Shown here in pieces: positions 1-60,905 of a DNA stretch of 60,905 bases. Numbering within the stretch: position 1 is the stretch's first letter; each line of letters opens with the position of its first letter. Where the stretch lies: positions 1 to 60,905 of the forward strand of contig CAYFIY010000002.1 in NCBI GenBank assembly GCA_964343275.1. The letters are read 5' to 3'. Under the pieces are notes generated by a model. That model saw only the letters and a list, made by a program, of their open reading frames with translations, was not told the DNA's origin and ran no database searches. Source of the DNA: Candidatus Hadarchaeota archaeon. GTDB lineage: Archaea; Hadarchaeota; Hadarchaeia; Hadarchaeales; Hadarchaeaceae. The translations under genes and the position numbers were made by a program.

Positions 1-1
1 C

Positions 2-904
2 CAGTTCGATCCGGTAGATAAAGTTTATCCAGCGGCGGGGGTGAAAGTAGTGGCACGCGGCTTAGAAGGGGTGGTGGCAGGTGCGCCTTTTTTAGCTATC
101 CCAGATATATCCGCAGCTAAAAAATTATGGCAGGAAATACAGCAAGAACTCGAACGCGTCAAAATAAGCGCGGATATAAATGGCCTCACTGTAAAAGCGG
201 ATGCCTTGGGATCACTCGAGGCCCTAGAGGGGCAACTTCAAGCCAATGGGATACCAATCCGTCGTGCTGACATTGGAGATGTTTCTAGAAGGGATATCGT
301 TGAAGCTTCAAGCTTGGGGAAAAACGACCAGTTGTTGGCTGTTGTGCTGGCATTTAATGTAAAAGTTTTACCAGACGCCCAAAAAGAAGCCGAACGAGAG
401 GGCGTTTCCATTATCCAAGAGGATATTATCTATCGTTTGCTAGAGCAATATCAAATATGGGTGAAACAGAAACGAGATGAGTCCAAGGCGAAACGCCTGG
501 AGGGACATGTCAGACCGGCAAAAATCGCCTTGAAGCCTGGTTATGTATTTAGGCGCAGCAATCCAGCAATCGTCGGCGTGGATGTGCTTGGTGGCGTTCT
601 CCGCACGAAGGTTCCTCTCATTCAAAAGGATGATAAGCTCATTGGCACCGTCCGCGAGATGCAGAAGGAAAAAAAATCAGTTCGAGAGGCAAAGATCGGA
701 GATGAGTTGGCTATATCAATCGATGGTCCGATGGTTGGACATCATGTCCATGAGGGTGATGTTTTATATACAGATGTACCAAGAAACCATGTGCTCATCC
801 TGAAGAGAGATCTACGTGACCTGCTCTCAGGAGACGAGCTGGCGGTGCTAGACGAGATCATCTCAGTTAAGCAGCGCAAAAATTCCACATATGGAGTGAT
901 GTAA
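2..904 (+). CDS. infB: Translation initiation factor aIF5B (IF-2 family), C-terminal part; the 5' end lies upstream of the window
   Basis: The reading frame is open from the window edge. The sequence looks like aIF5B C-terminal domains (VKADALGSLEAL, PAIVGVDVLGGVL). It is followed by rps6e and eif2g, as in many archaea. Confidence 0.85.
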   Translation, partial: QFDPVDKVYPAAGVKVVARGLEGVVAGAPFLAIPDISAAKKLWQEIQQELERVKISADINGLTVKADALGSLEALEGQLQANGIPIRRADIGDVSRRDIVEASSLGKNDQLLAVVLAFNVKVLPDAQKEAEREGVSIIQEDIIYRLLEQYQIWVKQKRDESKAKRLEGHVRPAKIALKPGYVFRRSNPAIVGVDVLGGVLRTKVPLIQKDDKLIGTVREMQKEKKSVREAKIGDELAISIDGPMVGHHVHEGDVLYTDVPRNHVLILKRDLRDLLSGDELAVLDEIISVKQRKNSTYGVM

Positions 905-1308
905 TGTCGTTCAAAGTGGTAGTCGCAGACAGTGAATCGGGAAAAAGCTACAAGCTAGAGGCGCGTGAACCGGAGGCCCGAAGGCTAATCGGGATGAATA
1001 TAGGTGACAAGTTCGGTGGCGATATAGTAGGTCTTCCAAACTACGAAGTTCAGATCACGGGAGGTACCGATAGGGATGGGTTCCCGATGCGCCCGGATGT
1101 CATGGGCTCGGGAAGAAGTAGCGTTTTGCTGGCAAAAGGAGCAGGATTCAACCCCCGCAGATCTGGCGAACGCCGCCGAAAAATGGTCAGGGGGGCAAAG
1201 GTTTCCGAAACAATCGTGCAGCTGAACGTTATGATAATTAAACGCGGTGAAAAGGCTATAGAGGAAATATTGACCCCAAAGGAACCAACAACCCCAGACT
1301 CCAATTAA
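904..1308 (+). CDS. rps6e: 30S ribosomal protein S6e
   Basis: 134 aa with an S6e signature (ITGGTDRDGFPMRPDV, RRSGERRRK). Its start overlaps the upstream stop (TAATG). Confidence 0.95.
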   Translation: MSFKVVVADSESGKSYKLEAREPEARRLIGMNIGDKFGGDIVGLPNYEVQITGGTDRDGFPMRPDVMGSGRSSVLLAKGAGFNPRRSGERRRKMVRGAKVSETIVQLNVMIIKRGEKAIEEILTPKEPTTPDSN

Positions 1309-1363
1309 CCTCCAGTTTTTTTGAATCACAGTTTTTTTATTGTATAATGTATATTTGAAAAGG

Positions 1364-2584
1364 ATGTCTATGACTCAAGCAGAGGTCAATATAGGTTTAG
1401 TAGGTCACGTGGATCATGGAAAAACAACTCTAACTGAATCTCTATCAGGTACATGGACGGACGTTCATAGCGAGGAGATACGCCGTGGGATCTCGATTCG
1501 TCTGGGTTATGCTGACACCTCCTTTTATCGATGCAAAGAATGCGGTCGTTACACATCTAAAAATAAATGTCCATACTGTGAAGGTCCGGCCGAGTTCCTA
1601 CGTCGCGTTTCATTCGTTGACGCGCCCGGGCATGAGACGCTGATGGCCACAATGATCTCGGGAAGCGCGATTATGGACGGCGCAATAATAGTAATCGCAG
1701 CGAACGAGCCCTGTCCACAGCCGCAGACTAAAGAGAACTTAATGGCCCTGAATATCATGGGCGTGCGAAATATCGTTGTGGCGCAAAACAAAATCGAGCT
1801 TGTATCACGCGAAAAGGTTCTTGAAAATTATCAACAGATAAAAGAGTTTCTCAGAGATACCACGATTAAAGCCGCACCTGTGATTCCAATTTCTGCCATT
1901 CATCGGGCTAATATAGATAAATTGATTCAAGCTGTCGAAGACACCATCATAACCCCAAAAAGGGATCTAACCAAACCCTATCGCATGTATGTCACTCGCT
2001 CGTTTGATGTCAATCGACCTGGAACAATGCCAGAAAAGATAACCGGCGGAATATTGGGCGGATCGCTTTTACAAGGAAAAATAAAGACTGGCGATAGCAT
2101 AGAGCTTCGTCCTGGGGTGCAGATGAGCCGCGAGGGAAAGACAACCTGGCAACATCTCACTTCCAAAGTGTTTGACCTACACGCGATGGGCAGCTCAATC
2201 GAGGAAGCTTCGCCAGGTGGATTGATCGGTATTGGGACACTGCTTGACCCATCTTTAACCAAAGGAGACTCGCTAGTTGGTTCAGTTATGGGCTTGCCCG
2301 AAACCCTCCCAGATATGCTCAACACTCTAGACCTTGAGAGTCATCTGATGAAAAGAGTCGTTGGACTGGAGGAAGAACTCGATGTAAAGCCGTTGGTTAC
2401 TGGAGAAGTCCTGATGTTGAACGTGGGGTCGACGATGACCGTTGGCATGATCTCGAGTGCCAGAGGTGAAAAGGCCTCGGTGAAACTTAAGCTCCCGGTG
2501 TGTGCTGACGTGGGCACCAGAGCAGCGATAAGCCGCCGAATCGAGGGAAGATGGCGCTTGGTCGGATACGGTATAATTGGTTAA
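1364..2584 (+). CDS. eif2g: Translation initiation factor aIF2 gamma subunit
   Basis: GTPase G1 motif GHVDHGKTT and DAPGHE, a zinc-knuckle insert (CKECGRY..CPYCEG), and EF-Tu-like domains II and III. The track ORF starts at TTG 1340; in-frame ATG 1364 or 1370 is the more plausible start. Confidence 0.95.
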
Positions 2585-2594
2585 GTGATTGTAG

Positions 2595-2978
2595 TTGCAG
2601 GTCATAATGGACACAAGTTTCCTAATGATCCCTGGCATGTTCGCTGTTGACATCCTGAACGAACTAGACAGGTTACTAAAACGAAGATACGAACTGGTGA
2701 TTCCAGGACCAGTCTTGGTGGAGCTGAAGGAAATTTCAAAGAGGGATAGGTCTAAGGAAGCGTCCGCAGCTAAAATTGCATTGCAACTGTCAAGAAGGTG
2801 GTCTGTGGTGGAGGAAGAAGGTAAAGCAGATGAGATAATCATAAAAATGGCTTCACGAAGACCATGTTTGGTTGGCACCACAGACTCGGATCTGAGGAAA
2901 AATCTCCGTAGAATGAGCATACCAGTAATATATTTACGGAAGAAGTCACATCTCGAATTGGATGGATATTTTTGGTGA
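2595..2978 (+). CDS. PIN-domain protein, Fcf1/Utp24-like
   Basis: 127 aa with the N-terminal acidic MDTSFLM and the C-terminal GTTDSDLR acidic motif typical of PIN. It occupies the conserved archaeal position right after aIF2-gamma. Confidence 0.7.
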   Translation: MQVIMDTSFLMIPGMFAVDILNELDRLLKRRYELVIPGPVLVELKEISKRDRSKEASAAKIALQLSRRWSVVEEEGKADEIIIKMASRRPCLVGTTDSDLRKNLRRMSIPVIYLRKKSHLELDGYFW

Positions 2979-4956
2979 TACTACGATAATAGAAATTATC
3001 ACTCCGATCGCTGGAATTTTGGCTCTGACTGTCGCAGGAATATCCATCTATTTGGTCATGAAAGAAGATCAAGGGTCACAGCTAGTCAGGGAAATCGCCA
3101 GTGCCATTCGCGATGGGGCAAATACTTTCCTTCGACGTCAATATATGACGATTTGGGCTGTAATTATCGCTGTATCCTTCTTACTTTTCATGACCCCGGG
3201 TTGGGGTTGGAAAGCATCTTTGGTCTATATTGGTGGTGGCTTATCATCCACGATAGCTGGTTTTTTAGGCATGTTCATCGCTGTTAGAGCTAATTCTCGT
3301 ACTGCGAATGCGGCTCGAAAAGGAATCAGCAAGGCCTTGAAGATCGCTTTTCGGGGAGGACTTGTTATGGGGATGTCAGTAGTTGGTATTGGAATATTGG
3401 GTGTTTTTTTAACATACTCATGGCTGGGCGACCCTACCCTGATTCTGCCCTTCAGCTTTGGGGCTAGCTCGGTTGCTCTCTTCGCTCGAGTAGGGGGAGG
3501 CATATTTACTAAAACCGCTGACGTCGGTGCCGACCTGGTGGGTAAAATTGAGAAGGGCATACCTGAGGACGACCCTAGAAACCCCGCCGTAATAGCTGAT
3601 AACGTGGGGGACAATGTCGGAGATGTAGCTGGAATGGGAGCTGACATTTTTGAGTCCTATGTAGCGAGCATAGTTGCGGCAATGATCGTTGGTGTCTCGG
3701 TGTATGGGACAAACGGCGTCCTTTTGCCGTTCCTCATTGCATCCATAGGCATCGTGGGTTCCGTGATAAGTGTGGGGTTCGTTCGGGTTAAAAAAGGCAA
3801 AAACCCGAGCTATGCTCTGAATATGGCGACTTTTGTTTCCATGATAATTACGGCGGCGGGATCTATACCTATTTTGGCCTACGTATTTGGCTGGGGAGCT
3901 GGTTTAATCCTATTTATCCCCATTTTAGCAGGTATCGTGTCGGGGCTGGTGATCGGATTGACTTCCGACTATTTCACCAATAATATTCATACGCCCACAC
4001 AAAACTTGGCCGGAGAAGCCAGGTATGGTCCAGCCATAGTCATACTTGGTGGGTTTTCTAGGGGGTTAATCAGCACATTCCTCCCCATCATTTCGATCGC
4101 GGTTGCCATTATCGTCTCTTTCGCATCTGCAGGGCTTTATGGGATTACCTTGGCTGGCGTAGGCATGCTCTCAATATCTGGGGTAATAGTTGCGTCTGAT
4201 GCATATGGACCAGTGGCCGACAATGCGGGTGGCATCGTCGAACAATCAAAAATGTCTGGAAGAGTACGGAGAGTCACTGACCAACTGGACTCCGTAGGTA
4301 ACACCACAAAGGCTATAACAAAGGGATTTGCGATAGGTTCGGCTGCCCTGACCGCCGTGGCACTGTTCGCGGCCTACTCACAGGTGGCAAACATATCAAA
4401 ACTTGACCTGCTTGACCCAGGAGTAATTGGTGGAGTCCTCCTAGGTGGCGGGGTGGTGGCAACCTTCACCGCCCTGACCATCTCCTCTGTGGGTAGGAAC
4501 GCCCACAAGATGGTAGCTGAGGTCAGGAGGCAGTTCAAGGAAATTCCAGGACTTATGAAAGGCAAAACAAAGCCAGACTACGCTAGATGTGTGGACATAG
4601 CTACAAAGGGTGCACTGCGTGAGTTAGTAGTACCCGGAATATTGGCGCTATTGTCGCCGATAATCATAGGATTTATCATGGGTAAAGCGGCATTGGGTGG
4701 GTTCTTAGCAGGAGCAATTGTATCGGGGCTTATTTTTGCCCTCTTTATGGCGAACGCAGGTGGTGCATGGGATAACGCCAAAAAATATATTGAGATGGGG
4801 CATTTCGGTGGAAAGGGATCACAGACTCATACAGCTTCAGTGGTCGGCGATACGGTTGGCGATCCGTTCAAGGACACAACCGGGCCATCGCTAAATATCC
4901 TCATAAAGTTGATGTCAATCGTGTCTTTGATTATTGCTACCCTCTTGATCGCATGA
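2962..4956 (+). CDS. hppA: Membrane-bound proton-translocating pyrophosphatase
   Basis: 664 aa and polytopic. Signature motifs are GGGIFTKTADVGADLVGK, DNVGDNVGDVAGMGADIFESY and GDTVGDPFKDT. The GNTTKAITKG motif carries Lys and Thr at the K+-independence positions. Confidence 0.95.
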   Translation: MDIFGDTTIIEIITPIAGILALTVAGISIYLVMKEDQGSQLVREIASAIRDGANTFLRRQYMTIWAVIIAVSFLLFMTPGWGWKASLVYIGGGLSSTIAGFLGMFIAVRANSRTANAARKGISKALKIAFRGGLVMGMSVVGIGILGVFLTYSWLGDPTLILPFSFGASSVALFARVGGGIFTKTADVGADLVGKIEKGIPEDDPRNPAVIADNVGDNVGDVAGMGADIFESYVASIVAAMIVGVSVYGTNGVLLPFLIASIGIVGSVISVGFVRVKKGKNPSYALNMATFVSMIITAAGSIPILAYVFGWGAGLILFIPILAGIVSGLVIGLTSDYFTNNIHTPTQNLAGEARYGPAIVILGGFSRGLISTFLPIISIAVAIIVSFASAGLYGITLAGVGMLSISGVIVASDAYGPVADNAGGIVEQSKMSGRVRRVTDQLDSVGNTTKAITKGFAIGSAALTAVALFAAYSQVANISKLDLLDPGVIGGVLLGGGVVATFTALTISSVGRNAHKMVAEVRRQFKEIPGLMKGKTKPDYARCVDIATKGALRELVVPGILALLSPIIIGFIMGKAALGGFLAGAIVSGLIFALFMANAGGAWDNAKKYIEMGHFGGKGSQTHTASVVGDTVGDPFKDTTGPSLNILIKLMSIVSLIIATLLIA

Positions 4957-5045
4957 GTCATTGATCATAAGGTTCATAAATCATCAAGATATAAAAGGGT
5001 CGAGTATTAATCTACATAACATAAATGTTATGAATTGGTGAAATA

Positions 5046-5603
5046 ATGTATAAACTTGTCATTATTGAAGATACAGTTCGCGTTACACCAGACCGATTTT
5101 CCGAAGAGCTAAACGGGGTGATATTGGATATCGTCCGAAAAAATTACGGCGGAATTACGGACAAAGACTTGGGCACGATTTTAGCTATAGCCAAGATATT
5201 AGAAACTTCTACGGGTAAAATCATAACGGGTGACGGCGCTAGCTTCCACGATGTAAAATTCGAAGCGCTGATTTATAGGCCCGAGGTAAACGAGATAGCC
5301 CTCGGCGAAATTGTGGAGATAGTAGAGTTCGGTGGATTTATTAGACTTGGGCCCCTCGACGGGCTGGTCCACGTTTCCCAAGTTATGAACGATTTCGTCG
5401 GATATGACAAAAAGAAAGGTACTCTCTATGGGAAAGAGTCCAAGCACTCCCTCAAGGAAGGAGACAAGGTCAGAGCCCGCATCGTGACGGTCAGCCTAAA
5501 TCGTGGGGGCAAAGCTGGCGGTAAAGTGGGTCTAACAATGCGCCAACCAGGACTGGGAAAGCTCGAGTGGATCAATGAGTCCAAGAAGGGGGATAAGTCT
5601 TGA
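5046..5603 (+). CDS. rpoE1: DNA-directed RNA polymerase subunit E' (Rpo7)
   Basis: N-terminal Rpo7 fold followed by an S1 domain (GEIVEIVEFGGFIRLGPLDGLVHVSQ). Confidence 0.9.
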   Translation: MYKLVIIEDTVRVTPDRFSEELNGVILDIVRKNYGGITDKDLGTILAIAKILETSTGKIITGDGASFHDVKFEALIYRPEVNEIALGEIVEIVEFGGFIRLGPLDGLVHVSQVMNDFVGYDKKKGTLYGKESKHSLKEGDKVRARIVTVSLNRGGKAGGKVGLTMRQPGLGKLEWINESKKGDKS

Positions 5604-5779
5604 AGGCATGCCGGAATTGTAATTTCATCACGGAGTCTAAAACCTGCCCTAACTGTGCTAGCACCATGCTTTCTGATGACTGGACTGGATACGTTATCGT
5701 ACTTGACCCAAATGATTCAGAAATTGCAAAGAGACTCAACATTAATAAACCAGGGAAATACGCGCTCAGGGTAAGGTAA
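5600..5779 (+). CDS. spt4: Transcription elongation factor Spt4 / RNAP subunit E''
   Basis: Absent from the ORF track because it is 59 aa with a TTG start. The TTG overlaps the rpoE1 stop (TTGA). My translation is LKACRNCNFITESKTCPNCASTMLSDDWTGYVIVLDPNDSEIAKRLNINKPGKYALRVR. It shows a C-x2-C...C-x2-C zinc ribbon plus the conserved W.G.v.i..P..S.iA tail. Confidence 0.8.
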   Translation: MKACRNCNFITESKTCPNCASTMLSDDWTGYVIVLDPNDSEIAKRLNINKPGKYALRVR

Positions 5780-5795
5780 TCACTAAATAACAAGT

Positions 5796-7433
5796 TCATC
5801 TCAAGTTGATCGAAAAAGCTGCGACCGCATGTTCAAGCTCGAAGCCGCGAATTAACTCAGGGTGGAGTTCCCCGACCATGCCAATTCTTTCACCTTTGAC
5901 TAAAAATTCGGCGGCCCTCCCTTCTGTAAAACTAGGATGCAAAGTTGCCCGAACCTCCCATGTATTTCTGAGTTCTCTGAGCAGGGATTCAGCCACGGCC
6001 TTCAGATAAGTGAACCCGAGTCCTCCGCCGATAACCGCGGCAGCTACTTGGCGTGAATTTTTAGCCCCGGTCTCCTCTTGTCCATCCAGCAGTACGACGT
6101 CTCCGACTTCAAAAATTTTATGGGGCAGCGGATTGTGCCGATTCTGTTTCAGGACCAGCATTAGAGATGGAAGTAGCGAGTCCCTGAGGATAGAGTATTC
6201 TTCCGAAATTGGGTTGGCTATCTCAGCCGCCTCGCCTTTTGTCCGCATGAGCTCGAAGTTGACCCCAGTACTGCTAAGGGTATAAGTCATGACTCCCATA
6301 AAACCAGATCCGGTGAGTATTTTCCTTGCCTTGTCACTAATTTTCTCGATAGGGGCTATCCCTCCCACCGTCAAAACCTTTGGTATTGTTGGCTCAAGGT
6401 TGTCGTACCCATAACCAATTACCATGTCCTCGATAAAGTCAATCTTGTGCAGGATATCCAACCTGTAAGGTGGAATCAGCAGCGCCAGTTTTTCGCCTTT
6501 AGCTTTCAACACCCCATAGCGCATCAAGCTCGCAAGTTTGGAAGCTTGTCTGGAACGAATGTTGATCCCTGCAATTTTGTTGACATCGCGTATATCCATG
6601 CGGAACTTTCGTGGTTTGAGTTTTGGGGTAATGATACGCTTCCCGGGATACTTCACAACCACAGACCTCAATTCGAAACCACGCTCGGCAAAACCAGTCA
6701 TCAAAACAGTAAGCGTCTTGTTGATTAGCTGCTGGTCATGCCCCGTCACATCGATGAAGAGCCCCTTTGTATTTTCGGTAACGCGCGTGTCCTCACTGTT
6801 TATTATGGGTGGCATCGAGAGCACCACACCGCTCGAGTCGACTAGCAACGGATATCTCGACAGATCGTTTATTAATGAGCCGTACTCGATACCCTTAGGA
6901 TTTTCGCGGAGAATCTCAGCTGGAGACATTTCACGAGAAGAATCTAGAGGGACGAAGCGAACACCGTCTGGAAGTGTGGTGATGTAGCGTAAAGGTGGAG
7001 TTATGGTACCTAAGTCATAAACTCCTATGGAACCCTTCCTACGCTTCCTGCATAGAGAGTAGTCTAGTTTTTCTTGTGCCTCCATGATGGAAGCAACTGC
7101 ATCGCTAGTCAATTTAACATTTCTCAATATACCCGCAGCGATGCAGGGACGGATGACACCTACGCTGTGATCCACCTCCACCACTACTCCAGATGGAAGC
7201 GTGTTATACTCAGGTAGCCCCGTTTCTATTTGGAGAAATCCTTTAAGCGCTCTAGCAACTCCTTCGGAGCTGAGTAGGTCGGGACGATTATGAGCGACCT
7301 CAATCTTAATTTTATCACCAGACGCTTCAGCTTCCATGCCCAACATATCGAGTCGCTCACACATTTCATTCTGATCCACTACCTTGCCAAGCAGGGCACA
7401 AAGATCCCGATAGCTAGCGGTTATCGAGGGCAC
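5796..7433 (-). CDS. pheT: Phenylalanine--tRNA ligase beta subunit (archaeal type)
   Basis: 545 aa with B3/4- and B5-like regions. It lies directly downstream of pheS, and its GTG start overlaps the pheS TAG by 1 nt. Confidence 0.9.
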   Translation of the reverse strand: MPSITASYRDLCALLGKVVDQNEMCERLDMLGMEAEASGDKIKIEVAHNRPDLLSSEGVARALKGFLQIETGLPEYNTLPSGVVVEVDHSVGVIRPCIAAGILRNVKLTSDAVASIMEAQEKLDYSLCRKRRKGSIGVYDLGTITPPLRYITTLPDGVRFVPLDSSREMSPAEILRENPKGIEYGSLINDLSRYPLLVDSSGVVLSMPPIINSEDTRVTENTKGLFIDVTGHDQQLINKTLTVLMTGFAERGFELRSVVVKYPGKRIITPKLKPRKFRMDIRDVNKIAGINIRSRQASKLASLMRYGVLKAKGEKLALLIPPYRLDILHKIDFIEDMVIGYGYDNLEPTIPKVLTVGGIAPIEKISDKARKILTGSGFMGVMTYTLSSTGVNFELMRTKGEAAEIANPISEEYSILRDSLLPSLMLVLKQNRHNPLPHKIFEVGDVVLLDGQEETGAKNSRQVAAAVIGGGLGFTYLKAVAESLLRELRNTWEVRATLHPSFTEGRAAEFLVKGERIGMVGELHPELIRGFELEHAVAAFSINLR

Positions 7434-8968
7434 TATATCATTCTCCTATCCTGGAGCCATTGGACATCGTTATTGTATAAATCTCGGATGTCATCTACCC
7501 CCAACCGTATCATGCTCAGACGCGAGAAACCGATCCCCCAAGCGAGCACGGGATATCGAATACCGAGAGGCCGAAGTAATTCAGGTCTAAACATTCCCGC
7601 TCCTATCACTTCCAGCCACTCCTGCCTATCGGGGAAGTAGACATCCGCTTCCACCGATGGTTCCGTATATGGGAAATATCCTGGCCTGAACCTTATTTTG
7701 GGCAGTCCGAGCTTGGTCATTATTTGTTTCAAGTAACCCAGCATGTCACGCAAGGTGAGCCCCTTATCCATTACTACACCTTCAGCTTGGTAGAATTCCG
7801 CGAGATGTTTGTAGTCGACCTTTTCATGACGATAAACACGATCTATGCAAAAGACCTTTAACGGTGGTTCGGGGTGTGAAGCTAGATACCTTACAGTAGC
7901 AGCTGTGGTTTGCGAGCAAAGTACTGGCTTGCGGCTTATCTCAAGGTCGAACTCATAACCCCATCCTGTAGAACCTGCGACCCCATGTTCGTGCGCCTCG
8001 ATGACACGCTTCATGATTTCAGGTGGGGGCAACTTGGTTCGCTTGGGTTTAGACAATGATAAGCTGTCGTGAATTTCGCGCGCTGGATGGTCCTGGGCCT
8101 GAAACAGAGCGTCGAAATTCCAAAACTCCGAGTCCACGATCTTGCTCTTTATCTCTGCAAAGCCCATTTCCAGCAATATTTCCTTTAGTTCATCGATGAT
8201 TTGCTGCTGTGGATGTACCTTTCCAGGGAAGATAGAGATACCCGGAGCCACCACGTCATAGCGTTTTAACTTAACCTCTTTCCAGCGCCCGCTCATCAGC
8301 ATCCCATGAGTCAGCTCGCTTACCTCATCGGCCAGCTCGATGCCTAGTTCAAGTGCTTGTTTACCCAGTTCAGATGCCCTCAAACTGCGATGAATTTCCT
8401 CTTCGACTTTTACCAATTTCCTATCAACCATGGATCTAAGTGAATTCTTCAAACCGGGGGGTATTTCGTTTAGACTGTGCTTCTTAGTAGCAAGCAACTC
8501 AAGCAATTTTTCATCTTCGATTTTCTGATCGAGTGCGGAGACGCCGCTCGGGGTAGTATTAAGAAAAGTTTTCCCATCTTTTTTGACGAATTCAACCCAA
8601 TCCCTTCGCTTTAGCCAAGTGAGGGCGATATTCTTTTGTTCATCTCCCAAATCTGCACGAACAGCCACCTCATCGATGTTTTCCGACCCGAAATTGGCAA
8701 GAGCTATTATCATCCTTCTCTCAGGCAACCCTTCACAGGTATATTCATGACCTTCAAGGGTAAGTGTGATTTCCGATAATTTCTCCTCTATAATTTTCAC
8801 AAACCCTTTTTTGGATAAGCCCAGTGCCGCTCGCATCACCGTCGCTTGGTCCAAGCTAGTTTGTTTGGCTATGTTTTCGATTGTGTGATTACTTTCGATT
8901 CTGGGAAGCGCAAGCATAATTTTCTTCTCTTGGGAGCTCAGTTCCTCGATAATTTTCGGAGTATCCAT
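7433..8968 (-). CDS. pheS: Phenylalanine--tRNA ligase alpha subunit
   Basis: Class II aaRS motifs FRPGYFPYTEPS, GAGMFRPE and AWGIGFSRL. I trimmed the start to ATG 8968 (MDTPKIIEEL). The 88 upstream codons of the track ORF are Pro/Ser-rich and run into the divergent neighbour. Confidence 0.9.
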   Translation of the reverse strand: MDTPKIIEELSSQEKKIMLALPRIESNHTIENIAKQTSLDQATVMRAALGLSKKGFVKIIEEKLSEITLTLEGHEYTCEGLPERRMIIALANFGSENIDEVAVRADLGDEQKNIALTWLKRRDWVEFVKKDGKTFLNTTPSGVSALDQKIEDEKLLELLATKKHSLNEIPPGLKNSLRSMVDRKLVKVEEEIHRSLRASELGKQALELGIELADEVSELTHGMLMSGRWKEVKLKRYDVVAPGISIFPGKVHPQQQIIDELKEILLEMGFAEIKSKIVDSEFWNFDALFQAQDHPAREIHDSLSLSKPKRTKLPPPEIMKRVIEAHEHGVAGSTGWGYEFDLEISRKPVLCSQTTAATVRYLASHPEPPLKVFCIDRVYRHEKVDYKHLAEFYQAEGVVMDKGLTLRDMLGYLKQIMTKLGLPKIRFRPGYFPYTEPSVEADVYFPDRQEWLEVIGAGMFRPELLRPLGIRYPVLAWGIGFSRLSMIRLGVDDIRDLYNNDVQWLQDRRMI

Positions 8969-9080
8969 TTTCAGCCTCCAAGAAACACAAGGAGAGGTGG
9001 AGTTATGAGCGTTGCGGCAGCGAACTTGATTAATAGTTGGGGGGGAGTTCTTTATTAGAAAAGGGCTGCATGGTGCAAAC

Positions 9081-10187
9081 GTGAAAAAGCTTGGATTAAT
9101 AGTCAACCCCATCGCCGGTATGGGGGGTAAGGTAGGTCTGAAAGGTACAGACGGTCCTGAAATACTAGCCACGGTGAGAGACCTTGGGGTCGAGTCTGTG
9201 GCCCCAGATCGAGCTATTAGAGCACTCCGCATTTTAAAGCAGGAGAAATGTAATTTTAGCCTGATAACTTATCCTGGGGAGATGGGGGCAGACGAGGCTA
9301 AGAAGTCAAGATTAGAAGCCAAAATCATTGGTCATATAAAACTAGGGAAAACTAATTCTGAGGACACTAAGCGAGCCGGGATAGAGATGCTCTCCGAAGG
9401 CGTCGACCTCATAATATTTGCTGGCGGAGACGGGACGGCATCCGACTTGCTCGATTCTGTTGGTACAATGGCTCCGATTTTGGGGATCCCTACTGGCGTT
9501 AAGATGTACTCTGCGATTTTTGCAAATACACCCGAGGCGGCTGGAAGTATTGCTGCTCGTTTCCTATGTGAGAATCTGCCGCTACACGAGGCCGAGGTGA
9601 TGGATATAGACGAAGATGCCTATCGAAGGGGTCAACTAGTCGCAAATCTAAAAGGCTACGCTATCGTGCCCTACGAGCCTGTGATGTTACAGACAACGAA
9701 GGAAGGATCCACAGGATACGATCTTGGAGATCAAAAGTCCTTGGCACACTGGGTCTTTGAGCTGATGGAAAAAGGACGTATATACATCCTAGGCCCAGGG
9801 ACTACTAACCGCGCTGTCGCTGAAGAACTTGGTATCTATGATTCAACTCTGCTAGGAATCGATCTGGTTAAAGACTTCAAGCTACTGGCCAAGGACGTGA
9901 ACGAAGAGCAGATATTAGAAGCAATTGAGAGAAATGCAGCAACGATAATTGTCAGCCCCATTGGTAAGCAAGGCTTCATTCTGGGGAGGGGCAATCTTCA
10001 GCTCAGCTCAGAAGTCTTGAGGCGGGGAGGGAAAGAGAACGTTTGGATAATCGCTACACCAGAAAAACTAGCTCATACCCCTACACTAAAGGTGGATACC
10101 GGAGATGACGAACTGGATGATAATTATCGTGGATACTGGAGGGTTATTACCAATTATCGTGAGAGCATCATGGTGAAAGTTATCTGA
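9081..10187 (+). CDS. ATP-NAD kinase family protein (AcoX-like)
   Basis: 368 aa with the N-terminal IVNPIAGMGG and the diacylglycerol/NAD-kinase GGDGT motif (IFAGGDGTASD). GTG start. Confidence 0.7.
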   Translation: MKKLGLIVNPIAGMGGKVGLKGTDGPEILATVRDLGVESVAPDRAIRALRILKQEKCNFSLITYPGEMGADEAKKSRLEAKIIGHIKLGKTNSEDTKRAGIEMLSEGVDLIIFAGGDGTASDLLDSVGTMAPILGIPTGVKMYSAIFANTPEAAGSIAARFLCENLPLHEAEVMDIDEDAYRRGQLVANLKGYAIVPYEPVMLQTTKEGSTGYDLGDQKSLAHWVFELMEKGRIYILGPGTTNRAVAEELGIYDSTLLGIDLVKDFKLLAKDVNEEQILEAIERNAATIIVSPIGKQGFILGRGNLQLSSEVLRRGGKENVWIIATPEKLAHTPTLKVDTGDDELDDNYRGYWRVITNYRESIMVKVI

Positions 10188-10536
10188 AGTTCAAGTTTAT
10201 TCCCCCGACTTCTGCAAAAGAGGAATTATTTCCCTCCAAATCATGTATATTACTCGAAAAACTTGATCGCCATTTGTTTATATCGGCTCCAAAAACCTCG
10301 TCGCCCATAGTCCCAACTCCTTGGACAGCAAATTTGCCAATTAATACCAGCTTATATATAAGTACTTTATCCCCTGGTGAAACCTTACCTCGACGAGACG
10401 CCTCAAACCCAATGCCAGCTACTGGAGGCAAGCCACATTCACTTCGGGTCGCCCCGAAACCATAATATCCCGAGGACTTAAAGTTAGCTAACCGCAGTTA
10501 ACCAATTTGCTAAAATACTAGTCCATCAAAAAATGA

Positions 10537-12441
10537 GTGGATAGCGGTATGGAATTAGATTACAAAAAAGTAGGCCTGCGAGTGGGTTTCGAGATCCACC
10601 AGGAACTAGACACCAATAAGCTGTTCTGCAATTGTCCCTCCCAGCTGCGAGACGACAGGCCGACTTTTGAGGTGAGGCGGAGGCTGCGCCCCACCCAGAG
10701 CGAGCTAGGGGAGGTGGATCGGACCGCGCTGGCCGAGGCCACCAAGGAGAAGGGCTTCAAATATCAGGTTTATCCTGACACGGTTTGCCTGGTTGAGCTG
10801 GACGAGGAGCCGCCCCACCCGGTCAACGAGCAGGCTTTGGATATAACGCTGGAAATTGCCCTGCTGCTGAACGCCAAGCCGGTGGATGAAGTTCACACCA
10901 TGAGGAAGACGGTCATCGACGGGAGCAATACCTGCGGATTCCAGAGGACCATGATGGTAGCCACCGACGGCCGTACTGAGATCGACGGGAAAAAGTTCTG
11001 CCTGCCCACCATCTGCCTAGAGGAGGACGCGGCACGCAAGATGGGGGAAGAATCACAACTCATAGATTATCGTCTGGACCGGCTAGGGATCCCTCTGGTT
11101 GAGATAGCCACTGGACCCGACTTCAACGACCCAGTTTCTCCATCCCAGGCGGCATTTTACATCGGCAGGGTGCTCCGAGCCACGGGAAAGGTAAAGCGCG
11201 GAATAGGCACCATTCGGCAGGACATAAACGTGTCCATAGCGGATGGTGCCCGCCAAGAAATCAAAGGGTTGCAGGAACTGGGCATTGTCTCCGCGGTGAT
11301 ACAGCGAGAGGTCCAGAGACAGTTAGCGCTGCTGGAGATTCGGAAAACCCTCAGGAGCCGAGGAGCTGAGAAGGTGGCGAGGAAAATCGTTGATGTTACT
11401 GGGATGTTGGCCCGAACCAACTCCAGAGTTTTACGAAAGGTGTTAAATTCCAAGGGAGTATTACTGGCCCTAAAGCTGTCAAAATTTGGGGGACTTGTGG
11501 GCAAGGAACTGCAATCAGGACGCAGGCTGGGAACCGAGCTCGCGGACAGGGCAAAAATTTATGGAAAGACGGGAGGCCTTTTTCACACTGACGAGCTTCC
11601 CAACTACGGAATTTCACAAGCGGAAGTCAACAAATTAAAGGAGAGGATGGACGCGGGCGAAGACGACGCCGTGATTCTCGTGGCAGATTCTAGAGATAAG
11701 GCCGAAACCGCGCTATGGGCCGTCTTGGACAGGGCTAACGAATCGATAGATGGAATCCCTGAGGAAACCCGCAGAGCTCTGCCCAACGGAAACACGGAAT
11801 TCATGCGCCCGCTACCAGGCGCTGGACGTATGTACCCCGAAACAGATATCCCCCCCATCCCTGTAACACCTCCTTTGCTGAAAAAAATAAAGAGAAAATT
11901 ACCAGAACTTCCAGAAAAGCGGCGGGACACCATGATGAAAAAATACAGACTCGGACGGGAACTCGCCGAGAGAATCAGCCTTTCGGAGAACCTTAATCTT
12001 TTCGAGGAGCTCATCGCTAAGACGGGAGCCGATCCTAAATTGGTGGCGACAGCCCTTGAGGAAACTATGGTTAGCCTACGGCGCGAGGGCATCATGATCG
12101 AGAGAATCGAGAAATCATCTTTGGAAGAACTCTTCAAGCAGGTCACAAGTGGAGGACTAGCCAAGGAAGCCATTCCCGATGTTCTGAGGTTGGCCTCGCA
12201 GGGCCTCCAAATCCAAGACGCCATGAGAAAGCTTGGTCTGTCAAAGATAGAATTCCCAGAACTGAAAAAACTTGTGGCCGAGGTCGTATCTGCAAATATG
12301 AAGATGATCGAGGAACGGAAGGAAAATGCGATCGGCCCACTGATGGGAATTATCATGGAAAAAGCCCGAGGGCGTGCAGATGGAAAACTGGTGAGCGAGT
12401 TGCTGGAGCAAGAAATTAAAACGAGGACTAGCACAAAATAA
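10537..12441 (+). CDS. gatE: Glutamyl-tRNA(Gln) amidotransferase subunit E
   Basis: 634 aa with a GatB/E core (GFEIHQELDT, LCLEEDAARK), the archaeal GatE insertion and a YqeY-like C-terminus. Confidence 0.95.
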   Translation: MDSGMELDYKKVGLRVGFEIHQELDTNKLFCNCPSQLRDDRPTFEVRRRLRPTQSELGEVDRTALAEATKEKGFKYQVYPDTVCLVELDEEPPHPVNEQALDITLEIALLLNAKPVDEVHTMRKTVIDGSNTCGFQRTMMVATDGRTEIDGKKFCLPTICLEEDAARKMGEESQLIDYRLDRLGIPLVEIATGPDFNDPVSPSQAAFYIGRVLRATGKVKRGIGTIRQDINVSIADGARQEIKGLQELGIVSAVIQREVQRQLALLEIRKTLRSRGAEKVARKIVDVTGMLARTNSRVLRKVLNSKGVLLALKLSKFGGLVGKELQSGRRLGTELADRAKIYGKTGGLFHTDELPNYGISQAEVNKLKERMDAGEDDAVILVADSRDKAETALWAVLDRANESIDGIPEETRRALPNGNTEFMRPLPGAGRMYPETDIPPIPVTPPLLKKIKRKLPELPEKRRDTMMKKYRLGRELAERISLSENLNLFEELIAKTGADPKLVATALEETMVSLRREGIMIERIEKSSLEELFKQVTSGGLAKEAIPDVLRLASQGLQIQDAMRKLGLSKIEFPELKKLVAEVVSANMKMIEERKENAIGPLMGIIMEKARGRADGKLVSELLEQEIKTRTSTK

Positions 12442-12712
12442 AGTTAAAAAATTATCGAGGTGAACAAACTTGGCTCCTGTAAAGAACAAGCTCGCACAAA
12501 TCATGCCCCATCCAACTAGTGGTGGTTCCAAGAGCAAAATGATGGATATTTTGAGGTGCTGGGATTAAACCCACTTGAACCACAACATTTTTGACAGTGC
12601 AAAAAATCAATTGGGCAAACCACTGATTTGTAGAACCTTGTTACTTTGTAATCAGATAATCTAAAAATTAGATTTATATGGATGAACGCATGGTGTTCTC
12701 CTTGGTGTCATC

Positions 12713-13879
12713 ATGGCTTTGGAACTGACATTTATCCCAGCTCTCTTGGTTATCCTTGTTGTAGCAGGATTGGGTAGGTTTCTGTCTAAGGTGTTAAAAC
12801 AGCCTGCGATTTTCGGAGAGTTGCTTCTTGGAATGATCCTCGGGAATCTAATAATTTTAGCTGTTCCCGCTCAAGAACCCATGACCCGATTCGCGGATAT
12901 AGGGATTTTGCTCCTGCTTTTTTCCACGGGGCTTAGCTTAAACTTTGAAGAATTCAAAAGGCTAGAAATTGCGTCAAGCATTGTTGCTGTATCTGGCGTT
13001 ATTTTGCCGTTTATTTTGGGATATCTCGTGGCAATCTTTTTCGGATTTTCAACCATCATCGCGACATTCGTGGGTATAAGCTTGGTGGCAACCTCAGTTG
13101 GAGTAAAGGCATCTATTCTTACTGATTTAAGGATGTTGAGAAGCAAATTGGGTACTCTGATCATGGGAGCAGCGGTCATCGACGACGTAATCGGCGTGGT
13201 ATTGATGAGCATCCTTATCAGCATAGCGGTTACCGGTGTCGTACCTTTAGTAGAAGTATCCTTACTCGCCATTTTCGCTGTTATGTTTTTCATAATCTCT
13301 CTAACCGCTGGAATCAAATTGTTTAGAAAACTCTCAGAAAAAATTACGATTGGGAGAGAGAGCCTTTTGTTATTGGGTCTTGTCACAGTTCTGACATTTG
13401 GACTGATAACTACGGAGATCGGACTGGCCGCGATTATAGGAGCTTTCACAGCAGGATTAGTTATCGGCCAAACTCATTTTGCTAAGAGACTCAGAGAGCA
13501 TGTTTCATTATTCGCGGGTAGCTTCTTCATACCAATTTTATTCGTAACGACAGGCATGAGATTCGATGTCAACGCGTTTGCGTCAGTTAGCTCATTTGTA
13601 GTCGTGTTTGTGATGGTAGCGATAATCGGTAAGATCGTGGGGTGTAGCCTCGGCGCTAAAGTGTCCAGGTTTAGCGGCATAGAATCCTTCGCTGTCGGTA
13701 TTGCCATGATACCTAGAGCAGGTATAGAATTGATCTTAATTAAACTTGGGCTTGATAATGGTATTATAGGCGCCGAAATGGCTTCGGCCATTCTTGCAAT
13801 GGTCATTATCACTACCCTCATCACCCCACCATCGTTATCGAAAGCCCTAAAGATAGTCAAAAGCAAAAAAGATGATTAA
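12713..13879 (+). CDS. Cation:proton antiporter (CPA2, Kef/NapA-like)
   Basis: 388 aa with roughly 11-12 predicted TM helices and Na+/H+ exchanger family sequence character. Confidence 0.85.
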   Translation: MALELTFIPALLVILVVAGLGRFLSKVLKQPAIFGELLLGMILGNLIILAVPAQEPMTRFADIGILLLLFSTGLSLNFEEFKRLEIASSIVAVSGVILPFILGYLVAIFFGFSTIIATFVGISLVATSVGVKASILTDLRMLRSKLGTLIMGAAVIDDVIGVVLMSILISIAVTGVVPLVEVSLLAIFAVMFFIISLTAGIKLFRKLSEKITIGRESLLLLGLVTVLTFGLITTEIGLAAIIGAFTAGLVIGQTHFAKRLREHVSLFAGSFFIPILFVTTGMRFDVNAFASVSSFVVVFVMVAIIGKIVGCSLGAKVSRFSGIESFAVGIAMIPRAGIELILIKLGLDNGIIGAEMASAILAMVIITTLITPPSLSKALKIVKSKKDD

Positions 13880-13914
13880 TAACATTGCGAGAATTATAGT
13901 TTGGGAGAAAAAAA

Positions 13915-14382
13915 ATGGTGGAACCAAAAAGAGTAGGCCCTGAATTTTACGAACTAAAAGTTGAAAAGCTCATGCAGATGAAAGACGTACCCCTTGTTGA
14001 AAAAGATGCACCTATCGATTGCGTTCTGGAAATCTTATCGAAAAAGACTCATGTATGGGTAACCAAAAGTAAAGAAAATAAAAAAATCGTTGGTGTGATA
14101 ACCGAACACGATGTCTTAAGTATCCTGTCCCCCAGAAGAGCTCCCTATGCTTTCGGACTCCCAGACCTAAGGGCACTCCATTGGGGCACCGCTGAGAGCG
14201 TCATGCATGGAAAACTCATCAAATGCGGTCCAAATGATACCATAAAGGATGTGTTAAACAAGATGATGGAACATGGAATAAGAAGGATCCCGGTGACAAA
14301 GCGAAATAATCTATTAGTCGGCGAAATCAGGTTATTTCACATAATAAAGAGATATTCCACTGCCTTAAAGGAACTAAAATGA
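13915..14382 (+). CDS. CBS-domain pair protein
   Basis: 155 aa with two CBS-like repeats (VGVITEHDVL, GIRRIPV..LVGEIR). Confidence 0.8.
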   Translation: MVEPKRVGPEFYELKVEKLMQMKDVPLVEKDAPIDCVLEILSKKTHVWVTKSKENKKIVGVITEHDVLSILSPRRAPYAFGLPDLRALHWGTAESVMHGKLIKCGPNDTIKDVLNKMMEHGIRRIPVTKRNNLLVGEIRLFHIIKRYSTALKELK

Positions 14383-14546
14383 AGCTTATTTTGGTCACTT
14401 CACCCCTAATAGAATTTACTTTTAAATGAATGACTGAAAAAACAAGATAAACTACAATCGGAGAAACTTATGCATCTCTCGGCACATTCTACAGTTGGTT
14501 GCAATACATTAATTATGGATGATTAAGAGAATTTTGGGGAAGGGAA

Positions 14547-15737
14547 ATGTACAGAGATATCTTTGATGAGGAGATGGATCGAGACACGGTTTTTCGCGAC
14601 GCAAGCAAGTTGACGCCGGATTACGTTCCACGGATTCTTGTGCACAGAGAAGCGGAGTTTCGCCAGTTAGCCCGAATTTTCAAACCAGTGCTAGAAAGTA
14701 AGGCTAGCCAGCGAGTATTGCTAATTGGGAGCGTAGGGGTTGGGAAGACGGTATTGACGCGGAGATTTGGGACCGAATTGGAAACTATTGCTAAGGATGA
14801 GAAGCTGAACTTGAGATACCTCCACATAAACTGCCGAAAGGATAAGACTCTGTTCTCAATCATCGCGAAAATATTTCATTTCCTGAACCCGAGATATCCC
14901 TACCATGGTCTCGGTCCTGAAAAACTTCTAAATGATGTCGTCGTCCACCTAAATACTAAAGATGCTTACCTTGCTCTAACCTTGGATGAGCTTGACTTCT
15001 TTGTCCAACAAAATGGACCGGATCTTATCTATTCACTAACCAGAACCGCAGAGGAATCTGGAGGGCCAAACCGTATAAGCATCATCGCAATCGCGCACGA
15101 TAAGAGCTTTCTACGTTCGGTGGACCACGCAACTCAGAGTACTTTCATGCACAACGTTCTATCGCTCGACAGGTATAACGCAACCCAACTAAAGGCCATC
15201 ATGAACCAGCGGGTCGATGAGGCTTTCAAGGCGGGTACTGTGGATGAAGACACTGTGGATTTAATCGCTGATATATCATCACGCTGGGGAGATGCACGCT
15301 TCTCTTTGGAACTACTTTGGAGAGCAGGCATGACAGCAGATGGGGAAGGTAAAGATATGGTGACGCCAGAACACGCGAGAAAAGCTAAAGCGGAAGTTTA
15401 TCCTGAAATCAAAAAGGAGATTTTACGGGAGCTTAATCCCCACGAAAAGTTGGTGCTTCTGGCAGTGGTAAGGAAGTTGGCCGTTTCTGGACGCGCATAT
15501 GCCATGACAGGGGATGTTGAAAAGAGTTATAGGGTGGTGTGTGAGGAATACGGAGAAAACCCCAGGAAGCACACTCAATTCTGGGAATACCTGCAGAGGA
15601 TGAACGGGTTGGGTTTAATCGATGTACAGCCATCGGGACCCGGAAAAAGAGGACAAAGTCGTAGGATAGCCATCCAAGAAGCGCCTGCGAAGTGGCTGGA
15701 AAAAGAGATGGAAGGTTTACTCCAGCGCCGAAAATGA
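14547..15737 (+). CDS. cdc6: Orc1/Cdc6 replication initiator
   Basis: AAA+ Walker A GSVGVGKT, Walker B LTLDELD, and a C-terminal winged-helix region. Confidence 0.9.
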   Translation: MYRDIFDEEMDRDTVFRDASKLTPDYVPRILVHREAEFRQLARIFKPVLESKASQRVLLIGSVGVGKTVLTRRFGTELETIAKDEKLNLRYLHINCRKDKTLFSIIAKIFHFLNPRYPYHGLGPEKLLNDVVVHLNTKDAYLALTLDELDFFVQQNGPDLIYSLTRTAEESGGPNRISIIAIAHDKSFLRSVDHATQSTFMHNVLSLDRYNATQLKAIMNQRVDEAFKAGTVDEDTVDLIADISSRWGDARFSLELLWRAGMTADGEGKDMVTPEHARKAKAEVYPEIKKEILRELNPHEKLVLLAVVRKLAVSGRAYAMTGDVEKSYRVVCEEYGENPRKHTQFWEYLQRMNGLGLIDVQPSGPGKRGQSRRIAIQEAPAKWLEKEMEGLLQRRK

Positions 15738-15783
15738 AATTATAACTTTTCAAGCTTTTTACCGTGTTAAGTAAAATTGGGTC

Positions 15784-15877
15784 GGGGTCGTGGGGTAGCT
15801 TGGTCTATAGGGTGAAAACCCGGATATCCTGCCGGCTTCGGGAGTCGGTGACCCGAGTTCAAATCTCGGCGACCCCA
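15784..15877 (+). tRNA. tRNA-Pro (anticodon CGG) carrying a ~19-nt insert in the D-loop
   Basis: I folded this by hand. Acceptor stem GGGGTCG/CGACCCC with discriminator A. Anticodon stem CCGGC/GTCGG with loop TTCGGGA (anticodon CGG at 15839-15841). T arm CCGAG-TTCAAAT-CTCGG. The D arm closes only if about 15808-15826 is removed. No CCA is encoded. Confidence 0.8.
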
Positions 15878-15879
15878 CA

Positions 15880-15892
15880 TTTTTTATTTTTT
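15880..15892 (+). terminator. Oligo-T tract directly after the tRNA
   Basis: TTTTTTATTTTTT begins 3 nt after the discriminator base. Archaeal termination commonly uses T-runs. The tract overlaps the stop codon of the convergent gene. Confidence 0.4.
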
Positions 15893-17092
15893 AGACAGCC
15901 TCAGACGGGCCAACCCCCACATTAAGATCATGAGAACTAAGGCTATGGAAACGTAAATTAATCCCGTTTCGAGCTTATCGCCCGAGACTGACCCCCAAAT
16001 TCCGAAGCAATATAGCTTACCATCCTCAGTACCTATAAAAACCTTGCTGTATGCAATTGCAGGAGAACTGCTGCCGCTTGCACCGATTTGATGCCTCCAT
16101 AAGAGCTCCCCATCCATCGCCTCAAGAGAATACAGATAGCCATCCTGAGATGCAACAAATAATTTGTTTCCAGCAACAGCAGGTGATGACTGTATGGTTT
16201 CTTCTGTCTCATATTCCCAGACAACACGAGCAGTAACGTTATCCCTAGCATCCAGAGCATAAAGGTAGCCGTCGCTTAATCCAAAGTAGGCAATATTTAT
16301 CAAAACAGTAGGGGAGGATTCGATTCGGCTGTCCGCTTGGAAATCCCAGATGAATGCACCGGTGAGTGTATCGAGAGCAAAGATATGGCCATGAGAACTC
16401 ATAAAAACTCGTCCAGCGGTGACTGCTGGGGTCGAGACAGATAATTGGTCTGGTGGGGCAGGTGCCCCCATATTAAAGATCCACGTTATTGTGCCATCAG
16501 TTAATTGCAACGCCACAACTTTTTCACCTGTTCCGAAAATCAAGAGTTCACCAGAAACAACTGGTGAAGATGCCATTTGGTAATCAATACTTTTTTCCCA
16601 ATTTAGCAACCCAGTCGTGGTATCGATCGAATATACATGACCATCGGATCCGGTGACGTAAGCAGCTCCGGCTACCACCGTGGGTGACGTAAATATTGGC
16701 CCGTCTGTTTCATACTCCCATAACATCGCGCCATCCGAAGTTTTAAGACAATATACTGAGTGGTCCAAGGAGCCGAAATAAACAAGCCCGTCAGCGAAAG
16801 TAGGTGAAGAAACTTGGCCTCTAGCTTCGAACTTCCATACTTCCTTCCCATTGAAAATGCTGACCGCATACAAAAACCCACCACGGGAGCCCACGAAGAC
16901 CAAATAGTTTTCAACTGCCGGAGAGGAAAGCCCAGCATCAGCGGTAAATACCCACGCAATCTCGTCATTTTCTGGTCCTGGAGCGTCAGAATAACCCGTG
17001 CGTTGGGTGTCATGCTTGAAAGTTGGCCATTCCTCCGCCTGGACAGTTCCTACACATACTAATAAGGTTATTACAACAATCATTAAACGCAA
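15884..17092 (-). CDS. PQQ-like beta-propeller repeat protein, secreted and C-terminally anchored
   Basis: 402 aa with an N-terminal signal-like helix and a C-terminal TM (LIYVSIALVLMILMWGL). It has repeated blades with the Y(A/S/C)(L/V/I)D..(T/D)G...W pattern. Confidence 0.8.
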   Translation of the reverse strand: MRLMIVVITLLVCVGTVQAEEWPTFKHDTQRTGYSDAPGPENDEIAWVFTADAGLSSPAVENYLVFVGSRGGFLYAVSIFNGKEVWKFEARGQVSSPTFADGLVYFGSLDHSVYCLKTSDGAMLWEYETDGPIFTSPTVVAGAAYVTGSDGHVYSIDTTTGLLNWEKSIDYQMASSPVVSGELLIFGTGEKVVALQLTDGTITWIFNMGAPAPPDQLSVSTPAVTAGRVFMSSHGHIFALDTLTGAFIWDFQADSRIESSPTVLINIAYFGLSDGYLYALDARDNVTARVVWEYETEETIQSSPAVAGNKLFVASQDGYLYSLEAMDGELLWRHQIGASGSSSPAIAYSKVFIGTEDGKLYCFGIWGSVSGDKLETGLIYVSIALVLMILMWGLARLRLSKK

Positions 17093-17143
17093 GTTATCCC
17101 AAACAATTATAATGAAGATTTAAATAATAGTTAATGTGATATT

Positions 17144-18193
17144 TTGATCCAAAGTCACAGAAATTATGAACAAGCAGCTGAGAACTTAACAGAAGTTATA
17201 GGCCATACCCCATTGATAAAACTGAGTAGGATTACCAATCTCGCCCGCATGCCAAAACTGAAACTCTTCGGCAAAGCAGAATTCATGAACCCCTCTGGAA
17301 GTTTGAAAGACCGAATCCTAGTGAAAATCGTAAAGGATGCCATTGATAAAAAAAAGCTTCGAAAAGGTATGACTATTTTGGAGAGCACCACGGGAAATAC
17401 AGGAATATCCACTGCGATGATCGGCACCCGATTGGGTTTTCCAGTGGTCGTAGTCATGCCAAAAGGTATGAGTGAAGAAAGGATGAAGACCATCCAGGCT
17501 TTTGGTGCAAAGATAATAACGGTTCCTGGTGCTGAATCAGACGTTGACTTGGCGGTAAAACGGGCAAAAGAACTCGCAGAAAAGAAGCCAAAGAAGTACT
17601 TTGTAGTCGACCAGTTTAACAACCAGACTAACGTCCAAGCTCATTATGAGACTACAGGTCCTGAGATATGGAAGCAGGTCGGCGGTAAGCTGGACGCATT
17701 CGTTGCTACATTTGGAACAGGAGGCACCATTACCGGAGTGGGAAAATACTTGAAGAAAAAGAACCCAAAGATTAAAATTTATGCAGTTGAGCCTATTGAG
17801 TGCCCTGTTCTTTCAAAACAGCGCTGGGGAACCCACCCTATAGAGGGCATTGGGGATGGATTTATCCCATCCATTTTAAATCTGTCATTGCTCGACGGCG
17901 TCATCTTGGTTGACTCTGATAAAGTAATTTCGATGACTAAGCACATAGCCTGTGATGAAGGACTTTTCGTGGGGATTTCCAGCGGCGCCAATGTGGAGGC
18001 ATGCAAAAAATTGCATGTGCGCCATCCTGAGTTAAAGCGAATAGCTACGATGCTCAACGACCATGGTTTTCGCTATTTTTCAACTCGTCTCTTTGGGATG
18101 GTGAAGTCCGCGAGCGTTCCCGAACGTCCTCATCCAATCAATATCACGCCAGAACAAAGCAAGTTTTTGTCGGGACTTGAAGTTATAGAGTAG
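17144..18193 (+). CDS. PLP-dependent cysteine synthase / cystathionine beta-synthase family enzyme
   Basis: PLP-lysine motif NPSGSLKDR, the TTGNTG loop and the GTGGTITG glycine-rich loop. TTG start. Confidence 0.85.
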   Translation: MIQSHRNYEQAAENLTEVIGHTPLIKLSRITNLARMPKLKLFGKAEFMNPSGSLKDRILVKIVKDAIDKKKLRKGMTILESTTGNTGISTAMIGTRLGFPVVVVMPKGMSEERMKTIQAFGAKIITVPGAESDVDLAVKRAKELAEKKPKKYFVVDQFNNQTNVQAHYETTGPEIWKQVGGKLDAFVATFGTGGTITGVGKYLKKKNPKIKIYAVEPIECPVLSKQRWGTHPIEGIGDGFIPSILNLSLLDGVILVDSDKVISMTKHIACDEGLFVGISSGANVEACKKLHVRHPELKRIATMLNDHGFRYFSTRLFGMVKSASVPERPHPINITPEQSKFLSGLEVIE

Positions 18194-18220
18194 ACATGGA
18201 GAAACTTAGCTTTATTTAAC

Positions 18221-18505
18221 ATGGGCGAAGTTTTTATTGGTGATTACACCATAAGTGAAAAACTTGCCGAATCGCTCAGGACGCTTCTTGAAAAGGGGAT
18301 TGATTGGGAGAGAAAACCAACCATGTTCCCAGGAGTTTCCATTGTAAGGGCCACATCTTTCGAAAAATCACTGACAAGGTTGGTCTTCGAGATAAATCCG
18401 GTGAACGAGTCTGGCAAACACCATAGAAAAAGAGAATTTATCATCAGTAATCCCCGAGAGCTTAAAGAATTCAGGGAATTACTACATGGTGAGAAGCTTG
18501 ACTGA
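18221..18505 (+). CDS. Hypothetical protein (94 aa)
   Basis: ATG-initiated ORF just upstream of the helicase gene with protein-like composition. I recognise no motif. Confidence 0.4.
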   Translation: MGEVFIGDYTISEKLAESLRTLLEKGIDWERKPTMFPGVSIVRATSFEKSLTRLVFEINPVNESGKHHRKREFIISNPRELKEFRELLHGEKLD

Positions 18506-18582
18506 CTTTTGGAGGGCGTTGAAATAAACCCGAAAGTTGCTGAAATGCCCAAACCTGACAAGAAAGAGGATATTATAGAAAT

Positions 18583-20712
18583 ATGAGTAACATGAAAACG
18601 ATTAACCCCTTAGTGAAAGTGGAGGCCATAGAGGAGAGAGCTTACCAGTTTAGAATAGCTGAAGAAGCAACTAGGAGAAACACCATTGTCGTGCTTCCAA
18701 CTGCCCTCGGCAAGACAGTCATTGCGGCATTAGTTGCGTCTCATTTCCTCTACAATTATCAAGATCGGAAAGTACTAGTCATGGCACCGACCAGACCCCT
18801 TATCTTACAACACCGAGACACCTTCATGAAGCTCCTAAAGCTCAGGACCCAAGACGTTCAAGTCCTCACAGGAAAATACGACTCTATTTATAGATTACAC
18901 GCATGGCGAGGAAATCACAGAATTTATTTCGCCACGCCACAAGTGGTAAATAATGATTACCGTCACGGTATGAACCTAAAAGACTTCAGCTTGATGATCT
19001 TCGACGAATGCCATAGGGCCAGGAAAAACTATGCTTACACCCGCGTCGCCCAAGCCTATGTTAAAGACTCACCTTACCCGATAATCTTGGGCTTGACAGC
19101 TAGCCCGGGGGCAAACAAGGAGAGAGTTAGGGAAATATGTGAAGCACTATACATAGAGCGGGTTGAAGCTAAAACGGAGGATGATCCTGAAATCAAACCC
19201 TTCGTTAGTCCAACTACTATAGAGTGGAAGTTCGTCACGTTACCAGAAACTTACAGAGATGTGGAAGACGTTCTGAAGCGAATGCTTGAGGGGCGGCTCC
19301 GGAGGCTGTCTGCATTGGGTGTAATCAGAAAAAATCCAAGGTTCATTTTTAGATACGACTTGCTAAAGGCAGGAGAGGAAATCAGGTGCATGATCGATAA
19401 AGCTTCGTTTGAAGGAGAACGGGGAAGATTATACGGAGTCTTGGTTTTACAATCGGCAGCGTTGACACTTTACCACGCCATCGAACTACTAGGGAGCCAG
19501 GGACCGTACACGCTTAAGCTCTTCTTGGAACGTATAAAGAAAAGCAATAGAACCAGCCACAAATCAATAGTTACTGAATTAATTCCCACCAGAGTTTACG
19601 AGACCCTAGAATCTGGCTCGTTAGGAGACCATCCCAAGGTGGATATATTGGAGAAATTTGTGCTTGAGCGACTAGCATCAAATCCTTCCTCCAAAATAAT
19701 TGTATTCACACAGTACAGAGATACATCCTCATTTTTAGCCTCAAAGTTATCGAGGCTTGGACTCCAGGCAGCGAGATTCATAGGACAGACCAATAGAGAG
19801 TGGGACTCGGGAATGACTCAGGATCAACAGGCTCTGTTATTGGAAAGATTCAGGTCTGGCGACATTAGAGTTTTGGTGGCAACCAGTATAGGGGAAGAAG
19901 GGCTTGACATACCCAGCGTCGACTTAGTGGTATTTTATGAGCCAGTCCCTAGCGAGATTCGATACATACAGAGAAAGGGAAGAACTGGGAGAAGGAGATT
20001 CGGTCGGGTTGTCATCTTGGCAGCTGAGGGAACATTGGACGTGGGTTACTTGAAAGCGAGCAGGAAAATGGCTGAGAAAATGAAGTGGATTGTAAAGAAG
20101 CTAAACGCGGAACTGAACCCAATAATCAGACTAGGTGCGCCACCAGAAATGAACATCATGCCCATGAAGACGATATTCGAGGCGGATACATTGGCACCAC
20201 AAACTTTACAGGTTCGTGGGCAGGGGCAATTGTTCGGGGTAGAAACAGACAACCGAGAGAAGGAGCAATTGCGTAGTTTTAATCGCGAGGTAAGAAAATT
20301 GGCTAAAAACATTCTCGCCTTGGTACTTAAGGTCGGAAGCGAAGGAACTTCTGTTCGAACGCTAACGACCGAGTTCGAGGAGGATGGGATAAACCCCGGG
20401 CTAATTTCAGCGGCTGTTAACAAACTTAATGATGAAAACCAGGTCAAAGTATTTGGCGGGAGAATTGTCCCTGCGGGCGTGACGTCTGGGACTAAAAAAG
20501 CTTCTCACTTCTTTGAGGTTGACAAGATTTTGTCTGGGAAGGCCATCTTATTGGTCGATGGAAAATGGCGTGCTGTTTTGACGCCCGACCAGTATGATGG
20601 ACCGAGACAATTACTCCGGAGGGGCAATAGCTTCAAGGCGATAGCTAAGTTATACAAGTTGGATGGTAAATTGCATGTGATAATCTATGCGATTGAATCT
20701 GCTTCCGTCTAA
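18583..20712 (+). CDS. Hef/FANCM/RIG-I-like SF2 helicase with no recognisable XPF nuclease domain
   Basis: Motif I PTALGKT, motif II DECH, motif III TASPG and motif VI QRKGRTGR, with an insertion domain between the RecA lobes. The ~190-aa C-terminal region looks like a winged helix plus a small barrel. No GDx(n)ERKx3D nuclease motif is present. Confidence 0.8.
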   Translation: MSNMKTINPLVKVEAIEERAYQFRIAEEATRRNTIVVLPTALGKTVIAALVASHFLYNYQDRKVLVMAPTRPLILQHRDTFMKLLKLRTQDVQVLTGKYDSIYRLHAWRGNHRIYFATPQVVNNDYRHGMNLKDFSLMIFDECHRARKNYAYTRVAQAYVKDSPYPIILGLTASPGANKERVREICEALYIERVEAKTEDDPEIKPFVSPTTIEWKFVTLPETYRDVEDVLKRMLEGRLRRLSALGVIRKNPRFIFRYDLLKAGEEIRCMIDKASFEGERGRLYGVLVLQSAALTLYHAIELLGSQGPYTLKLFLERIKKSNRTSHKSIVTELIPTRVYETLESGSLGDHPKVDILEKFVLERLASNPSSKIIVFTQYRDTSSFLASKLSRLGLQAARFIGQTNREWDSGMTQDQQALLLERFRSGDIRVLVATSIGEEGLDIPSVDLVVFYEPVPSEIRYIQRKGRTGRRRFGRVVILAAEGTLDVGYLKASRKMAEKMKWIVKKLNAELNPIIRLGAPPEMNIMPMKTIFEADTLAPQTLQVRGQGQLFGVETDNREKEQLRSFNREVRKLAKNILALVLKVGSEGTSVRTLTTEFEEDGINPGLISAAVNKLNDENQVKVFGGRIVPAGVTSGTKKASHFFEVDKILSGKAILLVDGKWRAVLTPDQYDGPRQLLRRGNSFKAIAKLYKLDGKLHVIIYAIESASV

Positions 20713-20722
20713 ACACATGATG

Positions 20723-22030
20723 CTATCTCCTTGTTTTATTTATTATTCCCCTAGCCGCGAGCAATCCCGTAGCAGCTGCAGTAACTATACCTCTAGATAA
20801 TCCAGCGCCATCCCCGGCCACAAAGATGTTTGGCACGCTCGTTTCCATGTATTGATTGATACTTATCTGCATGGCGTAGAGCTTCACTTCTGGGGCATAG
20901 AGCAGGGTCGATTCTGAGGCCACGCCTGGGACCACCTTATCCAAGCGCTCGAGACCTTCGAGAATATCGGTCACGATCCTACTGGGCAAAGCCATAGATA
21001 TATCGCCCGGTGTCACGCTTTTGAGTGTCGGTGAAACATGTCCCCTACTTATCCTCTCCCAGGTGGAGCGTCTGCCCATTCGTAAGTCTCCCATCCGCTG
21101 GAGTAAAGGTCGCCCTCCTCCTATCGTTGTCGCTAGAGAAGCAATCGACCTACCATAAGCATTGGTGTCGGTGACTGGTTGTGTGAGTCCTACGCGGACT
21201 AAGAAGGCAAAGTTTGTGTTTTTCGATTTTTTATCCCGAAGCGACTGTCCATTAACTCCCACGTGAGCATCATACCGCTCCTCCATTACCCACCCATCTG
21301 CATTGGTACAAAATGTGCGGACGAAATCGTCGAAGGTCTTGGTACGAATGTGGAATTTTGGGTCACGGTTCACACCCACCACAGGGGAATAAACGACTGC
21401 TGGAACCTCAACCCTAACGCCTATATCAACAGAACCATGGGTAAGCTTGACACCTAAAGCCCTAGCTTGTTCTGCGAACCAATCAGCACCAACTCTGCCA
21501 GGAGTGGCTAAGATATGGTCTGTTTTTAGTTTATTGCCCTTGATCCAGACCTCACCTTTCCCAATGCGATCGACCTTTGAGTTTAGAAGGAATTTTACAC
21601 CGCGCTTTTCGAGTTCCCGCCGCATTGAGTTTATGACATCGGGCAAGTACTCGCTTCCAATATGTCTTTGGAAAATCGGAATGAATCTAATTCCAGCTGC
21701 AGCTGCTCGACGAGTGAGATTATCTATGCCAACTGAGTTTTCCCCATATACCTCTTTTGGAGCCCCATGTTCAACAAAAATTTCGTCTACTTCTTTCACG
21801 AGTGACTCGGCTTTTTCTGTGGTTTTGGTGAGTTCGCTGAGGTTTCCACCTATATCATGCCTAAGGTTCAAAATGCCACTGGACATACCACCGGCACCAC
21901 CAAGTCCGGACATGATGTGGCATGGGACACATCCTATACATTTGCCGGTATTAATAGCCGGACAAACGCGCTTCTCAATTTTGTTCCCCCAGTCAACAAT
22001 GGTTACTGATAGCTTTGATTTTTTTGACAA
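20723..22030 (-). CDS. FAD-dependent oxidoreductase (COG2509-like)
   Basis: 435-aa track ORF with a TTG start. The same frame stays open upstream to 22102 and encodes the Rossmann motif DVLIVGAGPAGLFAAHEL, so the true N-terminus lies upstream of 22030. Confidence 0.75.
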   Translation of the reverse strand: MSKKSKLSVTIVDWGNKIEKRVCPAINTGKCIGCVPCHIMSGLGGAGGMSSGILNLRHDIGGNLSELTKTTEKAESLVKEVDEIFVEHGAPKEVYGENSVGIDNLTRRAAAAGIRFIPIFQRHIGSEYLPDVINSMRRELEKRGVKFLLNSKVDRIGKGEVWIKGNKLKTDHILATPGRVGADWFAEQARALGVKLTHGSVDIGVRVEVPAVVYSPVVGVNRDPKFHIRTKTFDDFVRTFCTNADGWVMEERYDAHVGVNGQSLRDKKSKNTNFAFLVRVGLTQPVTDTNAYGRSIASLATTIGGGRPLLQRMGDLRMGRRSTWERISRGHVSPTLKSVTPGDISMALPSRIVTDILEGLERLDKVVPGVASESTLLYAPEVKLYAMQISINQYMETSVPNIFVAGDGAGLSRGIVTAAATGLLAARGIINKTRR

Positions 22031-22117
22031 TTCGTGGGCCGCGAAAAGTCCAGCGGGTCCTGCGCCAACGATAAGAACATCTGTCGTGTAATCCCTCGAG
22101 TTTTATGCTTTCACTCC

Positions 22118-22921
22118 TTAAAAGCCTTTAGAAAAGGGGGACCTGGATTTTTTTAACCCGCGTATTTTACCCAAGAACGTTCCATCTAGAAGATACGCCT
22201 CGGCTTCATCGATCTTTACTGCGCCTGATTTGAACATCGGGCCTATAAGTTCTCGAGATATATTTCGGTTAACTGCTGCACCTCCAATAAGTTCGTTGAA
22301 AGCTGGGACAACAAGCAGGTAGGGCATGCTCTGCTTTATGTAAGTTTTAAGCTTTTTGGGAAATTTTTTAGCATCCAGCTTAGCGCGAAGCCATATGGGC
22401 TCGACAGACCTACCTCCAAGATCGTCGCTGAATTCTATCGCCAGGTGATTATGCCCCGAGACGATTAATTCTGTGTTAAGCAGCTCTGGTGCTGGCCAAG
22501 TATGCCCATGCATGAGACCAATGCGACCACTTTTTCCAAGAACTAAGCCATGAGAGTCATGGATGATGACCTCAGGAGGGATCATGCCCTCGAGATATCC
22601 ATCATGATTTCCCCGCACGATATCAATCTTTACCAACTTGACCAACTGCTCGAAGAATTTCGGAAGTTCTCTCCACTCGTGCCATGTGGTGATAGGTACG
22701 TTGTGTTTTACATCTCCAAGTATTACCAGCCGATCAACTCTTTGCCCTTCCAACAGCTCGATTAACTTGGTCCTCACCTTTGGCATCTGGCTAGGTAAAG
22801 AAATCCCTTTTTCAGCCAACTCGCTCTCTATTCCTAGGTGCAGATCGGAAACAACCATCGTGCGCTCCTTCGACACTTTCATCAGCAGAGCCGGAGACCC
22901 CAAAACTGGAACCACCTTCAT
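22118..22921 (-). CDS. Metallophosphoesterase (calcineurin-like)
   Basis: Motifs DLHLG, GDVKH, GNHD, HGH and GHNH occur in the canonical order. I trimmed the start to ATG 22921 (MKVVPVLG). Confidence 0.8.
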   Translation of the reverse strand: MKVVPVLGSPALLMKVSKERTMVVSDLHLGIESELAEKGISLPSQMPKVRTKLIELLEGQRVDRLVILGDVKHNVPITTWHEWRELPKFFEQLVKLVKIDIVRGNHDGYLEGMIPPEVIIHDSHGLVLGKSGRIGLMHGHTWPAPELLNTELIVSGHNHLAIEFSDDLGGRSVEPIWLRAKLDAKKFPKKLKTYIKQSMPYLLVVPAFNELIGGAAVNRNISRELIGPMFKSGAVKIDEAEAYLLDGTFLGKIRGLKKSRSPFSKGF

Positions 22922-23060
22922 GAAAGAAAATTGATTTTCAACTGTTATAGATTTAGCTTCTGGAGATATACACGAAGGTAAGCAACGCGCAACCCAAGAG
23001 TCCAATTATTATTCCCAGACCAGACATCATGTCGCGCCAAGAGAAACAAACAGAAGGTTA

Positions 23061-24128
23061 TTAAGAAATCCTAAACCTCAAAAGAGCGGCCAACCCACCT
23101 AGGGCTAGAAGCTGCTTTCCCGCATCATGTTCGGTACTTATTATGACAACTTCTGCCCGTATCTTTCTAGCCTCTTCGAGCAGGTGCTCGATATCTGCGC
23201 GGTTTGACCTCAGCAACACATCAGCCACGAGTAATTTTCCAATCGCGCCGACCGAGGCTGCATGCCTAATCTCTTTATGTCCGTAAGTTGCCAGCTCGCC
23301 TTGGGCTATTTCTCTCATGACCTGATCGATAAGAGAAGTTTCTAGAGATAGATGGTCATCTCGTGATATTTTTTCGACCATGCCGCGACGCACTATCTCG
23401 TAAAGACCAGCACGCCCACCGGAGCTGGCATCGCCAAGTCTGACACCGGCGGATAAATCGGGGAACTTTTCGCGCATGAATTCTGCAAAAGCTTCTTTGG
23501 TGAAGCCAGGACCAGCCACGATTGCAGTTCTAATATTTTCGCGGGAGATTATATCGTTCATCGCATCGGCCAACTTGTAAAAAAATTTTTTTTCCTCGGC
23601 GTCAATTTCAACACTGTACATTTTACCCATCTTTGAACGCGAGATCGTACCAAACTCGTCCAGGCCGTACTGTCGGACTATTGCTAAATCGGCAGAGGTA
23701 TCGTCGAGTGAAACGAGTAGGACACGCGGTCTACGGCTGGCTTGCACAGCTTCGCGTATTCTATGGAGCTCATCTGGCTTCCATTCTTTTGAAACGGATA
23801 GTACAGACCCAGGTTCGTAACTAAATGAATGATGTTTACCTATATCTGGTCCATGTACGATGGCGCCCAAGATGCGCAAACGGTTTGCGTATTTGTGGAA
23901 CTCGATGCCCTCGACTTTAACGGACAGAGTCACTCGCTTTTTCTTAAGCCGCTCTGGTCGAAGTTTATTATCTGGCTCCTGTTCGCGACGCCAAGTGAGA
24001 GAGGTGACTATATCTCCAGATCTGACCAAGTGCTGCAGGTGCCATAGGTCGTCTAACGTTTCCACGCATAACTTTATTTTTCCATGCTTCATATCTTTCT
24101 GAATCACTCGCAAGTTTATCTTCCCCAT
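23061..24128 (-). CDS. pelA: Pelota (Dom34-like mRNA surveillance factor)
   Basis: 355 aa with eRF1-like three-domain organisation and the N-terminal KIKLCVETLDDLWHLQHLV typical of Pelota. Confidence 0.9.
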   Translation of the reverse strand: MGKINLRVIQKDMKHGKIKLCVETLDDLWHLQHLVRSGDIVTSLTWRREQEPDNKLRPERLKKKRVTLSVKVEGIEFHKYANRLRILGAIVHGPDIGKHHSFSYEPGSVLSVSKEWKPDELHRIREAVQASRRPRVLLVSLDDTSADLAIVRQYGLDEFGTISRSKMGKMYSVEIDAEEKKFFYKLADAMNDIISRENIRTAIVAGPGFTKEAFAEFMREKFPDLSAGVRLGDASSGGRAGLYEIVRRGMVEKISRDDHLSLETSLIDQVMREIAQGELATYGHKEIRHAASVGAIGKLLVADVLLRSNRADIEHLLEEARKIRAEVVIISTEHDAGKQLLALGGLAALLRFRIS

Positions 24129-24174
24129 AAGGATCTGGCTGTTAGAAAATTATTTTACATGGTGAAACTTAAGC

Positions 24175-24645
24175 ATGGTGAGGATTTCAATGGTTACTCA
24201 AAGTCTAGTGAGAATCAGAGAACTGATGCCCGAAGATCTACAGGTAATTTTAGCCATTGAGTACAAGTGTTTTAAAGACCCATATCCGCTCGGGCTGCTA
24301 AAACGACTGCACATGATGTATCCAGACGGATTCCTTGTGGCAGATGCCGGAGGAATCGTAGTGGGTTACGTAATAGGGGTGGTGAGATGGGCCAACACTG
24401 GTCATGTGTTGGCCATTGGAGTCGACCCTGTTTATCAAAGACAGGGAGTGGGCGCGATGTTGATCAGAAAAATTATCACTGTTTTTGAAGGGAAGAAAGC
24501 AACGATCGCGAGACTTGAGGTGAGGAAGAGTAATATCGAGGCACAAAGTTTCTACAAGAAGCTAGGTTTCCTAGATCGGGAGGAGCTACCTTATTACTAT
24601 GAAGACGGCGAAACAGCAGTAGCCATGGAACTTGTTCTTAAGTAA
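24175..24645 (+). CDS. rimI: GNAT N-acetyltransferase, RimI-like
   Basis: 156 aa with acetyl-CoA motif A QRQGVGAML and the C-terminal FYKKLGF. Confidence 0.8.
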   Translation: MVRISMVTQSLVRIRELMPEDLQVILAIEYKCFKDPYPLGLLKRLHMMYPDGFLVADAGGIVVGYVIGVVRWANTGHVLAIGVDPVYQRQGVGAMLIRKIITVFEGKKATIARLEVRKSNIEAQSFYKKLGFLDREELPYYYEDGETAVAMELVLK

Positions 24646-25881
24646 CTAGTTCTTGGGTTTTAACCTTCGCAGCTCGTCAAGCGTCAGAACACGCATGTTC
24701 TTAGGAACATGTTCAACACGCGATCTTACCCCAACCGCATATTGGACATCCTTTCCTGCGGCCAAGTCTGCGAGTTCTTGAGTCACCACGCCATCGAAGA
24801 CTATTGCCATCACGTTTTGAGCCTTGGAAATCTTATCCTTAATATCCTTGACCTGAACCTCTTCTATTAACCCCAGTTTACCATCCAGCAGTTGGGCTCT
24901 TAGTGTACCACGCATCTTATTCATAGCGTTTTCTAGTTCCATGATTTCATTATTTTCAGTCTCGATACCCGCAGCTGGTCCGGAAGGCTTTTCCTTGACC
25001 TCTACCCTGGCTACGTCCGTTGGGACCTTATTGCGTAGAGCTTTGATTATCTCTTTTTTCGACAGGTCCTCGACGCCGCGACCGGAAGGTGGGCGGGCAA
25101 CAAAGTCGACTTCGCCAACTTGTAAAAGCTCCTTGAGGATAAGGTCACCGCCGCGGTCTCCATCGACAAAAGCGGTAACAGTTTTATCTCTAGTTAAGCC
25201 AATGACAGCCTTTGGCACACTGGTTCCTCCGATTCCAATAGAGTTTCGAACACCCGCCCTCAAGAGGTTCAGCACGTCCGCGCGTCCCTCGACTATTATA
25301 ATTGCATCTGAATCCTTAACACCTGGGCCGGTAGGTAATCCTTGATAATCGGAGATTTCATCAACACGCACTGACTCCATCACCTTCTCAGCTATCTCTT
25401 GAGTTTCTGGAGCCGTCTCCTCAAAAGCTCCCAAAAGCTCCTTGGCCCTTTCCACCACGAACTTCCGCTTCACGTCCCGCACATCCTCGATTCCTTCGAC
25501 TTTGATGGTTGCCTCACAGGGGCCCACACGATCTATCGTTTCGAGAGAGGCGGCGATTATCGAAGTTTCAACTCGGTCGAGGCTGGATGGGATGATAACT
25601 GTGCCAGAGGACTTCCCCTGAACTGATTTTATATCCACCCTAATCCTGTCTATCCTACCAGTTTTCAATAATTCCCTGAGATCCAACTCGTTTCCCAATA
25701 GACCTTCCGTCTGTCCAAAAACTGCACCTACGACATCTGGGCGCTCCACCACACCGTTTGCTTCGATCTTGGCATGGATTAGATACTTAGTCGTACCAAT
25801 ATCTTCACGCATAGATAATTCCTCCTTTTTGCCGAGCTTTTCGGCCACTAACTCTTGCAAACTTTTTTCTCCCAAGGGCAC
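24646..25881 (-). CDS. dnaG: Archaeal DnaG-like Toprim protein
   Basis: N-terminal [32 protein letters not shown], and Toprim motifs [13 protein letters not shown] and [11 protein letters not shown]. Confidence 0.9.
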
Positions 25882-26366
25882 CAGCCCTCAATGGGCCAGA
25901 ATTAGCTTGATAGTGATTCTGGCTGATTTGATGATTGATTTATTTACGTCGATATGTGTTTAAAAAGCTGACGCTTGGCCAGTAGTCCACAAAGTAAAAT
26001 TTTGTCAGATCATTTATTACTCATTAAGGGTGATTTACAAAGCGTCGGTTTTACTGATCCAAAACTCATTAAACAGTTGCTTCTGAATCGCCTAACGCCC
26101 CTAGGTAAATCAAGTTAATAAAAAGAAAATGTAAAATTATTGGTGTATCTTCGGTATAATAGGTTTCTTGATATCCCACAGCTTTTTTATCACCGAAAGG
26201 ACCGATTTTTAATCTTACGCAGAGGGAGAAGAATTGAGCAAAACTAAGCTTTAATAGAAGCCGAGGACAAGCCACTCCTAATTCACACCGATATCATCTC
26301 TTTGCGTAAGATTCGAAAAGGTATAATTTTTTTACTAACAAAACACGTGGGAGATTACTCGAACAT

Positions 26367-27380
26367 TTAACCACCGAGCGTGTGGTGAACATCTAGGAGA
26401 TCGCCCAGTAAAGAGCTAGAGGTCTCTTTGGGACCAGCACCAAATCCTGTTATTGATATTTCTCGCGCCAGATCCAACTTAAGGGTCACAGCATTCAGAG
26501 CACCACCGACAGCAAGTGGATGTCCAACAGGTACTAGCTTTGGAGCTACCTCCAGCGAATCCTTCCTAGCAGTACCTATTAGCTTTATCGCGCGGCCAGC
26601 TTTTTGGGCCAGAGATATTGCCTCAGGGGTAATCCTCTTGATGCCAATCACCCTCACATCGCTGAGCTTAGCATCCATATCGAGCAAGGAGTTTGCCAGT
26701 ATCGTGATTTTGGATGCGGTGTCGACGCCATCGATATCGAGCGTGGGGTCCTTCTCCGCGATGCCAAGTTCCTGAGCTTCTCGAATTACGATATCTTGAG
26801 GTGTACCCTCAATGCTCATGCGAGTGAGCACGTAGTTAGTTGTGCCATTCAATACCCCCTGTATTTCCTGGATCTCGTTTCCTCCGAGCAATCTTTTGGC
26901 CATGGGTATCACCGGAATAGCACCACCAACGGAAGCAGAATACCTGAACTCAACTCCCTGTTTTCTTGCCAACGAAGCCAGCTCTCTAAAACAGACGACC
27001 AAAGGTCCTTTGTTTGAGGTTATTACATGCTTTCCTGCCATCATTGATCGCTTTATATGAGTGAGCCCTGGTTCACCGGTGTGAACGTTGGTTGGGGTTA
27101 ACTCAAAAATTAATTGCGCATCGACCTCATCAATCAATTCAAGCGCGAGTTTACCCCGCCTTCCTCCTTTAGATGCAGCAACTGACCCAGATTTCCTACC
27201 AACCTTGATTAACCGAGAGAGATTTAGACCATTTTCATCAACTGCAGCACCTAACTCGTCCACTACGGCGACCACGCGACATACCAGTCCATGGGACCTT
27301 CTCAGAAAATCCGCTTTCTGAATGAAAGACTGACATAAGCCTTTACCCAAGTTGCCGAAGCCAATTATACCTATTCTCAT
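26367..27380 (-). CDS. hom: Homoserine dehydrogenase
   Basis: NAD-binding GFGNLGKG and catalytic-domain motif GVLNGTTNYVLTRM. Confidence 0.9.
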   Translation of the reverse strand: MRIGIIGFGNLGKGLCQSFIQKADFLRRSHGLVCRVVAVVDELGAAVDENGLNLSRLIKVGRKSGSVAASKGGRRGKLALELIDEVDAQLIFELTPTNVHTGEPGLTHIKRSMMAGKHVITSNKGPLVVCFRELASLARKQGVEFRYSASVGGAIPVIPMAKRLLGGNEIQEIQGVLNGTTNYVLTRMSIEGTPQDIVIREAQELGIAEKDPTLDIDGVDTASKITILANSLLDMDAKLSDVRVIGIKRITPEAISLAQKAGRAIKLIGTARKDSLEVAPKLVPVGHPLAVGGALNAVTLKLDLAREISITGFGAGPKETSSSLLGDLLDVHHTLGG

Positions 27381-27883
27381 CAGACCGCCTCGATCGAGGT
27401 TATTAGGAGAATATTCTTCCTGTCCGCGATTTCACGCAACTTGGAGATGGCTTGGTTGGATAGCTTCTCATTCTCAGTGGCAATCGGCATGCTGACAGAA
27501 GATTCCTGCTTTCGGCCGCCTACTGAAAGGTCCAGGTTCGGTACCGCAACACCTTTTATGGCAGTCAATTGATCAAGGATGTGCTTTACATCGGCGTGAA
27601 TAATGTGACCAATTAATAGAACCGTGCTCATAACTGCCCATTCCCGTTCCCCCAGTTGTGTGATCCGCACTCCTTTTCCCTTTAGTGCGGTCAAAATTCT
27701 ATTAAGCCTAGTCCGATCACTAACCTCGAAAATTAGCATCACGGGTAAACGCCCTGGTGGGGTCTTGCGTTCTCTCTGATGCATGATGCTCTTGATATTG
27801 CCGCCATATCTGGCTATAGGTTCCAACGCGTTGAGGAGCTGCCCTGGAACATCATCTAGTTCCATCGCCATCTTGACTTGCAT
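27380..27883 (-). CDS. ACT-domain regulatory protein
   Basis: 167 aa with two ACT-like beta-alpha-beta-beta-alpha-beta units. Its stop overlaps the hom start by 1 nt. Confidence 0.75.
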   Translation of the reverse strand: MQVKMAMELDDVPGQLLNALEPIARYGGNIKSIMHQRERKTPPGRLPVMLIFEVSDRTRLNRILTALKGKGVRITQLGEREWAVMSTVLLIGHIIHADVKHILDQLTAIKGVAVPNLDLSVGGRKQESSVSMPIATENEKLSNQAISKLREIADRKNILLITSIEAV

Positions 27884-28022
27884 TTTTTCACCCCTGTCTA
27901 TCTAAACATTTTTATTTTTGAGGTGATAACCGTTTCGCACCAAACTTATTGACTTCATTTTTGTGTGATCTATTCGACTAGAGGCTTTTGCTTACTTTTC
28001 GACAAAAAAGTGGTGTGATTGA

Positions 28023-28631
28023 CTATATCAGGTCGAGCTGTCTGGGAATTTTAATAATGACTTGTTTTTTGTCTACTTCGACTGTCGTCCCATTTTTTTC
28101 CGTTGAGGTGGGCAATGCAACCGTGCAGAAATACTCTCTTTTGAGGTCAGGTGCCACGGCGAATATTTCGACTGATTCGTGATAGAATTTAACCCTGACA
28201 TTGTCCTTGCTCTCCACCCCTTCGGCAGTCAAAGTTATCGTTGCCCTGCACACATCAGCCAAAACGTTGTATTCTGGAATTACCCTTTCTTTGATTTCTC
28301 GCTGAGGTAACTTTTTAGGAACTGCTTCTGATATTTCGGTTAGTGTTTTTTTAAGAGGTTGCAAAGTAGGAGCTATTTCCTTTTTTCCTTGTGGCAATTT
28401 TTCCCACCCGACGCCTGAACCAAAACGCCTAACACCAACTTTTGGTGGATTTTTTCCATTACTGGATATGGATATGCTAAAGCCACTTCTTTTTTCTACT
28501 CCTCCAGGTCTTTTAATTGCAAACCCTGGCTGATCTTCGATTAATTTTTTTGGTATTTTAAACTCCTTTTCGATATCTCCGAAGTATCTCATCATTCGCC
28601 TGAAGATTTCATAGAACGGATCGCGCGTCAT
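28023..28631 (-). CDS. Protein with a C-terminal Hsp20/alpha-crystallin-like domain
   Basis: The C-terminal ~85 aa fit the alpha-crystallin domain pattern (ATITLTAEGVESKDNVRVKFYHESVEIFAV...TVALPTSTEKNGTTVEVDKKQVIIKIPR). I placed the start at ATG 28631 (MTRDPFYEIF); the track ORF begins at GTG 28730. Confidence 0.5.
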   Translation of the reverse strand: MTRDPFYEIFRRMMRYFGDIEKEFKIPKKLIEDQPGFAIKRPGGVEKRSGFSISISSNGKNPPKVGVRRFGSGVGWEKLPQGKKEIAPTLQPLKKTLTEISEAVPKKLPQREIKERVIPEYNVLADVCRATITLTAEGVESKDNVRVKFYHESVEIFAVAPDLKREYFCTVALPTSTEKNGTTVEVDKKQVIIKIPRQLDLI

Positions 28632-28977
28632 TTTCTTCACCAAATTGATTATTATATCTGTACTTTTATAATTAAACAACGCTTCAGATAACCCCAAAAA
28701 ACTCTTCTTCACGAAAGCTACAACCGCCACCTACAAAGAAATCGCATTCTTCGCAGCATCTATCACGTTTTTCACGGTCTCCGAAAAGAAAGCAGTTGAA
28801 ACAGCACTTAGGTATGCGCTTGCCATCAAATAGATAAAATTAATTATGTAGTTAAAATATGCTGCCTAGCCTGTGTTTTATCTTTACTTTATTCTCTATT
28901 TCGATTGCAAAGAGGCACGAGGAATTCTGTTTAAGGCTCAACATCTGTTTAAATTTTAGAGTATGAGCGGTTTCGTA

Positions 28978-29376
28978 TTAGCTGGTTGGAACGACTATCA
29001 GCCGTCCCATCATTAGACCGTGAGTCGGGCTGCAGTAAATTGTGCAAAAGAACGGGAACGTGCCCGCTTTTTCCGCTGTAAACTCAATCTCGACCCACTT
29101 CCCAGGGTATAGTTTAGCATTTATATCATAACCGGAGATCGCGATACCGTGCACGACGTCTTCCGCGTATATCAACAACTTTACACTTTCACCTTGATTC
29201 ACGACTATCTCGTCAGGTTCGAAACCTCCCATCTCCGATGCCCTTGCATTTACCATAATTGTCACGTTTTCGCCTTTAGAGAGGAAAATATCTCCACCCA
29301 TGATCGGAAACGAAAGGAATGCCAGCGTGCCCAAGACCACGCACGAAAGGGCAAGGAGTTCCCATTTTTTTATCAT
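28978..29376 (-). CDS. Small membrane-anchored or secreted cupredoxin with a CuA-type ligand pattern
   Basis: 132 aa with an N-terminal hydrophobic helix. Ligands are H76 and then C111-x3-C115-x3-H119-x2-M122 (FFCTIYCSPTHGLMMG). This is the spacing seen in cytochrome oxidase subunit II and NosZ CuA sites. Confidence 0.75.
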   Translation of the reverse strand: MIKKWELLALSCVVLGTLAFLSFPIMGGDIFLSKGENVTIMVNARASEMGGFEPDEIVVNQGESVKLLIYAEDVVHGIAISGYDINAKLYPGKWVEIEFTAEKAGTFPFFCTIYCSPTHGLMMGRLIVVPTS

Positions 29377-29380
29377 TTTA

Positions 29381-31327
29381 TCACCCGAATAACACCCAGA
29401 GGAAGGCTATTCCCGACAACAAATGCAGCGTGCTCATTACTGCGGTAGCCCGCATCGCTTTACTGCGGTCGCCAAACATTTTAAAGGATATCTTATGCGT
29501 TGCCCCAATGGCCAGCGCTAAACCGACAAACAAGAAGGCTGACTGGATAAACGGAAGTAGAGTAGCACCGATTGGCGACCACATATCGCTGGCATTGGTG
29601 AAGCCTACGAAGCTCAAGATATTCCAGCCATGCCCCAACGGATCTGAGAAGGCGTAAATTGGATAGGCCCAGTTAATTAACATCAGGATCAGACCAAACG
29701 ACATCCAGAGAAGCAGTTGATAGGGAACAAGCGAGTAACTGAAAGTTAAAAATGCCCTTTTCGTCGAGACATCGGTCGCTCTGGCGGCTTTCTTGGCCAA
29801 CCAGGAGAACGCATAGAAGATCGCCGGAAAGATGATGAGCGCTATGCCCGAGATTAACAAAGCCCACAAGACCCAGTTCATGAAACCACCGGGGGTGGGA
29901 ATCAGTAGTGCTATGGTGGGGAGGTTGGCTCCCATCGTCACTCCCATGTTACCCCAGTCCTTGATCCAAAAAAACGCGCCGAAGAAAACTAGCTGATAGA
30001 CTATGACTAAGGAAAAGCGAATGAAACCCATCCAGGCCTCATCTGGCCTCTCTTGCCCCCTTTCTATGCCTTCCTTTCCCACCATCCTCAATTTAACGGT
30101 CATGTTATCGAGTGGACAGGATTTGAGACATTCATAGCATTGACCACATGGGATGTTCGAGTCGTTTCCTCCAGGGTAGAGCTTCCATGGGCATCCATAC
30201 CCCTTAGGGCTCCCTTTTAAACATTCCTTGGATTTGTGAGCATCACAAATTTTCTTATCCCTGCTTCGCACTGAGAAGATGGAGGCAGAAGCCGAGTGCC
30301 CCATGTATCCACCAGCGGGACATATGTGTCTGCAGAAGTTTCGCTGGCTGCCAGTGAAAATGAGCGGAATTGCTAAACCTAGAGCGATCAACAATATGAA
30401 GAACAACGCAGTCACCACCGGCCTCGTCACGAGCCAGGGGATTATCAGAGATATCGCAAGGAATCCTAATGTCGTAATCCACATATTGTTGAGTTTATCG
30501 GGCCACTTCCGGTTAAGCGAGAACCACTTCTTTGGCTCCCGAACCGAGTAGAGCCTTTTTCTAGATATCCAATCCCCCATTGCTGGCAGGGGACACACAG
30601 TGTCCCAAGTTCTACCACCAAAAAATATCATGAACTCGACTGCTGCAAACCATAAGACCCACACTACGACTATGGAGAAATTCAGCGCTCCAAGTGGATT
30701 CCCGAAAAGACCTATGAATATGATTACTATGAAAATAAGGAGATTTGGCAGCATTATAGCGTAATGGAACCCCCTCCATTGTAGAATCCGCTTGAGCAGT
30801 GCTCCAATTCCCCTAACTCTGAGCAGGTCAAACTCTCTGTCGATGGGGACTCCAAGAAGTGTGTTAATTGGCTCATACTTCCAATGATAGGTCAATAATC
30901 CCACGGATAGAACTGCAGCCAAAATAGAAAAGACATGGAATGAATTTAAAGCGAACGCAGGCTCCACAATCACATCCGACACCATAAACGGATGTAGGGG
31001 GCCGCAGAAGGAGGCGCACCGTAGTTTAAATTTCCCAGCCTCCTCGAAGGTGACGGGACCAACTATGGTTGTTTCCCGAGGTAGCACATCTACCTTGATA
31101 TCCTTGCCATCTATGTAGATCCCATGGGTCACGTCTAAGCTGGTCAACTTGAAAGTCACCGGCTGCCCTGCGCGAACGTAGATCCTCTCAGGAATGAAAC
31201 CGAACTGATACGCCTGGATTTCAACGGCCATGGGAGGCTCATCGGCGCTGGTCAAGGGAAAGAATGAGAAAATAAATCCCGCTGACAAAACCGATAATAT
31301 CATAAGCAATGGTATGAATCGCTTCAA
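29381..31327 (-). CDS. Fusion protein: N-terminal CuA-type cupredoxin domain plus polytopic NapH/NosH/CcoG-like polyferredoxin membrane domain
   Basis: 648 aa. It starts with a signal/anchor helix, then a cupredoxin domain with H68 and C104-x3-C108-x3-H112-x2-M115 (CASFCGPLHPFM). About 10 TM helices follow, with NapH-type CP motifs (WDTVCPLP, FCRHICPAGG) and a ferredoxin-like loop (CPWKLYPG, CGQCYECLKSCP). Confidence 0.75.
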   Translation of the reverse strand: MKRFIPLLMILSVLSAGFIFSFFPLTSADEPPMAVEIQAYQFGFIPERIYVRAGQPVTFKLTSLDVTHGIYIDGKDIKVDVLPRETTIVGPVTFEEAGKFKLRCASFCGPLHPFMVSDVIVEPAFALNSFHVFSILAAVLSVGLLTYHWKYEPINTLLGVPIDREFDLLRVRGIGALLKRILQWRGFHYAIMLPNLLIFIVIIFIGLFGNPLGALNFSIVVVWVLWFAAVEFMIFFGGRTWDTVCPLPAMGDWISRKRLYSVREPKKWFSLNRKWPDKLNNMWITTLGFLAISLIIPWLVTRPVVTALFFILLIALGLAIPLIFTGSQRNFCRHICPAGGYMGHSASASIFSVRSRDKKICDAHKSKECLKGSPKGYGCPWKLYPGGNDSNIPCGQCYECLKSCPLDNMTVKLRMVGKEGIERGQERPDEAWMGFIRFSLVIVYQLVFFGAFFWIKDWGNMGVTMGANLPTIALLIPTPGGFMNWVLWALLISGIALIIFPAIFYAFSWLAKKAARATDVSTKRAFLTFSYSLVPYQLLLWMSFGLILMLINWAYPIYAFSDPLGHGWNILSFVGFTNASDMWSPIGATLLPFIQSAFLFVGLALAIGATHKISFKMFGDRSKAMRATAVMSTLHLLSGIAFLWVLFG

Positions 31328-31761
31328 TGGACAACCGCCTTATAACATTTTTTGATTCCCCGTGTTAGGCGATGAATTTCTTTCCAAAATTTCTTGCTAT
31401 CTCCGTACTTGTCCAGTAAATCCCAAAGATACTCCGAAGTCTTTTTGCCAGTGCTGAATAGATTGTTAGCCTCTTCGACAGAACGAGACCATCTCCTGTT
31501 GGTTCTCTCGAGCACAGCAAAAAGAAGTTTTGTTCCGCCGTAATAACATGCGTCGAATTTTTTAACCTGTTCTTTACGCGCATCGACGATGTAGTGAGCA
31601 AGGTCCACTAACGGGAAACCCGCTTCTTTCTCCGGAACCTTCTGAATATAAGCCCCGGGCGTACCGGAATAGGTTATTTCTCTGGATTTCCAATAGTACT
31701 CTTCGAAATCTTTGCATGTTTCTTTAATTAACTCTTCAATGTGGATAGACATCAACACCAT
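31324..31761 (-). CDS. Hypothetical soluble protein (145 aa) within the molybdoenzyme operon
   Basis: Translationally coupled on both sides (overlaps at 31761 and 31324-31327). It has no signal peptide, TM helix or cofactor motif that I recognise. Confidence 0.5.
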   Translation of the reverse strand: MVLMSIHIEELIKETCKDFEEYYWKSREITYSGTPGAYIQKVPEKEAGFPLVDLAHYIVDARKEQVKKFDACYYGGTKLLFAVLERTNRRWSRSVEEANNLFSTGKKTSEYLWDLLDKYGDSKKFWKEIHRLTRGIKKCYKAVVH

Positions 31762-32516
31762 TATTCCTTCACAATATTCATCTGTTCAATCCCGGTAATG
31801 CCCTCGGATCGCACTAGGGATGAATTCTCATCTCCACTAGGATGAAACCTTATTATCTCTGGATTTATCCCCCACGACAGAACGTCTTGGGACACGAACT
31901 TGTTCAGTAACCTACCGAGTACAGCGTAAAACTGTGAACCTCCGTCTATATCGATTTGTTCGCACAGAACCAATATCCATTTTCCTAGATGATCTTGGAG
32001 GAATTTTCTCTGGGCATCCCTACAAATCTCTGCATTTTCTCCATCTTCCTTGGACACGGCGTAAGCTTCCTTGAGGGAGAGGAAACTCATGAATTCTAGT
32101 TCTATGCTCGCATGATCGGGCCTGTCCTTACTTTTCCCGCTGATTTCCAACCCGAAAGCACTATAGAAGCCTGCTATGTCGGCTAGCTTATGGGTTTTCA
32201 GAAAAAGCCGTCCTGGGAAATACTCCAGTTCGTAAGGTGGGCACCTCGCCTTTTTACCCACACCAAACAAGCATGAGTGCTCAGAGGTGAGATCGAGAAA
32301 CGTGCTCCGGTCTAGCTTGGAGCTGATATGTTCTAGAGCTTTGATGCCGTCTTCCAACTCGTATTTTGATAGTACTCCCGCAACTACTCTCAAACGTTTT
32401 AAGAATGATCCATCCAGAATTTCATCTCTGAACCTCTCATTTGGGTAATCCAACCCCTCCGAAAAAATCTTATACATTTCGCTTCTGGCCAAAGCCTTTT
32501 GTACTTCCTCTTTCAT
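31761..32516 (-). CDS. TorD/NarJ/DmsD-family redox-enzyme maturation chaperone
   Basis: 251 aa with the family pattern ARSEMYKIFSEGL...PPYELEY...DRPDHASIELEFMSFL. Confidence 0.8.
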   Translation of the reverse strand: MKEEVQKALARSEMYKIFSEGLDYPNERFRDEILDGSFLKRLRVVAGVLSKYELEDGIKALEHISSKLDRSTFLDLTSEHSCLFGVGKKARCPPYELEYFPGRLFLKTHKLADIAGFYSAFGLEISGKSKDRPDHASIELEFMSFLSLKEAYAVSKEDGENAEICRDAQRKFLQDHLGKWILVLCEQIDIDGGSQFYAVLGRLLNKFVSQDVLSWGINPEIIRFHPSGDENSSLVRSEGITGIEQMNIVKE

Positions 32517-32526
32517 CGTTTTCCTC

Positions 32527-33726
32527 CTATGTTACATCCAGCCTATAGACATCTAGATTTCTATCGTAGCGATCCCTCACAGAAATGGGCTCCATTATCG
32601 GAACCCTCGTGACTTCATTGCTCTTTCCATCGTACCCTATGGCTTCACCATTCTGAACCTTGAATGATTCCATTGTTTTTTCAGAACTCCCGAACAGGTG
32701 AATTAGACCTAATAACTCCTCGTCATCCCTCGCCCGCTTATACGTTTTCAATGCATTCTCCCTTCCTGGTCCAAAGAGTTGGTTGAGAAAGTTGGGCGGC
32801 GCATGAATGGGTGGTATATAATATATGTTGGGTTCTGTACCGAATTGCGGGTACAGGGGGAGTGCGACTTTTTTTTCGTGCACCAAGAAGTCAATTGGGT
32901 TTTCTGGATTTGCGTTTTCTGGTAAGCTCAAAAATCCATTTATCCTTATCTTACCTATGCACATTTCGAAACATTGAGGTGATAATCCCTGCTCTATTTT
33001 AGGATAGCACCCTATGCATTTTTCGGACATCCCCCTAACCGAATTAAACATTGGTTTCTTGTAAGGACAACCTTTGACGCAACCTCGAACGCCCCTGCAG
33101 TGACCCTGGTCGATAAGGACTATTCCATCATCATCGCGCTTGTAGATTGCCTGTATCGGACACGCGGCTAGACAACCTGGAAATGTACAGTGGTTGCATA
33201 ACCGTGCAAGATAAAAAAACCAACTAGGGTGAGGCAGAGAATGGATGTATGCATCTCGAGAAATGATCTCTCCGCCTATTTCGTCTTCCCCGATGTTGGG
33301 ATGTGCCCAATCCATCTCGTCCGGGGTGATCCCCAACATTTTATCTGGTCCTCCATGTATTTTATCTCCAACCCAACGCGACCAATTACCGTTGGGTGGT
33401 TCACCCAATGTTCCTTCCCCTGACCTCGTGGCTTCGAAAATGGTCTTCCCTTTGTACACGTTGCCTTGCCATTTCTGTGGTCCGAGCAACTCAAGAAGTT
33501 TGACATCCCATCCTGTAGGGTAGAAACCATAGGGCTTGGTTTCAACGTTGTTCCACATCATGTACTCCTGGCCCAATTCATTAGTCCATGTCGTCTTGCA
33601 TGCGAGTGAACACGACTGACATCCAATACATTTGTTAGTATCGAAAACACCAGCCCACTGTCGTTTCGGCCTGCGCTCCTCATAGGGATATTCCATCTCC
33701 CTTCCAATCTGCCAGTTGTAGACCAT
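32527..33726 (-). CDS. Iron-sulfur (beta) subunit of a type II DMSO-reductase-family enzyme, NarH-like
   Basis: Four Cys groups in NarH order: CIGCQSCSLAC, CNHCTFPGCLAACP, CRGVRGCVKGCPY (a three-Cys group, as at the NarH 3Fe-4S site) and CIGCYPKIEQGLSPQCFEMC. I trimmed the start to ATG 33726 (MVYNWQIGR), just after the alpha-subunit stop. Confidence 0.9.
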   Translation of the reverse strand: MVYNWQIGREMEYPYEERRPKRQWAGVFDTNKCIGCQSCSLACKTTWTNELGQEYMMWNNVETKPYGFYPTGWDVKLLELLGPQKWQGNVYKGKTIFEATRSGEGTLGEPPNGNWSRWVGDKIHGGPDKMLGITPDEMDWAHPNIGEDEIGGEIISRDAYIHSLPHPSWFFYLARLCNHCTFPGCLAACPIQAIYKRDDDGIVLIDQGHCRGVRGCVKGCPYKKPMFNSVRGMSEKCIGCYPKIEQGLSPQCFEMCIGKIRINGFLSLPENANPENPIDFLVHEKKVALPLYPQFGTEPNIYYIPPIHAPPNFLNQLFGPGRENALKTYKRARDDEELLGLIHLFGSSEKTMESFKVQNGEAIGYDGKSNEVTRVPIMEPISVRDRYDRNLDVYRLDVT

Positions 33727-33733
33727 GGGCAAA

Positions 33734-36700
33734 CTATTCACCACTTGTTGAGATGAACCCACCGCGTAAGAATTCATTCATCGCATCATTCTCGTAACCG
33801 ACTCTTAGTCCAAGTTTGGCCGGCCTCCACTTGCCCCCATTTATACCGCCGTCTTCTGCCTTGGTGAACTTCACGAATGATTCCCGCGGTGCCCCGTTCG
33901 CACAATGGACATCCGGCGAGAACCCTTTGCCGATGACTTGTCCCATCAGTTCCTTTCTCACTAGCGTATCGGTCATAAGTGTGGGCCTCAACCAAGACCT
34001 AGTGGAGCTTTGATGACCTCCATATCTAAACATGGCCTGGTAATTGGTATTGGGGTTCCTCGCCAATCCGTCCTCCCTAGTTTCGTGTCCTCGGACGCTT
34101 CCATGGGTGGCTTGATACATGTTGAACCAAGTTTTGGAAACACCCTTAGGATGATTTGGCGAATATTTCGCACGGAGCATGCACCTCGCTACCTTGTAAT
34201 CACTAGGTTTCCCTTCCCAACCCTTGAAAGGCCTATCTTCCGGATCGGGATCACACCATATGTAATCGCCGTCCTCTATGCCCATATCTTTAGCGTCCTT
34301 AGGGTTGATCTCTACATAACCCTCATTGACCCAAGGCATTCTAGTATCTCGACGGTACATGTCACCGAACGGTCCAAACCAGACTGATAGGATACTCGTG
34401 TCAACATTGAAGCTGTGTACAGAATGTCTGAACTTTGGCGTAAGATAGATGTGGGTAAACCCTTTCTCCATAAGGGGATGGCTAGTTTTGACTATCTCAT
34501 CGGGTGTGCGCACCACGTTTCTCACTTGCCTAGTTTCGCCGGATAAGTCGGAGCTGGGCCACCCGTAGTCTTCTGGTGTCTTTGGGTTGATGAGGGGATG
34601 TGATTTAGCGATAATAGCGTTGGGTTCGTGAAAGGTTGCATCTATAGGCTCACGGTACACCGGAAGATTTTCCCCATAGTCGAGGAACTCATCCTCCTCT
34701 CTGTAAAACTCCAACCTCCCAGTTTTATTGTACCAAGGCTGAGATTCGACGCTCTGTTCGTAACCCACGAACTTGGGATAAGTCCTGGTCATTATGAGCA
34801 CTGGAATACCGTCCCTTGCCTTAGCCAGCATGTCTTCTACATCGTAGCCTTTAGTAGCGTTGCTGTGGTCGATGATGCGTTGCAAGTATGTCTTTGCTTT
34901 GTCCTCCTTGATGAACTTCCAATAATCCCTGAACATGGTGTTTCCAGTGATGTCGGCCAACTTCTCTGAAATCCCCATATAGGTCTCAACATCACCCCTG
35001 GTGTCGTAAATTCTTGGAATCCCCGAAATGGGTGCCACCATCACGAATGGATTGGTAACGGAAGCGGTCAGGTCATGTACATTATATTCCCCCCAGCTAT
35101 CCACAGGTAGGACAATATCTGCGTACTCGCAGCTGGCAGTCCACCACCACTCGTTGACCACCAACGTCTCTATCTTCCTATTCCTCAAGAGGTTCATCAC
35201 CAAGTCGTAATGCCCCTTGGCGTTTCCGAGGAGGGAGTTAGATCCAGCGAACATCAGGAACTTGGTGGGAAAGGGCATGTGGGTATTTCCGAGAAAATAT
35301 TTCCCGTGAACCTTCAGCGGGCTATCACCATGTGCATAGAAGTGAGCCGACTGCATGGCAAAGTAGGTCTTGACGTTAGCCGGTTTACTTGGGTCCAAGG
35401 TGATGTTGAATGGGTCCTCCGCTATATAATGCGGAGTACCGTTAAAGAGCGCGGCACGATAGTTTCCCGCATAGCTGCCGACATTCCCGCCGAAAAAGCC
35501 TACATTCTTAGTAAGAGACGCAACTAGGAATATCGCCCTATCTTTTAGGTCTCCGTTGAACATCTGGTTTGGCCCCATGCCTGTAGTAAAGAGCACCTTC
35601 TGGGGGTTGGCTGCCAACGCCCTTGCCAAGTTCACGATTGCGTCCTTGGAGGCCCAAGTGACATTGGAAGTGCTTTCTACATCCCAAGTATCCGTGAGGT
35701 GTTGCTTTATCAAATCAAATATAGGCCGCACTTTGACATTTTCGCCTGTTGTAAGGGTGACATTAAATTCGCCATCCAACGCCGGGTCCAAACCCTTGGG
35801 TGTAAACCTATCGCCTATATCGTCCCTTGAAACAGCTGCTGGTTTCCCAGAGTTTCTGTCCCATACGACGAAATCACCCCATTCGTCTCTCATAGTTTCG
35901 GTAACGGTCGGACCGTCCACGTTAGTGGCAAACGGTGCTGGGGCCCTCTCGCCTTTTTTAACCACGTTGGTGACGGTGAGTTCTGCATTCTGGTACCCCG
36001 GTATCACCTCGGTAGCCCTGAGCAATTTTCTGGAATTCATATTCACCAGGAAAGGAAGGTCGGTGTAACCCTTGACAAAGTCCCTGTCGTAGAGCTCTTC
36101 TGTCATTATCACTTGAGCCAGTCCTAACGCGAAAGCTGGGTCCGTCCCGGGCCTTAGGATGATCATCTCGTCAGCTTTAGATGAGGTGCAGTTGTAATCC
36201 GTGGTAATTACGACTATTTTCGTGCCCTTCAGTCTAGCCTCGGTCAGCCAGTGAGCGTCGGGCATCTTAGTGCATATCCAGTTCATACCCCAACAAATCA
36301 CGATGTTTGAGTGCTCCACGTTTGCCAAGTCGAATTCTACGGTTTGTTGTCCCGTTACCATAGGATGTCCGGGTGGTAGGTCGGTGTGCCAAGTATAGTT
36401 ATCAAATCCAGTTCCGCCGACTGCCTCGTCGGCTCCCACACCGCGCACAAATGAGTCCAAGAGAGCCATAGAATTTGCGAGCCTGTAAGCCCCGAAAAGC
36501 TTTATCATGCCCAGCAGGGGCATGCCACCGCGAAACTTCATAGCCCGTACCCCTGCGCCCCCCATCTTCTCTATCATTTTTTCGTCGTATTGCTGTAACC
36601 GTAGAAGATTTGCCCCGTTGCCTCCAGAGTATGTCCTAGCTATATCTATCATGGCCTTGGCGATGAGCTCATACGCTTCATCCCATGAAACACGGACCCA

Positions 36701-37048
36701 CGTGTCTTCACCCCTGTTGAAGAGCTCGAGGGGCGGACGCCCATCAGCTCCGCGTGGAAAATCATGATCGACCCACTGCTTAAAGCCGCTTCTCACAAGC
36801 GGATATTTTACCCTTCGATCTCCGTAAAACCTTTCAGCAATGGCGATACCCTTGTTGCATATCCTCGGATCCCACCTCGCACTTACCTTTGTCCCGTAAA
36901 GGTCGGTTGCATCCCGGTACCTCTGGCTCGGCCCAATGCGGGTTATCACCCCGTTCTTCACGTATGCCTTCAAGTAGCAATTGTGCGTGTCATTCGGAGT
37001 GCATGGAAAAATAAAAGTATCGTCAAAGGCGAATATGTCCCTATACAA
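33734..37048 (-). CDS. Molybdopterin catalytic (alpha) subunit of a type II DMSO-reductase-family enzyme (NarG/NxrA/PcrA/EbdA-like)
   Basis: The 1104-aa track ORF aligns by eye to NarG landmarks: an FS0 region ending in [13 protein letters not shown], and the Mo-ligand Asp context TKMPDAHW (NarG has TRTPDAHF). The same frame stays open upstream to 37252 and encodes a twin-arginine signal, so 37048 (TTG) is only the first canonical start codon. Confidence 0.9.
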
Positions 37049-37264
37049 TTTCTCCCAATCTCGTGTAGGATAGTACTCTAAGGGGTTTATTTCTGGCTTG
37101 GGTGTAAACCAGCGGAATACGCTATCTGCACCTAAATATGCAAGCGCCCCAACTGCTCCGCCTATGCCTACGTATTTTAAAAACTGTCTTCTAGTTATCT
37201 CCTTAATTTTCTCACCTATGATTTCAACATTAGAGAGTGATGAAATTATTTCTCAGAAATGACA

Positions 37265-37272
37265 CATATAAA
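37265..37272 (-). promoter_or_regulatory. Candidate TATA box for the molybdoenzyme operon
   Basis: The minus strand reads ATTTATATG about 35 nt upstream of the ATG at 37230. This call rests on position and composition only. Confidence 0.3.
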
Positions 37273-37675
37273 TCTTCCTAAGATTTTCGCGCGTTGATAA
37301 TACAATGCCAAATCATTTAACTGCTTAGGTTTTCAGCAGCCCAGTTTTTTATGAGTGTACCATCCTCAAAAACTTTTCCTATTTTGCCACAAAAAATATT
37401 TTTGTGTCTCCTAGAAAAAAAAATTTTCCTGCCATCAAGCTCGATCTCCTCATCCCTCTTTTCTTCTGGGTCTTTGCGGATGTAGCGGGCGATGATGATG
37501 CGCTTCTTGCGCCAGCGCATGGATAAAAAGATGGCGTTCCCGTTGAAGGGACGACATTAAAAAAGGAAACTCAAAGTTCATTATGCTGCTATGGCGTGGC
37601 GATTGAAAAAGTATGTATCGGGGCAGAACATCTCTTGATTCGTAAGGGGGAAACCGCAAATCCATCTATTGTTCT

Positions 37676-38503
37676 TTACGATATATCGGCTTGGGGTAAC
37701 CTTACTGGATTCTGGTGCTGCCACGGCCTAACGTGACCGAGCAACTCGTGGGATACTCTAGAAGGCGGCTCCCATTCAAACCCACGCGCGTCCGCTGGGC
37801 TAGCGTCAAGGATTGCAAAGTTCATTACGCGTTTGGGGTCCAGAGTAACGGATACTAATCCAGAGTGTGGGTTCAGGCTCATCGGCGCTAATAATAGGCC
37901 TCGCCTGACCCTAAGCTCAGAGAGGAGGCAGGTTTCTTTTCCTCTTGTAATCTCAATGGGGGAAATGCCGCCATCGACGAGAATGTCTGAAGATCGCTCG
38001 CGTAGAACGCTCACAATATAACTCGTAAGACCATCGTGCAAATCATGAAGGGCATCGATACTGCCGGCCCATATCTCGCATGGGATGGTCTCTAGAGGAA
38101 CCGCCAAATCGAAACCCAGTTCCCCAGAGTATTTCACCCACGGTTCGGAAATCCCGGCTTGTTCCAACGCCTCGATTGTCCATACTGTCGCTTCTTGAGT
38201 AAACTTTAACCCACCTTGTTTAGCCCGGATCGTCCACACCAAATCTCGGCCCACCGGTGTGGCCAAATCCCCCCAACGGTATCTCCAATAGGAGCAGTAA
38301 AAAGCTGACGCCCCCATTGCTAAAACTCGGTCCAGCTCAGCGACTTTGTCGATGTGTATTGGGGCCTGCGAGCTCCCGTCAAGATGTCGTTGAATACTTC
38401 TTACGTTATGGTTGTAAAAACTGCATTCTCGAACGCCATTGATACCACTAGCACTCGCGAAGTCCGTGATCGCTCGTTTGACGTCTAGACGTTGATAATA
38501 CAT
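37676..38503 (-). CDS. PriS-like archaeo-eukaryotic primase superfamily protein with substituted catalytic residues
   Basis: 275 aa that follows PriS landmarks in order: RECSF...RH, AFYCSYW, DLVWTIRAK (where PriS has hhhDhDA), YSGELGFDLAV (where PriS has SGxGxH), VDGGISPIE, and RRGLLLAPMSLNPHSGL (where PriS has RhhRhPxSxHxKxG). Confidence 0.7.
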   Translation of the reverse strand: MYYQRLDVKRAITDFASASGINGVRECSFYNHNVRSIQRHLDGSSQAPIHIDKVAELDRVLAMGASAFYCSYWRYRWGDLATPVGRDLVWTIRAKQGGLKFTQEATVWTIEALEQAGISEPWVKYSGELGFDLAVPLETIPCEIWAGSIDALHDLHDGLTSYIVSVLRERSSDILVDGGISPIEITRGKETCLLSELRVRRGLLLAPMSLNPHSGLVSVTLDPKRVMNFAILDASPADARGFEWEPPSRVSHELLGHVRPWQHQNPVRLPQADIS

Positions 38504-38661
38504 TCATTTCCCAAATATTCTTTGGCAAAACTTCCCTAAGCAGATTTCGAGGAGGGGGGGCGCCGAAAGTATTCTCTTTACCTATCTCTGCCCCCTTGAT
38601 TTCCGGTGGACTATTAAAACTAATAAATGACTAAAAGTTATGTTACATAGTAGGTATAAAC

Positions 38662-39039
38662 TTGAGCTTAACTATCTTTGAAGCCGGCTGGATTGTGGGA
38701 TTTATAGAAAGTAAAGGCGTTTTCACGACAAATATCATTAAATTTCAGCGAAAAAGGGAATCTGGGTTTAAAAAATACCAATATCTTAATCCCGCATTTT
38801 TCCTAGTTAGCAAGGACAAAGACGCACTGGAAATCACAAGGGGCCTCTTAGGGATGGGGAAGGTCAACCGGCACGGCACGATTTTTCATCTCGACGTTAG
38901 ACGAAAGGACGAGAGTGTTAGGCTTGCTAAGTTTTTGGAAGGAAAATTAAAGTCGAACCTTAAGAGACAGGAGTTCGAGATCTGGCAAAGCCGAGTTATG
39001 GAGTGGAAATCAAGGGCATGGGGTGCGGGCGCGCTCTGA
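38662..39039 (+). CDS. Free-standing single-motif LAGLIDADG-family protein
   Basis: 125 aa, TTG start. It has an N-terminal LAGLIDADG-like helix (EAGWIVGFIESKGVF), and the remainder fits the LAGLIDADG alpha-beta-beta-alpha-beta-beta-alpha pattern. It is not embedded in an intron or intein. Confidence 0.65.
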   Translation: MSLTIFEAGWIVGFIESKGVFTTNIIKFQRKRESGFKKYQYLNPAFFLVSKDKDALEITRGLLGMGKVNRHGTIFHLDVRRKDESVRLAKFLEGKLKSNLKRQEFEIWQSRVMEWKSRAWGAGAL

Positions 39040-39104
39040 GCTTTAGCGGATAATTATGAGTTGTTAATCAAAGCTTTTAGCTATCTGCGTGACATTTTGG
39101 TGGT

Positions 39105-40106
39105 ATGCAATTGGATAAAAAATTCGAGCTCATCACGCGTGACGTTGAGGAGATAGTGACGGGGGAGGAGTTGGGGGATCTTCTTAAAAAAGAAAAATTT
39201 TCTGCCTACTGCGGTTACGAACCATCTGGTAATATTCACTTTGGCCATGCTTTGACCATTCGCAAGTTGATAGATTTGCAGAAGGCAGGGGGGCGAGCAA
39301 TCGTATTGCTTGCTGATTTACATGCCCTTTTGAATCACAAGGGAACACTGGAAGATGTCAGGGCCATAGCAGAGTATAATCGGCATTGCTTCATAGCCCT
39401 TGGTTTAGATCCTGCGCGTACCGAGTTCGTTCTGGGCTCTGAGTTCCAGCTAAAGGACCGTTATGTTCTGGATGTGTTCAGGATGGCTACCGACACCACG
39501 CTGCTTCGTGCTCGGCGATCTATGGCTGAGATAGCACGTCGGCTTGAGGATCCTGATGTCGCCCAAGTTATTTATCCCCTCATGCAGGCGGTGGACATAG
39601 CACATCTGAAAGTGGACATGGCGGTCGGAGGGATAGATCAGAGGAAAGTACACATGGTTGCTCGCGAGAAACTCCCTGTTCTGGGCTACAACAAGCCGGT
39701 TTGTATTCACGTGCCGCTGTTGCACGGGTTAGATGGTGAGGTCAAGATGTCATCCAGCAAAGGGAACTACATTTCGGTCGACGATGACCCTTTGTTGTTA
39801 AAATCCAAAATGTTGAAGGCATTTTGTCCGCCAAAGATTGTGAAGGATAATCCAGTTATTGAATACGTTGAGCATTTTGTCTTTCCCGAACTTGGTGTCA
39901 TGAAGATAAATAGGGCGGCTAAACATGGCGGCTCCATTGAGATAAAGGACGCAGCAGAACTTCGGAGAAATTATACTTCGGGCCAGCTACATCCGGCGGA
40001 TTTGAAAGCTTCGCTCACTGAAGCGTTGATTCAAGTCCTGGCACCGGTTAGGGAATACTTCCAAAAATATCCTGAGGCAAGACTGGCGAACAAACCCCAA
40101 TTTTAG
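39105..40106 (+). CDS. tyrS: Tyrosine--tRNA ligase (archaeal type)
   Basis: Class I HIGH-type motif (GNIHFGHAL) and KMSKS-type motif (KMSSSKG), 333 aa. Confidence 0.9.
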   Translation: MQLDKKFELITRDVEEIVTGEELGDLLKKEKFSAYCGYEPSGNIHFGHALTIRKLIDLQKAGGRAIVLLADLHALLNHKGTLEDVRAIAEYNRHCFIALGLDPARTEFVLGSEFQLKDRYVLDVFRMATDTTLLRARRSMAEIARRLEDPDVAQVIYPLMQAVDIAHLKVDMAVGGIDQRKVHMVAREKLPVLGYNKPVCIHVPLLHGLDGEVKMSSSKGNYISVDDDPLLLKSKMLKAFCPPKIVKDNPVIEYVEHFVFPELGVMKINRAAKHGGSIEIKDAAELRRNYTSGQLHPADLKASLTEALIQVLAPVREYFQKYPEARLANKPQF

Positions 40107-40221
40107 CCGCCCACAAGTTCCAGAATAGTCCATTGCTTCAGACTTGTACTTGGGAGAAAAAAACGCCCCACCGATATTTTTCTAATTGGTAAGGAAAGAT
40201 AAGCTTGAGGGAGTTTGTCAA

Positions 40222-40356
40222 ATGGCATATTGTAGGAAATGACGTTATGAGTTACCGAAAGAAGTGTACTATTCTCCGTCTTGCGGCGTTTCCGTTGGAG
40301 AAGTCAAATCTGAGGAATTTACCGTATTACTCGACGATTTCGTAAAAACGTTGTAA
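40222..40356 (+). pseudogene. Tiny zinc-ribbon ORF interrupted by an in-frame TGA at the second Cys position
   Basis: GGGAG lies 7 nt upstream of the ATG. My translation is MAYCRK-TGA-RYELPKEVYYSPSCGVSVGEVKSEEFTVLLDDFVKTL. The TGA at 40240-40242 sits where a C-x2-C...C-G ribbon needs Cys. Confidence 0.3.
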
Positions 40357-40576
40357 GACCTGTACTGAGAGGGAAACGTCATAACGATTATCACCAAAAA
40401 CTAAAAGTGCCAATTGCTCCTCGAGATGCCGGCCACTGGGCGTAGTCAGAGCCATCTTGGCTCCTTGGCTAGCAGCGGTTGGGGTTCTAGCCGCTATAAC
40501 GACCAAATGTACCATGGTCGTGGAAAAGAAGGCCTATTGATTCGTAGGGATGGACCTTCAAAAAATAATTAATACT

Positions 40577-42052
40577 TCAATCCAAGCCCAGAATAGTTTT
40601 TTTGGTTATTTTTGGTTTGCTTGCGTTTCGTTTTCTTTTAATGGGGCGTCTTTTTTTCCAAGGCAGCATTAGCCCCTTGTATTGTTGAGATTTTTCCCAG
40701 ATGTAATAGAAAAGCATGCAGGCAAGGACGTAGGCCATGGGGGATAATGTGACAATGTAATAACTGTACTGGGTCGTATTCCCGACGAGATACAGTGCAA
40801 CATACCCCACGAAAGTACAGATGAACCATAAAGCAGGGCCCAATGATTCTCGTCTAATTTTATGGGCCAGAAAAGGGATAAGAACCAGTGCTGCCAGCGC
40901 CATGGCATAAACGACAGGGTTCACGGAGGCAAAAACGTTTGGGTTAGCGTTGAGCATGAAGGGGGCCTGGTTTACAAACCATCCCCAAGGACTTGAAACC
41001 GGCGGACCCGGCGGTCTCGACGTAGCAAACCAGCTGAGGCCGCTCAAGAGTTCGTTGAACCATCTGTGTGGGCCCAATTTGATTATCAAAGGTGCATTGG
41101 ATGAAAGCCATATAATGATGGGTACGATAAATGGGTAAACTATCAATTTTTTGACGCTAGTTTTGCGCCCATATACCATAAACACAAATAACGCGAACAC
41201 GGAAAATGCCCCGGTGAACTTGCACGCCGACGCTAAACCTATAGCCAACGCGGATAAAAAATAGTTTCTTCTTAAAGCTAGCCAAACTGACAACGCAATG
41301 AAAAATGCGGCATATATGTCCAGCATGGCAGCTGCGGTCATAGCCCGGAAAACAGGGTCGGTAAAAGCGAAGAGATAAACGAACAAAGGAATAATTTCAT
41401 TATTTATCAATTTCACTGCCGTCAAATATACGAACAGCAGCGTTAGAGAACCAAAAATCACTCCAGGTATTCTCCAGTTTATTGGCTGATCTCCCGCCAC
41501 CAGCATGGATAAACCTATAGTGTATTTAGCAAGAGGCGGATGTTCTGTGTTCATATAATTCCCTATATTGGAAGCGTCGGGGTAATTGAAACCACTCTGG
41601 ATTATTTTTATTCCTGCGTACGAGTCGAGAATAGTATCGTAATCTAGTTTTCTGTAAGTTACTATAGAAAAGGCAGCGACTTTGTCATATTCATGCGTTA
41701 TTTCGCCGCCGAGATTGGTTTCCACGAAATTTCTAAAATTTGCTTGTGCCTTGCTTAATTCGTAGTGTGATGAAAAAAATACCGTGTAATGGTGCCCCCC
41801 ATCGGAATCTATATATGATGGCTGGACCTCATAGATTTCCCTTAGTATATTTCTTGAAGAACTAACATACCAGATTTCATCCGTGACATAGCCGGATGTC
41901 CCTTGGACTGCGGAAGCCAAACTGAAACTCATGTAGGCAAATGCCAGGGTGGAAATTAATGCAATTGTCAGGCAAATTTTCCTTCTTTTATCCATTACAG
42001 CATTTTTGTGGATTGGCGCATATATCGCTATTGTTTCGTTGGCCATTTCCAC
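40577..42052 (-). CDS. GT39/ArnT/PMT-like dolichyl-phosphate-dependent glycosyltransferase
   Basis: 491 aa and polytopic, with an extracytoplasmic loop after TM1 and GT-C-like architecture. It sits next to a GT2 Dpm1-like gene. Confidence 0.7.
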   Translation of the reverse strand: MEMANETIAIYAPIHKNAVMDKRRKICLTIALISTLAFAYMSFSLASAVQGTSGYVTDEIWYVSSSRNILREIYEVQPSYIDSDGGHHYTVFFSSHYELSKAQANFRNFVETNLGGEITHEYDKVAAFSIVTYRKLDYDTILDSYAGIKIIQSGFNYPDASNIGNYMNTEHPPLAKYTIGLSMLVAGDQPINWRIPGVIFGSLTLLFVYLTAVKLINNEIIPLFVYLFAFTDPVFRAMTAAAMLDIYAAFFIALSVWLALRRNYFLSALAIGLASACKFTGAFSVFALFVFMVYGRKTSVKKLIVYPFIVPIIIWLSSNAPLIIKLGPHRWFNELLSGLSWFATSRPPGPPVSSPWGWFVNQAPFMLNANPNVFASVNPVVYAMALAALVLIPFLAHKIRRESLGPALWFICTFVGYVALYLVGNTTQYSYYIVTLSPMAYVLACMLFYYIWEKSQQYKGLMLPWKKRRPIKRKRNASKPKITKKTILGLD

Positions 42053-43092
42053 ACAAAGAATTCGCTTAAAAAGTAGTTCGATATAAAGCCCAATATTATT
42101 CCGATGGTGTTTGCGATAATAATATTCAACCCCAAAGTCAGTAACAGGGCAAAGGTCACGAAATTGATGATCGCGCCTATGGTAACCGAACCGTGATATT
42201 TTATTAATTTATACGGGAATTTCCCACCCTCTCTCCCTCTAAAGGTCCAAAAGTTGTTCAGCAGAAAATTGCTGATTATGGAGGCTTCTATTGAAAAGAC
42301 GTCCGCCAAAAGCGGTTGGACATTTGCTGAGGATATTAGAAGCCATAAAACTCCATTGTTGACGGCAATTCCAGAGGTTCCGACGGTCATGAACTTTAGC
42401 GTCCTATATTTCGAAAGCCGTAACAGCTGTTTCAGGTAACTCACGACTTCCTTAATGCCTAGCTTGCTCTTTCCGGCGCCCCGGGACCCGAAGGAGAAAG
42501 GTACCTCAGCAATCTCTTTGTATTTCCCCTTAGCCAGTATCTCGACCAGTAGCTTGAAATCCCTGACATCGATATCTACATTTTCTATAACGCGTTTTTT
42601 GAAGAGAAAATATCCAGATTGAGTATCTTTTATTTTTCTGGTTCTTGGTAAAAGCAGGTGAGATAGCCATAGCGCCCCTTTGGAAATTGCTCTCCTAATC
42701 AAGGACCAGCCCTCAATTTTTCCGCCTTCGACGTATCGCGACGCTATTACTATGTCTGCTCCATCCTCCGCTTTCTTCCACATGATCTTCAACAATTCTG
42801 GTGGATGTTGCAAGTCCGCGTCAATAGTGGCTATCATAGCACCATCAGCGATTTTCGTGCCTTCCAATATGGCTGTGCCTAGCCCCATCTTTCCCCGCCT
42901 GTGAACGACTTTCATGTTTCCGCGTTTCATCGCAATATTATCTGCTAGTTTGCCCGTCCCGTCGGGGCTGTTGTCGTCAACTATGATCAATTCGAAATCT
43001 GAATTCTCTAATGAGCCGTAAATCGTTTCGACAAATTTAGCCAAGTTATCTATTTCATTGTAGGTGGGAGCAATAATGGACAGTTTGACCAT
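42028..43092 (-). CDS. GT2 dolichyl-phosphate sugar synthase (Dpm1-like) fused to a GtrA-like membrane domain
   Basis: N-terminal LSIIAPTYNE, VDDNSPDGT and DADLQHPP motifs of GT2. The C-terminal 4-TM region is GtrA-like (FMTVGTSGIAVNNGVLWLL). Confidence 0.85.
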   Translation of the reverse strand: MVKLSIIAPTYNEIDNLAKFVETIYGSLENSDFELIIVDDNSPDGTGKLADNIAMKRGNMKVVHRRGKMGLGTAILEGTKIADGAMIATIDADLQHPPELLKIMWKKAEDGADIVIASRYVEGGKIEGWSLIRRAISKGALWLSHLLLPRTRKIKDTQSGYFLFKKRVIENVDIDVRDFKLLVEILAKGKYKEIAEVPFSFGSRGAGKSKLGIKEVVSYLKQLLRLSKYRTLKFMTVGTSGIAVNNGVLWLLISSANVQPLLADVFSIEASIISNFLLNNFWTFRGREGGKFPYKLIKYHGSVTIGAIINFVTFALLLTLGLNIIIANTIGIILGFISNYFLSEFFVWKWPTKQ

Positions 43093-43235
43093 ATTTTTGA
43101 AGGCGTATGCGGATTATAAAAATATTGAGCCATCTGCCCGCGACTAGATTTCTGAGGTATGAAATGCGGAGTTGATTCACCTTCATGTCCACTTTTTTAA
43201 GCGAACATCAGCAATAAATTAGTAGGCAGGTAATT

Positions 43236-43700
43236 TTGTGGTCTGGGTCTCACTCCATACCCATTACCTCAGGTAATGGTGGAACAGGCAAGACCATCAT
43301 TATGGCGAACCTTGGGATGGAGCTCGGTGCACTTGGCAAGGATGTTATGTTATTGGATGGAGATTTGTTCATGGCTAACTTGGCGTTGGTCATGGGAATG
43401 CGTAAATGTGAGTTGTCTTTCTCAACGCATTGCCGGGTCTGGCAAAAGTTGACGAGATTATCCACAAAAACTACGGCATAAAGGTCGTCCCCACTGGTTT
43501 CTGCATTGAAGACGTTCATGAAGTTCTACCAAAAGTAAAAAGAGAGCGTGTTGAAGAAGTCGTCGGAGAACTCCTATAGAATACCCAGTTTTTGCTCATC
43601 GATGCTCAGGTGGGCATTCGAGATTTCACGATCATATCGATTGCAGCTGCTCGGGGAATGATAGTGTTTTGCAACCGTCGAAGTGGGTAATATCGATTTT
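43236..43700 (+). pseudogene. MinD/ParA-family ATPase pseudogene (N-terminal two thirds)
   Basis: Deviant Walker A SGNGGTGKT. The homology jumps frame near 43405-43420 (LNALPGLAKVDEIIHKNYGIKVVPTG). An in-frame TAG occurs at 43577-43579 just before Walker B FLLIDAQVG. A further stop occurs at 43698-43700. Weaker remnants continue to about 43870. Confidence 0.75.
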
Positions 43701-43880
43701 ATCTTAAATCGGCCGAACAACGTTTTAGATACCATTAACAAATCGTTGGTAGCGACGTGACTCCAAGTTTGAAGCACGCCAGTTTGTCCTTCGTACCGGC
43801 CCTCCGTTCGGCCAGCGTGTGTTTGAAAAAATAAGCGATAAATTAAGGGCATCAAAGGTTGAGTGTAGCTTGATTATACC

Positions 43881-44387
43881 TCACTTCTTTCCGAACCTAT
43901 CAGTAAAAACAATTTCCCCTACTTCCTTGCGTTCGGACTTTTGGGACTCGTCTGGTAAGCCAATGGATATGATTGATAGCAATCGTTTGTCCTCAGGTAT
44001 GCCCAGCAATTCCTTTACCTTCACTTCGTGATCTGTCTCGTACTGAACTATCCAGCAGGTTCCGAGACCTAGGGAGTGGGCAGTTAGAATCATACTATAA
44101 GTAGCAATCGTCCCGTCCTCCACTGGGTGCTTGGATACCTTGGGGTCGATGACTACCGCAATTCCAAGTGGGGCGTCAGCGAGGAATTTTCCATATGTCG
44201 TTACACTTGCTACCTCCTTTAGAATCCCCTCATCCCTAAGCACGATGAAGCTCCATGGTTGGGTGTTTACCCAAGAAGGTGACCACTGACCCGCCTCTAA
44301 AATTTTATCGATGTATTCTTCAGGTACTGGCGCCCTTTGGTATTTCCTGATGCTGCGCCTTGTCCGAATAGTTTCGAGGACTTCCAC
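43881..44387 (-). CDS. Nitroreductase family protein
   Basis: 168 aa with the N-terminal TRRSIRKY and QPWSFIV motifs of the FMN nitroreductase fold. Confidence 0.85.
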   Translation of the reverse strand: MEVLETIRTRRSIRKYQRAPVPEEYIDKILEAGQWSPSWVNTQPWSFIVLRDEGILKEVASVTTYGKFLADAPLGIAVVIDPKVSKHPVEDGTIATYSMILTAHSLGLGTCWIVQYETDHEVKVKELLGIPEDKRLLSIISIGLPDESQKSERKEVGEIVFTDRFGKK

Positions 44388-44738
44388 ACAATCACATCAA
44401 TTTATAAATATAGCTCAAATTTAATAAACCTAGCGTCGAGGGACTTGCATTTAAATATAGTATTGAAGACCACAACCTGGAAGATTGGAAAGAGATCTTT
44501 GAAGGTTGGTGAAGTGGTGACATGCAAAAGTGGAAGCTCTGCATTTTGTAGAATTAAAAAAAATTGGTAGTATCGTCACTAATACTCGCGTAAATTTTTC
44601 GGAAGGTATTTTTGCGTCACAGCTAGTTTGCGCTCTAAAGTGCGAGGAAGGGGATGTTAGCCATCGAACTAGGCAGGAATAAGCCATAGAATGGAGGTAA
44701 CATTGCCCGATTTAAGGGTTAGCGATCTGTAACCCGGT

Positions 44739-45092
44739 GTGCCTATCATAGTCGATGTTTATAAAACCATACTTTTTGTAAACGTTTTGGGTTCTTGGAC
44801 TCGAGGCCTCGTCGTCAACCGTGCTGGAAAGACCGCCGATATTTCGAATGTTTGGGTAGAACAATTCATTGGTCGGGCGCTTGGAGCAGTGCCCGTCATG
44901 GCAGACATTTCAGAGGACACGAAAGTTCAGGAAGCAGAGCGTGAGGGAGTGTCGGCGGTGGTTTACGAGCCAGATTGTGAGGCATCAGTTGCGATCAATG
45001 TGCTGGCAAAGGTCGTTGCAGGTGAACCCGACCTCCCATGTGTTCCTTACGAGGCTAGTACAATGGTGGAGACCACGTCTCGGCTGATTTGA
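44739..45092 (+). pseudogene. MinD/ParA-family C-terminal fragment
   Basis: GLVVNRAGK...VPVMADISEDTKVQEAEREGVSAVVYEPDCEASVAINVLAKVV matches the MinD C-terminal third. There is no Walker A. The same frame upstream contains stops but still reads AGIS...PGVPIIVDVYKT. Confidence 0.65.
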
Positions 45093-45112
45093 GTATTAAC
45101 CGGGTGCTGCAC

Positions 45113-45463
45113 CTAGATAAACTTAGGTTTGAGTTGAGGCACTAAGTTTGCCAGTATTACCACGGCTATCACGAAAACTAGACCAGATATCAAGAACCCG
45201 CCAGCTATGCCGAGCCTCGGGAGGGTGAGGTACATTGCGATGGCGAAAAATACATTTGAGATCATCGCTAGGACTACTCCACGCGTAAGTGCCACGGCTG
45301 AGTCGATTCCTCGGTGTAGGTACTCTAGGAATATCACCCCACCAGTCCTGATTGAAGCCCCTGCGAGGATTCCGCCCGCTTCGGGACCAATTAGCGATGC
45401 TACTGCCAGAGCTCCGGTAACCAGCACGCCACCGAAAAAGAAGTCGAACATCATGCGTTTCAT
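45113..45463 (-). CDS. Small 4-TM membrane protein (DUF3147-like)
   Basis: 116 aa with four hydrophobic segments and an ATG start. Confidence 0.5.
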   Translation of the reverse strand: MKRMMFDFFFGGVLVTGALAVASLIGPEAGGILAGASIRTGGVIFLEYLHRGIDSAVALTRGVVLAMISNVFFAIAMYLTLPRLGIAGGFLISGLVFVIAVVILANLVPQLKPKFI

Positions 45464-45529
45464 GTTGATTTTTATTTTCAGCCCCCACTAAATTTTATCA
45501 TTTCTTGTTAAAATTACCATGTTGGTCTA

Positions 45530-45547
45530 TTGTTATAAATATAACAA
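45530..45547. promoter_or_regulatory. Perfect 8-bp inverted repeat TTGTTATA-AA-TATAACAA in a divergent intergenic region
   Basis: Read directly from the sequence. It lies 67 nt upstream of the 45463 gene start, in the ~415-bp AT-rich gap before the mrp-nuo cluster. Confidence 0.3.
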
Positions 45548-45878
45548 CTACACCAACAGTAGTTCAAAGTAAATCACTTTTGTGCTAATTGAAGGAGGAA
45601 GTGGTTCTAAAACATTAATTCCCGGCATCAATTCATTCAATTGATTTTGGTTTCTTAAATTTCATTACTTCATGCAGTGGATTGAGTAGACGATAAGGGC
45701 TGGTCATCTCAGCTATATTTCCACATAATCCGCAGTTGATTCTCATTTAACGGCTACAGCCCTACTGTGGATTCTTACAAATGTAATGGCACCTTATTTA
45801 AAGTGCTAAATTGTATTTGCTATCATAACCCTGTTACATGAGTAAATTATATAATGGGCATTAAAGTAGGTAGAAAAT

Positions 45879-46382
45879 ATGGTAAGCGCAAGATATCCGG
45901 TAGCATTCTTTTGCGTGTGGGCCGCCTGGATCGCTCTGACGGCTTCGTTCGACATCCAAGAGTTAGCTATAGGTGCATTGATTTCAGGGTTCGTTTCTCT
46001 TATCTCGTATAAGTCCCTCTTTCACAGAGAAATTGCAGAAAAATTGCAAATCAAGCGATTGGCCAACGCCTTAGCGTACGTGCCGGCATACATCTGGGCT
46101 GAGATTAAGGCACATGCTACGGTTATGTATCTAATTCTACATCCCCAAATGCCTATTAAACCGGGTATCGTCCGCGTTCCCACTAAACTCAAAACTGACT
46201 TTGGGATAACGGGCCTGGCTAATGCAATTACCATGACCCCCGGGACCCTCAGCGTTGATGTTGTTGAGAATAAGTCATCTGTGTATGTTCACTGGATCGA
46301 CGTAAAGGCGGTCGATCCTAAAAAAACAAGCGCTGAAATCGCTATGCCCTTCGAACGTTTCCTGAGGAGGATTTTCGGATGA
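45879..46382 (+). CDS. mnhE: MrpE/MnhE (MbhA-like) subunit
   Basis: 167 aa with two N-terminal TM helices and an MnhE-like core. It is the first gene of the cluster. Confidence 0.75.
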   Translation: MVSARYPVAFFCVWAAWIALTASFDIQELAIGALISGFVSLISYKSLFHREIAEKLQIKRLANALAYVPAYIWAEIKAHATVMYLILHPQMPIKPGIVRVPTKLKTDFGITGLANAITMTPGTLSVDVVENKSSVYVHWIDVKAVDPKKTSAEIAMPFERFLRRIFG

Positions 46383-46639
46383 TATTGATTGAAATCGTGG
46401 TAATTGTCCTCTTCGCCATCGTAATCTGCGCAATCCGTGCCGTACTAGGTCCCACTGCCCCTGACAGAGTCGTGGCGATAGATGGGATTACGGCCCTGAT
46501 GATCGCGTCATTAGTTATTCTCGGAGTTTATTACCAAGCATCGATTTTTTTGGATGTTGCTCTTGTCTATGCCCTTCTTTCATTTTTGGGAACACTTGCT
46601 ATCTCTAAGTACCTCGAGGGAAGGGGGATAGAATCATGA
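46379..46639 (+). CDS. mnhF: MrpF/MnhF (MbhB-like) subunit
   Basis: 86 aa, 3 TM, ATGA overlap with the upstream gene. Confidence 0.7.
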   Translation: MILIEIVVIVLFAIVICAIRAVLGPTAPDRVVAIDGITALMIASLVILGVYYQASIFLDVALVYALLSFLGTLAISKYLEGRGIES

Positions 46640-46974
46640 TTGAAATCATCGCGTACATACTGTTTGGAATTGGTTCTGTATGTTCTGTCGTAGGCGCCAT
46701 AGGGATCGTTCGCTTCCCGGACGTGTACAACCGAATCCACGCCAACACGGTGGTAGTGGTCGGCGGATCGATTCTGCTCATAATCGGTGCAGGAATAATC
46801 GGAGGGATCAGCGTCTTCACCCTCAAGGCAGTTGTAATCGCTCTTTTCGTCTTTTTGACGAATCCAGTGAGCTCCCATGCCATTGGAAGAGCCGCTCACA
46901 AGTCGGGAGTCAAGCTCTGGAAAAAGAGCGTCGTTGACAAGCTGAAGGAGGAGAGACCTTGGTCGAAACACTGA
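46636..46974 (+). CDS. mnhG: MrpG/MnhG (MbhC-like) subunit
   Basis: 112 aa with the motif RFPDVYNRIHANT, ATGA overlap. Confidence 0.8.
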   Translation: MIEIIAYILFGIGSVCSVVGAIGIVRFPDVYNRIHANTVVVVGGSILLIIGAGIIGGISVFTLKAVVIALFVFLTNPVSSHAIGRAAHKSGVKLWKKSVVDKLKEERPWSKH

Positions 46975-47201
46975 TCCAAAACATCCTGGTCATTTTTCTT
47001 TTCGTGCTGTTCGTGATAGCGATCGAGCTTAAGGACTTGCTCTATTCAGTCATAGTGCTGGGTGGCGCCAGCATAACCCTCGCCGTTATCTTCTACATGC
47101 TCCAAGCCCCGGATATAGCGATAACACAGGCGGCCGTCGGGGCGGGCGTCTCGACGGTGCTTTTCGTCATCGCGGTGAGCCGCACGAGGAGGCAGGAATA
47201 A
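46959..47201 (+). CDS. DUF4040 / MbhD-like small membrane subunit
   Basis: 80 aa, 3 TM, APDIAITQAAVGAGVSTVLF, TTG start. Confidence 0.65.
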   Translation: MVETLIQNILVIFLFVLFVIAIELKDLLYSVIVLGGASITLAVIFYMLQAPDIAITQAAVGAGVSTVLFVIAVSRTRRQE

Positions 47202-47509
47202 TGGGAAAAGCTCAGCGTGCAGTAGCTTTGGGGTTAGTAGTTGCCTTGGGCTTAATGCTGATTTATGTAACTAATTTCACGATGCAGCCATTTGGGTCAT
47301 TTCCACAGCGTCAGGTGAACGAATACGTTGGAGACGCCGTTGGGCAGCAATACCTTGAAGACGCTCTTTGGCAGACCGGAGCGACAAATGTCGTCACAAG
47401 CGTGGTCTGGGGGTATCGAGCCTATGATACTTTAGGTGAGTCCACGGTCCTGTTTACTGCAGTCGTGGGTGTTATAATGTTGTTTCGCACTTTAAGGAGG
47501 GATGATTAA
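47201..47509 (+). CDS. MnhB-related (MbhE-like) subunit
   Basis: 102 aa with NVVTSVVWGYRAYDTLGES, characteristic of MnhB-related proteins. Confidence 0.7.
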   Translation: MGKAQRAVALGLVVALGLMLIYVTNFTMQPFGSFPQRQVNEYVGDAVGQQYLEDALWQTGATNVVTSVVWGYRAYDTLGESTVLFTAVVGVIMLFRTLRRDD

Positions 47510-47943
47510 TGGCTGGAATGACCATTATCGTACAAACGATCTCGAGATTACTCTTCCCATTTGTGTTTCTTTTCGGGATCTACATCGTATTTCATGGACA
47601 CCTGACGCCTGGGGGCGGGTTTCCTGGAGGTGCGGTTATTGTTGCATCGATCATCATGCTCATCCTAGCCTATGGTGTCGATAACATCCAAAAACGAATA
47701 AGCTTTTTACAAGCGGAAGTGATCGACGTTATCGGAAGCGTTAGCATTGTTGTAATAGGGCTCATTGGAATTTTGTTGGGAACCTCTTTCCTGCAGAACG
47801 TCTTTCCGTTGGGCGAACAAGGTAGTATATTCAGTGGCGGTAATTTTCTACTGCTTTACATCGGTGTGGGGATTAAGGTCTCGGCTGGTCTTTTATTGAT
47901 TATATACGCGATGTTGTTCGTGACTCAGAGGGAGAAAAAATGA
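47509..47943 (+). CDS. mnhB: MrpB/MnhB (MbhF-like) subunit
   Basis: 144 aa with HGHLTPGGGFPGG. Confidence 0.8.
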   Translation: MAGMTIIVQTISRLLFPFVFLFGIYIVFHGHLTPGGGFPGGAVIVASIIMLILAYGVDNIQKRISFLQAEVIDVIGSVSIVVIGLIGILLGTSFLQNVFPLGEQGSIFSGGNFLLLYIGVGIKVSAGLLLIIYAMLFVTQREKK

Positions 47944-48299
47944 ACCTGAACTACACTATCGCCATGATGCTCATCGCGCTCGGGATCTATTGCTTATTAT
48001 TCAAGCGGAACCTGATCAAGCTCATAATAGGATTATCAGTGATAACGGACGGAGCTCATCTTTTTTTTATAAGTATGGGTTTTCGCGCTGGCGGCATAGC
48101 ACCGATCTTCATCGCCAACTTGGCATCGAACTCAACTGATTTTGCGTCCCTAGCGGTGGATCCGCTTCCCCAGGCCCTCGTGCTGACATCCATCGTCATC
48201 AATATATGTATCACGGCCTTGGCGCTCTCGCTCGCCATCTATGCCTACCGTCACTACAAAACACTTAACCCATTCAACATGAGGAGGCTGAGAGGCTGA
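47940..48299 (+). CDS. mnhC: MrpC/MnhC (MbhG-like, NuoK-related) subunit
   Basis: 119 aa, 3 TM, ATGA overlap. Confidence 0.8.
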   Translation: MNLNYTIAMMLIALGIYCLLFKRNLIKLIIGLSVITDGAHLFFISMGFRAGGIAPIFIANLASNSTDFASLAVDPLPQALVLTSIVINICITALALSLAIYAYRHYKTLNPFNMRRLRG

Positions 48300-48316
48300 T
48301 TCAAGACGCACCCATC

Positions 48317-49810
48317 TTGGCCATCATCGTGCCGTTAGCCGGGGCATTCCTAGCTCCCTTGGTCGACATTCTCGTGAAGCGCACAAATCATCCACGGGCC
48401 CTAGATTACTTTGCACTTGCGGTTACTGTGGGTTCCCTTCTACTCGTGGTGAATATTGTGATGTCCACAGGTGGGAATGATATCATAATATATCGTCTCG
48501 GAGGGTGGGTATCGCCACTAGGGATAAATCTCGTCGTGGATGGGTTGGGCTTGTTGATTGGCATCATCGTAGCTGGCATAAGCACATTAGTCGTGATTTA
48601 TTCAATTGTTTTTATGAAGGATGAAGGCGGTCTGGGGCAGTATTACACCTTGATGCTTCTTTTGACCGCCGGGATGTTGGGAGTAGCCTTAACCGGGGAT
48701 CTTTTTAATCTCTATGTTTTCTTTGAAATAATGTCTATTTCTTCTTACGCTCTCGTCGCTTTCCGCCGCTCCAAAATATCGATAGAAGGTTCAGTGAAAT
48801 ACTTAATCGTTGGATCACTCGGGACCACTTTTATCCTGATCGGTATCGCGTTATTATATGGCATTACAGGGACTCTGAACATAGCCGATCTCGCTGGAAA
48901 AATGGCGGTGGTAAACACGATTCCAGCCTCAACCCCTCTAATTTTGATTATAGCTCTTACTCTTTTTGTGGTGGGTTTTGGGATGAAAATAGGTATGATC
49001 CCCTTTCATGCTTGGCTGCCAGACGCCTATCAATCCGCACCGTCTCCGATTAGCGCAATAATGGCAGGGGGGACGGCTATTGTTGGAGTTGGCGTTCTGC
49101 TCCGAGTTGGCTACCTCATCTTCGGAGCCCCCATGGTTGGTCCCTTGCTCATTGGGTTTGGGGTGGTCACGATGGTTCTCGGCGCGCTCATGGCTCTGGT
49201 TCAGCGCGATTTGAAAAGACTTCTCGCCTACTCCGGTATCTCGCAGATGGGATATATCCTCTTTGGCGTCGGAATGGGGACCGCTTTGGGGATTACGGGT
49301 GGACTCTTTCATATGCTCAACAATGCTATCTATAAGTCCCTACTCTTTTTGGCCGCTGGGGCGATAATTTACAGGGTCGGGACCTCAAGGCTCGACGAAC
49401 TCGGCGGGATTGGAAGAAAGATGCCAATAACAGCGGGGGTTTTCATGGTCGGCGCACTCGCTCTCGCAGGCATGCCACCCTTCAACGGGTTCGCGAGCAA
49501 GTTAACCATATTTTTAGCAGGGATTGACGCCGGGTACTCAATATTGAGCGGCGTCGCGGCAATTATCAGCGCCGTGACTTTGACTTATATGATTAGGGCG
49601 TTTATCGCAATATTCCTAGGGCCGACAACTAGGCGTTTTGCAAAAGTTAAGGAGGCTCCCGGGGCCATGATATTCCCGATGATTGTCTTGGCTGCATTTT
49701 GTATATTGCTTGGGGTACTCCCACAGCTCGGTTTCGACGCCGTGGAACCAGCACAAATGATATTAATTAACCCTTCTAATTACGTCAAAGAGGTGTTGCT
49801 TGGTGTTTAA
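48317..49810 (+). CDS. mnhD: MrpD/NuoM/N-like antiporter-like subunit (MbhH-like)
   Basis: 497 aa with about 14 TM helices and GMKIGMIPFHAWLPDAYQSAPSPISA. Confidence 0.85.
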   Translation: MAIIVPLAGAFLAPLVDILVKRTNHPRALDYFALAVTVGSLLLVVNIVMSTGGNDIIIYRLGGWVSPLGINLVVDGLGLLIGIIVAGISTLVVIYSIVFMKDEGGLGQYYTLMLLLTAGMLGVALTGDLFNLYVFFEIMSISSYALVAFRRSKISIEGSVKYLIVGSLGTTFILIGIALLYGITGTLNIADLAGKMAVVNTIPASTPLILIIALTLFVVGFGMKIGMIPFHAWLPDAYQSAPSPISAIMAGGTAIVGVGVLLRVGYLIFGAPMVGPLLIGFGVVTMVLGALMALVQRDLKRLLAYSGISQMGYILFGVGMGTALGITGGLFHMLNNAIYKSLLFLAAGAIIYRVGTSRLDELGGIGRKMPITAGVFMVGALALAGMPPFNGFASKLTIFLAGIDAGYSILSGVAAIISAVTLTYMIRAFIAIFLGPTTRRFAKVKEAPGAMIFPMIVLAAFCILLGVLPQLGFDAVEPAQMILINPSNYVKEVLLGV

Positions 49811-49888
49811 AGTAAACATCGTACAAATCTCCAAGGATGTCAAGCTTTATGCTAAAACTTTCATAGGTGAATATAGGGGGTAGAAAAC

Positions 49889-51424
49889 GTGATAATGCTG
49901 GATTTTCCAATATTGCTAATATCAGTCCTTATACCATTGGTCTTATCAATACTTTTCCCTTTCTTGGGAAATAAGTCAAAACCGAAGAGATTAGCGATTA
50001 TTAGCTTTATCCTCCTACTCGTGCCTTTAGCCGTAATAACTTTTTTTTCCCTGAACGGTATGATGAGGGAAGGTGTGGTGGACCCATCATTTTTCACCCA
50101 CCAGTTCGTCGGTTCCTTTTCGATGCTCCTCGATCCCTTGAGCGCTCCATTCGTCTTTGGAATAGCTTTAGTTACTGCCATCGTGGCTTTGTTTTCAGCC
50201 CCATACATGGAACATAGAATCAAAGAAATGAAACACGAGGGTCTAGCGCCGCCGTCGATTGGGACCTACTACATGCTTTACACGATGTTCTCGGCGGCAA
50301 TGTTGGGTTTGGTGATGTCGACAAACCTTATCGAATTCTATATTTTTCTAGAGTTATCGCTCATCCCTAGCTTCTTTCTAATTATATGGTATGGTTATGG
50401 GAATCGAACTAGAATAGCCATAATGTATTTGCTTTGGACTCATATAGGTGGGCTGCTTTTCCTTCTTGGAATACTTACCTTGGGTTCATCGGCCGGCACG
50501 TTTGATATTTTGAACATGCAAACCTTGACATTTAACCTTGGGTTAGGGCAGGCCTTGCCGATTGTTGTTGTGCTCATGATAACGATTGGGTTGTTCGTCA
50601 AGATGGCAGTCTTTGGGGTTCACATATGGCTTCCTTACGCACATGCGGAAGCACCGACGCCCGTATCCGCCCTGTTATCTCCCGCATTGATAGGGATATC
50701 GGGCTATGCACTTATCAGAATATCTTATACATTGTTTCCAATTCAGTTCCAAGAAATCTCAATAGTTCTGATGGGGCTCGCTTTGTTGACTATGATTTAC
50801 GGGGGGTTGATGGCTCTCGCTCAGGACGACTTCAAGAGGTTACTGGCCTATTCAAGTATCTCTCAGATGGGGTACATCTTACTAGGGATATCGACTCTCA
50901 CCACCAACGGCGTCACTGGCGGGGTGCTGCATTTTACAACGCATGCTATTGGTAAGTCTGTCCTTTTCATGGTCGCTGGTACACTCATCTTCCAGTTTCG
51001 AGGGTTGAGGAGCATCAGCAAAATGGGTGGCTTGGCATCTAAAGTGCCAATCACGGCGGCGCTAGCTCTCATCGGTTTTCTTTTCTTGGTGGGCATACCC
51101 CCAACCCTCGGCCTGTGGAGTAAGCTCTATATCATTGTAGGGACATTCGATAGGGCCTTAACAATGGGTGGTATTGCCCTCTCCCTAATCTCAATTGGCC
51201 TCATAATTGGGGCAAGCATGACTGCAGCTTACGCATTCTTCACCCTAAAAAAGATATTTCTCGGGAAATTACCGAGTGGGTTAAAAAAAGAACCTGTTCG
51301 CGGATGGTCGAACTTGACCGTGATTATAGCTGTTATGGGAATCAGTGGGGTAATCCTCTTTTTATACCCTGCCGTTTTTATCGATCCGCTTAAAGATTTC
51401 CTCGGTACTACCTTTGGGTGGTGA
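49889..51424 (+). CDS. Second antiporter-like subunit (NuoL/NuoM/MrpA-core-like)
   Basis: 511 aa with VKMAVFGVHIWLPYAHAEAPTPVSALLS. This mixes NuoM-like AHxEAPT with NuoL-like PTPVSAL. Confidence 0.85.
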   Translation: MIMLDFPILLISVLIPLVLSILFPFLGNKSKPKRLAIISFILLLVPLAVITFFSLNGMMREGVVDPSFFTHQFVGSFSMLLDPLSAPFVFGIALVTAIVALFSAPYMEHRIKEMKHEGLAPPSIGTYYMLYTMFSAAMLGLVMSTNLIEFYIFLELSLIPSFFLIIWYGYGNRTRIAIMYLLWTHIGGLLFLLGILTLGSSAGTFDILNMQTLTFNLGLGQALPIVVVLMITIGLFVKMAVFGVHIWLPYAHAEAPTPVSALLSPALIGISGYALIRISYTLFPIQFQEISIVLMGLALLTMIYGGLMALAQDDFKRLLAYSSISQMGYILLGISTLTTNGVTGGVLHFTTHAIGKSVLFMVAGTLIFQFRGLRSISKMGGLASKVPITAALALIGFLFLVGIPPTLGLWSKLYIIVGTFDRALTMGGIALSLISIGLIIGASMTAAYAFFTLKKIFLGKLPSGLKKEPVRGWSNLTVIIAVMGISGVILFLYPAVFIDPLKDFLGTTFGW

Positions 51425-51753
51425 AAATGGCGTTTGAATTCTTCGCCGAAGGCCTACCTTATCCCTTGACACTAGTATATTTTTATATTGAGGGTCTTGG
51501 GTTTGCCTTAGCCCTGTTGTATTTTTATTACATCTTCGTAAGTGGCGGGCGGCCGTTTTACTTAGACCTCTTCCGCAAGTTTGAGACTCCCATCATAGAT
51601 CGGGGTTATAACGAAAAAATCGTAAGGGGGACATTTAGATTGAGCCAGATTATCAAAAAAGCCCACAGCGGCGACTTGAGTACTTACTTGTTTTGGATGA
51701 TTTGCGGTTCCGTTCTTGTCCTGCTTTGGATGATAATCCAATTATGGTTTTAA
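51418..51753 (+). CDS. Stand-alone TM / amphipathic lateral helix / TM protein (NuoL C-terminus or MbhI-like)
   Basis: 111 aa that overlaps the stop of the preceding antiporter-like gene. It has a hydrophobic segment, a ~45-aa charged amphipathic stretch (FETPIIDRGYN...SGDLSTY), and a second hydrophobic segment. Confidence 0.6.
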   Translation: MVKMAFEFFAEGLPYPLTLVYFYIEGLGFALALLYFYYIFVSGGRPFYLDLFRKFETPIIDRGYNEKIVRGTFRLSQIIKKAHSGDLSTYLFWMICGSVLVLLWMIIQLWF

Positions 51754-51865
51754 CGATATGGTGTGTGCGTGAAGTGAAGGATGAATATAGAACAAGTCGG
51801 CTTTTGGCAATGATGGGTGAGGATCTAATCAAACTCCTTGCCATCAAACGGTTTTTGGTGTTGTA

Positions 51866-52294
51866 ATGATTGAGCTTTTTTCCGTCAGCCAAAACGTGCA
51901 ATCTTCATCTATAGTCCCCAGCTCTGTTTTAGTGACTATTGTCTTGGCCCTGATGCTACCAATTATAGGTCTGGTGATAGCCTTCGTCGCTGGGAGGGTA
52001 TTAACATCCAGGAACCCAAGCCGAGAAAAATTTGCGAGGTTCGAAGCAGGAAATCCTCCATTCGGTAAGGCGAGAGGGCTCTTCCCAATGCAGTACTACC
52101 CCTACCTCATCATTTTTCTGACAGTGGAACCTTTGGCGATATATCTTTTTCTCATCATGATGACGCTCCATGCGCTGCCCGTTATGGTAGCCCTTCTTTT
52201 CGCAGGCTTGAGCCTTGTCCTTGCGATACCTCTCATATTCGCTCTCGGCTCCGCTAGGAGGTTAGACCTTTGGGTCACAACAAAAAAGGAGTAA
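51866..52294 (+). CDS. nuoA: NuoA-like subunit
   Basis: 142 aa, 3 TM, FEAGNPPFGKARGLFPMQYY. Confidence 0.8.
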   Translation: MIELFSVSQNVQSSSIVPSSVLVTIVLALMLPIIGLVIAFVAGRVLTSRNPSREKFARFEAGNPPFGKARGLFPMQYYPYLIIFLTVEPLAIYLFLIMMTLHALPVMVALLFAGLSLVLAIPLIFALGSARRLDLWVTTKKE

Positions 52295-52845
52295 CCTCGC
52301 TAAGCAACCTAGAGGAAGCTACCAGAAAGGTTGGAATCCAGCTAGCCGACACGATACCAATAAAGACCATTAGAAACTGGGCAATCTCATTTTCCCTATG
52401 GCCGGTGCACCTAATGACTGCCTGCTGTGGGGCGGAATTCGCCGCGGCCGCTTGCCCGAGATTTGACATAGAAAGACTCGGTGTGCTTCCCTGGGTCTCT
52501 TCCAGGCAGACTAACGTCCTCGTCGTAGAGGGTACATTGACTAGAAAAATGGCGAAGGCGGCCAAAATTGTATACAGGCAGATGCCGGAGCCTAAGTTCG
52601 TCATAGCAATGGGCTCCTGCGCATTGGATGGCGGGATATTCTGGAACAGCTATAATATAGTTAAGCCAAAGGACGTGCTGCCAGTGGACATCTTTATACC
52701 CGGCTGCCCTCCTAGACCCGAGGCAGTCATTAGGGCATTCATGCAGCTCCGGGAGAAAATCAAGAGGAAGCTAAAGTATAAAATGGAAAAGAAAAAGAGA
52801 TCCAGAAATAGAGCCCAACGACGAAAGGTTTCGAGGAGAGTTTGA
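52270..52845 (+). CDS. nuoB: NuoB-like subunit (N2-type 4Fe-4S)
   Basis: Tandem Cys TACCGAEF, then GSCALDGG and PGCPPRPE. TTG start. The C-terminal tail is highly basic. Confidence 0.9.
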   Translation: MGHNKKGVTSLSNLEEATRKVGIQLADTIPIKTIRNWAISFSLWPVHLMTACCGAEFAAAACPRFDIERLGVLPWVSSRQTNVLVVEGTLTRKMAKAAKIVYRQMPEPKFVIAMGSCALDGGIFWNSYNIVKPKDVLPVDIFIPGCPPRPEAVIRAFMQLREKIKRKLKYKMEKKKRSRNRAQRRKVSRRV

Positions 52846-53240
52846 TGGAGCGCCTCCTGAGGATTGCTCCAGACTCCCTGAAGTCTGTTGCTGAGGAACT
52901 TAAGACAGAGGGCTTTGACCACGTCAAGTCCCTCACGGGATTGGATAGACCCGAAGATAAGCTTATCGAGCTCGTTTACCACATATCATCCTATTTGAGC
53001 TCATCCCTCCAAGGAAAGATCGTCGAGGTGAGGACTGAGGTCAATCGGTCAAGGCCGACAATAATTTCCATATCGGACGTATTTCCAAGTTGTAGGTACA
53101 TGGAGCTGGAGACAAGGGATCTCCTTGGCGTGAAATTTGAGGGTAATGAGAAACCAGATCCTTTTATTCTTCCAAAGGAGCTGAGGAATACTTGTCCATT
53201 GAGAAAGGACTATAAAATTCCCGAAGAAGGGGTGGAGTAA
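52842..53240 (+). CDS. nuoC: NuoC-like subunit (short form)
   Basis: 132 aa with TGLDRPEDKLIELVYHI and RYMELETRDLLGVKFEG. Confidence 0.8.
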   Translation: MMERLLRIAPDSLKSVAEELKTEGFDHVKSLTGLDRPEDKLIELVYHISSYLSSSLQGKIVEVRTEVNRSRPTIISISDVFPSCRYMELETRDLLGVKFEGNEKPDPFILPKELRNTCPLRKDYKIPEEGVE

Positions 53241-54371
53241 GTGCGAAAGAACTTGAACTATGGGCGAGCGGACACATTAACTCTTTTTATAGGACCCCAG
53301 CACCCGGGCTCAGGTCACCTCCGTCTTATTGTCGAGATCGATGGCGACGTAATACTCGGAATCAAACCAGACATCGGTTGGGTTCACAGGGCAGTGGAAA
53401 AGATAGCCGAAACAAAAAAATACGTGCAGGTCATCCCTCTCGTAGAGAGGCCTTCTATCATTGATTCAGCAAATATAAACTTAGGTTATGTTCGGGCGCT
53501 CGAGAGACTTTTAGGGGTGGAGGTCCCTGATCGAGCGAGATACATTAGGACGATCATGTGTGAGCTGAATCGAATAGCTAGCCATCTTTATGGGATCGGT
53601 ATTTTTGGCAATATGATCGGAACATCAACTGTTTTTATGTGGTCATTTGGAGACAGAGAGGTAATTATTGAACTGATGCAAGAACTTACTGGTGCCAGGA
53701 TCACACACTCGTTCTTCTTACCTGGTGGTGTTAGGGGGAATCTACCGGAAGGTTTTGAAGAGAAGCTAGAGAACGGTCTAAGATATATTGAAAACCGAAT
53801 ACCGGAGTATAGAAACCTCTTTTTTGAAAACCCTGTGACAATGAGCAGGCTAATGGGCGTCGGCACCCTCGATAAACGCAAGGTGGTTGAGATAGGTCTA
53901 ACCGGACCCAACTTAAGAGCCTCAGGTGTGGAGTACGACGCGAGGATTACCGGCGAGTACGGGGCTTATAATGACTTAAAATTCAAACCCGTGACACGGC
54001 CCAACGGAGATTGCTATGCAAGATTGATGGTTAGGTTCGACGAGATAAAAGAAAGTATTGGACTGTTAAGAAAATCGATGAGTAAAATGCCGCATGGTCC
54101 GATCATGCACGAGAGCAAAAAAGGGATGGCAAGACAACTACTAATGAAGGTTCCAGAGGGGGAAGCATTTTCGAGAGTAGAGTGCGGTAGGGGTGAGCTT
54201 ACTTTCTTCGTCATCAGTAAGGGTGGAGATAAACCCCATCGTGTAAGGATGATGACCCCTTCCTTCCGGAATCTTAGTGGCTTCGAAAATGCTCTGATTG
54301 GTCATAGACTTGCGGATATACCTGCCGTTTACGGAAGTCTCGATTATTTTCCACCGGAGGCTGATAGGTGA
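53241..54371 (+). CDS. nuoD: NuoD-like subunit without NiFe ligands
   Basis: 376 aa with GPQHPGSGHLRL and the C-terminal YGSLDYFPPEADR. The positions of the hydrogenase CxxC motifs read IIDSANINLGY and DYFPPEADR, with no Cys. GTG start. Confidence 0.9.
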   Translation: MRKNLNYGRADTLTLFIGPQHPGSGHLRLIVEIDGDVILGIKPDIGWVHRAVEKIAETKKYVQVIPLVERPSIIDSANINLGYVRALERLLGVEVPDRARYIRTIMCELNRIASHLYGIGIFGNMIGTSTVFMWSFGDREVIIELMQELTGARITHSFFLPGGVRGNLPEGFEEKLENGLRYIENRIPEYRNLFFENPVTMSRLMGVGTLDKRKVVEIGLTGPNLRASGVEYDARITGEYGAYNDLKFKPVTRPNGDCYARLMVRFDEIKESIGLLRKSMSKMPHGPIMHESKKGMARQLLMKVPEGEAFSRVECGRGELTFFVISKGGDKPHRVRMMTPSFRNLSGFENALIGHRLADIPAVYGSLDYFPPEADR

Positions 54372-55399
54372 TGACGAACATCCTGACTTGGCCCATTGAT
54401 CTCATTTTCCAACCCGGAGTCTTCATCACCGCTATTTATCCAGGATTAGCTGTACTTACTTTGACTTTGGCAGGAATCATATGGTTTGAAAGGAAAGTTA
54501 CTGCAAAGGTTCAGAGACGTTATGGCCCTCTTTACATTGCACGAAAATTGGGAGGATTTCCACAGCTCATAGCTGACGGAATAAAATTTATTTTTTCTGA
54601 ACAGATAATACCTAAGAAAGTTGACAAGCTAGTCTTCATATTTGGTCCAATTCTCCTCTTCACGTTTTCCGTCCTCCCCGTGATTGGAATCCCGCTCTCG
54701 CCTAGCTATGCAGCAATTTTTAGCGATCTTAGCCTCCTGTTGGTGCTGGCTCTCATTACTCTCAGTCCAATGATCCTCATCATGTTAGCTTGGAGTAGCA
54801 ACAACAAGTTCTCCCTCATCGGCGGTCTCAGAGACGGGTACATTATGTTATCTTACGAGGTCTCAATAATTCTATCGCTCTTGGCTATGGCGGCTCTGTA
54901 TAACTCTCTTGACCTAATAGAAATCTCCCAAGCGCAGAAGGGGGTGTGGGGCATCTTCCTAAACCCCATAGCCGCTCTAACCTATTTTATCGCAGCTCTC
55001 ATCGCTACTGGAAAGTTCCCATTTGAAATATCCGAAGCTGAGACCGAAATAGTGGCCGGTTGGGCGACCGAATACAGCAGTTCTCTTTACATAATGAACA
55101 TGGGGACATCCTATGTCAGAGCGTACGTGATGGCTCATCTTTTTGTGATTGTATTTCTGGGAGGTTGGAATCCAATCCCTAATTTCATGCTCGCAATTGG
55201 GCCTTTGCCCGGGCTCATGATTTTCGTGAAGAGTATGGTGGTGTTATGTCTTATGGTGCTGCTTCGGTCTATCTACCCTAGATTTAGGGTTGACCAAGGA
55301 GTGAGGATAGGATGGCACAAGCTTTTTGTACTTTCCATGGCAGCTATAGCTTTATCAGTCATACTCGTTGTAGCTGGACTTTGGGGGCAGATAACATGA
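54368..55399 (+). CDS. nuoH: NuoH-like subunit
   Basis: 343 aa, 8 TM, ERKVTAKVQRRYGP and PFEISEAETEIVAGWATEYS. Confidence 0.9.
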   Translation: MMTNILTWPIDLIFQPGVFITAIYPGLAVLTLTLAGIIWFERKVTAKVQRRYGPLYIARKLGGFPQLIADGIKFIFSEQIIPKKVDKLVFIFGPILLFTFSVLPVIGIPLSPSYAAIFSDLSLLLVLALITLSPMILIMLAWSSNNKFSLIGGLRDGYIMLSYEVSIILSLLAMAALYNSLDLIEISQAQKGVWGIFLNPIAALTYFIAALIATGKFPFEISEAETEIVAGWATEYSSSLYIMNMGTSYVRAYVMAHLFVIVFLGGWNPIPNFMLAIGPLPGLMIFVKSMVVLCLMVLLRSIYPRFRVDQGVRIGWHKLFVLSMAAIALSVILVVAGLWGQIT

Positions 55400-55947
55400 T
55401 GGAAAGTAAAGTGGTTAAACACTTGAGGGCAATCAGCACAGGCATAAAGAACCTATTCTCAAATCGTCTTACATGCCCATATCCGGATGCTAGGCAGATG
55501 GTTAGTGATCTATACAGAGGTATGATAGTATGGGATAATGATAAATGTACATCCTGCATGTTGTGCGCTAAGTCATGTCCCGCGAACGCCATAAAGATGT
55601 ACATGTGTGATGGGAAGAAATCACCAGGGTTGGATTATGCTAGATGCGTGTTTTGCGGATTCTGTGTGGATATTTGCCCAGTAAAGGCGCTTGAGCATAC
55701 TAGCCTCCACGACGTTGCATATTTAGATTACGATGAAAACATGTTCCTTCCTAAAAAGTTCATGGAAGGTGGTAATGATCCCTATCGTGTACCAGGCGGA
55801 GTCGTGGCGGTCAGAATAGATGAGAAAAAGGGGCTGCTTTACGGATCAAAAGCTGAAACGCCAAAGCTGGAAAAAAGAGGAGGGAAAGCTCCAGAAACTG
55901 CGTTAAAATCTGATGCTGGACTAGCACAAAATGAGGGAATAAAATGA
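55396..55947 (+). CDS. nuoI: NuoI-like 2x[4Fe-4S] subunit
   Basis: CTSCMLCAKSCP and CVFCGFCVDICP. I trimmed the start to ATG 55396, which overlaps the nuoH stop (ATGA). It has a ~45-aa C-terminal extension. Confidence 0.9.
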   Translation: MMESKVVKHLRAISTGIKNLFSNRLTCPYPDARQMVSDLYRGMIVWDNDKCTSCMLCAKSCPANAIKMYMCDGKKSPGLDYARCVFCGFCVDICPVKALEHTSLHDVAYLDYDENMFLPKKFMEGGNDPYRVPGGVVAVRIDEKKGLLYGSKAETPKLEKRGGKAPETALKSDAGLAQNEGIK

Positions 55948-56420
55948 TTGACATAATAATTTTTTCTATCTTTGGAATATTAGCAATAGCCTTTTCCATA
56001 TTGGTTGTCGAGCATCGCTCTCTAGTGTATAGTGCTATTTCTCTTGGGTTTTTGGGAATAGCGAATGCAGTTTTGTTTGCGTTCGTGGGTTTTACATTTA
56101 TTGCGCTGTTCCACTTAGCTGTTTACGTAGGGGCAGGTGTTATCTTCATCCTTTTTTCAGTAACGATGTTTAAAACCAGCCCAACTGTGGAGCCACGGTT
56201 GAAGAGAATTATCTTTATAATAGTACCTCTGATCACCATATGCCTCGCTGCTATCTTCTGGTCCTACTCAGATATCCCACTGTTCGTCCAATCGATTTCA
56301 TACCGGGAGCTCGCTATAACCTTCACCCAGGATTACTGGTTACCTTTTATAGTGGTAATCATTGCCCTAGTGACAACATTGATAGAGGGCATCACCTTAG
56401 CTCGAAGGGAGATCAATTGA
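55944..56420 (+). CDS. nuoJ: NuoJ-like subunit
   Basis: 158 aa, 5 TM, in the canonical position after nuoI. Confidence 0.75.
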   Translation: MIDIIIFSIFGILAIAFSILVVEHRSLVYSAISLGFLGIANAVLFAFVGFTFIALFHLAVYVGAGVIFILFSVTMFKTSPTVEPRLKRIIFIIVPLITICLAAIFWSYSDIPLFVQSISYRELAITFTQDYWLPFIVVIIALVTTLIEGITLARREIN

Positions 56421-56421
56421 A

Positions 56422-56748
56422 ATGCTGAACTACTTCCTTTTTTTAGTAATTGCGTTCGCAATGTTAGGAATAGGAACCTACGGCTTGCTGTCCAAAAGAA
56501 ATATGATAAGGATGTTGCTTTCCGCCGAGGTCATGTTCAATTCGGCGCTTCTCACGCTGTTGGTCCTAGCAGCAACTGCCGGGCCCATTCAAGGTGGAGT
56601 GTTGGCCCTGATAGCCATAGGGGTATCGGCGACGGAGATAGGCGTCATGATCTCAGTTGGTATACTTTTCTTTAAGACCAAGAGGGATATTGACGTGTAC
56701 ACGTTGAGCGGAACGAAAAAACAAAAATTGGGGAGACGAAAGCCATGA
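56422..56748 (+). CDS. nuoK: NuoK-like subunit
   Basis: 108 aa, 3 TM, RNMIRMLLSAEVMFNSA with the conserved membrane Glu. Confidence 0.85.
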   Translation: MLNYFLFLVIAFAMLGIGTYGLLSKRNMIRMLLSAEVMFNSALLTLLVLAATAGPIQGGVLALIAIGVSATEIGVMISVGILFFKTKRDIDVYTLSGTKKQKLGRRKP

Positions 56749-57188
56749 TGGAGCTAAACCTCATAATGCCGGTCATGGTCTCTCTGAGCACTGTCGCTGG
56801 TACTGCGTCATCTTCCGTACCACTTATCTATTGGTTCTACATTGAGGGTCTTGGCTTTGCTATTGCGCTGGTATATTTTTATCACATTTTTGTTAAGAAA
56901 GGACAGCCGTTCTACGATACACTATCCAAGTTGGTTGACCGCGCCATCATAGATGACTTCTATCACAAATATTTACCCCGAGCAGTGGAATCGACTTATA
57001 AAAAAATATTCAATCGTTTCGAAACTCAGATTGTAGACGTAGGGTACAACGTAAAATTAGTCGAATGGATTCTGGAGTTGGGCCGCATATTCAGGAGAAT
57101 ACAAACAGGGAAGATTAACCATTACTTGACAGCTTTTATACTCGGTACAATTATTTTAGCCATAATAATTTTTGGGTCGATGCTGTGA
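56745..57188 (+). CDS. Second stand-alone lateral-helix protein, paralogue of 51418-51753
   Basis: 147 aa. YWFYIEGLGFAIALVYFYHIF matches VYFYIEGLGFALALLYFYYIF in the paralogue. FETQIVDVGYN matches FETPIIDRGYN. The QTGKINHYL...ILG stretch resembles the end of NuoL. Confidence 0.6.
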   Translation: MMELNLIMPVMVSLSTVAGTASSSVPLIYWFYIEGLGFAIALVYFYHIFVKKGQPFYDTLSKLVDRAIIDDFYHKYLPRAVESTYKKIFNRFETQIVDVGYNVKLVEWILELGRIFRRIQTGKINHYLTAFILGTIILAIIIFGSML

Positions 57189-58606
57189 TGGAAGTATTTT
57201 TTGGTCTGCTTAGTTTAATTCTAATCGGGGTAGGGATTCTTTCGCCCACTCTCGACTACACCATCCTGAAGGGCAGGAAATTTGTCTCTCCGTGGATGAC
57301 AATAGCAGTACTCCTTCTTTCAGGCGTTATTTTGGCTTATCTGGGCGCAGTGAGTATTGGCCAACCAACAGTAGCCATCTTCGGAGGCCTAATGAAAGTT
57401 GGTTTTTTTGAAATTTTTCTTTCACTCCTCACAACGCTTGGAGCCGTGTTTGTTGCAGTGGCTTCCCTTATGGGGGTAAAAAATTGGGGGACATCCCCTA
57501 GTTTTTACTCTCTCCTGACCATCGCCGTTGTGGGTGCTTACTATCTAATCGCTGCACATGACTTCGTGTTGTTATTCGGGACATGGGCATTGGTGTCGGT
57601 GATTTCCTACGTGATGGTTGGAATTAAAAAAGATGATAGTTCTGTAGAGGGAGCGGTGAAATACTCGTTGATGGGTATACTCGCTTCGGTCTTAATCCTG
57701 TACGCTATCGCGATGGCTTATAGCCTGACTGGTTCAACGGACGTGGGCATGATTTCCAATATCTCATTGGGTGCCGAGAAACCTATCATAGTAGTGACTT
57801 CGTTGTTCTTCGTTTCGGCATTCGGCTTCAAGATAGGAATAGTGCCGTTCCACGGATGGCTCCCAGATATTTATGGCAGGGTACACCCGATGCTCGTCGC
57901 TTTTCTAACTGGAGTGGTATCGGTTTCGATTGGAGGGGTTTTGATAAAAATACTTTACCCCTTTGCCCCGCTTCTTGGGAGCCAATGGCCTCTATTGATC
58001 GGCTTGCTTTCAGTTTTCACGATGACGTTCGGAAATATCGTGGCATTGCTGCAAAAAAATCTTCAGATGATGATGGCCTACAGCAGCATTGCCCACATGG
58101 GCTACATACTAGTCGGAGTGGCAGCTGCGTTGAGCTCCAGTAAGGAACTTGCCGTTCAAGGGATAGGACTTCACTTTACAACTTACATTTTGGGGAGCGT
58201 TGGGATGTTTGTCTTCTTAGCGTTGTTGCTCAGGAAGGGGATGAGCCTTCAAATGATAGACTTGAAAGGGTTAGGAAGGAGGATGCCGATAGTGTCCATC
58301 GCAATATTGCTAATTCTCTTGAGCTTTATGGGGGTCCCCCCGTTGATTGGCTTCTGGAGCAAATTTTACCTCTTCACGTCGATAATCGCTGTTAGCCCGT
58401 GGCTCGCCCTTGCCGCGATAATCAACAGTGGGATATCCTTGGGATACTACATCCAGCCCATAAGGTACATGTTTTTCGGAGGAGGTTCAAAACTAGCGGA
58501 AGAGAGGCTCAGAGATCCAGATACTGCTATTGTCGTCCTGGTCGCGGTATTAACGATTGTTGCAGGCTTCCTACTTCCATCCATTGCAGCATATTTAGTA
58601 ATTTGA
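57185..58606 (+). CDS. nuoN: NuoN-like antiporter-like subunit
   Basis: 473 aa with GFKIGIVPFHGWLPDIYGRVHPM. It is the last gene of the cluster. Confidence 0.85.
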   Translation: MMEVFFGLLSLILIGVGILSPTLDYTILKGRKFVSPWMTIAVLLLSGVILAYLGAVSIGQPTVAIFGGLMKVGFFEIFLSLLTTLGAVFVAVASLMGVKNWGTSPSFYSLLTIAVVGAYYLIAAHDFVLLFGTWALVSVISYVMVGIKKDDSSVEGAVKYSLMGILASVLILYAIAMAYSLTGSTDVGMISNISLGAEKPIIVVTSLFFVSAFGFKIGIVPFHGWLPDIYGRVHPMLVAFLTGVVSVSIGGVLIKILYPFAPLLGSQWPLLIGLLSVFTMTFGNIVALLQKNLQMMMAYSSIAHMGYILVGVAAALSSSKELAVQGIGLHFTTYILGSVGMFVFLALLLRKGMSLQMIDLKGLGRRMPIVSIAILLILLSFMGVPPLIGFWSKFYLFTSIIAVSPWLALAAIINSGISLGYYIQPIRYMFFGGGSKLAEERLRDPDTAIVVLVAVLTIVAGFLLPSIAAYLVI

Positions 58607-59250
58607 TGCCGGCGATAAACCACGTCCCTGATGAAACTATACATCATTGGGCACAGGTTACATCCTTTCGGGTCACAACTCATATCTGGCGTGGACTATA
58701 CGTCTCTGGATTAATCGAGATATCGACCTAATTAGTACAGTTTCATCCTTTGATATTTTACTCTGAATATTTTCTTGCAGTCGGGGAATTCTATGACGTT
58801 TCATCGCACTCTATGCTCATAACTTATTGGCTGTCACCATCTATTTCACCTTGCTAGAGGCTTATAAGGGACTAACGTCGGAAAGTACCTTCTTGGGATC
58901 AAAGTCATAAAGACTGGCGGTTTGAAGGTAAGACTGGTTGAGGCAAGGATAAGAATCAGGGGTGAGATGGTTCTGCTTTCTTTTGATTTGCCGGTGGGCA
59001 TAATTTTTTATTGGAATAAGGTGTGCCTATAATTCTTTGATTATTTTACTGATATTATAAGGTAAATTGTGAAATCGCTAAAAAATGAGATTTCATAAAG
59101 ATCCAAAACTTATAATGGTCGAAGTTTACCATATTCGAAATTGGTCCATGGTGATTTTGAAGATTGCGCGCATTAAGCAAAAAAATACCTATTTCCTCGC
59201 TAGTTTCAATCAAAAATGGTGTTTTCGTATATTCCAATTCCATGTTGAGT

Positions 59251-59706
59251 CTAGGAAGCTTTCCAGCGCGTGAAGTTAGCTCCTCTCCAGTAGACCATCA
59301 GCTCTGGCTTAACTTTAATAACTACATCTTGAGGGGTGTATAGAAGTCGCGTCTCTAGTTTTTCCATCTGAACAAATTTGGGATATTTATTCACAAGCTT
59401 TTCTACTATCTCCCGATATTTTTCGATGTCGAGAATTATGGCGGTGCCCTGAATCATGACACCATAGTTCAAGAAGGGGTTAACTTGGTTTCGAACGTCA
59501 ACTGTCAGGGATACAGAGCTGTTAGACTCTAGAATTTCAACTTTCTTTGAGCGATGGGAAGACAACAGAAAAATTTTGTTGTTGTTCATGTCATAGAAGA
59601 AAAACATGGGGACAACGTGAGGCTCGAGGCCGTCAAACGCGCTGCAAAGATAGGCGAATTTGGCCTCCATTAGGATAGTTTTAATTTGCGGTGGAACTTC
59701 TTCCAT
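59251..59706 (-). CDS. Pyridoxamine 5'-phosphate oxidase-like FMN-binding split-barrel protein
   Basis: 151 aa with AYLCSAFDGLEPHVVPMFFFYD...IFLLSSHRSKKVEIL..SVSLTVD. Confidence 0.65.
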   Translation of the reverse strand: MEEVPPQIKTILMEAKFAYLCSAFDGLEPHVVPMFFFYDMNNNKIFLLSSHRSKKVEILESNSSVSLTVDVRNQVNPFLNYGVMIQGTAIILDIEKYREIVEKLVNKYPKFVQMEKLETRLLYTPQDVVIKVKPELMVYWRGANFTRWKAS

Positions 59707-59715
59707 TTAAACACT

Positions 59716-60852
59716 TCAGGTCGGGAGTGAAATTAGTTTTGCTTTCTTCCAATACAATATATTTTCAACCTCTAATCTGATTAATAACCTGCTGAAAAGG
59801 AATGTCGCTCTCCAAGCCGTAGGTAGTAAATGCCCTTTTTCTTGATATTTTCGGATGTATTCGGGATATTTGTTATGAAAAAGTCTCCTTAATCGTAGCA
59901 ATAAAATTGGGTGTGATAACGCTTGAGAAAGACCGTATACAGTAGCTTTTCCCTTCAAAAGCGTGGCGCGATTGTTCATCGGTTCCTGCGGATCCCGAAT
60001 ATCTATAAGAATTGCCGCGTTTTGGTTTTCTCTGACATTTTTGAGTTTTTTTGAAACTTTTGATGTAATTATATAAGCAGATCTACCATCAAAAACGTAG
60101 ATAACCGGTGTCACATGAGGCTGTCCGCGCTTGGTTGATGTTCCAAAGTAAGCAAACCTGCCAGTTTTCAGAAGATCTCTCACTTCATCAGGGAAAAGGG
60201 GGACTTTTCTGAGTTGTAATATAGATGTAAAGCTAAGAATGACAATTATAATGGCGTAGCTAACTAGAAAGGTGTATAGTAGGAAATCAGATATTACTAC
60301 TGGCAGAAGTAAAAATGCTGGAAAAGCCATAACCATGTTTGTCAAGTCAGTCTTTTCCAAGTAATCTAGACTACCATAAGGTACATGTCCTCCCCTTATT
60401 CTCACTCTGTTTTTCATCATAGTTGATCTAAAGAGAGACAAGAGGGAAGTCCATAAGCCCAACCCAACTCGATAGGATACCTCCCAAAGTAACAAAAGGC
60501 TCAGCGCTAGAGGCAAAATGTTCGAGGTTCCCCCAAACCAGTAATTCAAATTTTCTCTTCCAAAAAATAAGATGTAATAAGCAAGTAAAAGCGTGAACAA
60601 GGACCCTGCTGCAGCCTCATAATGCTTTGGACTAAATATGAGGTCTCTATATTTTGATATGATCCCGTGGTCTTCAGGATTTTGCGGCAGCTTTGCCTCT
60701 TTTAGCGGGAGGCTTATGCGGTGAGCAACTGCGCTCCACATAACAACAGCGATAATGGCTAGGGTGCCAAGGATTGCACTCCGCAATGGCAAGGAAAAAA
60801 TAACGACACATAACAGCCCCACAATTTCCATTATTACCAACTGTGTAATCAA
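59716..60852 (-). CDS. Membrane domain fused to a PNPOx-like split-barrel domain
   Basis: 378 aa. The N-terminal ~210 aa carry about 6 hydrophobic helices. The C-terminal part reads FAYFGTSTKRGQPHVTPVIYVFDGRSAYIITSKVSKKLKNVREN. Confidence 0.6.
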   Translation of the reverse strand: MITQLVIMEIVGLLCVVIFSLPLRSAILGTLAIIAVVMWSAVAHRISLPLKEAKLPQNPEDHGIISKYRDLIFSPKHYEAAAGSLFTLLLAYYILFFGRENLNYWFGGTSNILPLALSLLLLWEVSYRVGLGLWTSLLSLFRSTMMKNRVRIRGGHVPYGSLDYLEKTDLTNMVMAFPAFLLLPVVISDFLLYTFLVSYAIIIVILSFTSILQLRKVPLFPDEVRDLLKTGRFAYFGTSTKRGQPHVTPVIYVFDGRSAYIITSKVSKKLKNVRENQNAAILIDIRDPQEPMNNRATLLKGKATVYGLSQALSHPILLLRLRRLFHNKYPEYIRKYQEKGHLLPTAWRATFLFSRLLIRLEVENILYWKKAKLISLPT

Positions 60853-60905
60853 TGCCCAAAATCTTGAAAGGTAGGAGAAAGGGGGAATGCGGTCAAGGAT
60901 AAACT

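Follow-up and report, generated by a model that had tools for sequence, protein, structure and literature searches.

Gene content of the operon

The window analysed here, a stretch of DNA of 60.9 kb, carries on its minus strand (28978-37207) one operon of six co-oriented and tightly packed genes, in the order molybdoenzyme alpha subunit, beta subunit, NarJ-like chaperone, an orphan of 145 aa, a CuA-cupredoxin/NapH-like fusion and a CuA cupredoxin (cupA). Neighbouring genes overlap by 44 nt (alpha/beta), 1 nt (chaperone/orphan) and 4 nt (orphan/fusion), or are separated by 10 nt (beta/chaperone) and 4 nt (fusion/cupA). An independent assembly (L092), 99.98% identical across window positions 29952-35522, reproduces the alpha-beta-chaperone-orphan-fusion order. 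An earlier note on this DNA had proposed such a co-oriented six-gene operon and, within it, a Tat-exported type II molybdoenzyme alpha-beta module paired with a NapH-like polyferredoxin and one or two CuA cupredoxins; both proposals are borne out, the cupredoxins being two, with all genes present on the minus strand and the order from alpha to fusion repeated in L092. The span given there, 28978-37255, holds for the gene set and fails at its upper end, since 37255 falls on the T of a stop codon in frame. The sample originated from the Arabian Sea oxygen-minimum zone (OMZ) at 270 m, an oxygen-deficient habitat, an origin that we count in support of a nitrate reductase. From the same sample a MAG of Ca. 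Penumbrarchaeia (Thermoplasmatota) has been binned, a class reported to have "no alternative electron acceptor"; should the contig be of that lineage, a capacity for nitrate respiration would have been overlooked in the class.

The alpha gene (33734-37207; about 1157 aa, start codon uncertain) encodes a catalytic molybdopterin subunit that is exported by Tat and belongs to the periplasmic NXR/pNAR type. Over its full length (residues 6-1156) the protein is homologous to NxrA of Kuenenia stuttgartiensis (7B04_B, 917 bits); three alignment blocks of 100 residues each, within residues 6-303, gave an identity of about 40-48% when counted by eye. It shares with the Kuenenia NxrABC complex (KsNXR; PDB 7B04; Chicano et al., 2021) the Tat signal, an FS0 site of the 3Cys/1Asp kind, and both the substrate Asn and the Asp that ligates Mo. 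The twin-arginine motif RRQFLK lies in frame at 37175-37192, and the Tat signal was recognised by TIGR01409 (22 bits, cutoff 16.7), with PF10518 below its cutoff (18.3 vs 22.7). The 3Cys/1Asp site and substrate Asn are contained in CTPNDTHNC (36977-37003), which follows the FS0 pattern C-x3-D-x3-C...C and aligns with C67/N70/D71/C75 of KsNXR; the Asp of NYTWHTD (36380-36400) aligns with the Mo ligand Asp275.

The top NCBIfam match of alpha was the type II DMSO-reductase alpha model; membership of the TIGR03479 subfamily was ruled out (336 bits vs a cutoff of 985), and PcrA is a distant homologue (200 bits). A homologue with 65% identity is found in Inmirania thermothiophila, a nitrate-respiring isolate. 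Because no ATG, GTG or TTG was found upstream of RRQFLK in the alpha frame, the gene would start at a non-canonical codon, for which our best guess is the ATT at 37207, after GGTGAG; the database call starts at TTG 37048.

The beta subunit (32527-33777; 416 aa, or 399 aa if M18 is the start) is an iron-sulfur electron-transfer protein of the NxrB/NarH type, homologous along its full length to NxrB (7B04_A, 379 bits) and matched by TIGR03478 (267 bits). A pattern search recovered three CxxC...C cluster motifs in beta. It has no signal peptide and is presumably co-exported with alpha. The chaperone (31761-32516, 251 aa) is a cytoplasmic protein of the NarJ/TorD type (PF02613, 4.8e-21; TIGR03482, 3e-30). 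By these comparisons, alpha and beta are periplasmic NXR/pNAR-type proteins rather than generic NarGH, so that the previous label of NarGH-like is kept for a molybdoenzyme alpha-beta pair and dropped in its generic sense, given the full-length NxrA/NxrB (7B04) matches and the 3Cys/1Asp FS0 site. As alpha is specifically of the NXR/pNAR type, the possible substrates narrow to the nitrate/nitrite couple, contrary to the earlier view that neither substrate nor direction could be taken from the sequence. For direction that view stands, as it is not readable from NXR/NAR sequences; the bidirectionality of such enzymes is emphasised by Kitzinger (2018).

The CuA/NapH-like module and its distribution

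The orphan gene (31324-31761) encodes a helical cytoplasmic protein of 145 aa that travels with the fusion gene, lying directly 5' of it in 16 archaeal-type genome loci and in Myxococcales locus L014, whether a molybdoenzyme is present or not. The protein matched no Pfam or NCBIfam family, has only 26 representatives among 1.8 billion proteins, and shows no TM helix, signal peptide or conserved His/Cys. Its AF2 model (pLDDT 92) is a helical bundle with no fold match in the PDB.

The fusion gene (29381-31327, 648 aa) joins a signal-anchor, a CuA cupredoxin, a NapH-like 4-TM core and a 5-TM C-terminal extension, with profile matches to COX2, Cupredoxin_1, Fer4_5 and NapH; its counterparts in L090 and L089 are separate cupredoxin and extended NapH genes. 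Eleven TM helices are predicted, which leaves 4+5 once two are set aside together with the cupredoxin part to which they belong, and the positive-inside rule would place the cupredoxin outside and the Cys-rich Fe-S loop in the cytoplasm. The CuA ligands, H68...C104-x3-C108-x3-H112-x2-M115, span 30983-31126. When the AF2 model (pLDDT 89.8, pTM 0.92) was compared with the PDB by Foldseek, the CuA domain alone was matched (Thermus ba3 CuA, 2CUA: E 7e-7, target-normalised TM-score 0.72, 34% identity) and no match was obtained for the 5-TM C-terminal domain. Against NapH models the protein scored below cutoff (TIGR02163, 23.9 vs 213; NF007013, 24 vs 234), as it did against Pfam Fer4_5 (18.4 vs 22); on such scores it is a distant relative of NapH, MauN, NosR and CcoG and no NapH orthologue. 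The stretch CGQCYECLKSCP lies at 30113-30148; one cluster motif is a canonical CxxCxxCxxxCP and the second is non-canonical (C361, C369, C379). The first Cys-Pro motif reads DTVCP where the family has CTxCP, an Asp thus replacing a Cys kept in at least 90% of the fusion family, and the second is CRHICP (30317-30334).

The last gene, cupA (28978-29376), encodes an outward-facing CuA cupredoxin of 132 aa anchored by a single predicted N-terminal TM helix, with matches to Cupredoxin_1 (7e-10) and COX2 (5e-8); among NCBIfam models it best matched that of Sec-type NosZ, over the CuA part at its C-terminus (70 bits). Its ligands, H76...C-x3-C-x3-H-x2-M (to M122), are encoded at 29011-29151. The full pattern H-x35-C-x3-C-x3-H-x2-M occurs in both cupredoxins, and copper binding is predicted for each. 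In tblastn, queries for the NosZ propeller, COX1, cytochrome b and Rieske found no match in the window; with neither COX1 nor a NosZ propeller nearby, the cupredoxins would be of the stand-alone electron-transfer type. In most archaeal-type loci a cupA homologue likewise lies 3' of the fusion gene.

The fusion family is widespread, being found in at least 254 GTDB species genomes of archaea and bacteria, and we compared the neighbourhoods of 79 related fusion loci. The module occurs beside NXR-type operons that retain gamma, next to nosZ clusters, with EB_dh proteins, with multihaem cytochromes, or alone. The NXR-type operons come from MAGs of Thaumarchaeota (L015) and Spirochaetes (L036); in three Archaeoglobi loci (L017, L018, L020) the module adjoins a distant alpha and EB_dh. 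The nos context comprises loci with nosD/nosL (L090, L063) or a NosZ homologue (L062), and EB_dh stands directly beside the fusion gene, with no alpha, in Gemmatimonadota (L038, L057, L064) and in the unclassified L062. A molybdoenzyme is absent from the vicinity of most of the 79 loci, and the closest relative (L083, 77% identity) has the triad and no molybdoenzyme. On this distribution the orphan-fusion-cupA triad is a portable unit. The synteny with a molybdoenzyme that was expected in relatives does recur, in L015, L036 and the three Archaeoglobi loci and, according to the literature, in Methanoperedens.

Among known systems, the membrane part resembles the NapGH/NosGH/NosR type, with which it shares a membrane polyferredoxin of a 4-TM core, a place beside a periplasmic reductase (Nap, Nos) and, at least in part, the Cys-Pro and cytoplasmic Fe-S motifs. 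It differs from these in having no NapG-like partner, in its fused CuA cupredoxin as periplasmic redox partner, where they use an Fe-S protein or FMN domain, and in the extra 5-TM C-terminal domain.

The haem subunit and the known molybdoenzyme systems

None of the six operon proteins contains a CxxCH motif, and within real ORFs of the window CxxCH occurs just once, in an FAD protein as part of an Fe-S motif. Nine EB_dh haem-b gamma subunits served to build an HMM, which found no match in the six-frame translation of the 60.9-kb window; a tblastn search with gamma from each of the three closest operons was equally negative. The reported absence of a haem subunit and of CxxCH from the operon is thereby confirmed, across the whole window, by HMM, tblastn and motif check. 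The three closest alpha homologues all lie in alpha-beta-gamma-chaperone operons, with gamma between beta and chaperone, and EB_dh is also present wherever the module adjoins an NXR-type or related alpha elsewhere (L015, L036, L017/L018/L020 and, as published, Methanoperedens). Because of this co-occurrence, the copper module would normally work with gamma and not in its place; the idea that it stands instead of a haem-b gamma therefore survives as to the absence of gamma from the window and is weak as to the replacement role. Another part of the genome may encode gamma.

The closest described system is the non-canonical, pseudo-periplasmic Nar of the methane-oxidising archaeon Methanoperedens, with the order NarG(Tat)-NarH-NarJ-Orf7-HCOII-NapH(+5 TM)-HCOII (Arshad et al., 2015, PMC4683180; PMC13079737), whose genes are highly transcribed (Arshad et al., 2015, PMC4683180). 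Both sets combine a Tat-NarG, NarH and NarJ with a NapH bearing five additional TM helices and two flanking single-TM HCOII (CuA) proteins, both have an outward active site and neither NarI nor NarM, and the gene order 3' of the chaperone matches, a likeness drawn from the published description and not from an alignment. They differ between NarJ and the first HCOII, where Methanoperedens has Orf7 (haem-b, EB_dh) and the window an unrelated cytoplasmic orphan of 145 aa, and in the first HCOII, which is fused to NapH in the window and separate in Methanoperedens. By this comparison, the operon would be the Methanoperedens gene kit minus the haem subunit in the operon, the kit being already known and the gamma-less form new. 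An unprecedented architecture can consequently not be upheld, since a kit of the same components plus the haem-b Orf7 was published in 2015. As to whether the architecture is already characterised, it is so in part, being described and transcribed in Methanoperedens; both systems are known from their genes, that of Methanoperedens additionally from transcription.

The other relatives use haem. KsNXR, whose physiological direction is nitrite oxidation, has a haem-b NxrC (Met/Lys ligation) and NxrT and donates to cytochromes, whereas the window has no NxrC. The soluble type II enzymes EbdABC, SerABC, ClrABC, DdhABC and PcrAB share the Tat-exported alpha-beta pair and TorD-like chaperone but, unlike the window operon, have an EB_dh haem-b gamma or cytochrome c.

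Proposed function and alternative readings

We read the operon, with a probability of roughly 0.6, as a respiratory nitrate reductase that belongs to the NXR/pNAR lineage and faces outward, Methanoperedens-like and fed by a membrane NapH-like/CuA module, with gamma lost or located elsewhere. In such a system, alpha and beta would fold with the help of the chaperone and be exported as a pair. Electrons would enter the NapH-like protein from quinol in the membrane or, via its Fe-S loop, from a low-potential donor in the cytoplasm, an entry that the orphan possibly assists, and would pass through the protein's own CuA domain, the anchored cupA and FS4 of beta to Mo, where the reduction of nitrate to nitrite would take place outside the cell. 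Relatives would have a haem-b EB_dh between beta and the copper centres; with its loss from this operon, either CuA would dock directly on beta or gamma would be supplied from another locus. A reductive flow is suggested because the module also adjoins nosZ clusters, where electrons can only run towards the periplasmic reductase.

The retained diagnostic residues and the compactness of the operon, with all six genes overlapping or at most 10 nt apart, speak for a nitrate reductase. They are joined by the full-length 7B04 matches, the gene order repeated in L092, the transcribed component list of Methanoperedens, the alpha homologue of Inmirania thermothiophila, the recurrence of the module beside NXR-type operons, and neighbouring genes of CuA-biogenesis type, which by Pfam are CcdA/DsbD, a TlpA-like thioredoxin, a copper ATPase and PCYCGC, with a Sco-like gene recognised from sequence only. 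On the other side are the crossing from a cytoplasmic Fe-S loop to the outer CuA with no transmembrane haem, the Asp-for-Cys exchange in the first CxxCP motif of the fusion, an alpha gene with no canonical start codon, and the lack of a molybdoenzyme in most fusion loci and in L083, by which the two sets of genes could have come to lie together only recently.

According to the haloarchaeal literature, the electron donor to NarH is unidentified. For those nitrate reductases of archaea that face outward, and for the N2O reductases of haloarchaea, the portable module of CuA cupredoxin, extended NapH-like polyferredoxin and second CuA cupredoxin is a testable candidate for this missing link.

At slightly less than even odds stands a canonical alpha-beta-gamma complex in which an EB_dh protein (NxrC/Orf7) is encoded elsewhere and acts between beta and the copper module, the haem-free look being an effect of examining one window. 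The EB_dh genes of L015, L036, L017/L018/L020, Methanoperedens (Orf7) and the three closest alpha operons favour such a gamma, and those beside alpha-less fusion genes (L038, L057, L064, L062) suggest that the CuA module habitually partners with EB_dh. There is also a precedent in Nitrospira, where nxrC lies apart from nxrAB. However, EB_dh was found nowhere in the 60.9 kb, and the beta-chaperone gap of just 10 nt holds no gene remnant in an operon that is otherwise complete and compact. It is doubtful that the enzyme works without any haem at all, which would make it the first such NXR/NAR-type enzyme among type II DMSO-reductase-family members: an all Mo/Fe-S/Cu nitrate/nitrite oxidoreductase whose beta [3Fe-4S] cluster exchanges electrons directly with CuA, with CuA-NapH(ext)-CuA as a general donor for outward-facing archaeal Nar and Nos. 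If confirmed, this gamma-less version would mean that the haem-b subunit is dispensable.

Two further readings are less probable. That the triad has no dealings with the molybdoenzyme, acting as a CcoG-like cupric reductase in copper handling or as a self-contained redox module and lying by chance 3' of a horizontally acquired nxrAB-chaperone cassette, seems unlikely. It would fit the majority of the 79 loci without a molybdoenzyme, the triad alone in L083, the abundance of genes for copper ATPase, CcdA and thioredoxin in the neighbourhood, and the fact that CcoG, a member of the NapH family, is a cupric reductase. Nonetheless, the 1- and 4-nt overlaps joining the chaperone, orphan and fusion genes argue for co-translation, juxtaposition with type II molybdoenzymes or EB_dh arose in several unrelated lineages with differing gene orders, and binuclear CuA is an electron-transfer centre, not a copper-trafficking site. 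Quite unlikely is an archaeal nitrite oxidiser of the OMZ, in which nitrite would be oxidised outside and electrons would pass from beta via CuA to a terminal oxidase or other acceptor, or by reverse flow through the NapH-like protein into the quinone pool. Alpha and beta do fall within a lineage containing periplasmic NXRs, COX1 occurs near a close alpha homologue on contig L086, and CuA is a high-potential carrier; where such carriers are present, Kitzinger (2018) argues, uncharacterised members, archaeal included, could be nitrite oxidisers. Against this, COX1, cytochrome b and Rieske protein are all missing from the window, the habitat is oxygen-deficient, and the flow is reductive where the module serves NosZ loci and the nitrate-reducing Methanoperedens. 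Moreover, the 40-48% identity of alpha to Kuenenia NxrA, from the by-eye count in residues 6-303, is nearer to the ~40% reported for the Nitrotoga/Hydrogenobaculum enzymes than to the ~60% among canonical NXRs.

Operon layout and catalytic subunits

On the minus strand, the operon runs from alpha, the NXR/pNAR-type catalytic subunit (33734-37207), through beta, an Fe-S subunit matching NxrB (32527-33777), a NarJ/TorD-type chaperone (31761-32516) and a 145-aa orphan protein (31324-31761) to the fusion, a 648-aa protein joining a CuA cupredoxin to a NapH-like polyferredoxin (29381-31327), and cupA, a separate 132-aa CuA cupredoxin (28978-29376). All neighbouring genes overlap or sit at most 10 nt apart (-44, +10, -1, -4, and +4 nt, from alpha to cupA), and the arrangement is, as judged from the sequence, that of a single operon. 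These spacings confirmed the earlier note, which had described six co-oriented, mostly overlapping genes, and its domain calls for the operon proteins were upheld by Pfam and NCBIfam. The flanking genes (pelota, DnaG, and TyrRS) are archaeal. Since one alternative assembly ends at the alpha/beta border, a chimeric assembly was considered and ruled out by a third, independent contig (L092), which runs from alpha through the fusion and is 99.98% identical to the window, so that the gene order is not an assembly artefact. A 235-aa ORF located 3' of cupA (28023-28730) was left out of the system; it has no Pfam match and is unrelated to the 226-aa ORF found upstream of the orphan-fusion-cupA triad in L083, the locus of the closest relative. 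Rfam returned no matches on the window, and a promoter and terminator scan, which carries no archaeal promoter model, gave counts no higher than those of shuffles.

The start of alpha required revision, since the boundary previously placed at 37255 belongs to an in-frame TGA stop (37253-37255), and no ATG, GTG or TTG lies between this stop and the Tat motif RRQFLK (37175-37192). The database gene call (P0081) begins at TTG 37048, with loss of the signal peptide; the stretch upstream of this codon, including RRQFLK, is conserved with respect to homologues and must consequently be coding. All listed homologues begin with ATG, 4-16 residues ahead of the RR pair. Among the candidate starts ATC 37222, ATA 37219, ATT 37207, and ATA 37198, the sequence makes ATT 37207 the most plausible, giving MKEITRRQFLK and being preceded by a Shine-Dalgarno-like GGTGAG (37211-37216); a sequencing error could conceivably have altered a former ATG. 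A TTTATAT box is present at approximately 37266-37272 on the minus strand.

The alignment of alpha with Kuenenia NxrA (7B04_B) spanned the whole of alpha and scored 917 bits, far above the next structural relatives, PcrA (200 bits), E. coli NarG (no more than 149 bits), and EbdA (136 bits); beta matched NxrB (7B04_A) at 379 bits. Furthermore, CTPNDTHNC in alpha corresponds to the 3Cys/1Asp FS0 site and the substrate Asn (KsNXR C67/N70/D71/C75), and the Mo-ligand Asp occurs in NYTWHTD (KsNXR Asp275), following the residues described for KsNXR (Chicano et al.). These matches and kept residues assign alpha-beta to the periplasmic NXR/pNAR lineage, which narrows the substrate to the nitrate/nitrite couple. 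The earlier view that neither substrate nor direction could be read from the sequence thus gives way for the substrate and stands for the direction, which we infer from other evidence. The identity of alpha to Kuenenia NxrA, estimated by eye in three 100-residue alignment blocks, was ~40-48%, nearer to the ~40% reported for the Nitrotoga/Hydrogenobaculum enzymes than to the ~60% reported among canonical NXRs. In this context, the Nitrotoga NXR belongs to a sister clade in which nitrate reducers are known and an outward-facing NAR has been characterised (Kitzinger et al.). The NarGHI of Marine Group II (Rinke 2018) was ruled out as an explanation, that enzyme being a canonical cytoplasmic NarGHI of proteobacterial origin.

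Architecture and distribution of the copper module

In the predicted topology of the fusion, a signal-anchor and an outward CuA domain are joined by a single TM helix to a NapH-like core of 4 TM helices, after which come a Cys-rich, positively charged cytoplasmic loop and five further TM helices, in agreement with the CuA-cupredoxin/NapH-like membrane fusion proposed before. In a Foldseek search of the PDB with the whole AF2 model, a confident one (pLDDT 89.8), the CuA domain alone was recognised (best match Thermus ba3 CuA, 34% identity), and neither the NapH-like core nor the 5-TM extension had a counterpart among the best 50 matches. Within the NapH-like core, the window's fusion carries Asp in its first Cys-Pro motif (residues 240-246, 30590-30610; WDTVCPLP). 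Of 56 family members, at least 90% have Cys there (WCTxCPLP), and P0002, a 77%-identical relative, retains it.

The orphan had no match in Pfam or NCBIfam, and its confident AF2 model had no significant Foldseek match in the PDB, where a helical part of Cas10d came closest (E 0.13); no fold or cofactor motif was recognisable. Its relatives numbered 2 in a word-indexed search and 26 small domain-less proteins in an exhaustive phmmer search, and its gene immediately precedes that of the fusion in 16 genome loci of archaeal type and in one Myxococcales locus (L014).

The fusion family is widespread, with 80 clusters in the protein search and 254 confirmed matches in GTDB species genomes, and its carriers include Archaeoglobi, Hydrothermarchaeota, Thermoplasmatota, Thaumarchaeota, and Heimdallarchaeota among archaea, and Anaerolineae, Desulfobacteraceae, and Gemmatimonadota among bacteria. 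Split versions also occur: L089 has separate genes for a cupredoxin and, after it, a NapH-like protein of 443 aa, and in L090 a NapH-like gene of 503 aa lies between two cupredoxin genes. The fusion aligns end to end with the first cupredoxin and the NapH-like protein of L090. Neighbours vary, with NXR-type operons at some loci and EB_dh proteins at others. In L090 (4840-11953), the split module is divergent from a neighbouring cluster of NosZ-, NosL-, NosD-, ABC-transporter-, and ABC-2-membrane-type genes; L063 (10512-17380) has the fused form next to nosZ, nosD, and nosL, and L062 (9147-15378) has it next to a NosZ homologue. In Desulfobacteraceae, the genes around the module encode multihaem cytochromes, a plastocyanin-like protein, CcdA, and a TlpA-like thioredoxin. 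At other loci, among them L001 and that of the closest relative (L083, 77% identity), nothing obviously respiratory is near. Such varied neighbours indicate a portable module, recruited by different periplasmic redox enzymes, and its position next to nosZ suggests that it also feeds N2O reductase in lineages without NosR. As a widespread candidate for the electron donor of periplasmic Nar/Nxr and Nos enzymes, in archaea as well as bacteria, the CuA-NapH(ext)-CuA module may be a more valuable lead than the window operon itself. No literature was found on the fusion itself, its wide distribution, or its nosZ link.

In Archaeoglobaceae members of the family (proteins P0053 and P0056; loci L017, 3914-5755; L018, 3712-5532; L020, 3979-5733), the cupredoxin domain of the fusion, as seen in P0053 and P0056, has lost the CuA ligands, RDPVVCDALNPFDY replacing CxxxCGPLHPFM. 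In the three loci, the orphan domain is part of a much longer open frame, and tblastn found no cupA homologue. This form, which still neighbours EB_dh and a molybdoenzyme, is a degenerate or re-purposed version.

A DUF7530-PNPOx fusion gene with a small ORF (59251-59706) occupies 59251-60852 of the minus strand in the window, ~23 kb from the operon. The same gene type occurs in L083 (5704-7434) ~1-3 kb upstream of the cluster of the triad, where the small ORF is of the PNPOx family. This indicates rearrangement around the triad and would fit an nxrAB-chaperone cassette having been inserted later.

The haem-b subunit and the Methanoperedens nar cluster

As noted earlier, the operon lacks a haem subunit, and none of its six proteins has a CxxCH motif. 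Moreover, an HMM of nine EB_dh haem-b (gamma) proteins from related loci found nothing in the six-frame translation of the 60.9-kb window. Window-wide tblastn was likewise negative, both with gamma subunits from the three closest operons and with COX1, cytochrome b, Rieske, and NosZ-propeller queries. The gap between beta and chaperone is just 10 nt, so no remnant of a gamma gene is left. The three closest alpha homologues (68-73% identical) are all in alpha-beta-EB_dh-chaperone operons, without a nearby fusion. A close alpha-beta pair stands beside the fusion at only 2 of 79 fusion loci, and both encode an EB_dh gamma: a Thaumarchaeota MAG (L015; orphan-fusion-cupA-alpha-beta-gamma-chaperone) and a Spirochaetes MAG (L036; alpha-beta-chaperone-gamma-fusion). 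In three Archaeoglobi loci, the fusion occurs with EB_dh, a distant alpha, and an ORF that contains the orphan, and in three Gemmatimonadota loci and the unclassified L062 EB_dh is directly upstream of the fusion, without alpha. The copper module therefore normally coexists with a haem-b protein. The window is the sole case found of alpha-beta plus copper module without EB_dh. The proposal of copper wiring instead of haem b is based on this one operon, and the lack of EB_dh here may reflect a gamma gene located elsewhere in the genome.

In L084 (793-4416), the contig of the closest alpha homologue, a second NxrB-like gene precedes a chaperone gene and one for a 526-aa protein in which EB_dh is joined to two cytochrome c domains; genes for a Rieske/cytochrome b pair and a large multihaem protein lie further downstream. 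This contig shows a different, haem-rich wiring of the same enzyme.

The copper/NapH wiring is real and recurrent, but the same kit had been noted before in the nar cluster of Methanoperedens, which encodes a NarG with Tat signal, NarH, and NarJ, followed by the b-type cytochrome Orf7, an HCO-subunit-II-like protein, a NapH homologue carrying five additional transmembrane helices, and a second HCO-II-like protein; all these genes are highly transcribed, and an unusual membrane-bound nitrate-reducing complex was proposed (Arshad et al. 2015). By this published description, the component list and order match those of the window. However, the window operon has no Orf7, whose position is held by the orphan, and HCOIIa, separate in Methanoperedens, is fused to NapH. 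Taken as a whole, the observation made in the earlier note was confirmed, and its interpretation was partly supported.

Proposed electron path and direction

From these parts, whose identity, topology, and synteny were established, we infer with a probability of roughly 0.6 that the operon encodes an outward-facing nitrate reductase fed via the NapH-like/CuA path. Quinol, or a cytoplasmic low-potential donor acting via the Fe-S loop, would reduce the NapH-like protein, from which electrons would pass to the fused CuA domain, to cupA, to the Fe-S chain of beta and finally to Mo, where nitrate would be reduced. The reductive direction is suggested by the NosZ association of the module, where flow can only be reductive, by the nitrate-reducing physiology of Methanoperedens, by an oxygen-deficient habitat, and by the lack of an oxidase in the window. 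The window matches contigs of Tara Oceans sample SAMEA2620113, collected at 270 m in the oxygen-minimum zone of the Arabian Sea (size fraction <0.8 um). A MAG of Ca. Penumbrarchaeia (Thermoplasmatota, EX4484-6), a class in which no alternative electron acceptor was found, was binned from this same sample (PMC12220078).

Elsewhere in the window, two genes have no tie to the operon finding: one for a membrane H+-pyrophosphatase (2962-4956, plus strand; PF03030, E 9e-253) and one for a PQQ/BamB-like beta-propeller protein (15884-17092, minus strand), which may have a signal sequence at its N-terminus. A long cluster for a Mrp/Mbh-Mbx-type, complex-I-like membrane oxidoreductase (45879-58606, plus strand) has Pfam matches to MnhE, MrpF, MbhE, MnhB, NuoK-like, and two antiporter-type subunits, as well as to NuoB, NuoC, NuoD, NuoH, and NuoI, with no NuoEFG-type input module seen in it. 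The oxidoreductase and the nitrate reductase could share one respiratory chain, with the former feeding it.

Follow-up and report, generated by a model that had tools for sequence, protein, structure and literature searches.

The route by which electrons reach extracytoplasmic enzymes has yet to be settled for NapH, NosR, PceC and the periplasmic enzymes of the nitrite oxidoreductase (NXR) type, and the membrane partner of the latter has been debated since the first genomes. To our knowledge, CuA centres occur in oxidases, NosZ, qCuA-NOR and PmoD, and a fusion to an Fe-S membrane protein is not among these contexts. NapH-like proteins form the class described by Pfam PF12801, Fer4_5 (Méheust et al. 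2021, PMC8238504). For those with an N-terminal extracytosolic FMN-binding domain, a role as modular conduits has been proposed, with NirS and RdhA among the reductases served (PMC8238504). Bacterial NXR clusters have conserved cupredoxin genes, and copper carriers were suggested to act in these systems (PMC3578206).

The window analyzed here is a stretch of 60,905 nucleotides from a Candidatus Hadarchaeota archaeon (GCA_964343275.1, CAYFIY010000002.1:1-60905). It contains a six-gene operon in the order nxrA-nxrB-chaperone-c7-target-CuA, in which the fifth gene, our target, encodes a CuA-type cupredoxin fused to a NapH-like membrane protein. The six genes overlap or lie 4-10 nt apart, and a 247-nt AT-rich gap follows the last one. 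A first-pass annotation had placed the target in a molybdoenzyme operon, in agreement with the NxrA, NxrB and chaperone genes found upstream. An Rfam scan of the whole window gave no match. In the order of transcription, the operon and the parts of the target are:

33734 to 37207, minus strand: NxrA-like molybdopterin alpha subunit with a Tat signal (7b04_B, Kuenenia NxrA, E 1e-274)
32527 to 33777, minus strand: NxrB-like Fe-S beta subunit, 416 aa as listed (7b04_A, E 2.4e-112; TIGR03478)
31761 to 32516, minus strand: NarJ/TorD-type chaperone for type II DMSO-reductase-family enzymes, 251 aa (PF02613, 4.8e-21; TIGR03482, 3e-30)
31324 to 31761, minus strand: c7, soluble helical protein of 145 aa with no assigned function, overlapping the target start by 4 nt
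29381 to 31327, minus strand: target, fusion protein of 648 aa consisting of signal/anchor, CuA cupredoxin, NapH-like Fe-S membrane core and 5-TM C-terminal domain (ORF, homologues, AF2)
31244 to 31327, minus strand: target residues 1-28, Sec-type signal peptide or signal anchor, MKRFIPLLMILSVLSAGFIFSFFPLTSA (hydropathy, AF2)
30959 to 31240, minus strand: target residues 30-123, CuA-type cupredoxin, predicted to be extracytoplasmic (profile, Foldseek, NCBIfam CoxB and NosZ matches)
30761 to 30949, minus strand: target residues 127-189, TM2 and K/R-rich cytoplasmic linker, the break point between head and body in split versions (hydropathy, split loci)
30083 to 30760, minus strand: target residues 190-415, NapH-like core with TM3-TM4, D242-x2-C245-P, TM5-TM6, C332-x3-C336-P and cytoplasmic Fe-S domain
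29384 to 30055, minus strand: target residues 425-648, C-terminal 5-TM domain of no known family (no Pfam match, phmmer, conservation)
28978 to 29376, minus strand: stand-alone CuA-type cupredoxin of 132 aa with N-terminal anchor and the pattern H-...-C-x3-C-x3-H-x2-M, 4 nt downstream of the target

A conserved fusion of a CuA head with a NapH-like body

ORF calling and translation gave a single uninterrupted reading frame for the target. It begins with a TTG codon that shares bases with the stop codon of the gene before it (ATTGA); this start is supported by the closest homologue, P0002, which begins at the same MKR. A search with the target returned 80 homologues, about 60 of them full-length, and the architecture was found at 262 loci among the GTDB species representatives, across archaea and bacteria. 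The cupredoxin/NapH-like fusion is hence real, widely conserved and uncharacterized. It had been called unusual in the first-pass annotation, a word that needs qualification given how common the architecture is. A literature search found no paper describing a CuA/cupredoxin-NapH fusion. A paper on Chloroflexi NirS deals with cupredoxin-cytochrome-NirS fusions, a different protein. Labels now in use for relatives include 'polyferredoxin', 'plastocyanin' and 'hypothetical'.

A frameshift or assembly error that joined a cupredoxin gene to a polyferredoxin gene, named early on as a possible refutation, might be suspected from the split versions in some bacteria. Thermoflexus, for example, encodes the head (signal, CuA, TM) in one gene and the body in the gene next to it. 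These split versions break elsewhere, however, with the upstream gene stopping consistently after the TM2 equivalent. Moreover, the frame is continuous, and the same architecture recurs in about 60 full-length, independent homologues spread over many assemblies and phyla. An artefact is thus ruled out, with a negligible probability left to it.

The predicted CuA ligands H68, C104, C108, H112 and M115 lie within 'RCASFCGPLHPFM' (copper loop at nt 30983-31018) and follow the CuA pattern H-(x~35)-C-x3-C-x3-H-x2-M. On translation these residues, like the CP and ferredoxin cysteines, proved to be named correctly in the first-pass annotation. In the alignment the ligands are kept in 27-32 of 33 homologue sequences, and 55 of 62 full-length copies carry the complete motif. 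The family profile matched Thermus ba3 subunit II with E 2e-19, the copper loop of the target aligning with the 'CNQYCGLGHQNM' loop of ba3. Best Foldseek matches of the head were 2cua, 5u7n and NosZ (probability 1.00, TM 0.72-0.75 on the target), with 33% identity and TM 0.72 for 2cua and an rmsd of 1.5 Å across 97 residues for the NosZ CuA domain. The AF2 strands of the cupredoxin beta-sandwich cover residues 33-122. The resemblance of the head to cupredoxins exceeds chance by far. All Pfam and NCBIfam matches of the single target sequence fall under the curated cut-offs; against PF00116, the COX2 periplasmic domain, the target alone reached 20.0 bits (gathering score 22), and many homologues carry a precomputed PF00116 match.

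A hydropathy scan showed an N-terminal signal/anchor and 10 TM helices, in agreement with the helices of the AF2 model (pLDDT 88, pTM 0.91). The hydropathy peak at residues 4-22, preceded by K2 and R3, corresponds to an AF2 helix at 5-21. All K/R-rich loops (146-189, 238-281, 324-434, 505-532 and 616-628) are on one side. By the positive-inside rule, the cupredoxin then faces outward and the Fe-S loop is cytoplasmic, the topology on which the early reading of the gene depended. The predicted extracytoplasmic position of the cupredoxin is corroborated by relatives in which an NAD(P)H flavoprotein is found in the loop on the opposite side. In 6-7 of 62 representatives, Fer4_20 and Pyr_redox_2, a GltD-like NAD(P)H module, are inserted in the Fe-S loop, which fixes this loop in the cytoplasm. 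In P0088, for example, the order is CuA, NapH core, GltD-like module, Fe-S, C-terminal TM domain. The target itself is without this module. Other relatives vary at the outer end: P0173 bears a cytochrome c head in place of CuA, and in P0102 and P0128 a TlpA-like thioredoxin is fused ahead of the cupredoxin. An FMN_bind domain was found neither in the target (Pfam, NCBIfam) nor in 62 relatives.

The body had been described as a protein of about 10 TM helices with NapH-family CP motifs. Only TM3-TM6 with the Fe-S loop are NapH-like, and the last five TM helices form a separate domain. The core consists of four TM helices (TM3-TM6, residues 190-323), followed by a Cys-rich loop (324-434) with 17 K/R. 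By hhalign, it matched E. coli NapH with 96.8% probability (E 2.5e-10, 99 columns), an alignment that takes in the last TM helix, the CX3CP motif and both Fe-S motifs. NCBIfam NapH matches on the target cover 231-409 and 282-415, although the NapH/MauN scores (TIGR02163, PRK09477) of 23.9 and 24.0 bits remain far below the cut-offs of 213 and 234. For Fer4_5 (PF12801) the target reached 18.4 bits, below the gathering score of 22, but matches at E<=1e-3 were obtained for 48 of 62 relatives, and most homologues have a precomputed PF12801 match. Judged from these profiles, the target is a member of the Fer4_5 superfamily at family level, on a divergent branch.

Both CP motifs named in the first-pass annotation are present, with C245 in WDTVCPLP and C332/C336 in FCRHICPAGG. 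The first of them, however, is C-x2-C-P in the family, and the target alone carries an Asp for its first Cys (D242, codon GAC). The four CP cysteines of the family are near-invariant and directly follow TM4 and TM6. If they ligate a cluster, D242 could weaken it. Of the two C-x3-C-P motifs expected of NapH/MauN the target has only the second, C332-x3-C336-P. Similarly, one of the two expected C-x2-C-x2-C-x3-C-P motifs is canonical, C394-x2-C397-x2-C400-x3-C404-P (394-405) in CGQCYECLKSCP, and the other is degenerate, C361-x2-(H/C)364-x4-C369-x9-C379-P, its Cys and H/C364 positions being conserved in the alignments. The Fe-S loop probably holds two ferredoxin-type clusters. Fold and profile searches found no solved structure resembling the membrane part; the cupredoxin domain alone gave matches.

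For the C-terminal 5-TM domain there was no Pfam match even at E<=5. An exhaustive phmmer search returned 155 clusters, all within the same family, and every matched protein long enough to judge bears the domain C-terminally; Fer4_5 is also present in 48 of the 62 longest of these proteins. P535, D562 and P563 are invariant in both alignments. W541 and F544 show no variation in alignment A1, and a minority of the A2 sequences have His at these positions. On the outer face, a loop bears the motif 'SDPxGWGWN', and Q595 is almost invariant. Haem b in the TM domains of the target was considered and rejected, since there is no conserved His pair and H566, H611 and H635 are not conserved.

Operon partners and neighbours across loci

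The NxrA match to 7b04_B is full-length and includes the signal region. An ORF with a canonical start begins only at 37048, yet KEITRRQFLKYVG lies in frame without a preceding ATG, GTG or TTG; the real start is probably the ATT at 37207, with GGTGA 4 nt upstream. Homology of the beta subunit to Kuenenia NxrB starts at residue 17. Given the Tat signal of NxrA, the enzyme and both CuA centres would be located on the same, outer side. The operon contains no haem-b gamma subunit, no cytochrome c and no NapG, NapC or NapB.

The 132-aa CuA protein encoded downstream scored above cut-off with Pfam Cupredoxin_1 and COX2 and also matched the NosZ C-terminal domain (1e-19) and ba3 subunit II (3e-11). 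It is the most constant partner of the family, at most five genes away in 53 of 73 loci as counted by crude ORF calling and clustering, on which all our neighbourhood statistics rest. In bacteria, this small partner is often a CuA-cytochrome c fusion. The c7 gene lies directly upstream of the target gene in 15 archaeal loci. Its product had no Pfam, NCBIfam or PDB sequence match, and a word-indexed search gave only two homologues. AF2 with this 2-sequence alignment (pLDDT 76) yielded a helical bundle, for which the best Foldseek match was not significant (E 0.22), and the alignment showed no metal-binding motif.

Only 6 of 73 loci include a molybdoenzyme, and there is none next to the gene of the nearest relative (77% identity). 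The role of membrane anchor for the molybdoenzyme, suggested in the first-pass annotation, is therefore too narrow, and we reject a dedicated anchor as the general role. An NXR-type alpha subunit reappears in a different gene order in a Thaumarchaeota MAG (L013, 55% identity), and Archaeoglobi loci contain another type II DMSOR together with EB_dh. A locus in Thermofilaceae (L012) encodes a CuA-cytochrome d1 nitrite-reductase fusion (PF02239, 4.5e-99). Further partners are reductive dehalogenases (RdhA) and multihaem cytochromes. Near some loci, CopA, NosL, YHS-like, PCYCGC, TlpA-like and CcdA genes are found, CcdA and TlpA-like genes co-occurring in Desulfobacterota loci. Several cupredoxins also cluster nearby.

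Proposed electron path and competing readings

We propose, with modest preference, that the target is a membrane electron-transfer module joining the cytoplasmic face to outer copper carriers, with NxrAB as the end user at this locus. Electron donor, direction of flow and the membrane-crossing step are what we infer here. Electrons would enter at the cytoplasmic or membrane side, the donor of the target being either quinol, as proposed for NapH, or cytoplasmic. In the relatives with an insertion, NAD(P)H would donate via the GltD-like FAD/Fe-S module in the same loop, and these relatives favor a cytoplasmic donor at least as strongly as quinol. From the Fe-S clusters, electrons would cross the membrane to the fused CuA centre, candidate routes being a third cluster on the four CP cysteines or the invariant Trp of TM4/TM9 together with the outer GWGW loop. 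No cofactor is evident within the membrane in the target, a gap that exists likewise for NapH and NosR. The fused CuA would then pass electrons to the co-encoded free CuA cupredoxin and finally to the Tat-exported NxrAB-type molybdoenzyme, which might act as a reductase of nitrate or another oxyanion. As NAD(P)H is by far the stronger reductant compared with CuA, the GltD-like insertion argues for outward flow. Known CuA centres typically have potentials of about +250 mV and would be unable to reduce a corrinoid dehalogenase; the association with RdhA hence does not fit a simple path from CuA to the enzyme.

The same machine might also run in reverse, with NXR oxidizing nitrite and electrons passing via NxrB, the free CuA and the fused CuA to the Fe-S core and on to quinone or the cytoplasm, so that the target would serve a nitrite-oxidizing chain as its entry point or as its dock at the membrane. 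Both NXR subunits are closest to bona fide nitrite oxidoreductase, an enzyme that is reversible (PMC10547907) and thus would allow inward flow, and the nitrite oxidizers have cupredoxins conserved in their NXR clusters (PMC3578206). Also, the operon lacks a gamma subunit, so that some membrane partner is needed. We nevertheless consider this direction unlikely. The nitrite/nitrate couple is far more oxidizing than quinones or Fe-S clusters, and inward transfer would need energy input, while the relatives with an NAD(P)H module can reasonably run outward only. Other partners, such as the d1 nitrite reductase and RdhA, are reductases, and there is no terminal oxidase among the annotated ORFs of the window.

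Copper handling was the second of two roles originally offered for the gene, next to electron transfer. The target would then reduce cupric ions in the manner of CcoG, or would serve maturation by keeping Cu(I) or the thiols of CuA sites in the reduced state outside the cell, which would allow metallation of the neighbouring copper proteins. CcoG falls in the same broad polyferredoxin membrane class, and the copper and thiol genes near some loci, the clustered cupredoxins and the TlpA-like fusions of P0102 and P0128 would all suit such a function. But any CuA or cytochrome c system needs TlpA and CcdA for its own assembly, and the head retains the full binuclear CuA electron-transfer ligand set instead of a chaperone-type site. 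Further, the family is accompanied by redox enzymes and by fusions of CuA with cytochrome c, and no FixG/CcoG-specific domain was detected in the target. The cytochrome c head swap, the NAD(P)H flavoprotein insertion and the redox-enzyme neighbours make electron transfer much the better supported of the two roles, and we regard copper handling as quite improbable. A thiol-disulfide relay of the DsbD/CcdA kind, in which the CP cysteine pairs export reducing equivalents and the Fe-S domain only recharges them, might be read from the four near-invariant Cys right after TM4 and TM6 and from the CcdA and TlpA-like genes of the Desulfobacterota. In the target, however, one of the four Cys is exchanged for an Asp, and a dithiol relay would be broken there. 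The CP motifs are predicted to be cytoplasmic, and CuA and cytochrome c heads carry one electron. A relay of this type is hence very improbable.

Beyond the role of the target as an electron-transfer module at this locus, the family may tentatively be viewed as a previously unrecognized class of haem-free and flavin-free transmembrane conduits, leading from NAD(P)H, another cytoplasmic donor or quinol via Fe-S clusters to an outer CuA, a generalization to which we give somewhat less than an even chance. A CP-cysteine cluster and/or a Trp ladder would carry the crossing, and the 5-TM domain would be part of the path or a quinone site. If true, extracytoplasmic N-oxide reductases of cytochrome-poor archaea would be supplied by such conduits in place of the bc1/cytochrome c link, and the family would show how nitrate and nitrite reduction is wired by copper there. 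CuA would gain a new biological context, and the GltD-fused form would be a single-polypeptide NAD(P)H:extracellular-cupredoxin oxidoreductase. With these natural NAD(P)H-module variants, a defined one-protein assay of transmembrane electron transfer would become possible, in which the distinctive EPR and optical signature of CuA would give a direct readout of electron arrival outside. The family is widespread among Chloroflexota and Desulfobacterota of sediments and the subsurface and in several archaeal phyla, and correct annotation would therefore alter many MAG metabolic reconstructions.

Comparison with known systems

With ba3 subunit II and the NosZ CuA domain, the head of the target shares the fold and the ligand set H...C-x3-C-x3-H-x2-M. 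Like subunit II of haem-copper oxidases, it is membrane-tethered and predicted to face outward. Unlike subunit II and NosZ, however, it is attached neither to a haem-copper subunit I nor to a CuZ propeller, but to an Fe-S membrane protein. CcoG/FixG proteins resemble the target in being multi-TM proteins with cytoplasmic [4Fe-4S] clusters (predicted in the target) and ties to copper enzymes. CcoG has no CuA head, though, and the C-terminus of the target is a 5-TM domain; FixG-type Fe-S and C-terminal FixG_C Ig-like domains were not found in it by Pfam and NCBIfam at E<=0.01. The genomic contexts of the target family are mostly redox enzymes and not cbb3 oxidase assembly genes.

NapH is homologous in the TM/CX3CP and Fe-S region, and both proteins would serve a periplasmic nitrate-reducing molybdoenzyme, as we propose for the target. 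Yet the target scores ten-fold under the NapH family cut-offs (24 versus 213-234 bits) and has 648 aa with a CuA head and 5-TM tail compared with 287 aa in NapH. Its partner enzyme is of the NXR/Nar type instead of NapA, and a NapG partner gene is missing. The NXR clusters of Kuenenia, Nitrospira and Nitrospina, in turn, contain close homologues of NxrA and NxrB, a TorD-like chaperone and copper proteins alongside. These bacterial clusters use NxrC (haem b), cytochromes c and a bd-like protein, none of which is present in our operon, where a CuA-Fe-S membrane protein and a free CuA protein are found instead.

Closest in overall design are NosR and PceC (RdhC). In these proteins, too, an exported N-terminal domain for a one-electron cofactor is tethered by a TM segment to a NapH-type TM core that has CP motifs, a polyferredoxin lies in the cytoplasm, and there are modular links to extracytoplasmic reductases (NirS-type, RdhA, N-oxide enzymes). 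Compared with NosR and PceC, the target has an additional, family-specific 5-TM C-terminal domain, its family shows C-x2-C-P as the first CP motif, and its first ferredoxin motif is degenerate with a His/Cys position. The head is a CuA cupredoxin where NosR, NirI and PceC bear a flavinylated FMN_bind domain. By analogy, the module is thus a copper-headed counterpart of the flavin-headed NosR and PceC.

The fusion gene and its operon

The cupredoxin–NapH-like fusion protein is encoded by a single unbroken open reading frame (29381..31327, minus strand, 648 aa), whose TTG start codon shares nucleotides with the stop of the gene before it. The residues and motifs quoted in the first-pass annotation (H68, C104-x3-C108-x3-H112-x2-M115, WDTVC245P, FC332RHIC336P and C394GQC397YEC400LKSC404P) all occur where that annotation placed them. 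A hydropathy scan yielded an N-terminal signal/anchor (residues 4-22) and ten more TM helices, with all five K/R-rich loops opposite the cupredoxin side. AlphaFold2, given 33 homologues, produced a confident model (pLDDT 88, pTM 0.91) with the same helices.

A word-indexed protein search returned 80 relatives, about 60 of them full-length (630-690 aa, 41-77% identity) and from independent assemblies, and scanning GTDB with each species represented by one genome gave 262 loci; an assembly artefact is ruled out by these relatives and loci. Carriers are archaeal (Archaeoglobi, Hecatella, Methanomassiliicoccales, Thermofilaceae, Thaumarchaeota, Asgard lineages) and bacterial (Chloroflexota, Desulfobacterota, Acidobacteriota, Planctomycetota, Methylomirabilota), and source annotations read 'polyferredoxin', 'plastocyanin/ferredoxin' or 'hypothetical'. 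Two adjacent genes take the place of the fusion in Thermoflexus and a dozen further lineages, one for signal, CuA domain and one TM helix, the other for a 433-506-aa body, and the split always falls in the cytoplasmic linker past TM2. That head and body act jointly is independently supported by this pattern of fusion and fission.

The fusion gene is the fifth of six genes that overlap or lie 4-10 nt apart, followed by an AT-rich 247-nt spacer.

Genes of the operon and the export signal of its first product
Gene 1: NxrA-like alpha subunit, matching Kuenenia nitrite oxidoreductase NxrA (7b04_B) at full length, E 1e-274
37130-37207, minus strand: Tat signal region of gene 1, KEITRRQFLKYVGIGGAVGALAYLGA; no ATG, GTG or TTG before the Tat signal
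Gene 2: NxrB homologue, E 2e-112
Gene 3: NarJ/TorD-type chaperone
Gene 4: 145-aa helical protein (c7)
Gene 5: the fusion protein
Gene 6: 132-aa anchored CuA cupredoxin

The Tat signal of the alpha subunit, KEITRRQFLKYVG, precedes the first canonical start codon and is in frame with it. The start is probably the ATT at 37207, which GGTGA precedes by 4 nt. The Kuenenia NxrA alignment begins at this ATT, so ORF callers restricted to canonical starts would lose 53 residues and the export signal. Since the alpha subunit carries a Tat signal, the molybdoenzyme is predicted to lie outside the membrane, on the same side as both CuA centres. The operon encodes neither a haem-b gamma subunit nor a cytochrome c.

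At 33726-33777 (minus strand), the listed NxrB open reading frame begins 44 nt within nxrA; its true start is probably Met18 (MVYNWQIG...), because Kuenenia NxrB homology begins only at residue 17. Open reading frames at 28023-28730 (minus strand, 235 aa, no Pfam match) and 37676-38503 (minus strand, 275 aa) flank the operon and, given gaps of about 250 and 470 nt, probably lie outside it. Elsewhere the window carries genes usual for an archaeal chromosome (H+-PPase, PheRS, GatE, TyrRS, Mrp-like antiporter subunits).

CuA-type head and NapH-like body

By sequence and fold, the head is a true CuA-type domain. Thermus ba3 oxidase subunit II is hit by the family profile (E 2e-19) with the copper loops aligned, and Foldseek matches were CuA domains only (2cua, 33% identity; NosZ, rmsd 1.5 Å over 97 residues). 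The complete CuA motif is kept in 55/62 full-length copies; three ligands are substituted in a subgroup from Archaeoglobaceae. In these and related sequences (loci L003, L016, L017; proteins P0044, P0047, P0051, P0053, P0056) the loop reads R-D-P-V-x-C-D-A-L-N-P-F-(D/E)-Y, with C104 changed to D, H112 to N and M115 to D/E, while H68, C108, D65, K99 and R103 are retained. Such a head might hold either a different metal site or no copper. The subgroup's loci adjoin a different type II DMSOR and an EB_dh subunit.

The body is a divergent relative of NapH. Against NCBIfam NapH models, residues 231-415 score some 24 bits, well short of the cut-offs of 213-234, and the family profile finds E. coli NapH with 96.8% probability (E 2.5e-10). 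This alignment runs from the last NapH TM helix through the CX3CP motif to both ferredoxin motifs; combined with counts per column, it points to two clusters of ferredoxin type, the first with a degenerate motif (C361-x2-H364-x4-C369-x9-C379-P). At position 364, all 33 sequences of one alignment (27 His, 6 Cys) and 54/62 of another (32 His, 22 Cys) have His or Cys, as a ligand would. Of 61 full-length copies, 60 have C-x2-C-P as their first CP motif, and only the window protein carries Asp instead of the first Cys of W-C-x2-C-P.

30602-30604, minus strand: GAC codon of D242

GAC is two base changes away from a Cys codon, and a simple sequencing error is therefore unlikely. Asp is able to ligate Fe-S clusters.

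Residues 425-648 form a 5-TM domain without a Pfam match, with a conserved outer-face loop, SDPxGWGWN. When 1.84 billion representatives were searched exhaustively, the domain occurred in only 155 clusters and was C-terminal in every matched protein long enough to judge. Neither Foldseek nor profile search found a solved structure resembling the membrane part.

Exchanged modules and neighbouring genes

Among 62 long proteins bearing the 5-TM domain, Fer4_5 was matched in 48 and cupredoxin models in at least 17, and an FMN-binding domain in none. One (P0173) has a cytochrome c head instead of CuA, and a TlpA-like thioredoxin precedes the cupredoxin in two. P0173 is 729 aa long with the motif CVYCHG; it has His at the TM9 positions equivalent to W541 and F544, as do 11/62 and 15/62 relatives, and its C-terminal domain may be a variant that binds haem or a metal.

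In 6-7 of the 62, the Fe-S loop contains an inserted GltD-like NAD(P)H module (Fer4_20 and Pyr_redox_2). P0088, P0097, P0103, P0107 and P0128 (920-1248 aa) carry such an NAD(P)H-binding FAD/Fe-S module; the order in P0088 is CuA, WCxxCP, CxxxCP, GltD-like flavoprotein, Fe-S motifs, 5-TM tail. Because a nucleotide-binding flavoprotein must be cytoplasmic, the insertion confirms the predicted topology, with the Fe-S loop inside. It also shows that electrons enter on the cytoplasmic side, at least in these relatives; on thermodynamic grounds they exit towards the copper head. On paper, one polypeptide thus links cytoplasmic NAD(P)H to an external CuA centre.

Open reading frames were called in 85 loci and clustered, and recurrent clusters were annotated; calling was crude and all counts are approximate. 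A small CuA protein is the constant neighbour (53/73 distinct loci), and in many bacteria it is a CuA–cytochrome c fusion of about 330 aa, with anchored CuA and C-terminal cytochrome c, directly downstream of the homologue. These fusions resemble caa3-oxidase subunit II but lack an adjacent subunit I.

CuA–cytochrome c fusions
L032: 11742-12794
L033: 12042-12992
L036: 3939-4958
About 12 other bacterial loci

The c7 protein precedes the homologue in 15 archaeal loci and is fused to a multi-TM protein in Archaeoglobi. There (L003 7701-8864, L015, L016, L017) it is the C-terminal domain of a ~370-440-aa protein whose N-terminal part is a His-rich multi-TM domain without a Pfam match.

The enzymes nearby vary. 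Anaerolineales encode a reductive dehalogenase, RdhB and a NapC/NirT cytochrome, Desulfobacterota multihaem cytochromes, CcdA and TlpA-like thioredoxins. In Thermofilaceae, a CuA-cupredoxin shares one polypeptide with a NirS-type, cytochrome-d1 nitrite-reductase domain (PF02239, 4.5e-99). This 589-aa protein (L012, a MAG, 1442-3211; anchor, CuA-type cupredoxin, d1 beta-propeller), encoded directly upstream of a c7–fusion protein–CuA module, looks like a nitrite reductase in which copper replaces the cytochrome c electron-entry domain. A molybdoenzyme alpha subunit lies nearby in only 6 of the 73 loci, by the same approximate count. That of L013 (Thaumarchaeota MAG) is NXR-type (55% identity), in another gene order and with an EB_dh gamma subunit; the alpha subunit in Archaeoglobi belongs to another type II DMSOR (24% identity). 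Next to the closest relative of the window protein (77% identity) lie cupredoxins and no Mo enzyme.

A proposed modular electron conduit

The best-supported reading is that the protein is a modular electron conduit. The donor (quinol or cytoplasmic), the metal occupancy and the direction of flow in this organism are inferred: electrons would enter at the cytoplasm-facing Fe-S loop, cross the NapH-type core and the family-specific TM domain, and reach an outward one-electron head, usually CuA. The head would hand them to the free CuA protein, which in turn would serve whichever extracytoplasmic enzyme is encoded close by, in the window the NxrAB-type enzyme, most simply as a nitrate reductase. 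No cofactor for crossing the bilayer is evident; a cluster on the four CP cysteines or the invariant Trp residues are candidate routes. The first-pass interpretation is partly supported: electron transfer holds, in line with the module swaps and redox-enzyme partners, whereas quinol is a candidate donor only and a role as Mo-enzyme anchor loses ground with so few alpha subunits nearby.

Nitrite oxidation by the NxrAB-type enzyme could instead drive electrons inward; the GltD-bearing relatives point to entry from the cytoplasm. A thiol relay would use the paired cysteines; the substitution at D242 counts against it in this protein. A role in copper handling, or one like that of CcoG, is a further rival, and a few loci do contain CopA, NosL and YHS-like genes. 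In membership tests the protein fell outside CcoG, NapH proper and NosR/PceC, and its sequence places it in the broad Fer4_5 NapH-like superfamily.

Our literature search found no published description of a CuA/cupredoxin–NapH architecture, which is widespread and uncharacterised. The conduit reading agrees with a pattern known for a long time, in which periplasmic NXR clusters come with cupredoxin genes (PMC3578206). A conduit architecture has also been put forward for NosR and PceC, NapH-like proteins with a flavin head (PMC8238504), and the one described here would be alike, with copper where NosR and PceC have flavin.

Follow-up and report, generated by a model that had tools for sequence, protein, structure and literature searches.

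A plus-strand chain of 20 genes in a contig of Candidatus Hadarchaeota, an uncultured archaeon of the subsurface, combines genes of the Mrp/Mbh type with the Nuo genes of a complex-I-like enzyme. We propose, at about even confidence, that the 20 products form one chimeric complex-I-like enzyme, which arose by secondary recombination between MBH and nuo genes and is not an ancestral intermediate. If this is true, a complex-I-like enzyme has swapped its outermost proton pump for the entire Na+/H+ membrane arm of MBH. No earlier description of a complex-I plus MBH-arm combination was found in the literature searched, to which the 2016 Hadesarchaea paper did not belong.

Organization of the cluster

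The cluster occupies positions 45879-58606 of the window, by which the whole analyzed stretch of 60,905 nucleotides is meant. The ORF list of the window gives an unbroken chain of 20 mostly overlapping reading frames, all on the plus strand, in agreement with the co-orientation noted in a preliminary description of this DNA. The "21 genes" in the title of that description were a miscount; its own list of names holds 20, and a search of the gaps of the cluster for further ORFs yielded no credible one. The overlaps it quoted (46379/46382, 46636/46639, 47201, 47509, 47940/47943, 51418/51424, 52842/52845, 54368/54371, 55396/55399, 55944/55947, 56745/56748, and 57185/57188) were correct, and its three gaps (48300-48316, 49811-49888, and 51754-51865) were exact.

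In Pfam searches, genes 1-9 matched in order MNHE, MrpF, MrpG, MbhD (DUF4040), MbhE, MnhB, Oxidored_q2, and twice Proton_antipo_M. Genes 10-20 gave in order no hit, NuoA, B, C, D, H, I, J, K, no hit, and Proton_antipo_M (E-values over the cluster genes, 1e-9 to 1e-85). Curated NCBIfam cut-offs were passed by MrpF, MrpG, MnhB, NuoM, NuoA, NuoB, NuoD, NuoH, and NuoK. The profile matches thus bear out that a full MbhA-H-type Mrp module and NuoABCDHIJK plus NuoN share one cluster. Three antiporter-like subunits and two lateral-helix proteins are encoded, and NuoEFG and FpoF are absent from the cluster, both as previously described. The gene set equals neither canonical Nuo/Fpo nor MBH/MBS, a claim that also stood; the canonical archaeal 11-subunit Nuo has a full NuoL, whereas the chimeric cluster has MbhA-H-type genes and a 147-residue protein (HL147) instead. 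Chance cannot plausibly account for this gene arrangement.

About 415 nt of non-coding DNA lie upstream of the cluster. They contain a putative cluster promoter, the archaeal TATA-box-like element TTATATAA (45847..45854, plus strand), read from the sequence ~29 nt ahead of the first ATG. The widest intergenic gap (112 nt) falls exactly between the gene of the second lateral-helix protein (HL111) and nuoA, with a T5 run just ahead of nuoA, and relatives show a gap of similar size (about 111 nt) at the same junction. An internal promoter or a partial terminator could lie in this gap. The tight stop/start overlaps, a Shine-Dalgarno-like GGTG ahead of the nuoA ATG, and a search of the 112-nt gap that found no conserved TATA element are suggestive of co-expression. 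We infer a single transcript for all 20 genes and a single physical complex of their products.

Subunits and exchanged parts

Genes 1-8 follow the same order as mbhA-H in bona fide [NiFe] MBH operons from Hadarchaeota and MSBL1, with 50-66% identity except for MbhE (29%). The first three encode MrpE/MbhA (167 aa, 45879..46382; Pfam MNHE, 1.2e-38; 51% identity to MbhA of the MBH operon L049), MrpF/MbhB (86 aa, 46379..46639; MrpF_PhaF, 1.2e-20; NF009242 cut-off passed), and MrpG/MbhC (112 aa, 46636..46974; PhaG_MnhG_YufB, 2.8e-24; NF009314 cut-off passed). They are followed by MbhD (80 aa, 46959..47201), which matches Pfam MbhD (2.7e-19) and more weakly Oxidored_q3, and is 51-57% identical to MBH MbhD; this DUF4040 protein corresponds to part of the C-terminal, NuoJ-like domain of MrpA. 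MbhE (102 aa, 47201..47509; Pfam MbhE, 3.6e-9) shares 29% identity with the longer MbhE of L049 and 58% with that of the chimeric cluster in L046. The last small subunits are MnhB/MbhF (144 aa, 47509..47943; MnhB, 1.6e-26; NF006248 cut-off passed) and the NuoK-like MrpC/MbhG (119 aa, 47940..48299; Oxidored_q2, 4.6e-23; 60-66% identity to MBH MbhG). In MBH, MBS, and Mrp, MbhD, MbhE, and MbhG/MrpC form a composite proton path, and MbhA-C/MrpEFG together with MbhF/MnhB form the Na+ module.

The eighth gene (48317..49810) encodes an antiporter-like subunit of 497 aa, assigned to the MbhH/MrpD type by structure and sequence matches. Among solved structures, MbhH scored best (6cfw_H, 312 bits), with lower scores for MbsH (254) and MrpD (240). 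Identity was 54-60% to MbhH of the true MBH operons in L047, L049, and L050, and only about 30% to any canonical Nuo antiporter subunit; E137, K224, H332, and K395 are conserved. The protein is predicted to fill the place where the NuoL core is needed.

The Nuo set of the cluster comprises A, B, C, D, H, I, J, K, M, and N of the archaeal 11-subunit type, and the NuoL antiporter core alone is absent. NuoA (142 aa, 51866..52294) matches Oxidored_q4 and passes the NF004729 cut-off. NuoB (191 aa, 52270..52845; Oxidored_q6, 5e-29) has the four cluster-N2 cysteines, with the motifs CCGAEF, GSCALDGG, and PGCPP. Its K/R-rich C-terminal tail of ~25 aa is kept in all Hadarchaeaceae-type chimeric loci and absent in MSBL1 and Korarchaeum. 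NuoC (132 aa, 52842..53240; Complex1_30kDa, 5.6e-26) precedes NuoD (376 aa, 53241..54371), which passes the NF004739 NuoD cut-off, remains below that of FpoD, and is 55-58% identical to canonical archaeal NuoD. A role of NuoD as [NiFe] hydrogenase subunit was ruled out, as the CxxC nickel motifs are absent and Complex1_49kDa is the only Pfam match. The equivalent of the quinone-ligating tyrosine (Y87 of Thermus thermophilus Nqo4) is Ile here and Ile or Leu in all 120 closest archaeal NuoD. The remaining proteins are NuoH (343 aa, 54368..55399; NADHdh, 1.5e-84; NF004741 cut-off passed), NuoI (183 aa, 55396..55947), NuoJ (158 aa, 55944..56420; Oxidored_q3, 1.9e-18; 47-53% identity to canonical archaeal NuoJ), NuoK (108 aa, 56422..56748; Oxidored_q2, 8.5e-16; NF004320 cut-off passed), and NuoN (473 aa, 57185..58606), whose best solved structures are NuoN/NdhB and which is 41-51% identical to canonical archaeal NuoN. 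NuoI matches Fer4 in two stretches, has two [4Fe-4S] motifs and NuoI as best NCBIfam match, and carries a charged C-terminal extension of ~30 aa that was seen in chimeric loci only. All three Fe-S binding motifs are present across NuoB and NuoI.

The boundary between an Mrp half and a Nuo half drawn in the preliminary description did not hold. The second antiporter-like gene (49889..51424, 511 aa), although displaced into the mrp-type block, encodes a true NuoM ortholog that passes the TIGR01972 (NDH_I_M) cut-off. Over its full length it is 54-60% identical to the NuoM proteins (507 and 514 aa) of canonical archaeal nuo operons, compared with only about 30-35% to Mrp/Mbh-type subunits. In TM12, Lys is found in every chimeric locus and in MSBL1, in place of the Glu of canonical orthologs.

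The presence of two lateral-helix proteins was confirmed and their identity refined. HL147 (56745..57188), at the nuoL position, consists of the lateral helix HL and the last TM helix. It is 47-51% identical to residues 603-672 and 645-726 of canonical archaeal NuoL proteins (687 and 731 aa, respectively), matches NCBIfam NuoL models weakly at positions 495-610/615, and holds the NuoL motif QTGKINHYL. Judged by sequence, HL147 is the detached C-terminus of NuoL, which replaces the full gene. It is rare: a 90%-clustered database has only six such proteins, and a search of 1.84 billion representatives gave two clusters at E<=1e-30. HL111 (51418..51753, 111 aa) stands alone and had no Pfam or NCBIfam hit. 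It shares 37% identity and an N-terminal YFYIEGLGFA segment with HL147, is shorter by one ~29-aa helix unit, and has the C-terminal HSGDLSTYLxW motif of MbhI in MBH operons. By these similarities HL111 is a NuoL/MbhI chimera, a paralog of HL147 with an MbhI-type C-terminal anchor. AF2 models of the HL proteins were of low confidence (pLDDT 42 and 67), and that of HL111 was all-helical. Because NuoM sits in the mrp-type block and the NuoL remnant in the nuo block, the two "halves" are, on these assignments, interleaved and have exchanged parts.

Occurrence in relatives

The gene order is conserved at five other metagenomic places (L042, L045, L051, L052, and the pair L046+L044), with proteins 63-84% identical; L051 was matched through its 147-aa gene only, and its ORFs were left unlisted. 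The contigs L046 and L044 are joined by an exact 107-nt overlap into a complete chimeric cluster. Among the loci whose contig reaches the region upstream of the 497-aa gene, the small Mrp genes lie directly upstream in the window, L046, and L052, and the last small gene does so in L045.

In the sister lineage MSBL1 (L054), MbhH-like-NuoM-HL-NuoJ-NuoK-HL-NuoN form one contiguous block. The separate occurrence of the two halves in relatives, raised in the preliminary description as a counter-indication, was thus found in part: nuoABCDHI are at a separate locus and small Mrp genes are not linked to the block, but the MbhH-like subunit, NuoM, and HL stay with nuoJK-HL-N. Since MSBL1 keeps them as one block, the MbhH-like subunit, NuoM, and HL111 travel with the Nuo membrane subunits, a linkage that favors one membrane arm. 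Because the MSBL1 cluster does without them, the small Mrp genes may be dispensable to the complex; the MSBL1 single-cell genomes are incomplete, so this absence is weak evidence.

Proposed enzyme and alternative readings

In the proposed enzyme, the arm would run NuoH-(A/J/K)-N-M, then MbhH-like-(MbhG/D/E)-(MbhF/A/B/C). The complex-I-type and MBH-type halves would stand back-to-back, like the peripheral module on MbhH or MbsH' in MBH/MBS. No solved structure that we know of offers a precedent for the new M/MbhH interface between two antiporter-like subunits that this geometry needs. HL147 would hold M and N towards NuoK/J, and HL111 would hold the MbhH-like subunit towards MbhD/E/G. For MBH, MBS, and Mrp, the logic of the modules, their opposite-side attachment, and the variable length of HL are documented (PMC8165549). 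Electrons would pass from a low-potential donor through the NuoI clusters and the NuoB cluster and reach a membrane acceptor in the NuoD/H pocket. Ferredoxin is the probable donor, given that NuoEFG and FpoF are lacking and the NuoB and NuoI tails are charged. On the acceptor side, the proposal is weakened by Ile/Leu at the position of the quinone-ligating tyrosine and by the MSBL1 genome paper, which reports no quinone biosynthesis (PMC4725937). Electron transfer would set off a conformational and electrostatic wave that pushes H+ through N, M, the MbhH-like subunit, and two composite paths. The Mrp-type module would swap part of this H+ for Na+, so that a mixed H+/Na+ motive force results.

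It is unlikely, in our estimate, that the cluster encodes two machines side by side, namely a stand-alone Mrp-type Na+/H+ antiporter (MrpEFG, MbhD/E, MnhB, MrpC, and the 497-aa subunit, with the 511-aa subunit and HL111 in a split MrpA role) and a shortened Nuo (NuoABCDHIJK, HL147, and NuoN) with a single antiporter-like subunit. An equivalent of every Mrp subunit is indeed found within genes 1-10, the widest gap separates HL111 from nuoA here and in relatives, nuoABCDHI are apart in MSBL1, and the change from Glu to Lys in TM12 of NuoM brings a likeness to MrpA, MbsH', and NuoL (PMC8165549). However, the 511-aa protein is clearly a NuoM ortholog, and the MSBL1 block, which joins MbhH-like/NuoM/HL111 to nuoJ, nuoK, HL, and nuoN without small Mrp genes, runs opposite to the prediction for a stand-alone Mrp. 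Neither "half" was found alone among close relatives. The helix of HL147 is as long as that of a canonical archaeal NuoL, a length that would be pointless beside a single NuoN; this argument is weakened because the canonical NuoL of L039 has an extra 29-aa HL unit although its operon holds no additional antiporter gene. A modified complex I without the Na+ module (NuoABCDHIJK, N, M, and the two HL proteins, with the MbhH-type subunit replacing NuoL in normal orientation) is also doubtful. The seven small Mrp/Mbh genes upstream would then be mere neighbors that serve another complex, for instance by lending a Na+ module to the MBH variant of the same genome, which lacks one, or have a conditional role. 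The MSBL1 block without small Mrp genes speaks for it, with the above reservation on incomplete genomes, as does the MBH operon L047 in the genome of L044/L046, which is missing mbhA, B, C, and F; copies of these four were seen in the chimeric cluster alone. Yet L047 keeps its own MbhD, E, and G, and the small genes are translationally coupled, end 17 nt from the 497-aa gene, and immediately precede it in every locus whose contig reaches them. HL111 retains the MbhI-type anchor, which docks to the small-subunit module, and in all solved MBH, MBS, and Mrp structures the proximal face of MrpD/MbhH binds MrpC/MbhG and MbhD/E (PMC8165549).

That the cluster has survived as an intermediate in evolution between enzymes of the MBH/MBS type and complex I, and is not a late chimera, appears very improbable. 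In favor of this reading, it unites the two module sets that are assigned to the stages before and after the transition in evolutionary schemes (PMC8165549), and among solved structures NuoD scored marginally best with MbsL (249.9 bits versus 248.6). However, the Nuo proteins come closest to ordinary 11-subunit archaeal Nuo (55-60%), and the closest counterparts of the Mbh-type proteins are in MBH from within the phylum (50-66%). The stand-alone HL family is very small and was seen in Hadarchaeota and MSBL1 only, and HL147 as a truncated NuoL implies an ancestor with full-length NuoL. Such similarity patterns suggest that two complexes already present in Hadarchaeota gave rise to a secondary chimera, and its origin looks like a recombination of an MBH operon with a nuo operon within the phylum.

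Gene content of the cluster

The plus strand between positions 45879 and 58606 carries 20 open reading frames (ORFs) in one unbroken chain. The 21 genes of the preliminary description were a miscount, as its own list holds 20 names and no plausible ORF is hidden in the gaps; the overlap coordinates were all correct, and the three gaps were confirmed at 17, 78 and 112 nt. In Pfam searches, genes 1–7 matched MNHE, MrpF, MrpG, MbhD, MbhE, MnhB and Oxidored_q2, and genes 8 (497 amino acids) and 9 (511 amino acids) both matched Proton_antipo_M. NuoA, B, C, D, H, I, J and K were assigned to genes 11–18 in this order, and Proton_antipo_M again to gene 20 (473 amino acids). No match was obtained for gene 10 (111 amino acids, HL111) and gene 19 (147 amino acids, HL147). 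Curated NCBIfam cut-offs were exceeded by MrpF, MrpG, MnhB, NuoM, NuoA, NuoB, NuoD, NuoH and NuoK. The rest of the window encodes archaeal housekeeping proteins (aIF2-gamma, aIF5B, GatE, Orc1/Cdc6, aRF1 and PheRS subunits), and tRNA and Rfam scans of the window gave no match.

The sequence TTATATAA is located 29 nt 5' of the first ATG of the cluster. A GGTG ribosome-binding (Shine-Dalgarno-like) motif precedes nuoA in the window and in three related loci (L042, L045 and L046). The gap of ∼111 nt between HL111 and nuoA is also found in L045 and L046, and the nuoA call in L042 begins 189 nt past HL111; no TATA element in this gap is conserved across the loci compared. Taken together, the gene overlaps, the Shine-Dalgarno-like motif, the absence of a conserved internal TATA element and the conserved synteny are indirect signs of a single transcript and a single physical assembly. 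The cluster is flanked by unusually long stretches without a convincing ORF, ∼640 nt downstream (58607–59250) and ∼415 nt upstream (45464–45878), neither of which matched Rfam. For the small upstream ORFs at 44451–45488, no homologs were found near related clusters.

The Nuo proteins were compared by local BLAST with those of canonical nuoABCDHIJK-M-L-N operons from Korarchaeum and a related MAG (L039–L041). NuoA, B, C, D, H, I, J and K, assigned by Pfam and NCBIfam and in several cases above curated cut-offs, were 40–61% identical to Korarchaeum Nuo. The 511-residue protein is a NuoM ortholog (54–60% identity to canonical archaeal NuoM over the full length), and the 473-residue protein is NuoN (41–51% identity to canonical archaeal NuoN). 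The NuoL antiporter core is absent from the cluster and the window, and only the C-terminal ∼85 residues of NuoL are kept, as HL147. The set of L, M and N that serves as a criterion for complex I is represented by orthologs of M and N, and an MbhH/MrpD-type protein is the third antiporter-like subunit. The earlier division into an Mrp half and a Nuo half was borne out for the gene sets and failed at the boundary, because the NuoM ortholog stands inside the Mrp block.

NuoB contains the cluster-N2 cysteines (CCGAEF, GSCALDGG and PGCPP), and NuoI has two 4Fe-4S motifs, CTSCMLCAKSCP and CVFCGFCVDICP, with Pfam Fer4 matching in two stretches. The closest named relative of NuoD is from MSBL1, the sister lineage (64–68% identity), followed by Geothermarchaeales, Korarchaeota and Bathyarchaeia (55–58%); the matches listed in a contig scan with NuoD were bacterial and Thermoplasmata loci (30–41% identity) and gave no help with synteny. 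Compared with solved structures, NuoD scored 249.9 bits with MbsL and 248.6 bits with the 49-kDa subunits of complex I. It exceeds the cut-off of the NuoD model and fails the FpoD model. An assignment of NuoD as a [NiFe] hydrogenase subunit was rejected, as it matches PF00346 only, has neither PF00374 nor CxxC motifs, and reads ERPSIIDS and DYFPPEADR at the expected places of the Cys motifs. The MbhL proteins of three [NiFe] membrane-bound hydrogenase (MBH) operons (L047, L049 and L050) match PF00374 in addition to PF00346. The maturation protease HycI was not found in the window. As stated in the preliminary description, no NuoE, F or G is encoded in the cluster; none was found among the scanned window ORFs of at least 150 amino acids either. 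An FpoF-like gene is absent as well, and the FpoD, H, I, K and C models scored far below their cut-offs (354 versus 600 for FpoD).

Antiporter-like subunits and lateral-helix proteins

The 497-residue protein was dismissed as an ortholog of a Nuo antiporter subunit, since it shares only ∼30% identity with any of them. Among solved structures, MbhH of the P. furiosus hydrogenase gave the highest score, 312 bits compared with 254 for MbsH and 240 for MrpD. Identities of 54–60% were obtained with MbhH of genuine 14-gene [NiFe] MBH operons from another Hadarchaeota genome (L049) and from MSBL1 (L050). The closest named relatives belong to Candidatus Hadarchaeaceae (81%), Hadesarchaea (55–57%) and MSBL1 (54–55%). 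Together with the NuoD matches, these relatives assign the window to a Hadarchaeota archaeon. Genes 1–8 are colinear with mbhA–H of these two operons at 50–66% identity (29% for MbhE). HL111 corresponds to MbhI in position only if the inserted NuoM is skipped, and its similarity to MbhI is confined to the C terminus. Equivalents of all Mrp subunits are present; MrpA is in pieces, with the NuoM ortholog as its N-terminal equivalent, and the genes run on directly into a redox module. The absence of the TM8 lysine from the 497-residue protein was considered as a trait of the combined architecture and discarded, because the lysine is also missing from true Hadarchaeota MbhH and from archaeal NuoM and NuoN.

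HL147 and HL111 are paralogs (37% identity) with a common aromatic N-terminal segment, YFYIEGLGFA. HL147 aligns at 47–51% identity with the last 70–82 residues of canonical NuoL, a region that comprises the lateral helix HL and the final transmembrane helix and includes QTGKINHYL. The C terminus is NuoL-like in HL147 and MbhI-like in HL111 (HSGDLSTYLxW). The lateral helix consists of ∼29-residue units (ETPVIDxxYHxxIP...). HL147 and Korarchaeum NuoL contain one unit plus the terminal unit, and HL111 contains the terminal unit alone; therefore, HL147 is of canonical length, and HL111 lacks one unit. AF2 models of both proteins were all-helical with low confidence (pLDDT 42 and 67), too low for fold searches, and the helix boundaries alone were used. 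In L039, a canonical 731-residue NuoL (15005–17200) has a tandem duplication of the ∼29-residue unit (ETPVIDxxYHRxIP...SRxLFRxxE) relative to Korarchaeum NuoL, and no extra antiporter gene matches the longer helix in this operon. Helix length therefore hints at the number of spanned subunits without proving it.

Conservation in relatives and comparison with known systems

HL147 belongs to a tiny family, with six proteins in a database of 5.8 billion sequences and only two clusters at E ≤ 1e-30 among 1.84 billion representatives. The gene order described for the window recurs at every family member with enough context, namely in L042 (NuoD 84% identical), L045, L052 and L046 joined to L044; a further locus, L051, was matched through its HL147 gene only, its ORFs not being listed. 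The end of L046 and the start of L044 share an exact 107-nt overlap, which gives a second complete 20-gene cluster. The same genome contains a [NiFe] MBH operon (L047, JGI 3300037598 contig 18, 8747–15124), 35–70 kb from the chimeric cluster. This operon keeps MbhD, E, G, H, I, J, K, L, M and N together with HycI and is devoid of mbhA, B and C (MrpEFG) and mbhF (MnhB); the sole Na+-module genes seen in the L044/L046/L047 genome are those of the chimeric cluster. A molybdenum oxidoreductase/FeS/NrfD cluster and Tat genes precede the L047 operon. A common genomic slot for the L046 cluster and the MBH locus L049 was rejected, as the large Glucodextran_B proteins encoded upstream share no more than 30% identity.

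The single-cell genomes of MSBL1 have nuoABCDHI as a locus of its own (L037, L038 and L043). A distant HL147 relative, P0255, led to a further MSBL1 locus (L054, SAG GCA_001549215.1), where a membrane-arm-only operon at 2148–8430 encodes an MbhH-like protein, NuoM, an HL111 ortholog, NuoJ, NuoK, an HL147 ortholog and NuoN. The MbhH-like protein is 50% identical to the 497-residue protein, and NuoM shows 62–69% identity; the latter is split into 313 and 207 residues by a frameshift that is probably a single-cell assembly error. No small Mrp genes are present upstream of the block. A polyprenyl synthase gene and two radical-SAM genes are located downstream. The proposal that the two halves might occur apart in relatives was thus answered in two ways: nuoABCDHI is separate in MSBL1, but the MbhH-like protein, NuoM and HL111 stay with nuoJ, nuoK, the HL gene and nuoN. 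The L054 block therefore places these three proteins with the Nuo membrane subunits, and the boundary drawn earlier between Mrp and Nuo is consequently not a functional one. The seven small Mrp/Mbh genes are linked to the cluster only in the Hadarchaeaceae-type loci.

In complex I, the TM12 glutamate of NuoM is an exception among the antiporter-like subunits; NuoL, NuoN, MrpA/D and MbsH/H' have lysine. The corresponding residue 412 of the 511-residue protein (K412) is lysine in all chimeric loci and in MSBL1, in contrast to glutamate in canonical archaeal NuoM. The TM12 residues of MbsH and MbsH' are listed in PMC8165549. NuoB ends in a Lys/Arg-rich tail of ∼25 residues, KRKLKYKMEKKKRSRNRAQRRKVSRRV (52770–52845), and NuoI in a charged extension of ∼30 residues (55850–55947). 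Both tails are kept in all Hadarchaeaceae-type chimeric loci, and neither MSBL1 nor canonical archaeal Nuo has them. An acidic ferredoxin could dock there.

The archaeal 11-subunit Nuo (Korarchaeum cryptofilum; kin of cyanobacterial NDH-1 and Fpo) has orthologous NuoA, B, C, D, H, I, J, K, M and N (40–61% identity) in common with the cluster, as well as the Fe-S motifs, the absence of an NADH module, Ile/Leu in place of the quinone tyrosine, and the order A-B-C-D-H-I-J-K seen in L039–L041. Unlike this enzyme, the cluster has no NuoL core and encodes the NuoL C terminus as a separate gene, carries NuoM outside the J-K-M-L-N order and with the TM12 lysine, and adds the charged NuoB and NuoI tails, eight Mbh/Mrp-type genes and a second HL protein. 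With the 14-subunit [NiFe] MBH (P. furiosus 6CFW; L049 and L050) it shares genes 1–8, the best structural match of the 497-residue protein (MbhH) and the HL111 C terminus. It differs in having neither a [NiFe] large subunit nor HycI, in having NuoABCDHI in place of MbhJKLMN, and in the addition of NuoJ, K, M and N and a NuoL-type lateral helix. The sulfane-sulfur reductase MBS/Mbx (P. furiosus 6U8Y) likewise combines an Mrp-type module with a pair of neighboring antiporter-like genes and a lateral helix after them; its order H-H'(+HL) equals that of the 497- and 511-residue proteins and HL111, and the catalytic subunit is non-hydrogenase in both. However, the 13 MBS subunits (MbsA–E, G, H, H', M, J, K, L and N) do not include NuoA, J, K, N or a second lateral helix. 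MbsH' is fused to HL, whereas its counterpart in the cluster is a NuoM ortholog, and NuoD falls into the archaeal Nuo clade (55–58%) and not with Mbs. Mrp (CPA3; 6Z16, 7QRU and 7D3U) has its equivalents in E, F, G, B, C, D and the pieces of MrpA, but in the cluster MrpA is not one protein, its positional candidate is Nuo-derived and a redox module is joined.

Chadwick et al. (2018) reportedly described a "2M" complex I in Nitrospirota and others, in which an additional NuoM derives from MrpD and the helix of NuoL is longer. That enzyme resembles the cluster in the recruitment of an Mrp-family antiporter-like subunit and in a lateral helix adjusted in steps of about one subunit; unlike the cluster, it is bacterial, keeps NuoL and has neither small Mrp subunits nor stand-alone HL proteins. 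The initial view that the cluster is neither canonical complex I nor MBH/MBS holds, given the missing NuoL core, the missing [NiFe] large subunit, and the presence of NuoA, J, K, N and a second HL. A full-text literature search, whose scope did not extend to the 2016 Hadesarchaea paper, found no description of this architecture.

Subunit arrangement, electron donor and acceptor

According to PMC8165549, complex I and MBH/MBS carry the peripheral module at opposite ends of their Mrp-type arm; MBH, MBS and Mrp have in common a Na+ module and a composite path for protons; and HL length tracks the number of antiporter-like subunits. When these points are combined with the gene content, the most economical arrangement would be NuoBCDI-NuoH-(A/J/K)-N-M | MbhH-like-(MbhG/D/E)-(MbhF/A/B/C). 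HL147 would strap M and N in the manner of the NuoL helix, and HL111 would do so for the MbhH-like subunit in the manner of MbhI. We infer that the cluster encodes one complex.

Such a complex might be a double-ended pump, a reading that we put forward tentatively. The NuoH/A/J/K-N-M and MbhH-G/D/E-F/A/B/C half-arms would stand back-to-back, strapped by the two paralogous lateral helices running in opposite directions, and one redox site would power three antiporter-like channels, the Na+ module and a pair of composite proton paths, with mixed H+/Na+ output. A stand-alone Mrp antiporter next to a short Nuo appears unlikely in view of the NuoM orthology of the 511-residue protein, the gene arrangement in MSBL1 and the full length of HL147. 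The MSBL1 loci and the L047 MBH operon without mbhABCF are in line with a Nuo enzyme in which an MbhH-type protein substitutes for NuoL and no Na+ module is attached. Yet the small genes are tightly coupled to the 497-residue gene and HL111 has an MbhI-type anchor, and we regard this alternative as rather improbable. Hardly any weight can be given to an ancestral intermediate, as the nearest relatives of each module are ordinary Nuo and MBH of the same phylum, and HL147 is a truncated NuoL.

A double-ended pump would have more ion-translocating units than any characterized member of the superfamily. Complex I, MBH, MBS and Mrp are regarded as assemblies of the same few modules, and the recombination of these modules and the travel of the redox signal along the membrane arm have been argued mainly from four or five solved architectures. 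The cluster is of real interest to complex I and Mrp specialists. If the cluster encodes one enzyme, it would be a natural experiment in which the distal pump NuoL was swapped for an MBH arm, and would test whether a conformational or electrostatic wave can cross a reversed antiporter junction to a Na+ module. It would also provide a case of a lateral helix working as a separate polypeptide and would explain extra ion translocation from ferredoxin oxidation in energy-limited subsurface Hadarchaeota. The label "NADH dehydrogenase" in metabolic reconstructions of Hadarchaeota and MSBL1 is misleading.

Because neither an N module nor FpoF is encoded and the NuoB and NuoI tails are charged, the electron donor would probably be ferredoxin. 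As to the acceptor, the evidence is divided. For a quinone-type acceptor, NrfD-type molybdoenzyme clusters adjoin the cluster in L044, L045 and L052 and nuo in MSBL1, and prenyltransferase and radical-SAM genes flank the MSBL1 nuo loci. Against it, the quinone tyrosine is absent across the archaeal NuoD clade, and no quinone biosynthesis is reported in the MSBL1 paper (PMC4725937). The column of this tyrosine (T. thermophilus Nqo4 Tyr87) is occupied by Ile in the window and by Ile, Leu or Val in all of the best 120 archaeal NuoD sequences, which include Korarchaeum, Bathyarchaeia, Thermoproteota and MSBL1; in the window protein and in the same set, the His loop (Nqo4 His38) is shifted by one residue (GS-GH). 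Absence of the tyrosine was therefore rejected as a trait of the cluster itself, being clade-wide among the closest archaeal NuoD proteins. Archaeal Nuo enzymes of this clade may, as a whole, use an acceptor chemistry other than that of complex I.

An ADP-forming acetyl-CoA synthetase follows the cluster in L044 (7919–14293), L045 (10886–13507) and L052 (11303–17683). In L044 and L052 it is succeeded by a Psr/Phs-like molybdopterin oxidoreductase with FeS and NrfD subunits, and the L045 contig ends earlier. In the window, PNPOx-like genes on the minus strand (59251–60852) replace this downstream neighborhood. The window also contains a Nar/DMSO-reductase-type respiratory cluster on the minus strand (29381–37048), composed of a molybdopterin subunit of 1104 amino acids (33734–37048), a Fer4_11 subunit of 416 amino acids (32527–33777), a NarJ-like chaperone (31761–32516) and a 648-residue protein with only a faint cupredoxin/COX2 match (29381–31327). 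The Nuo-like enzyme may feed into this cluster, which would then act as a terminal reductase. Further ion-cycling genes of the window encode a membrane H+-pyrophosphatase (2962–4956) and a CPA1-type Na+/H+ exchanger followed by a CBS-domain protein (12713–14382).
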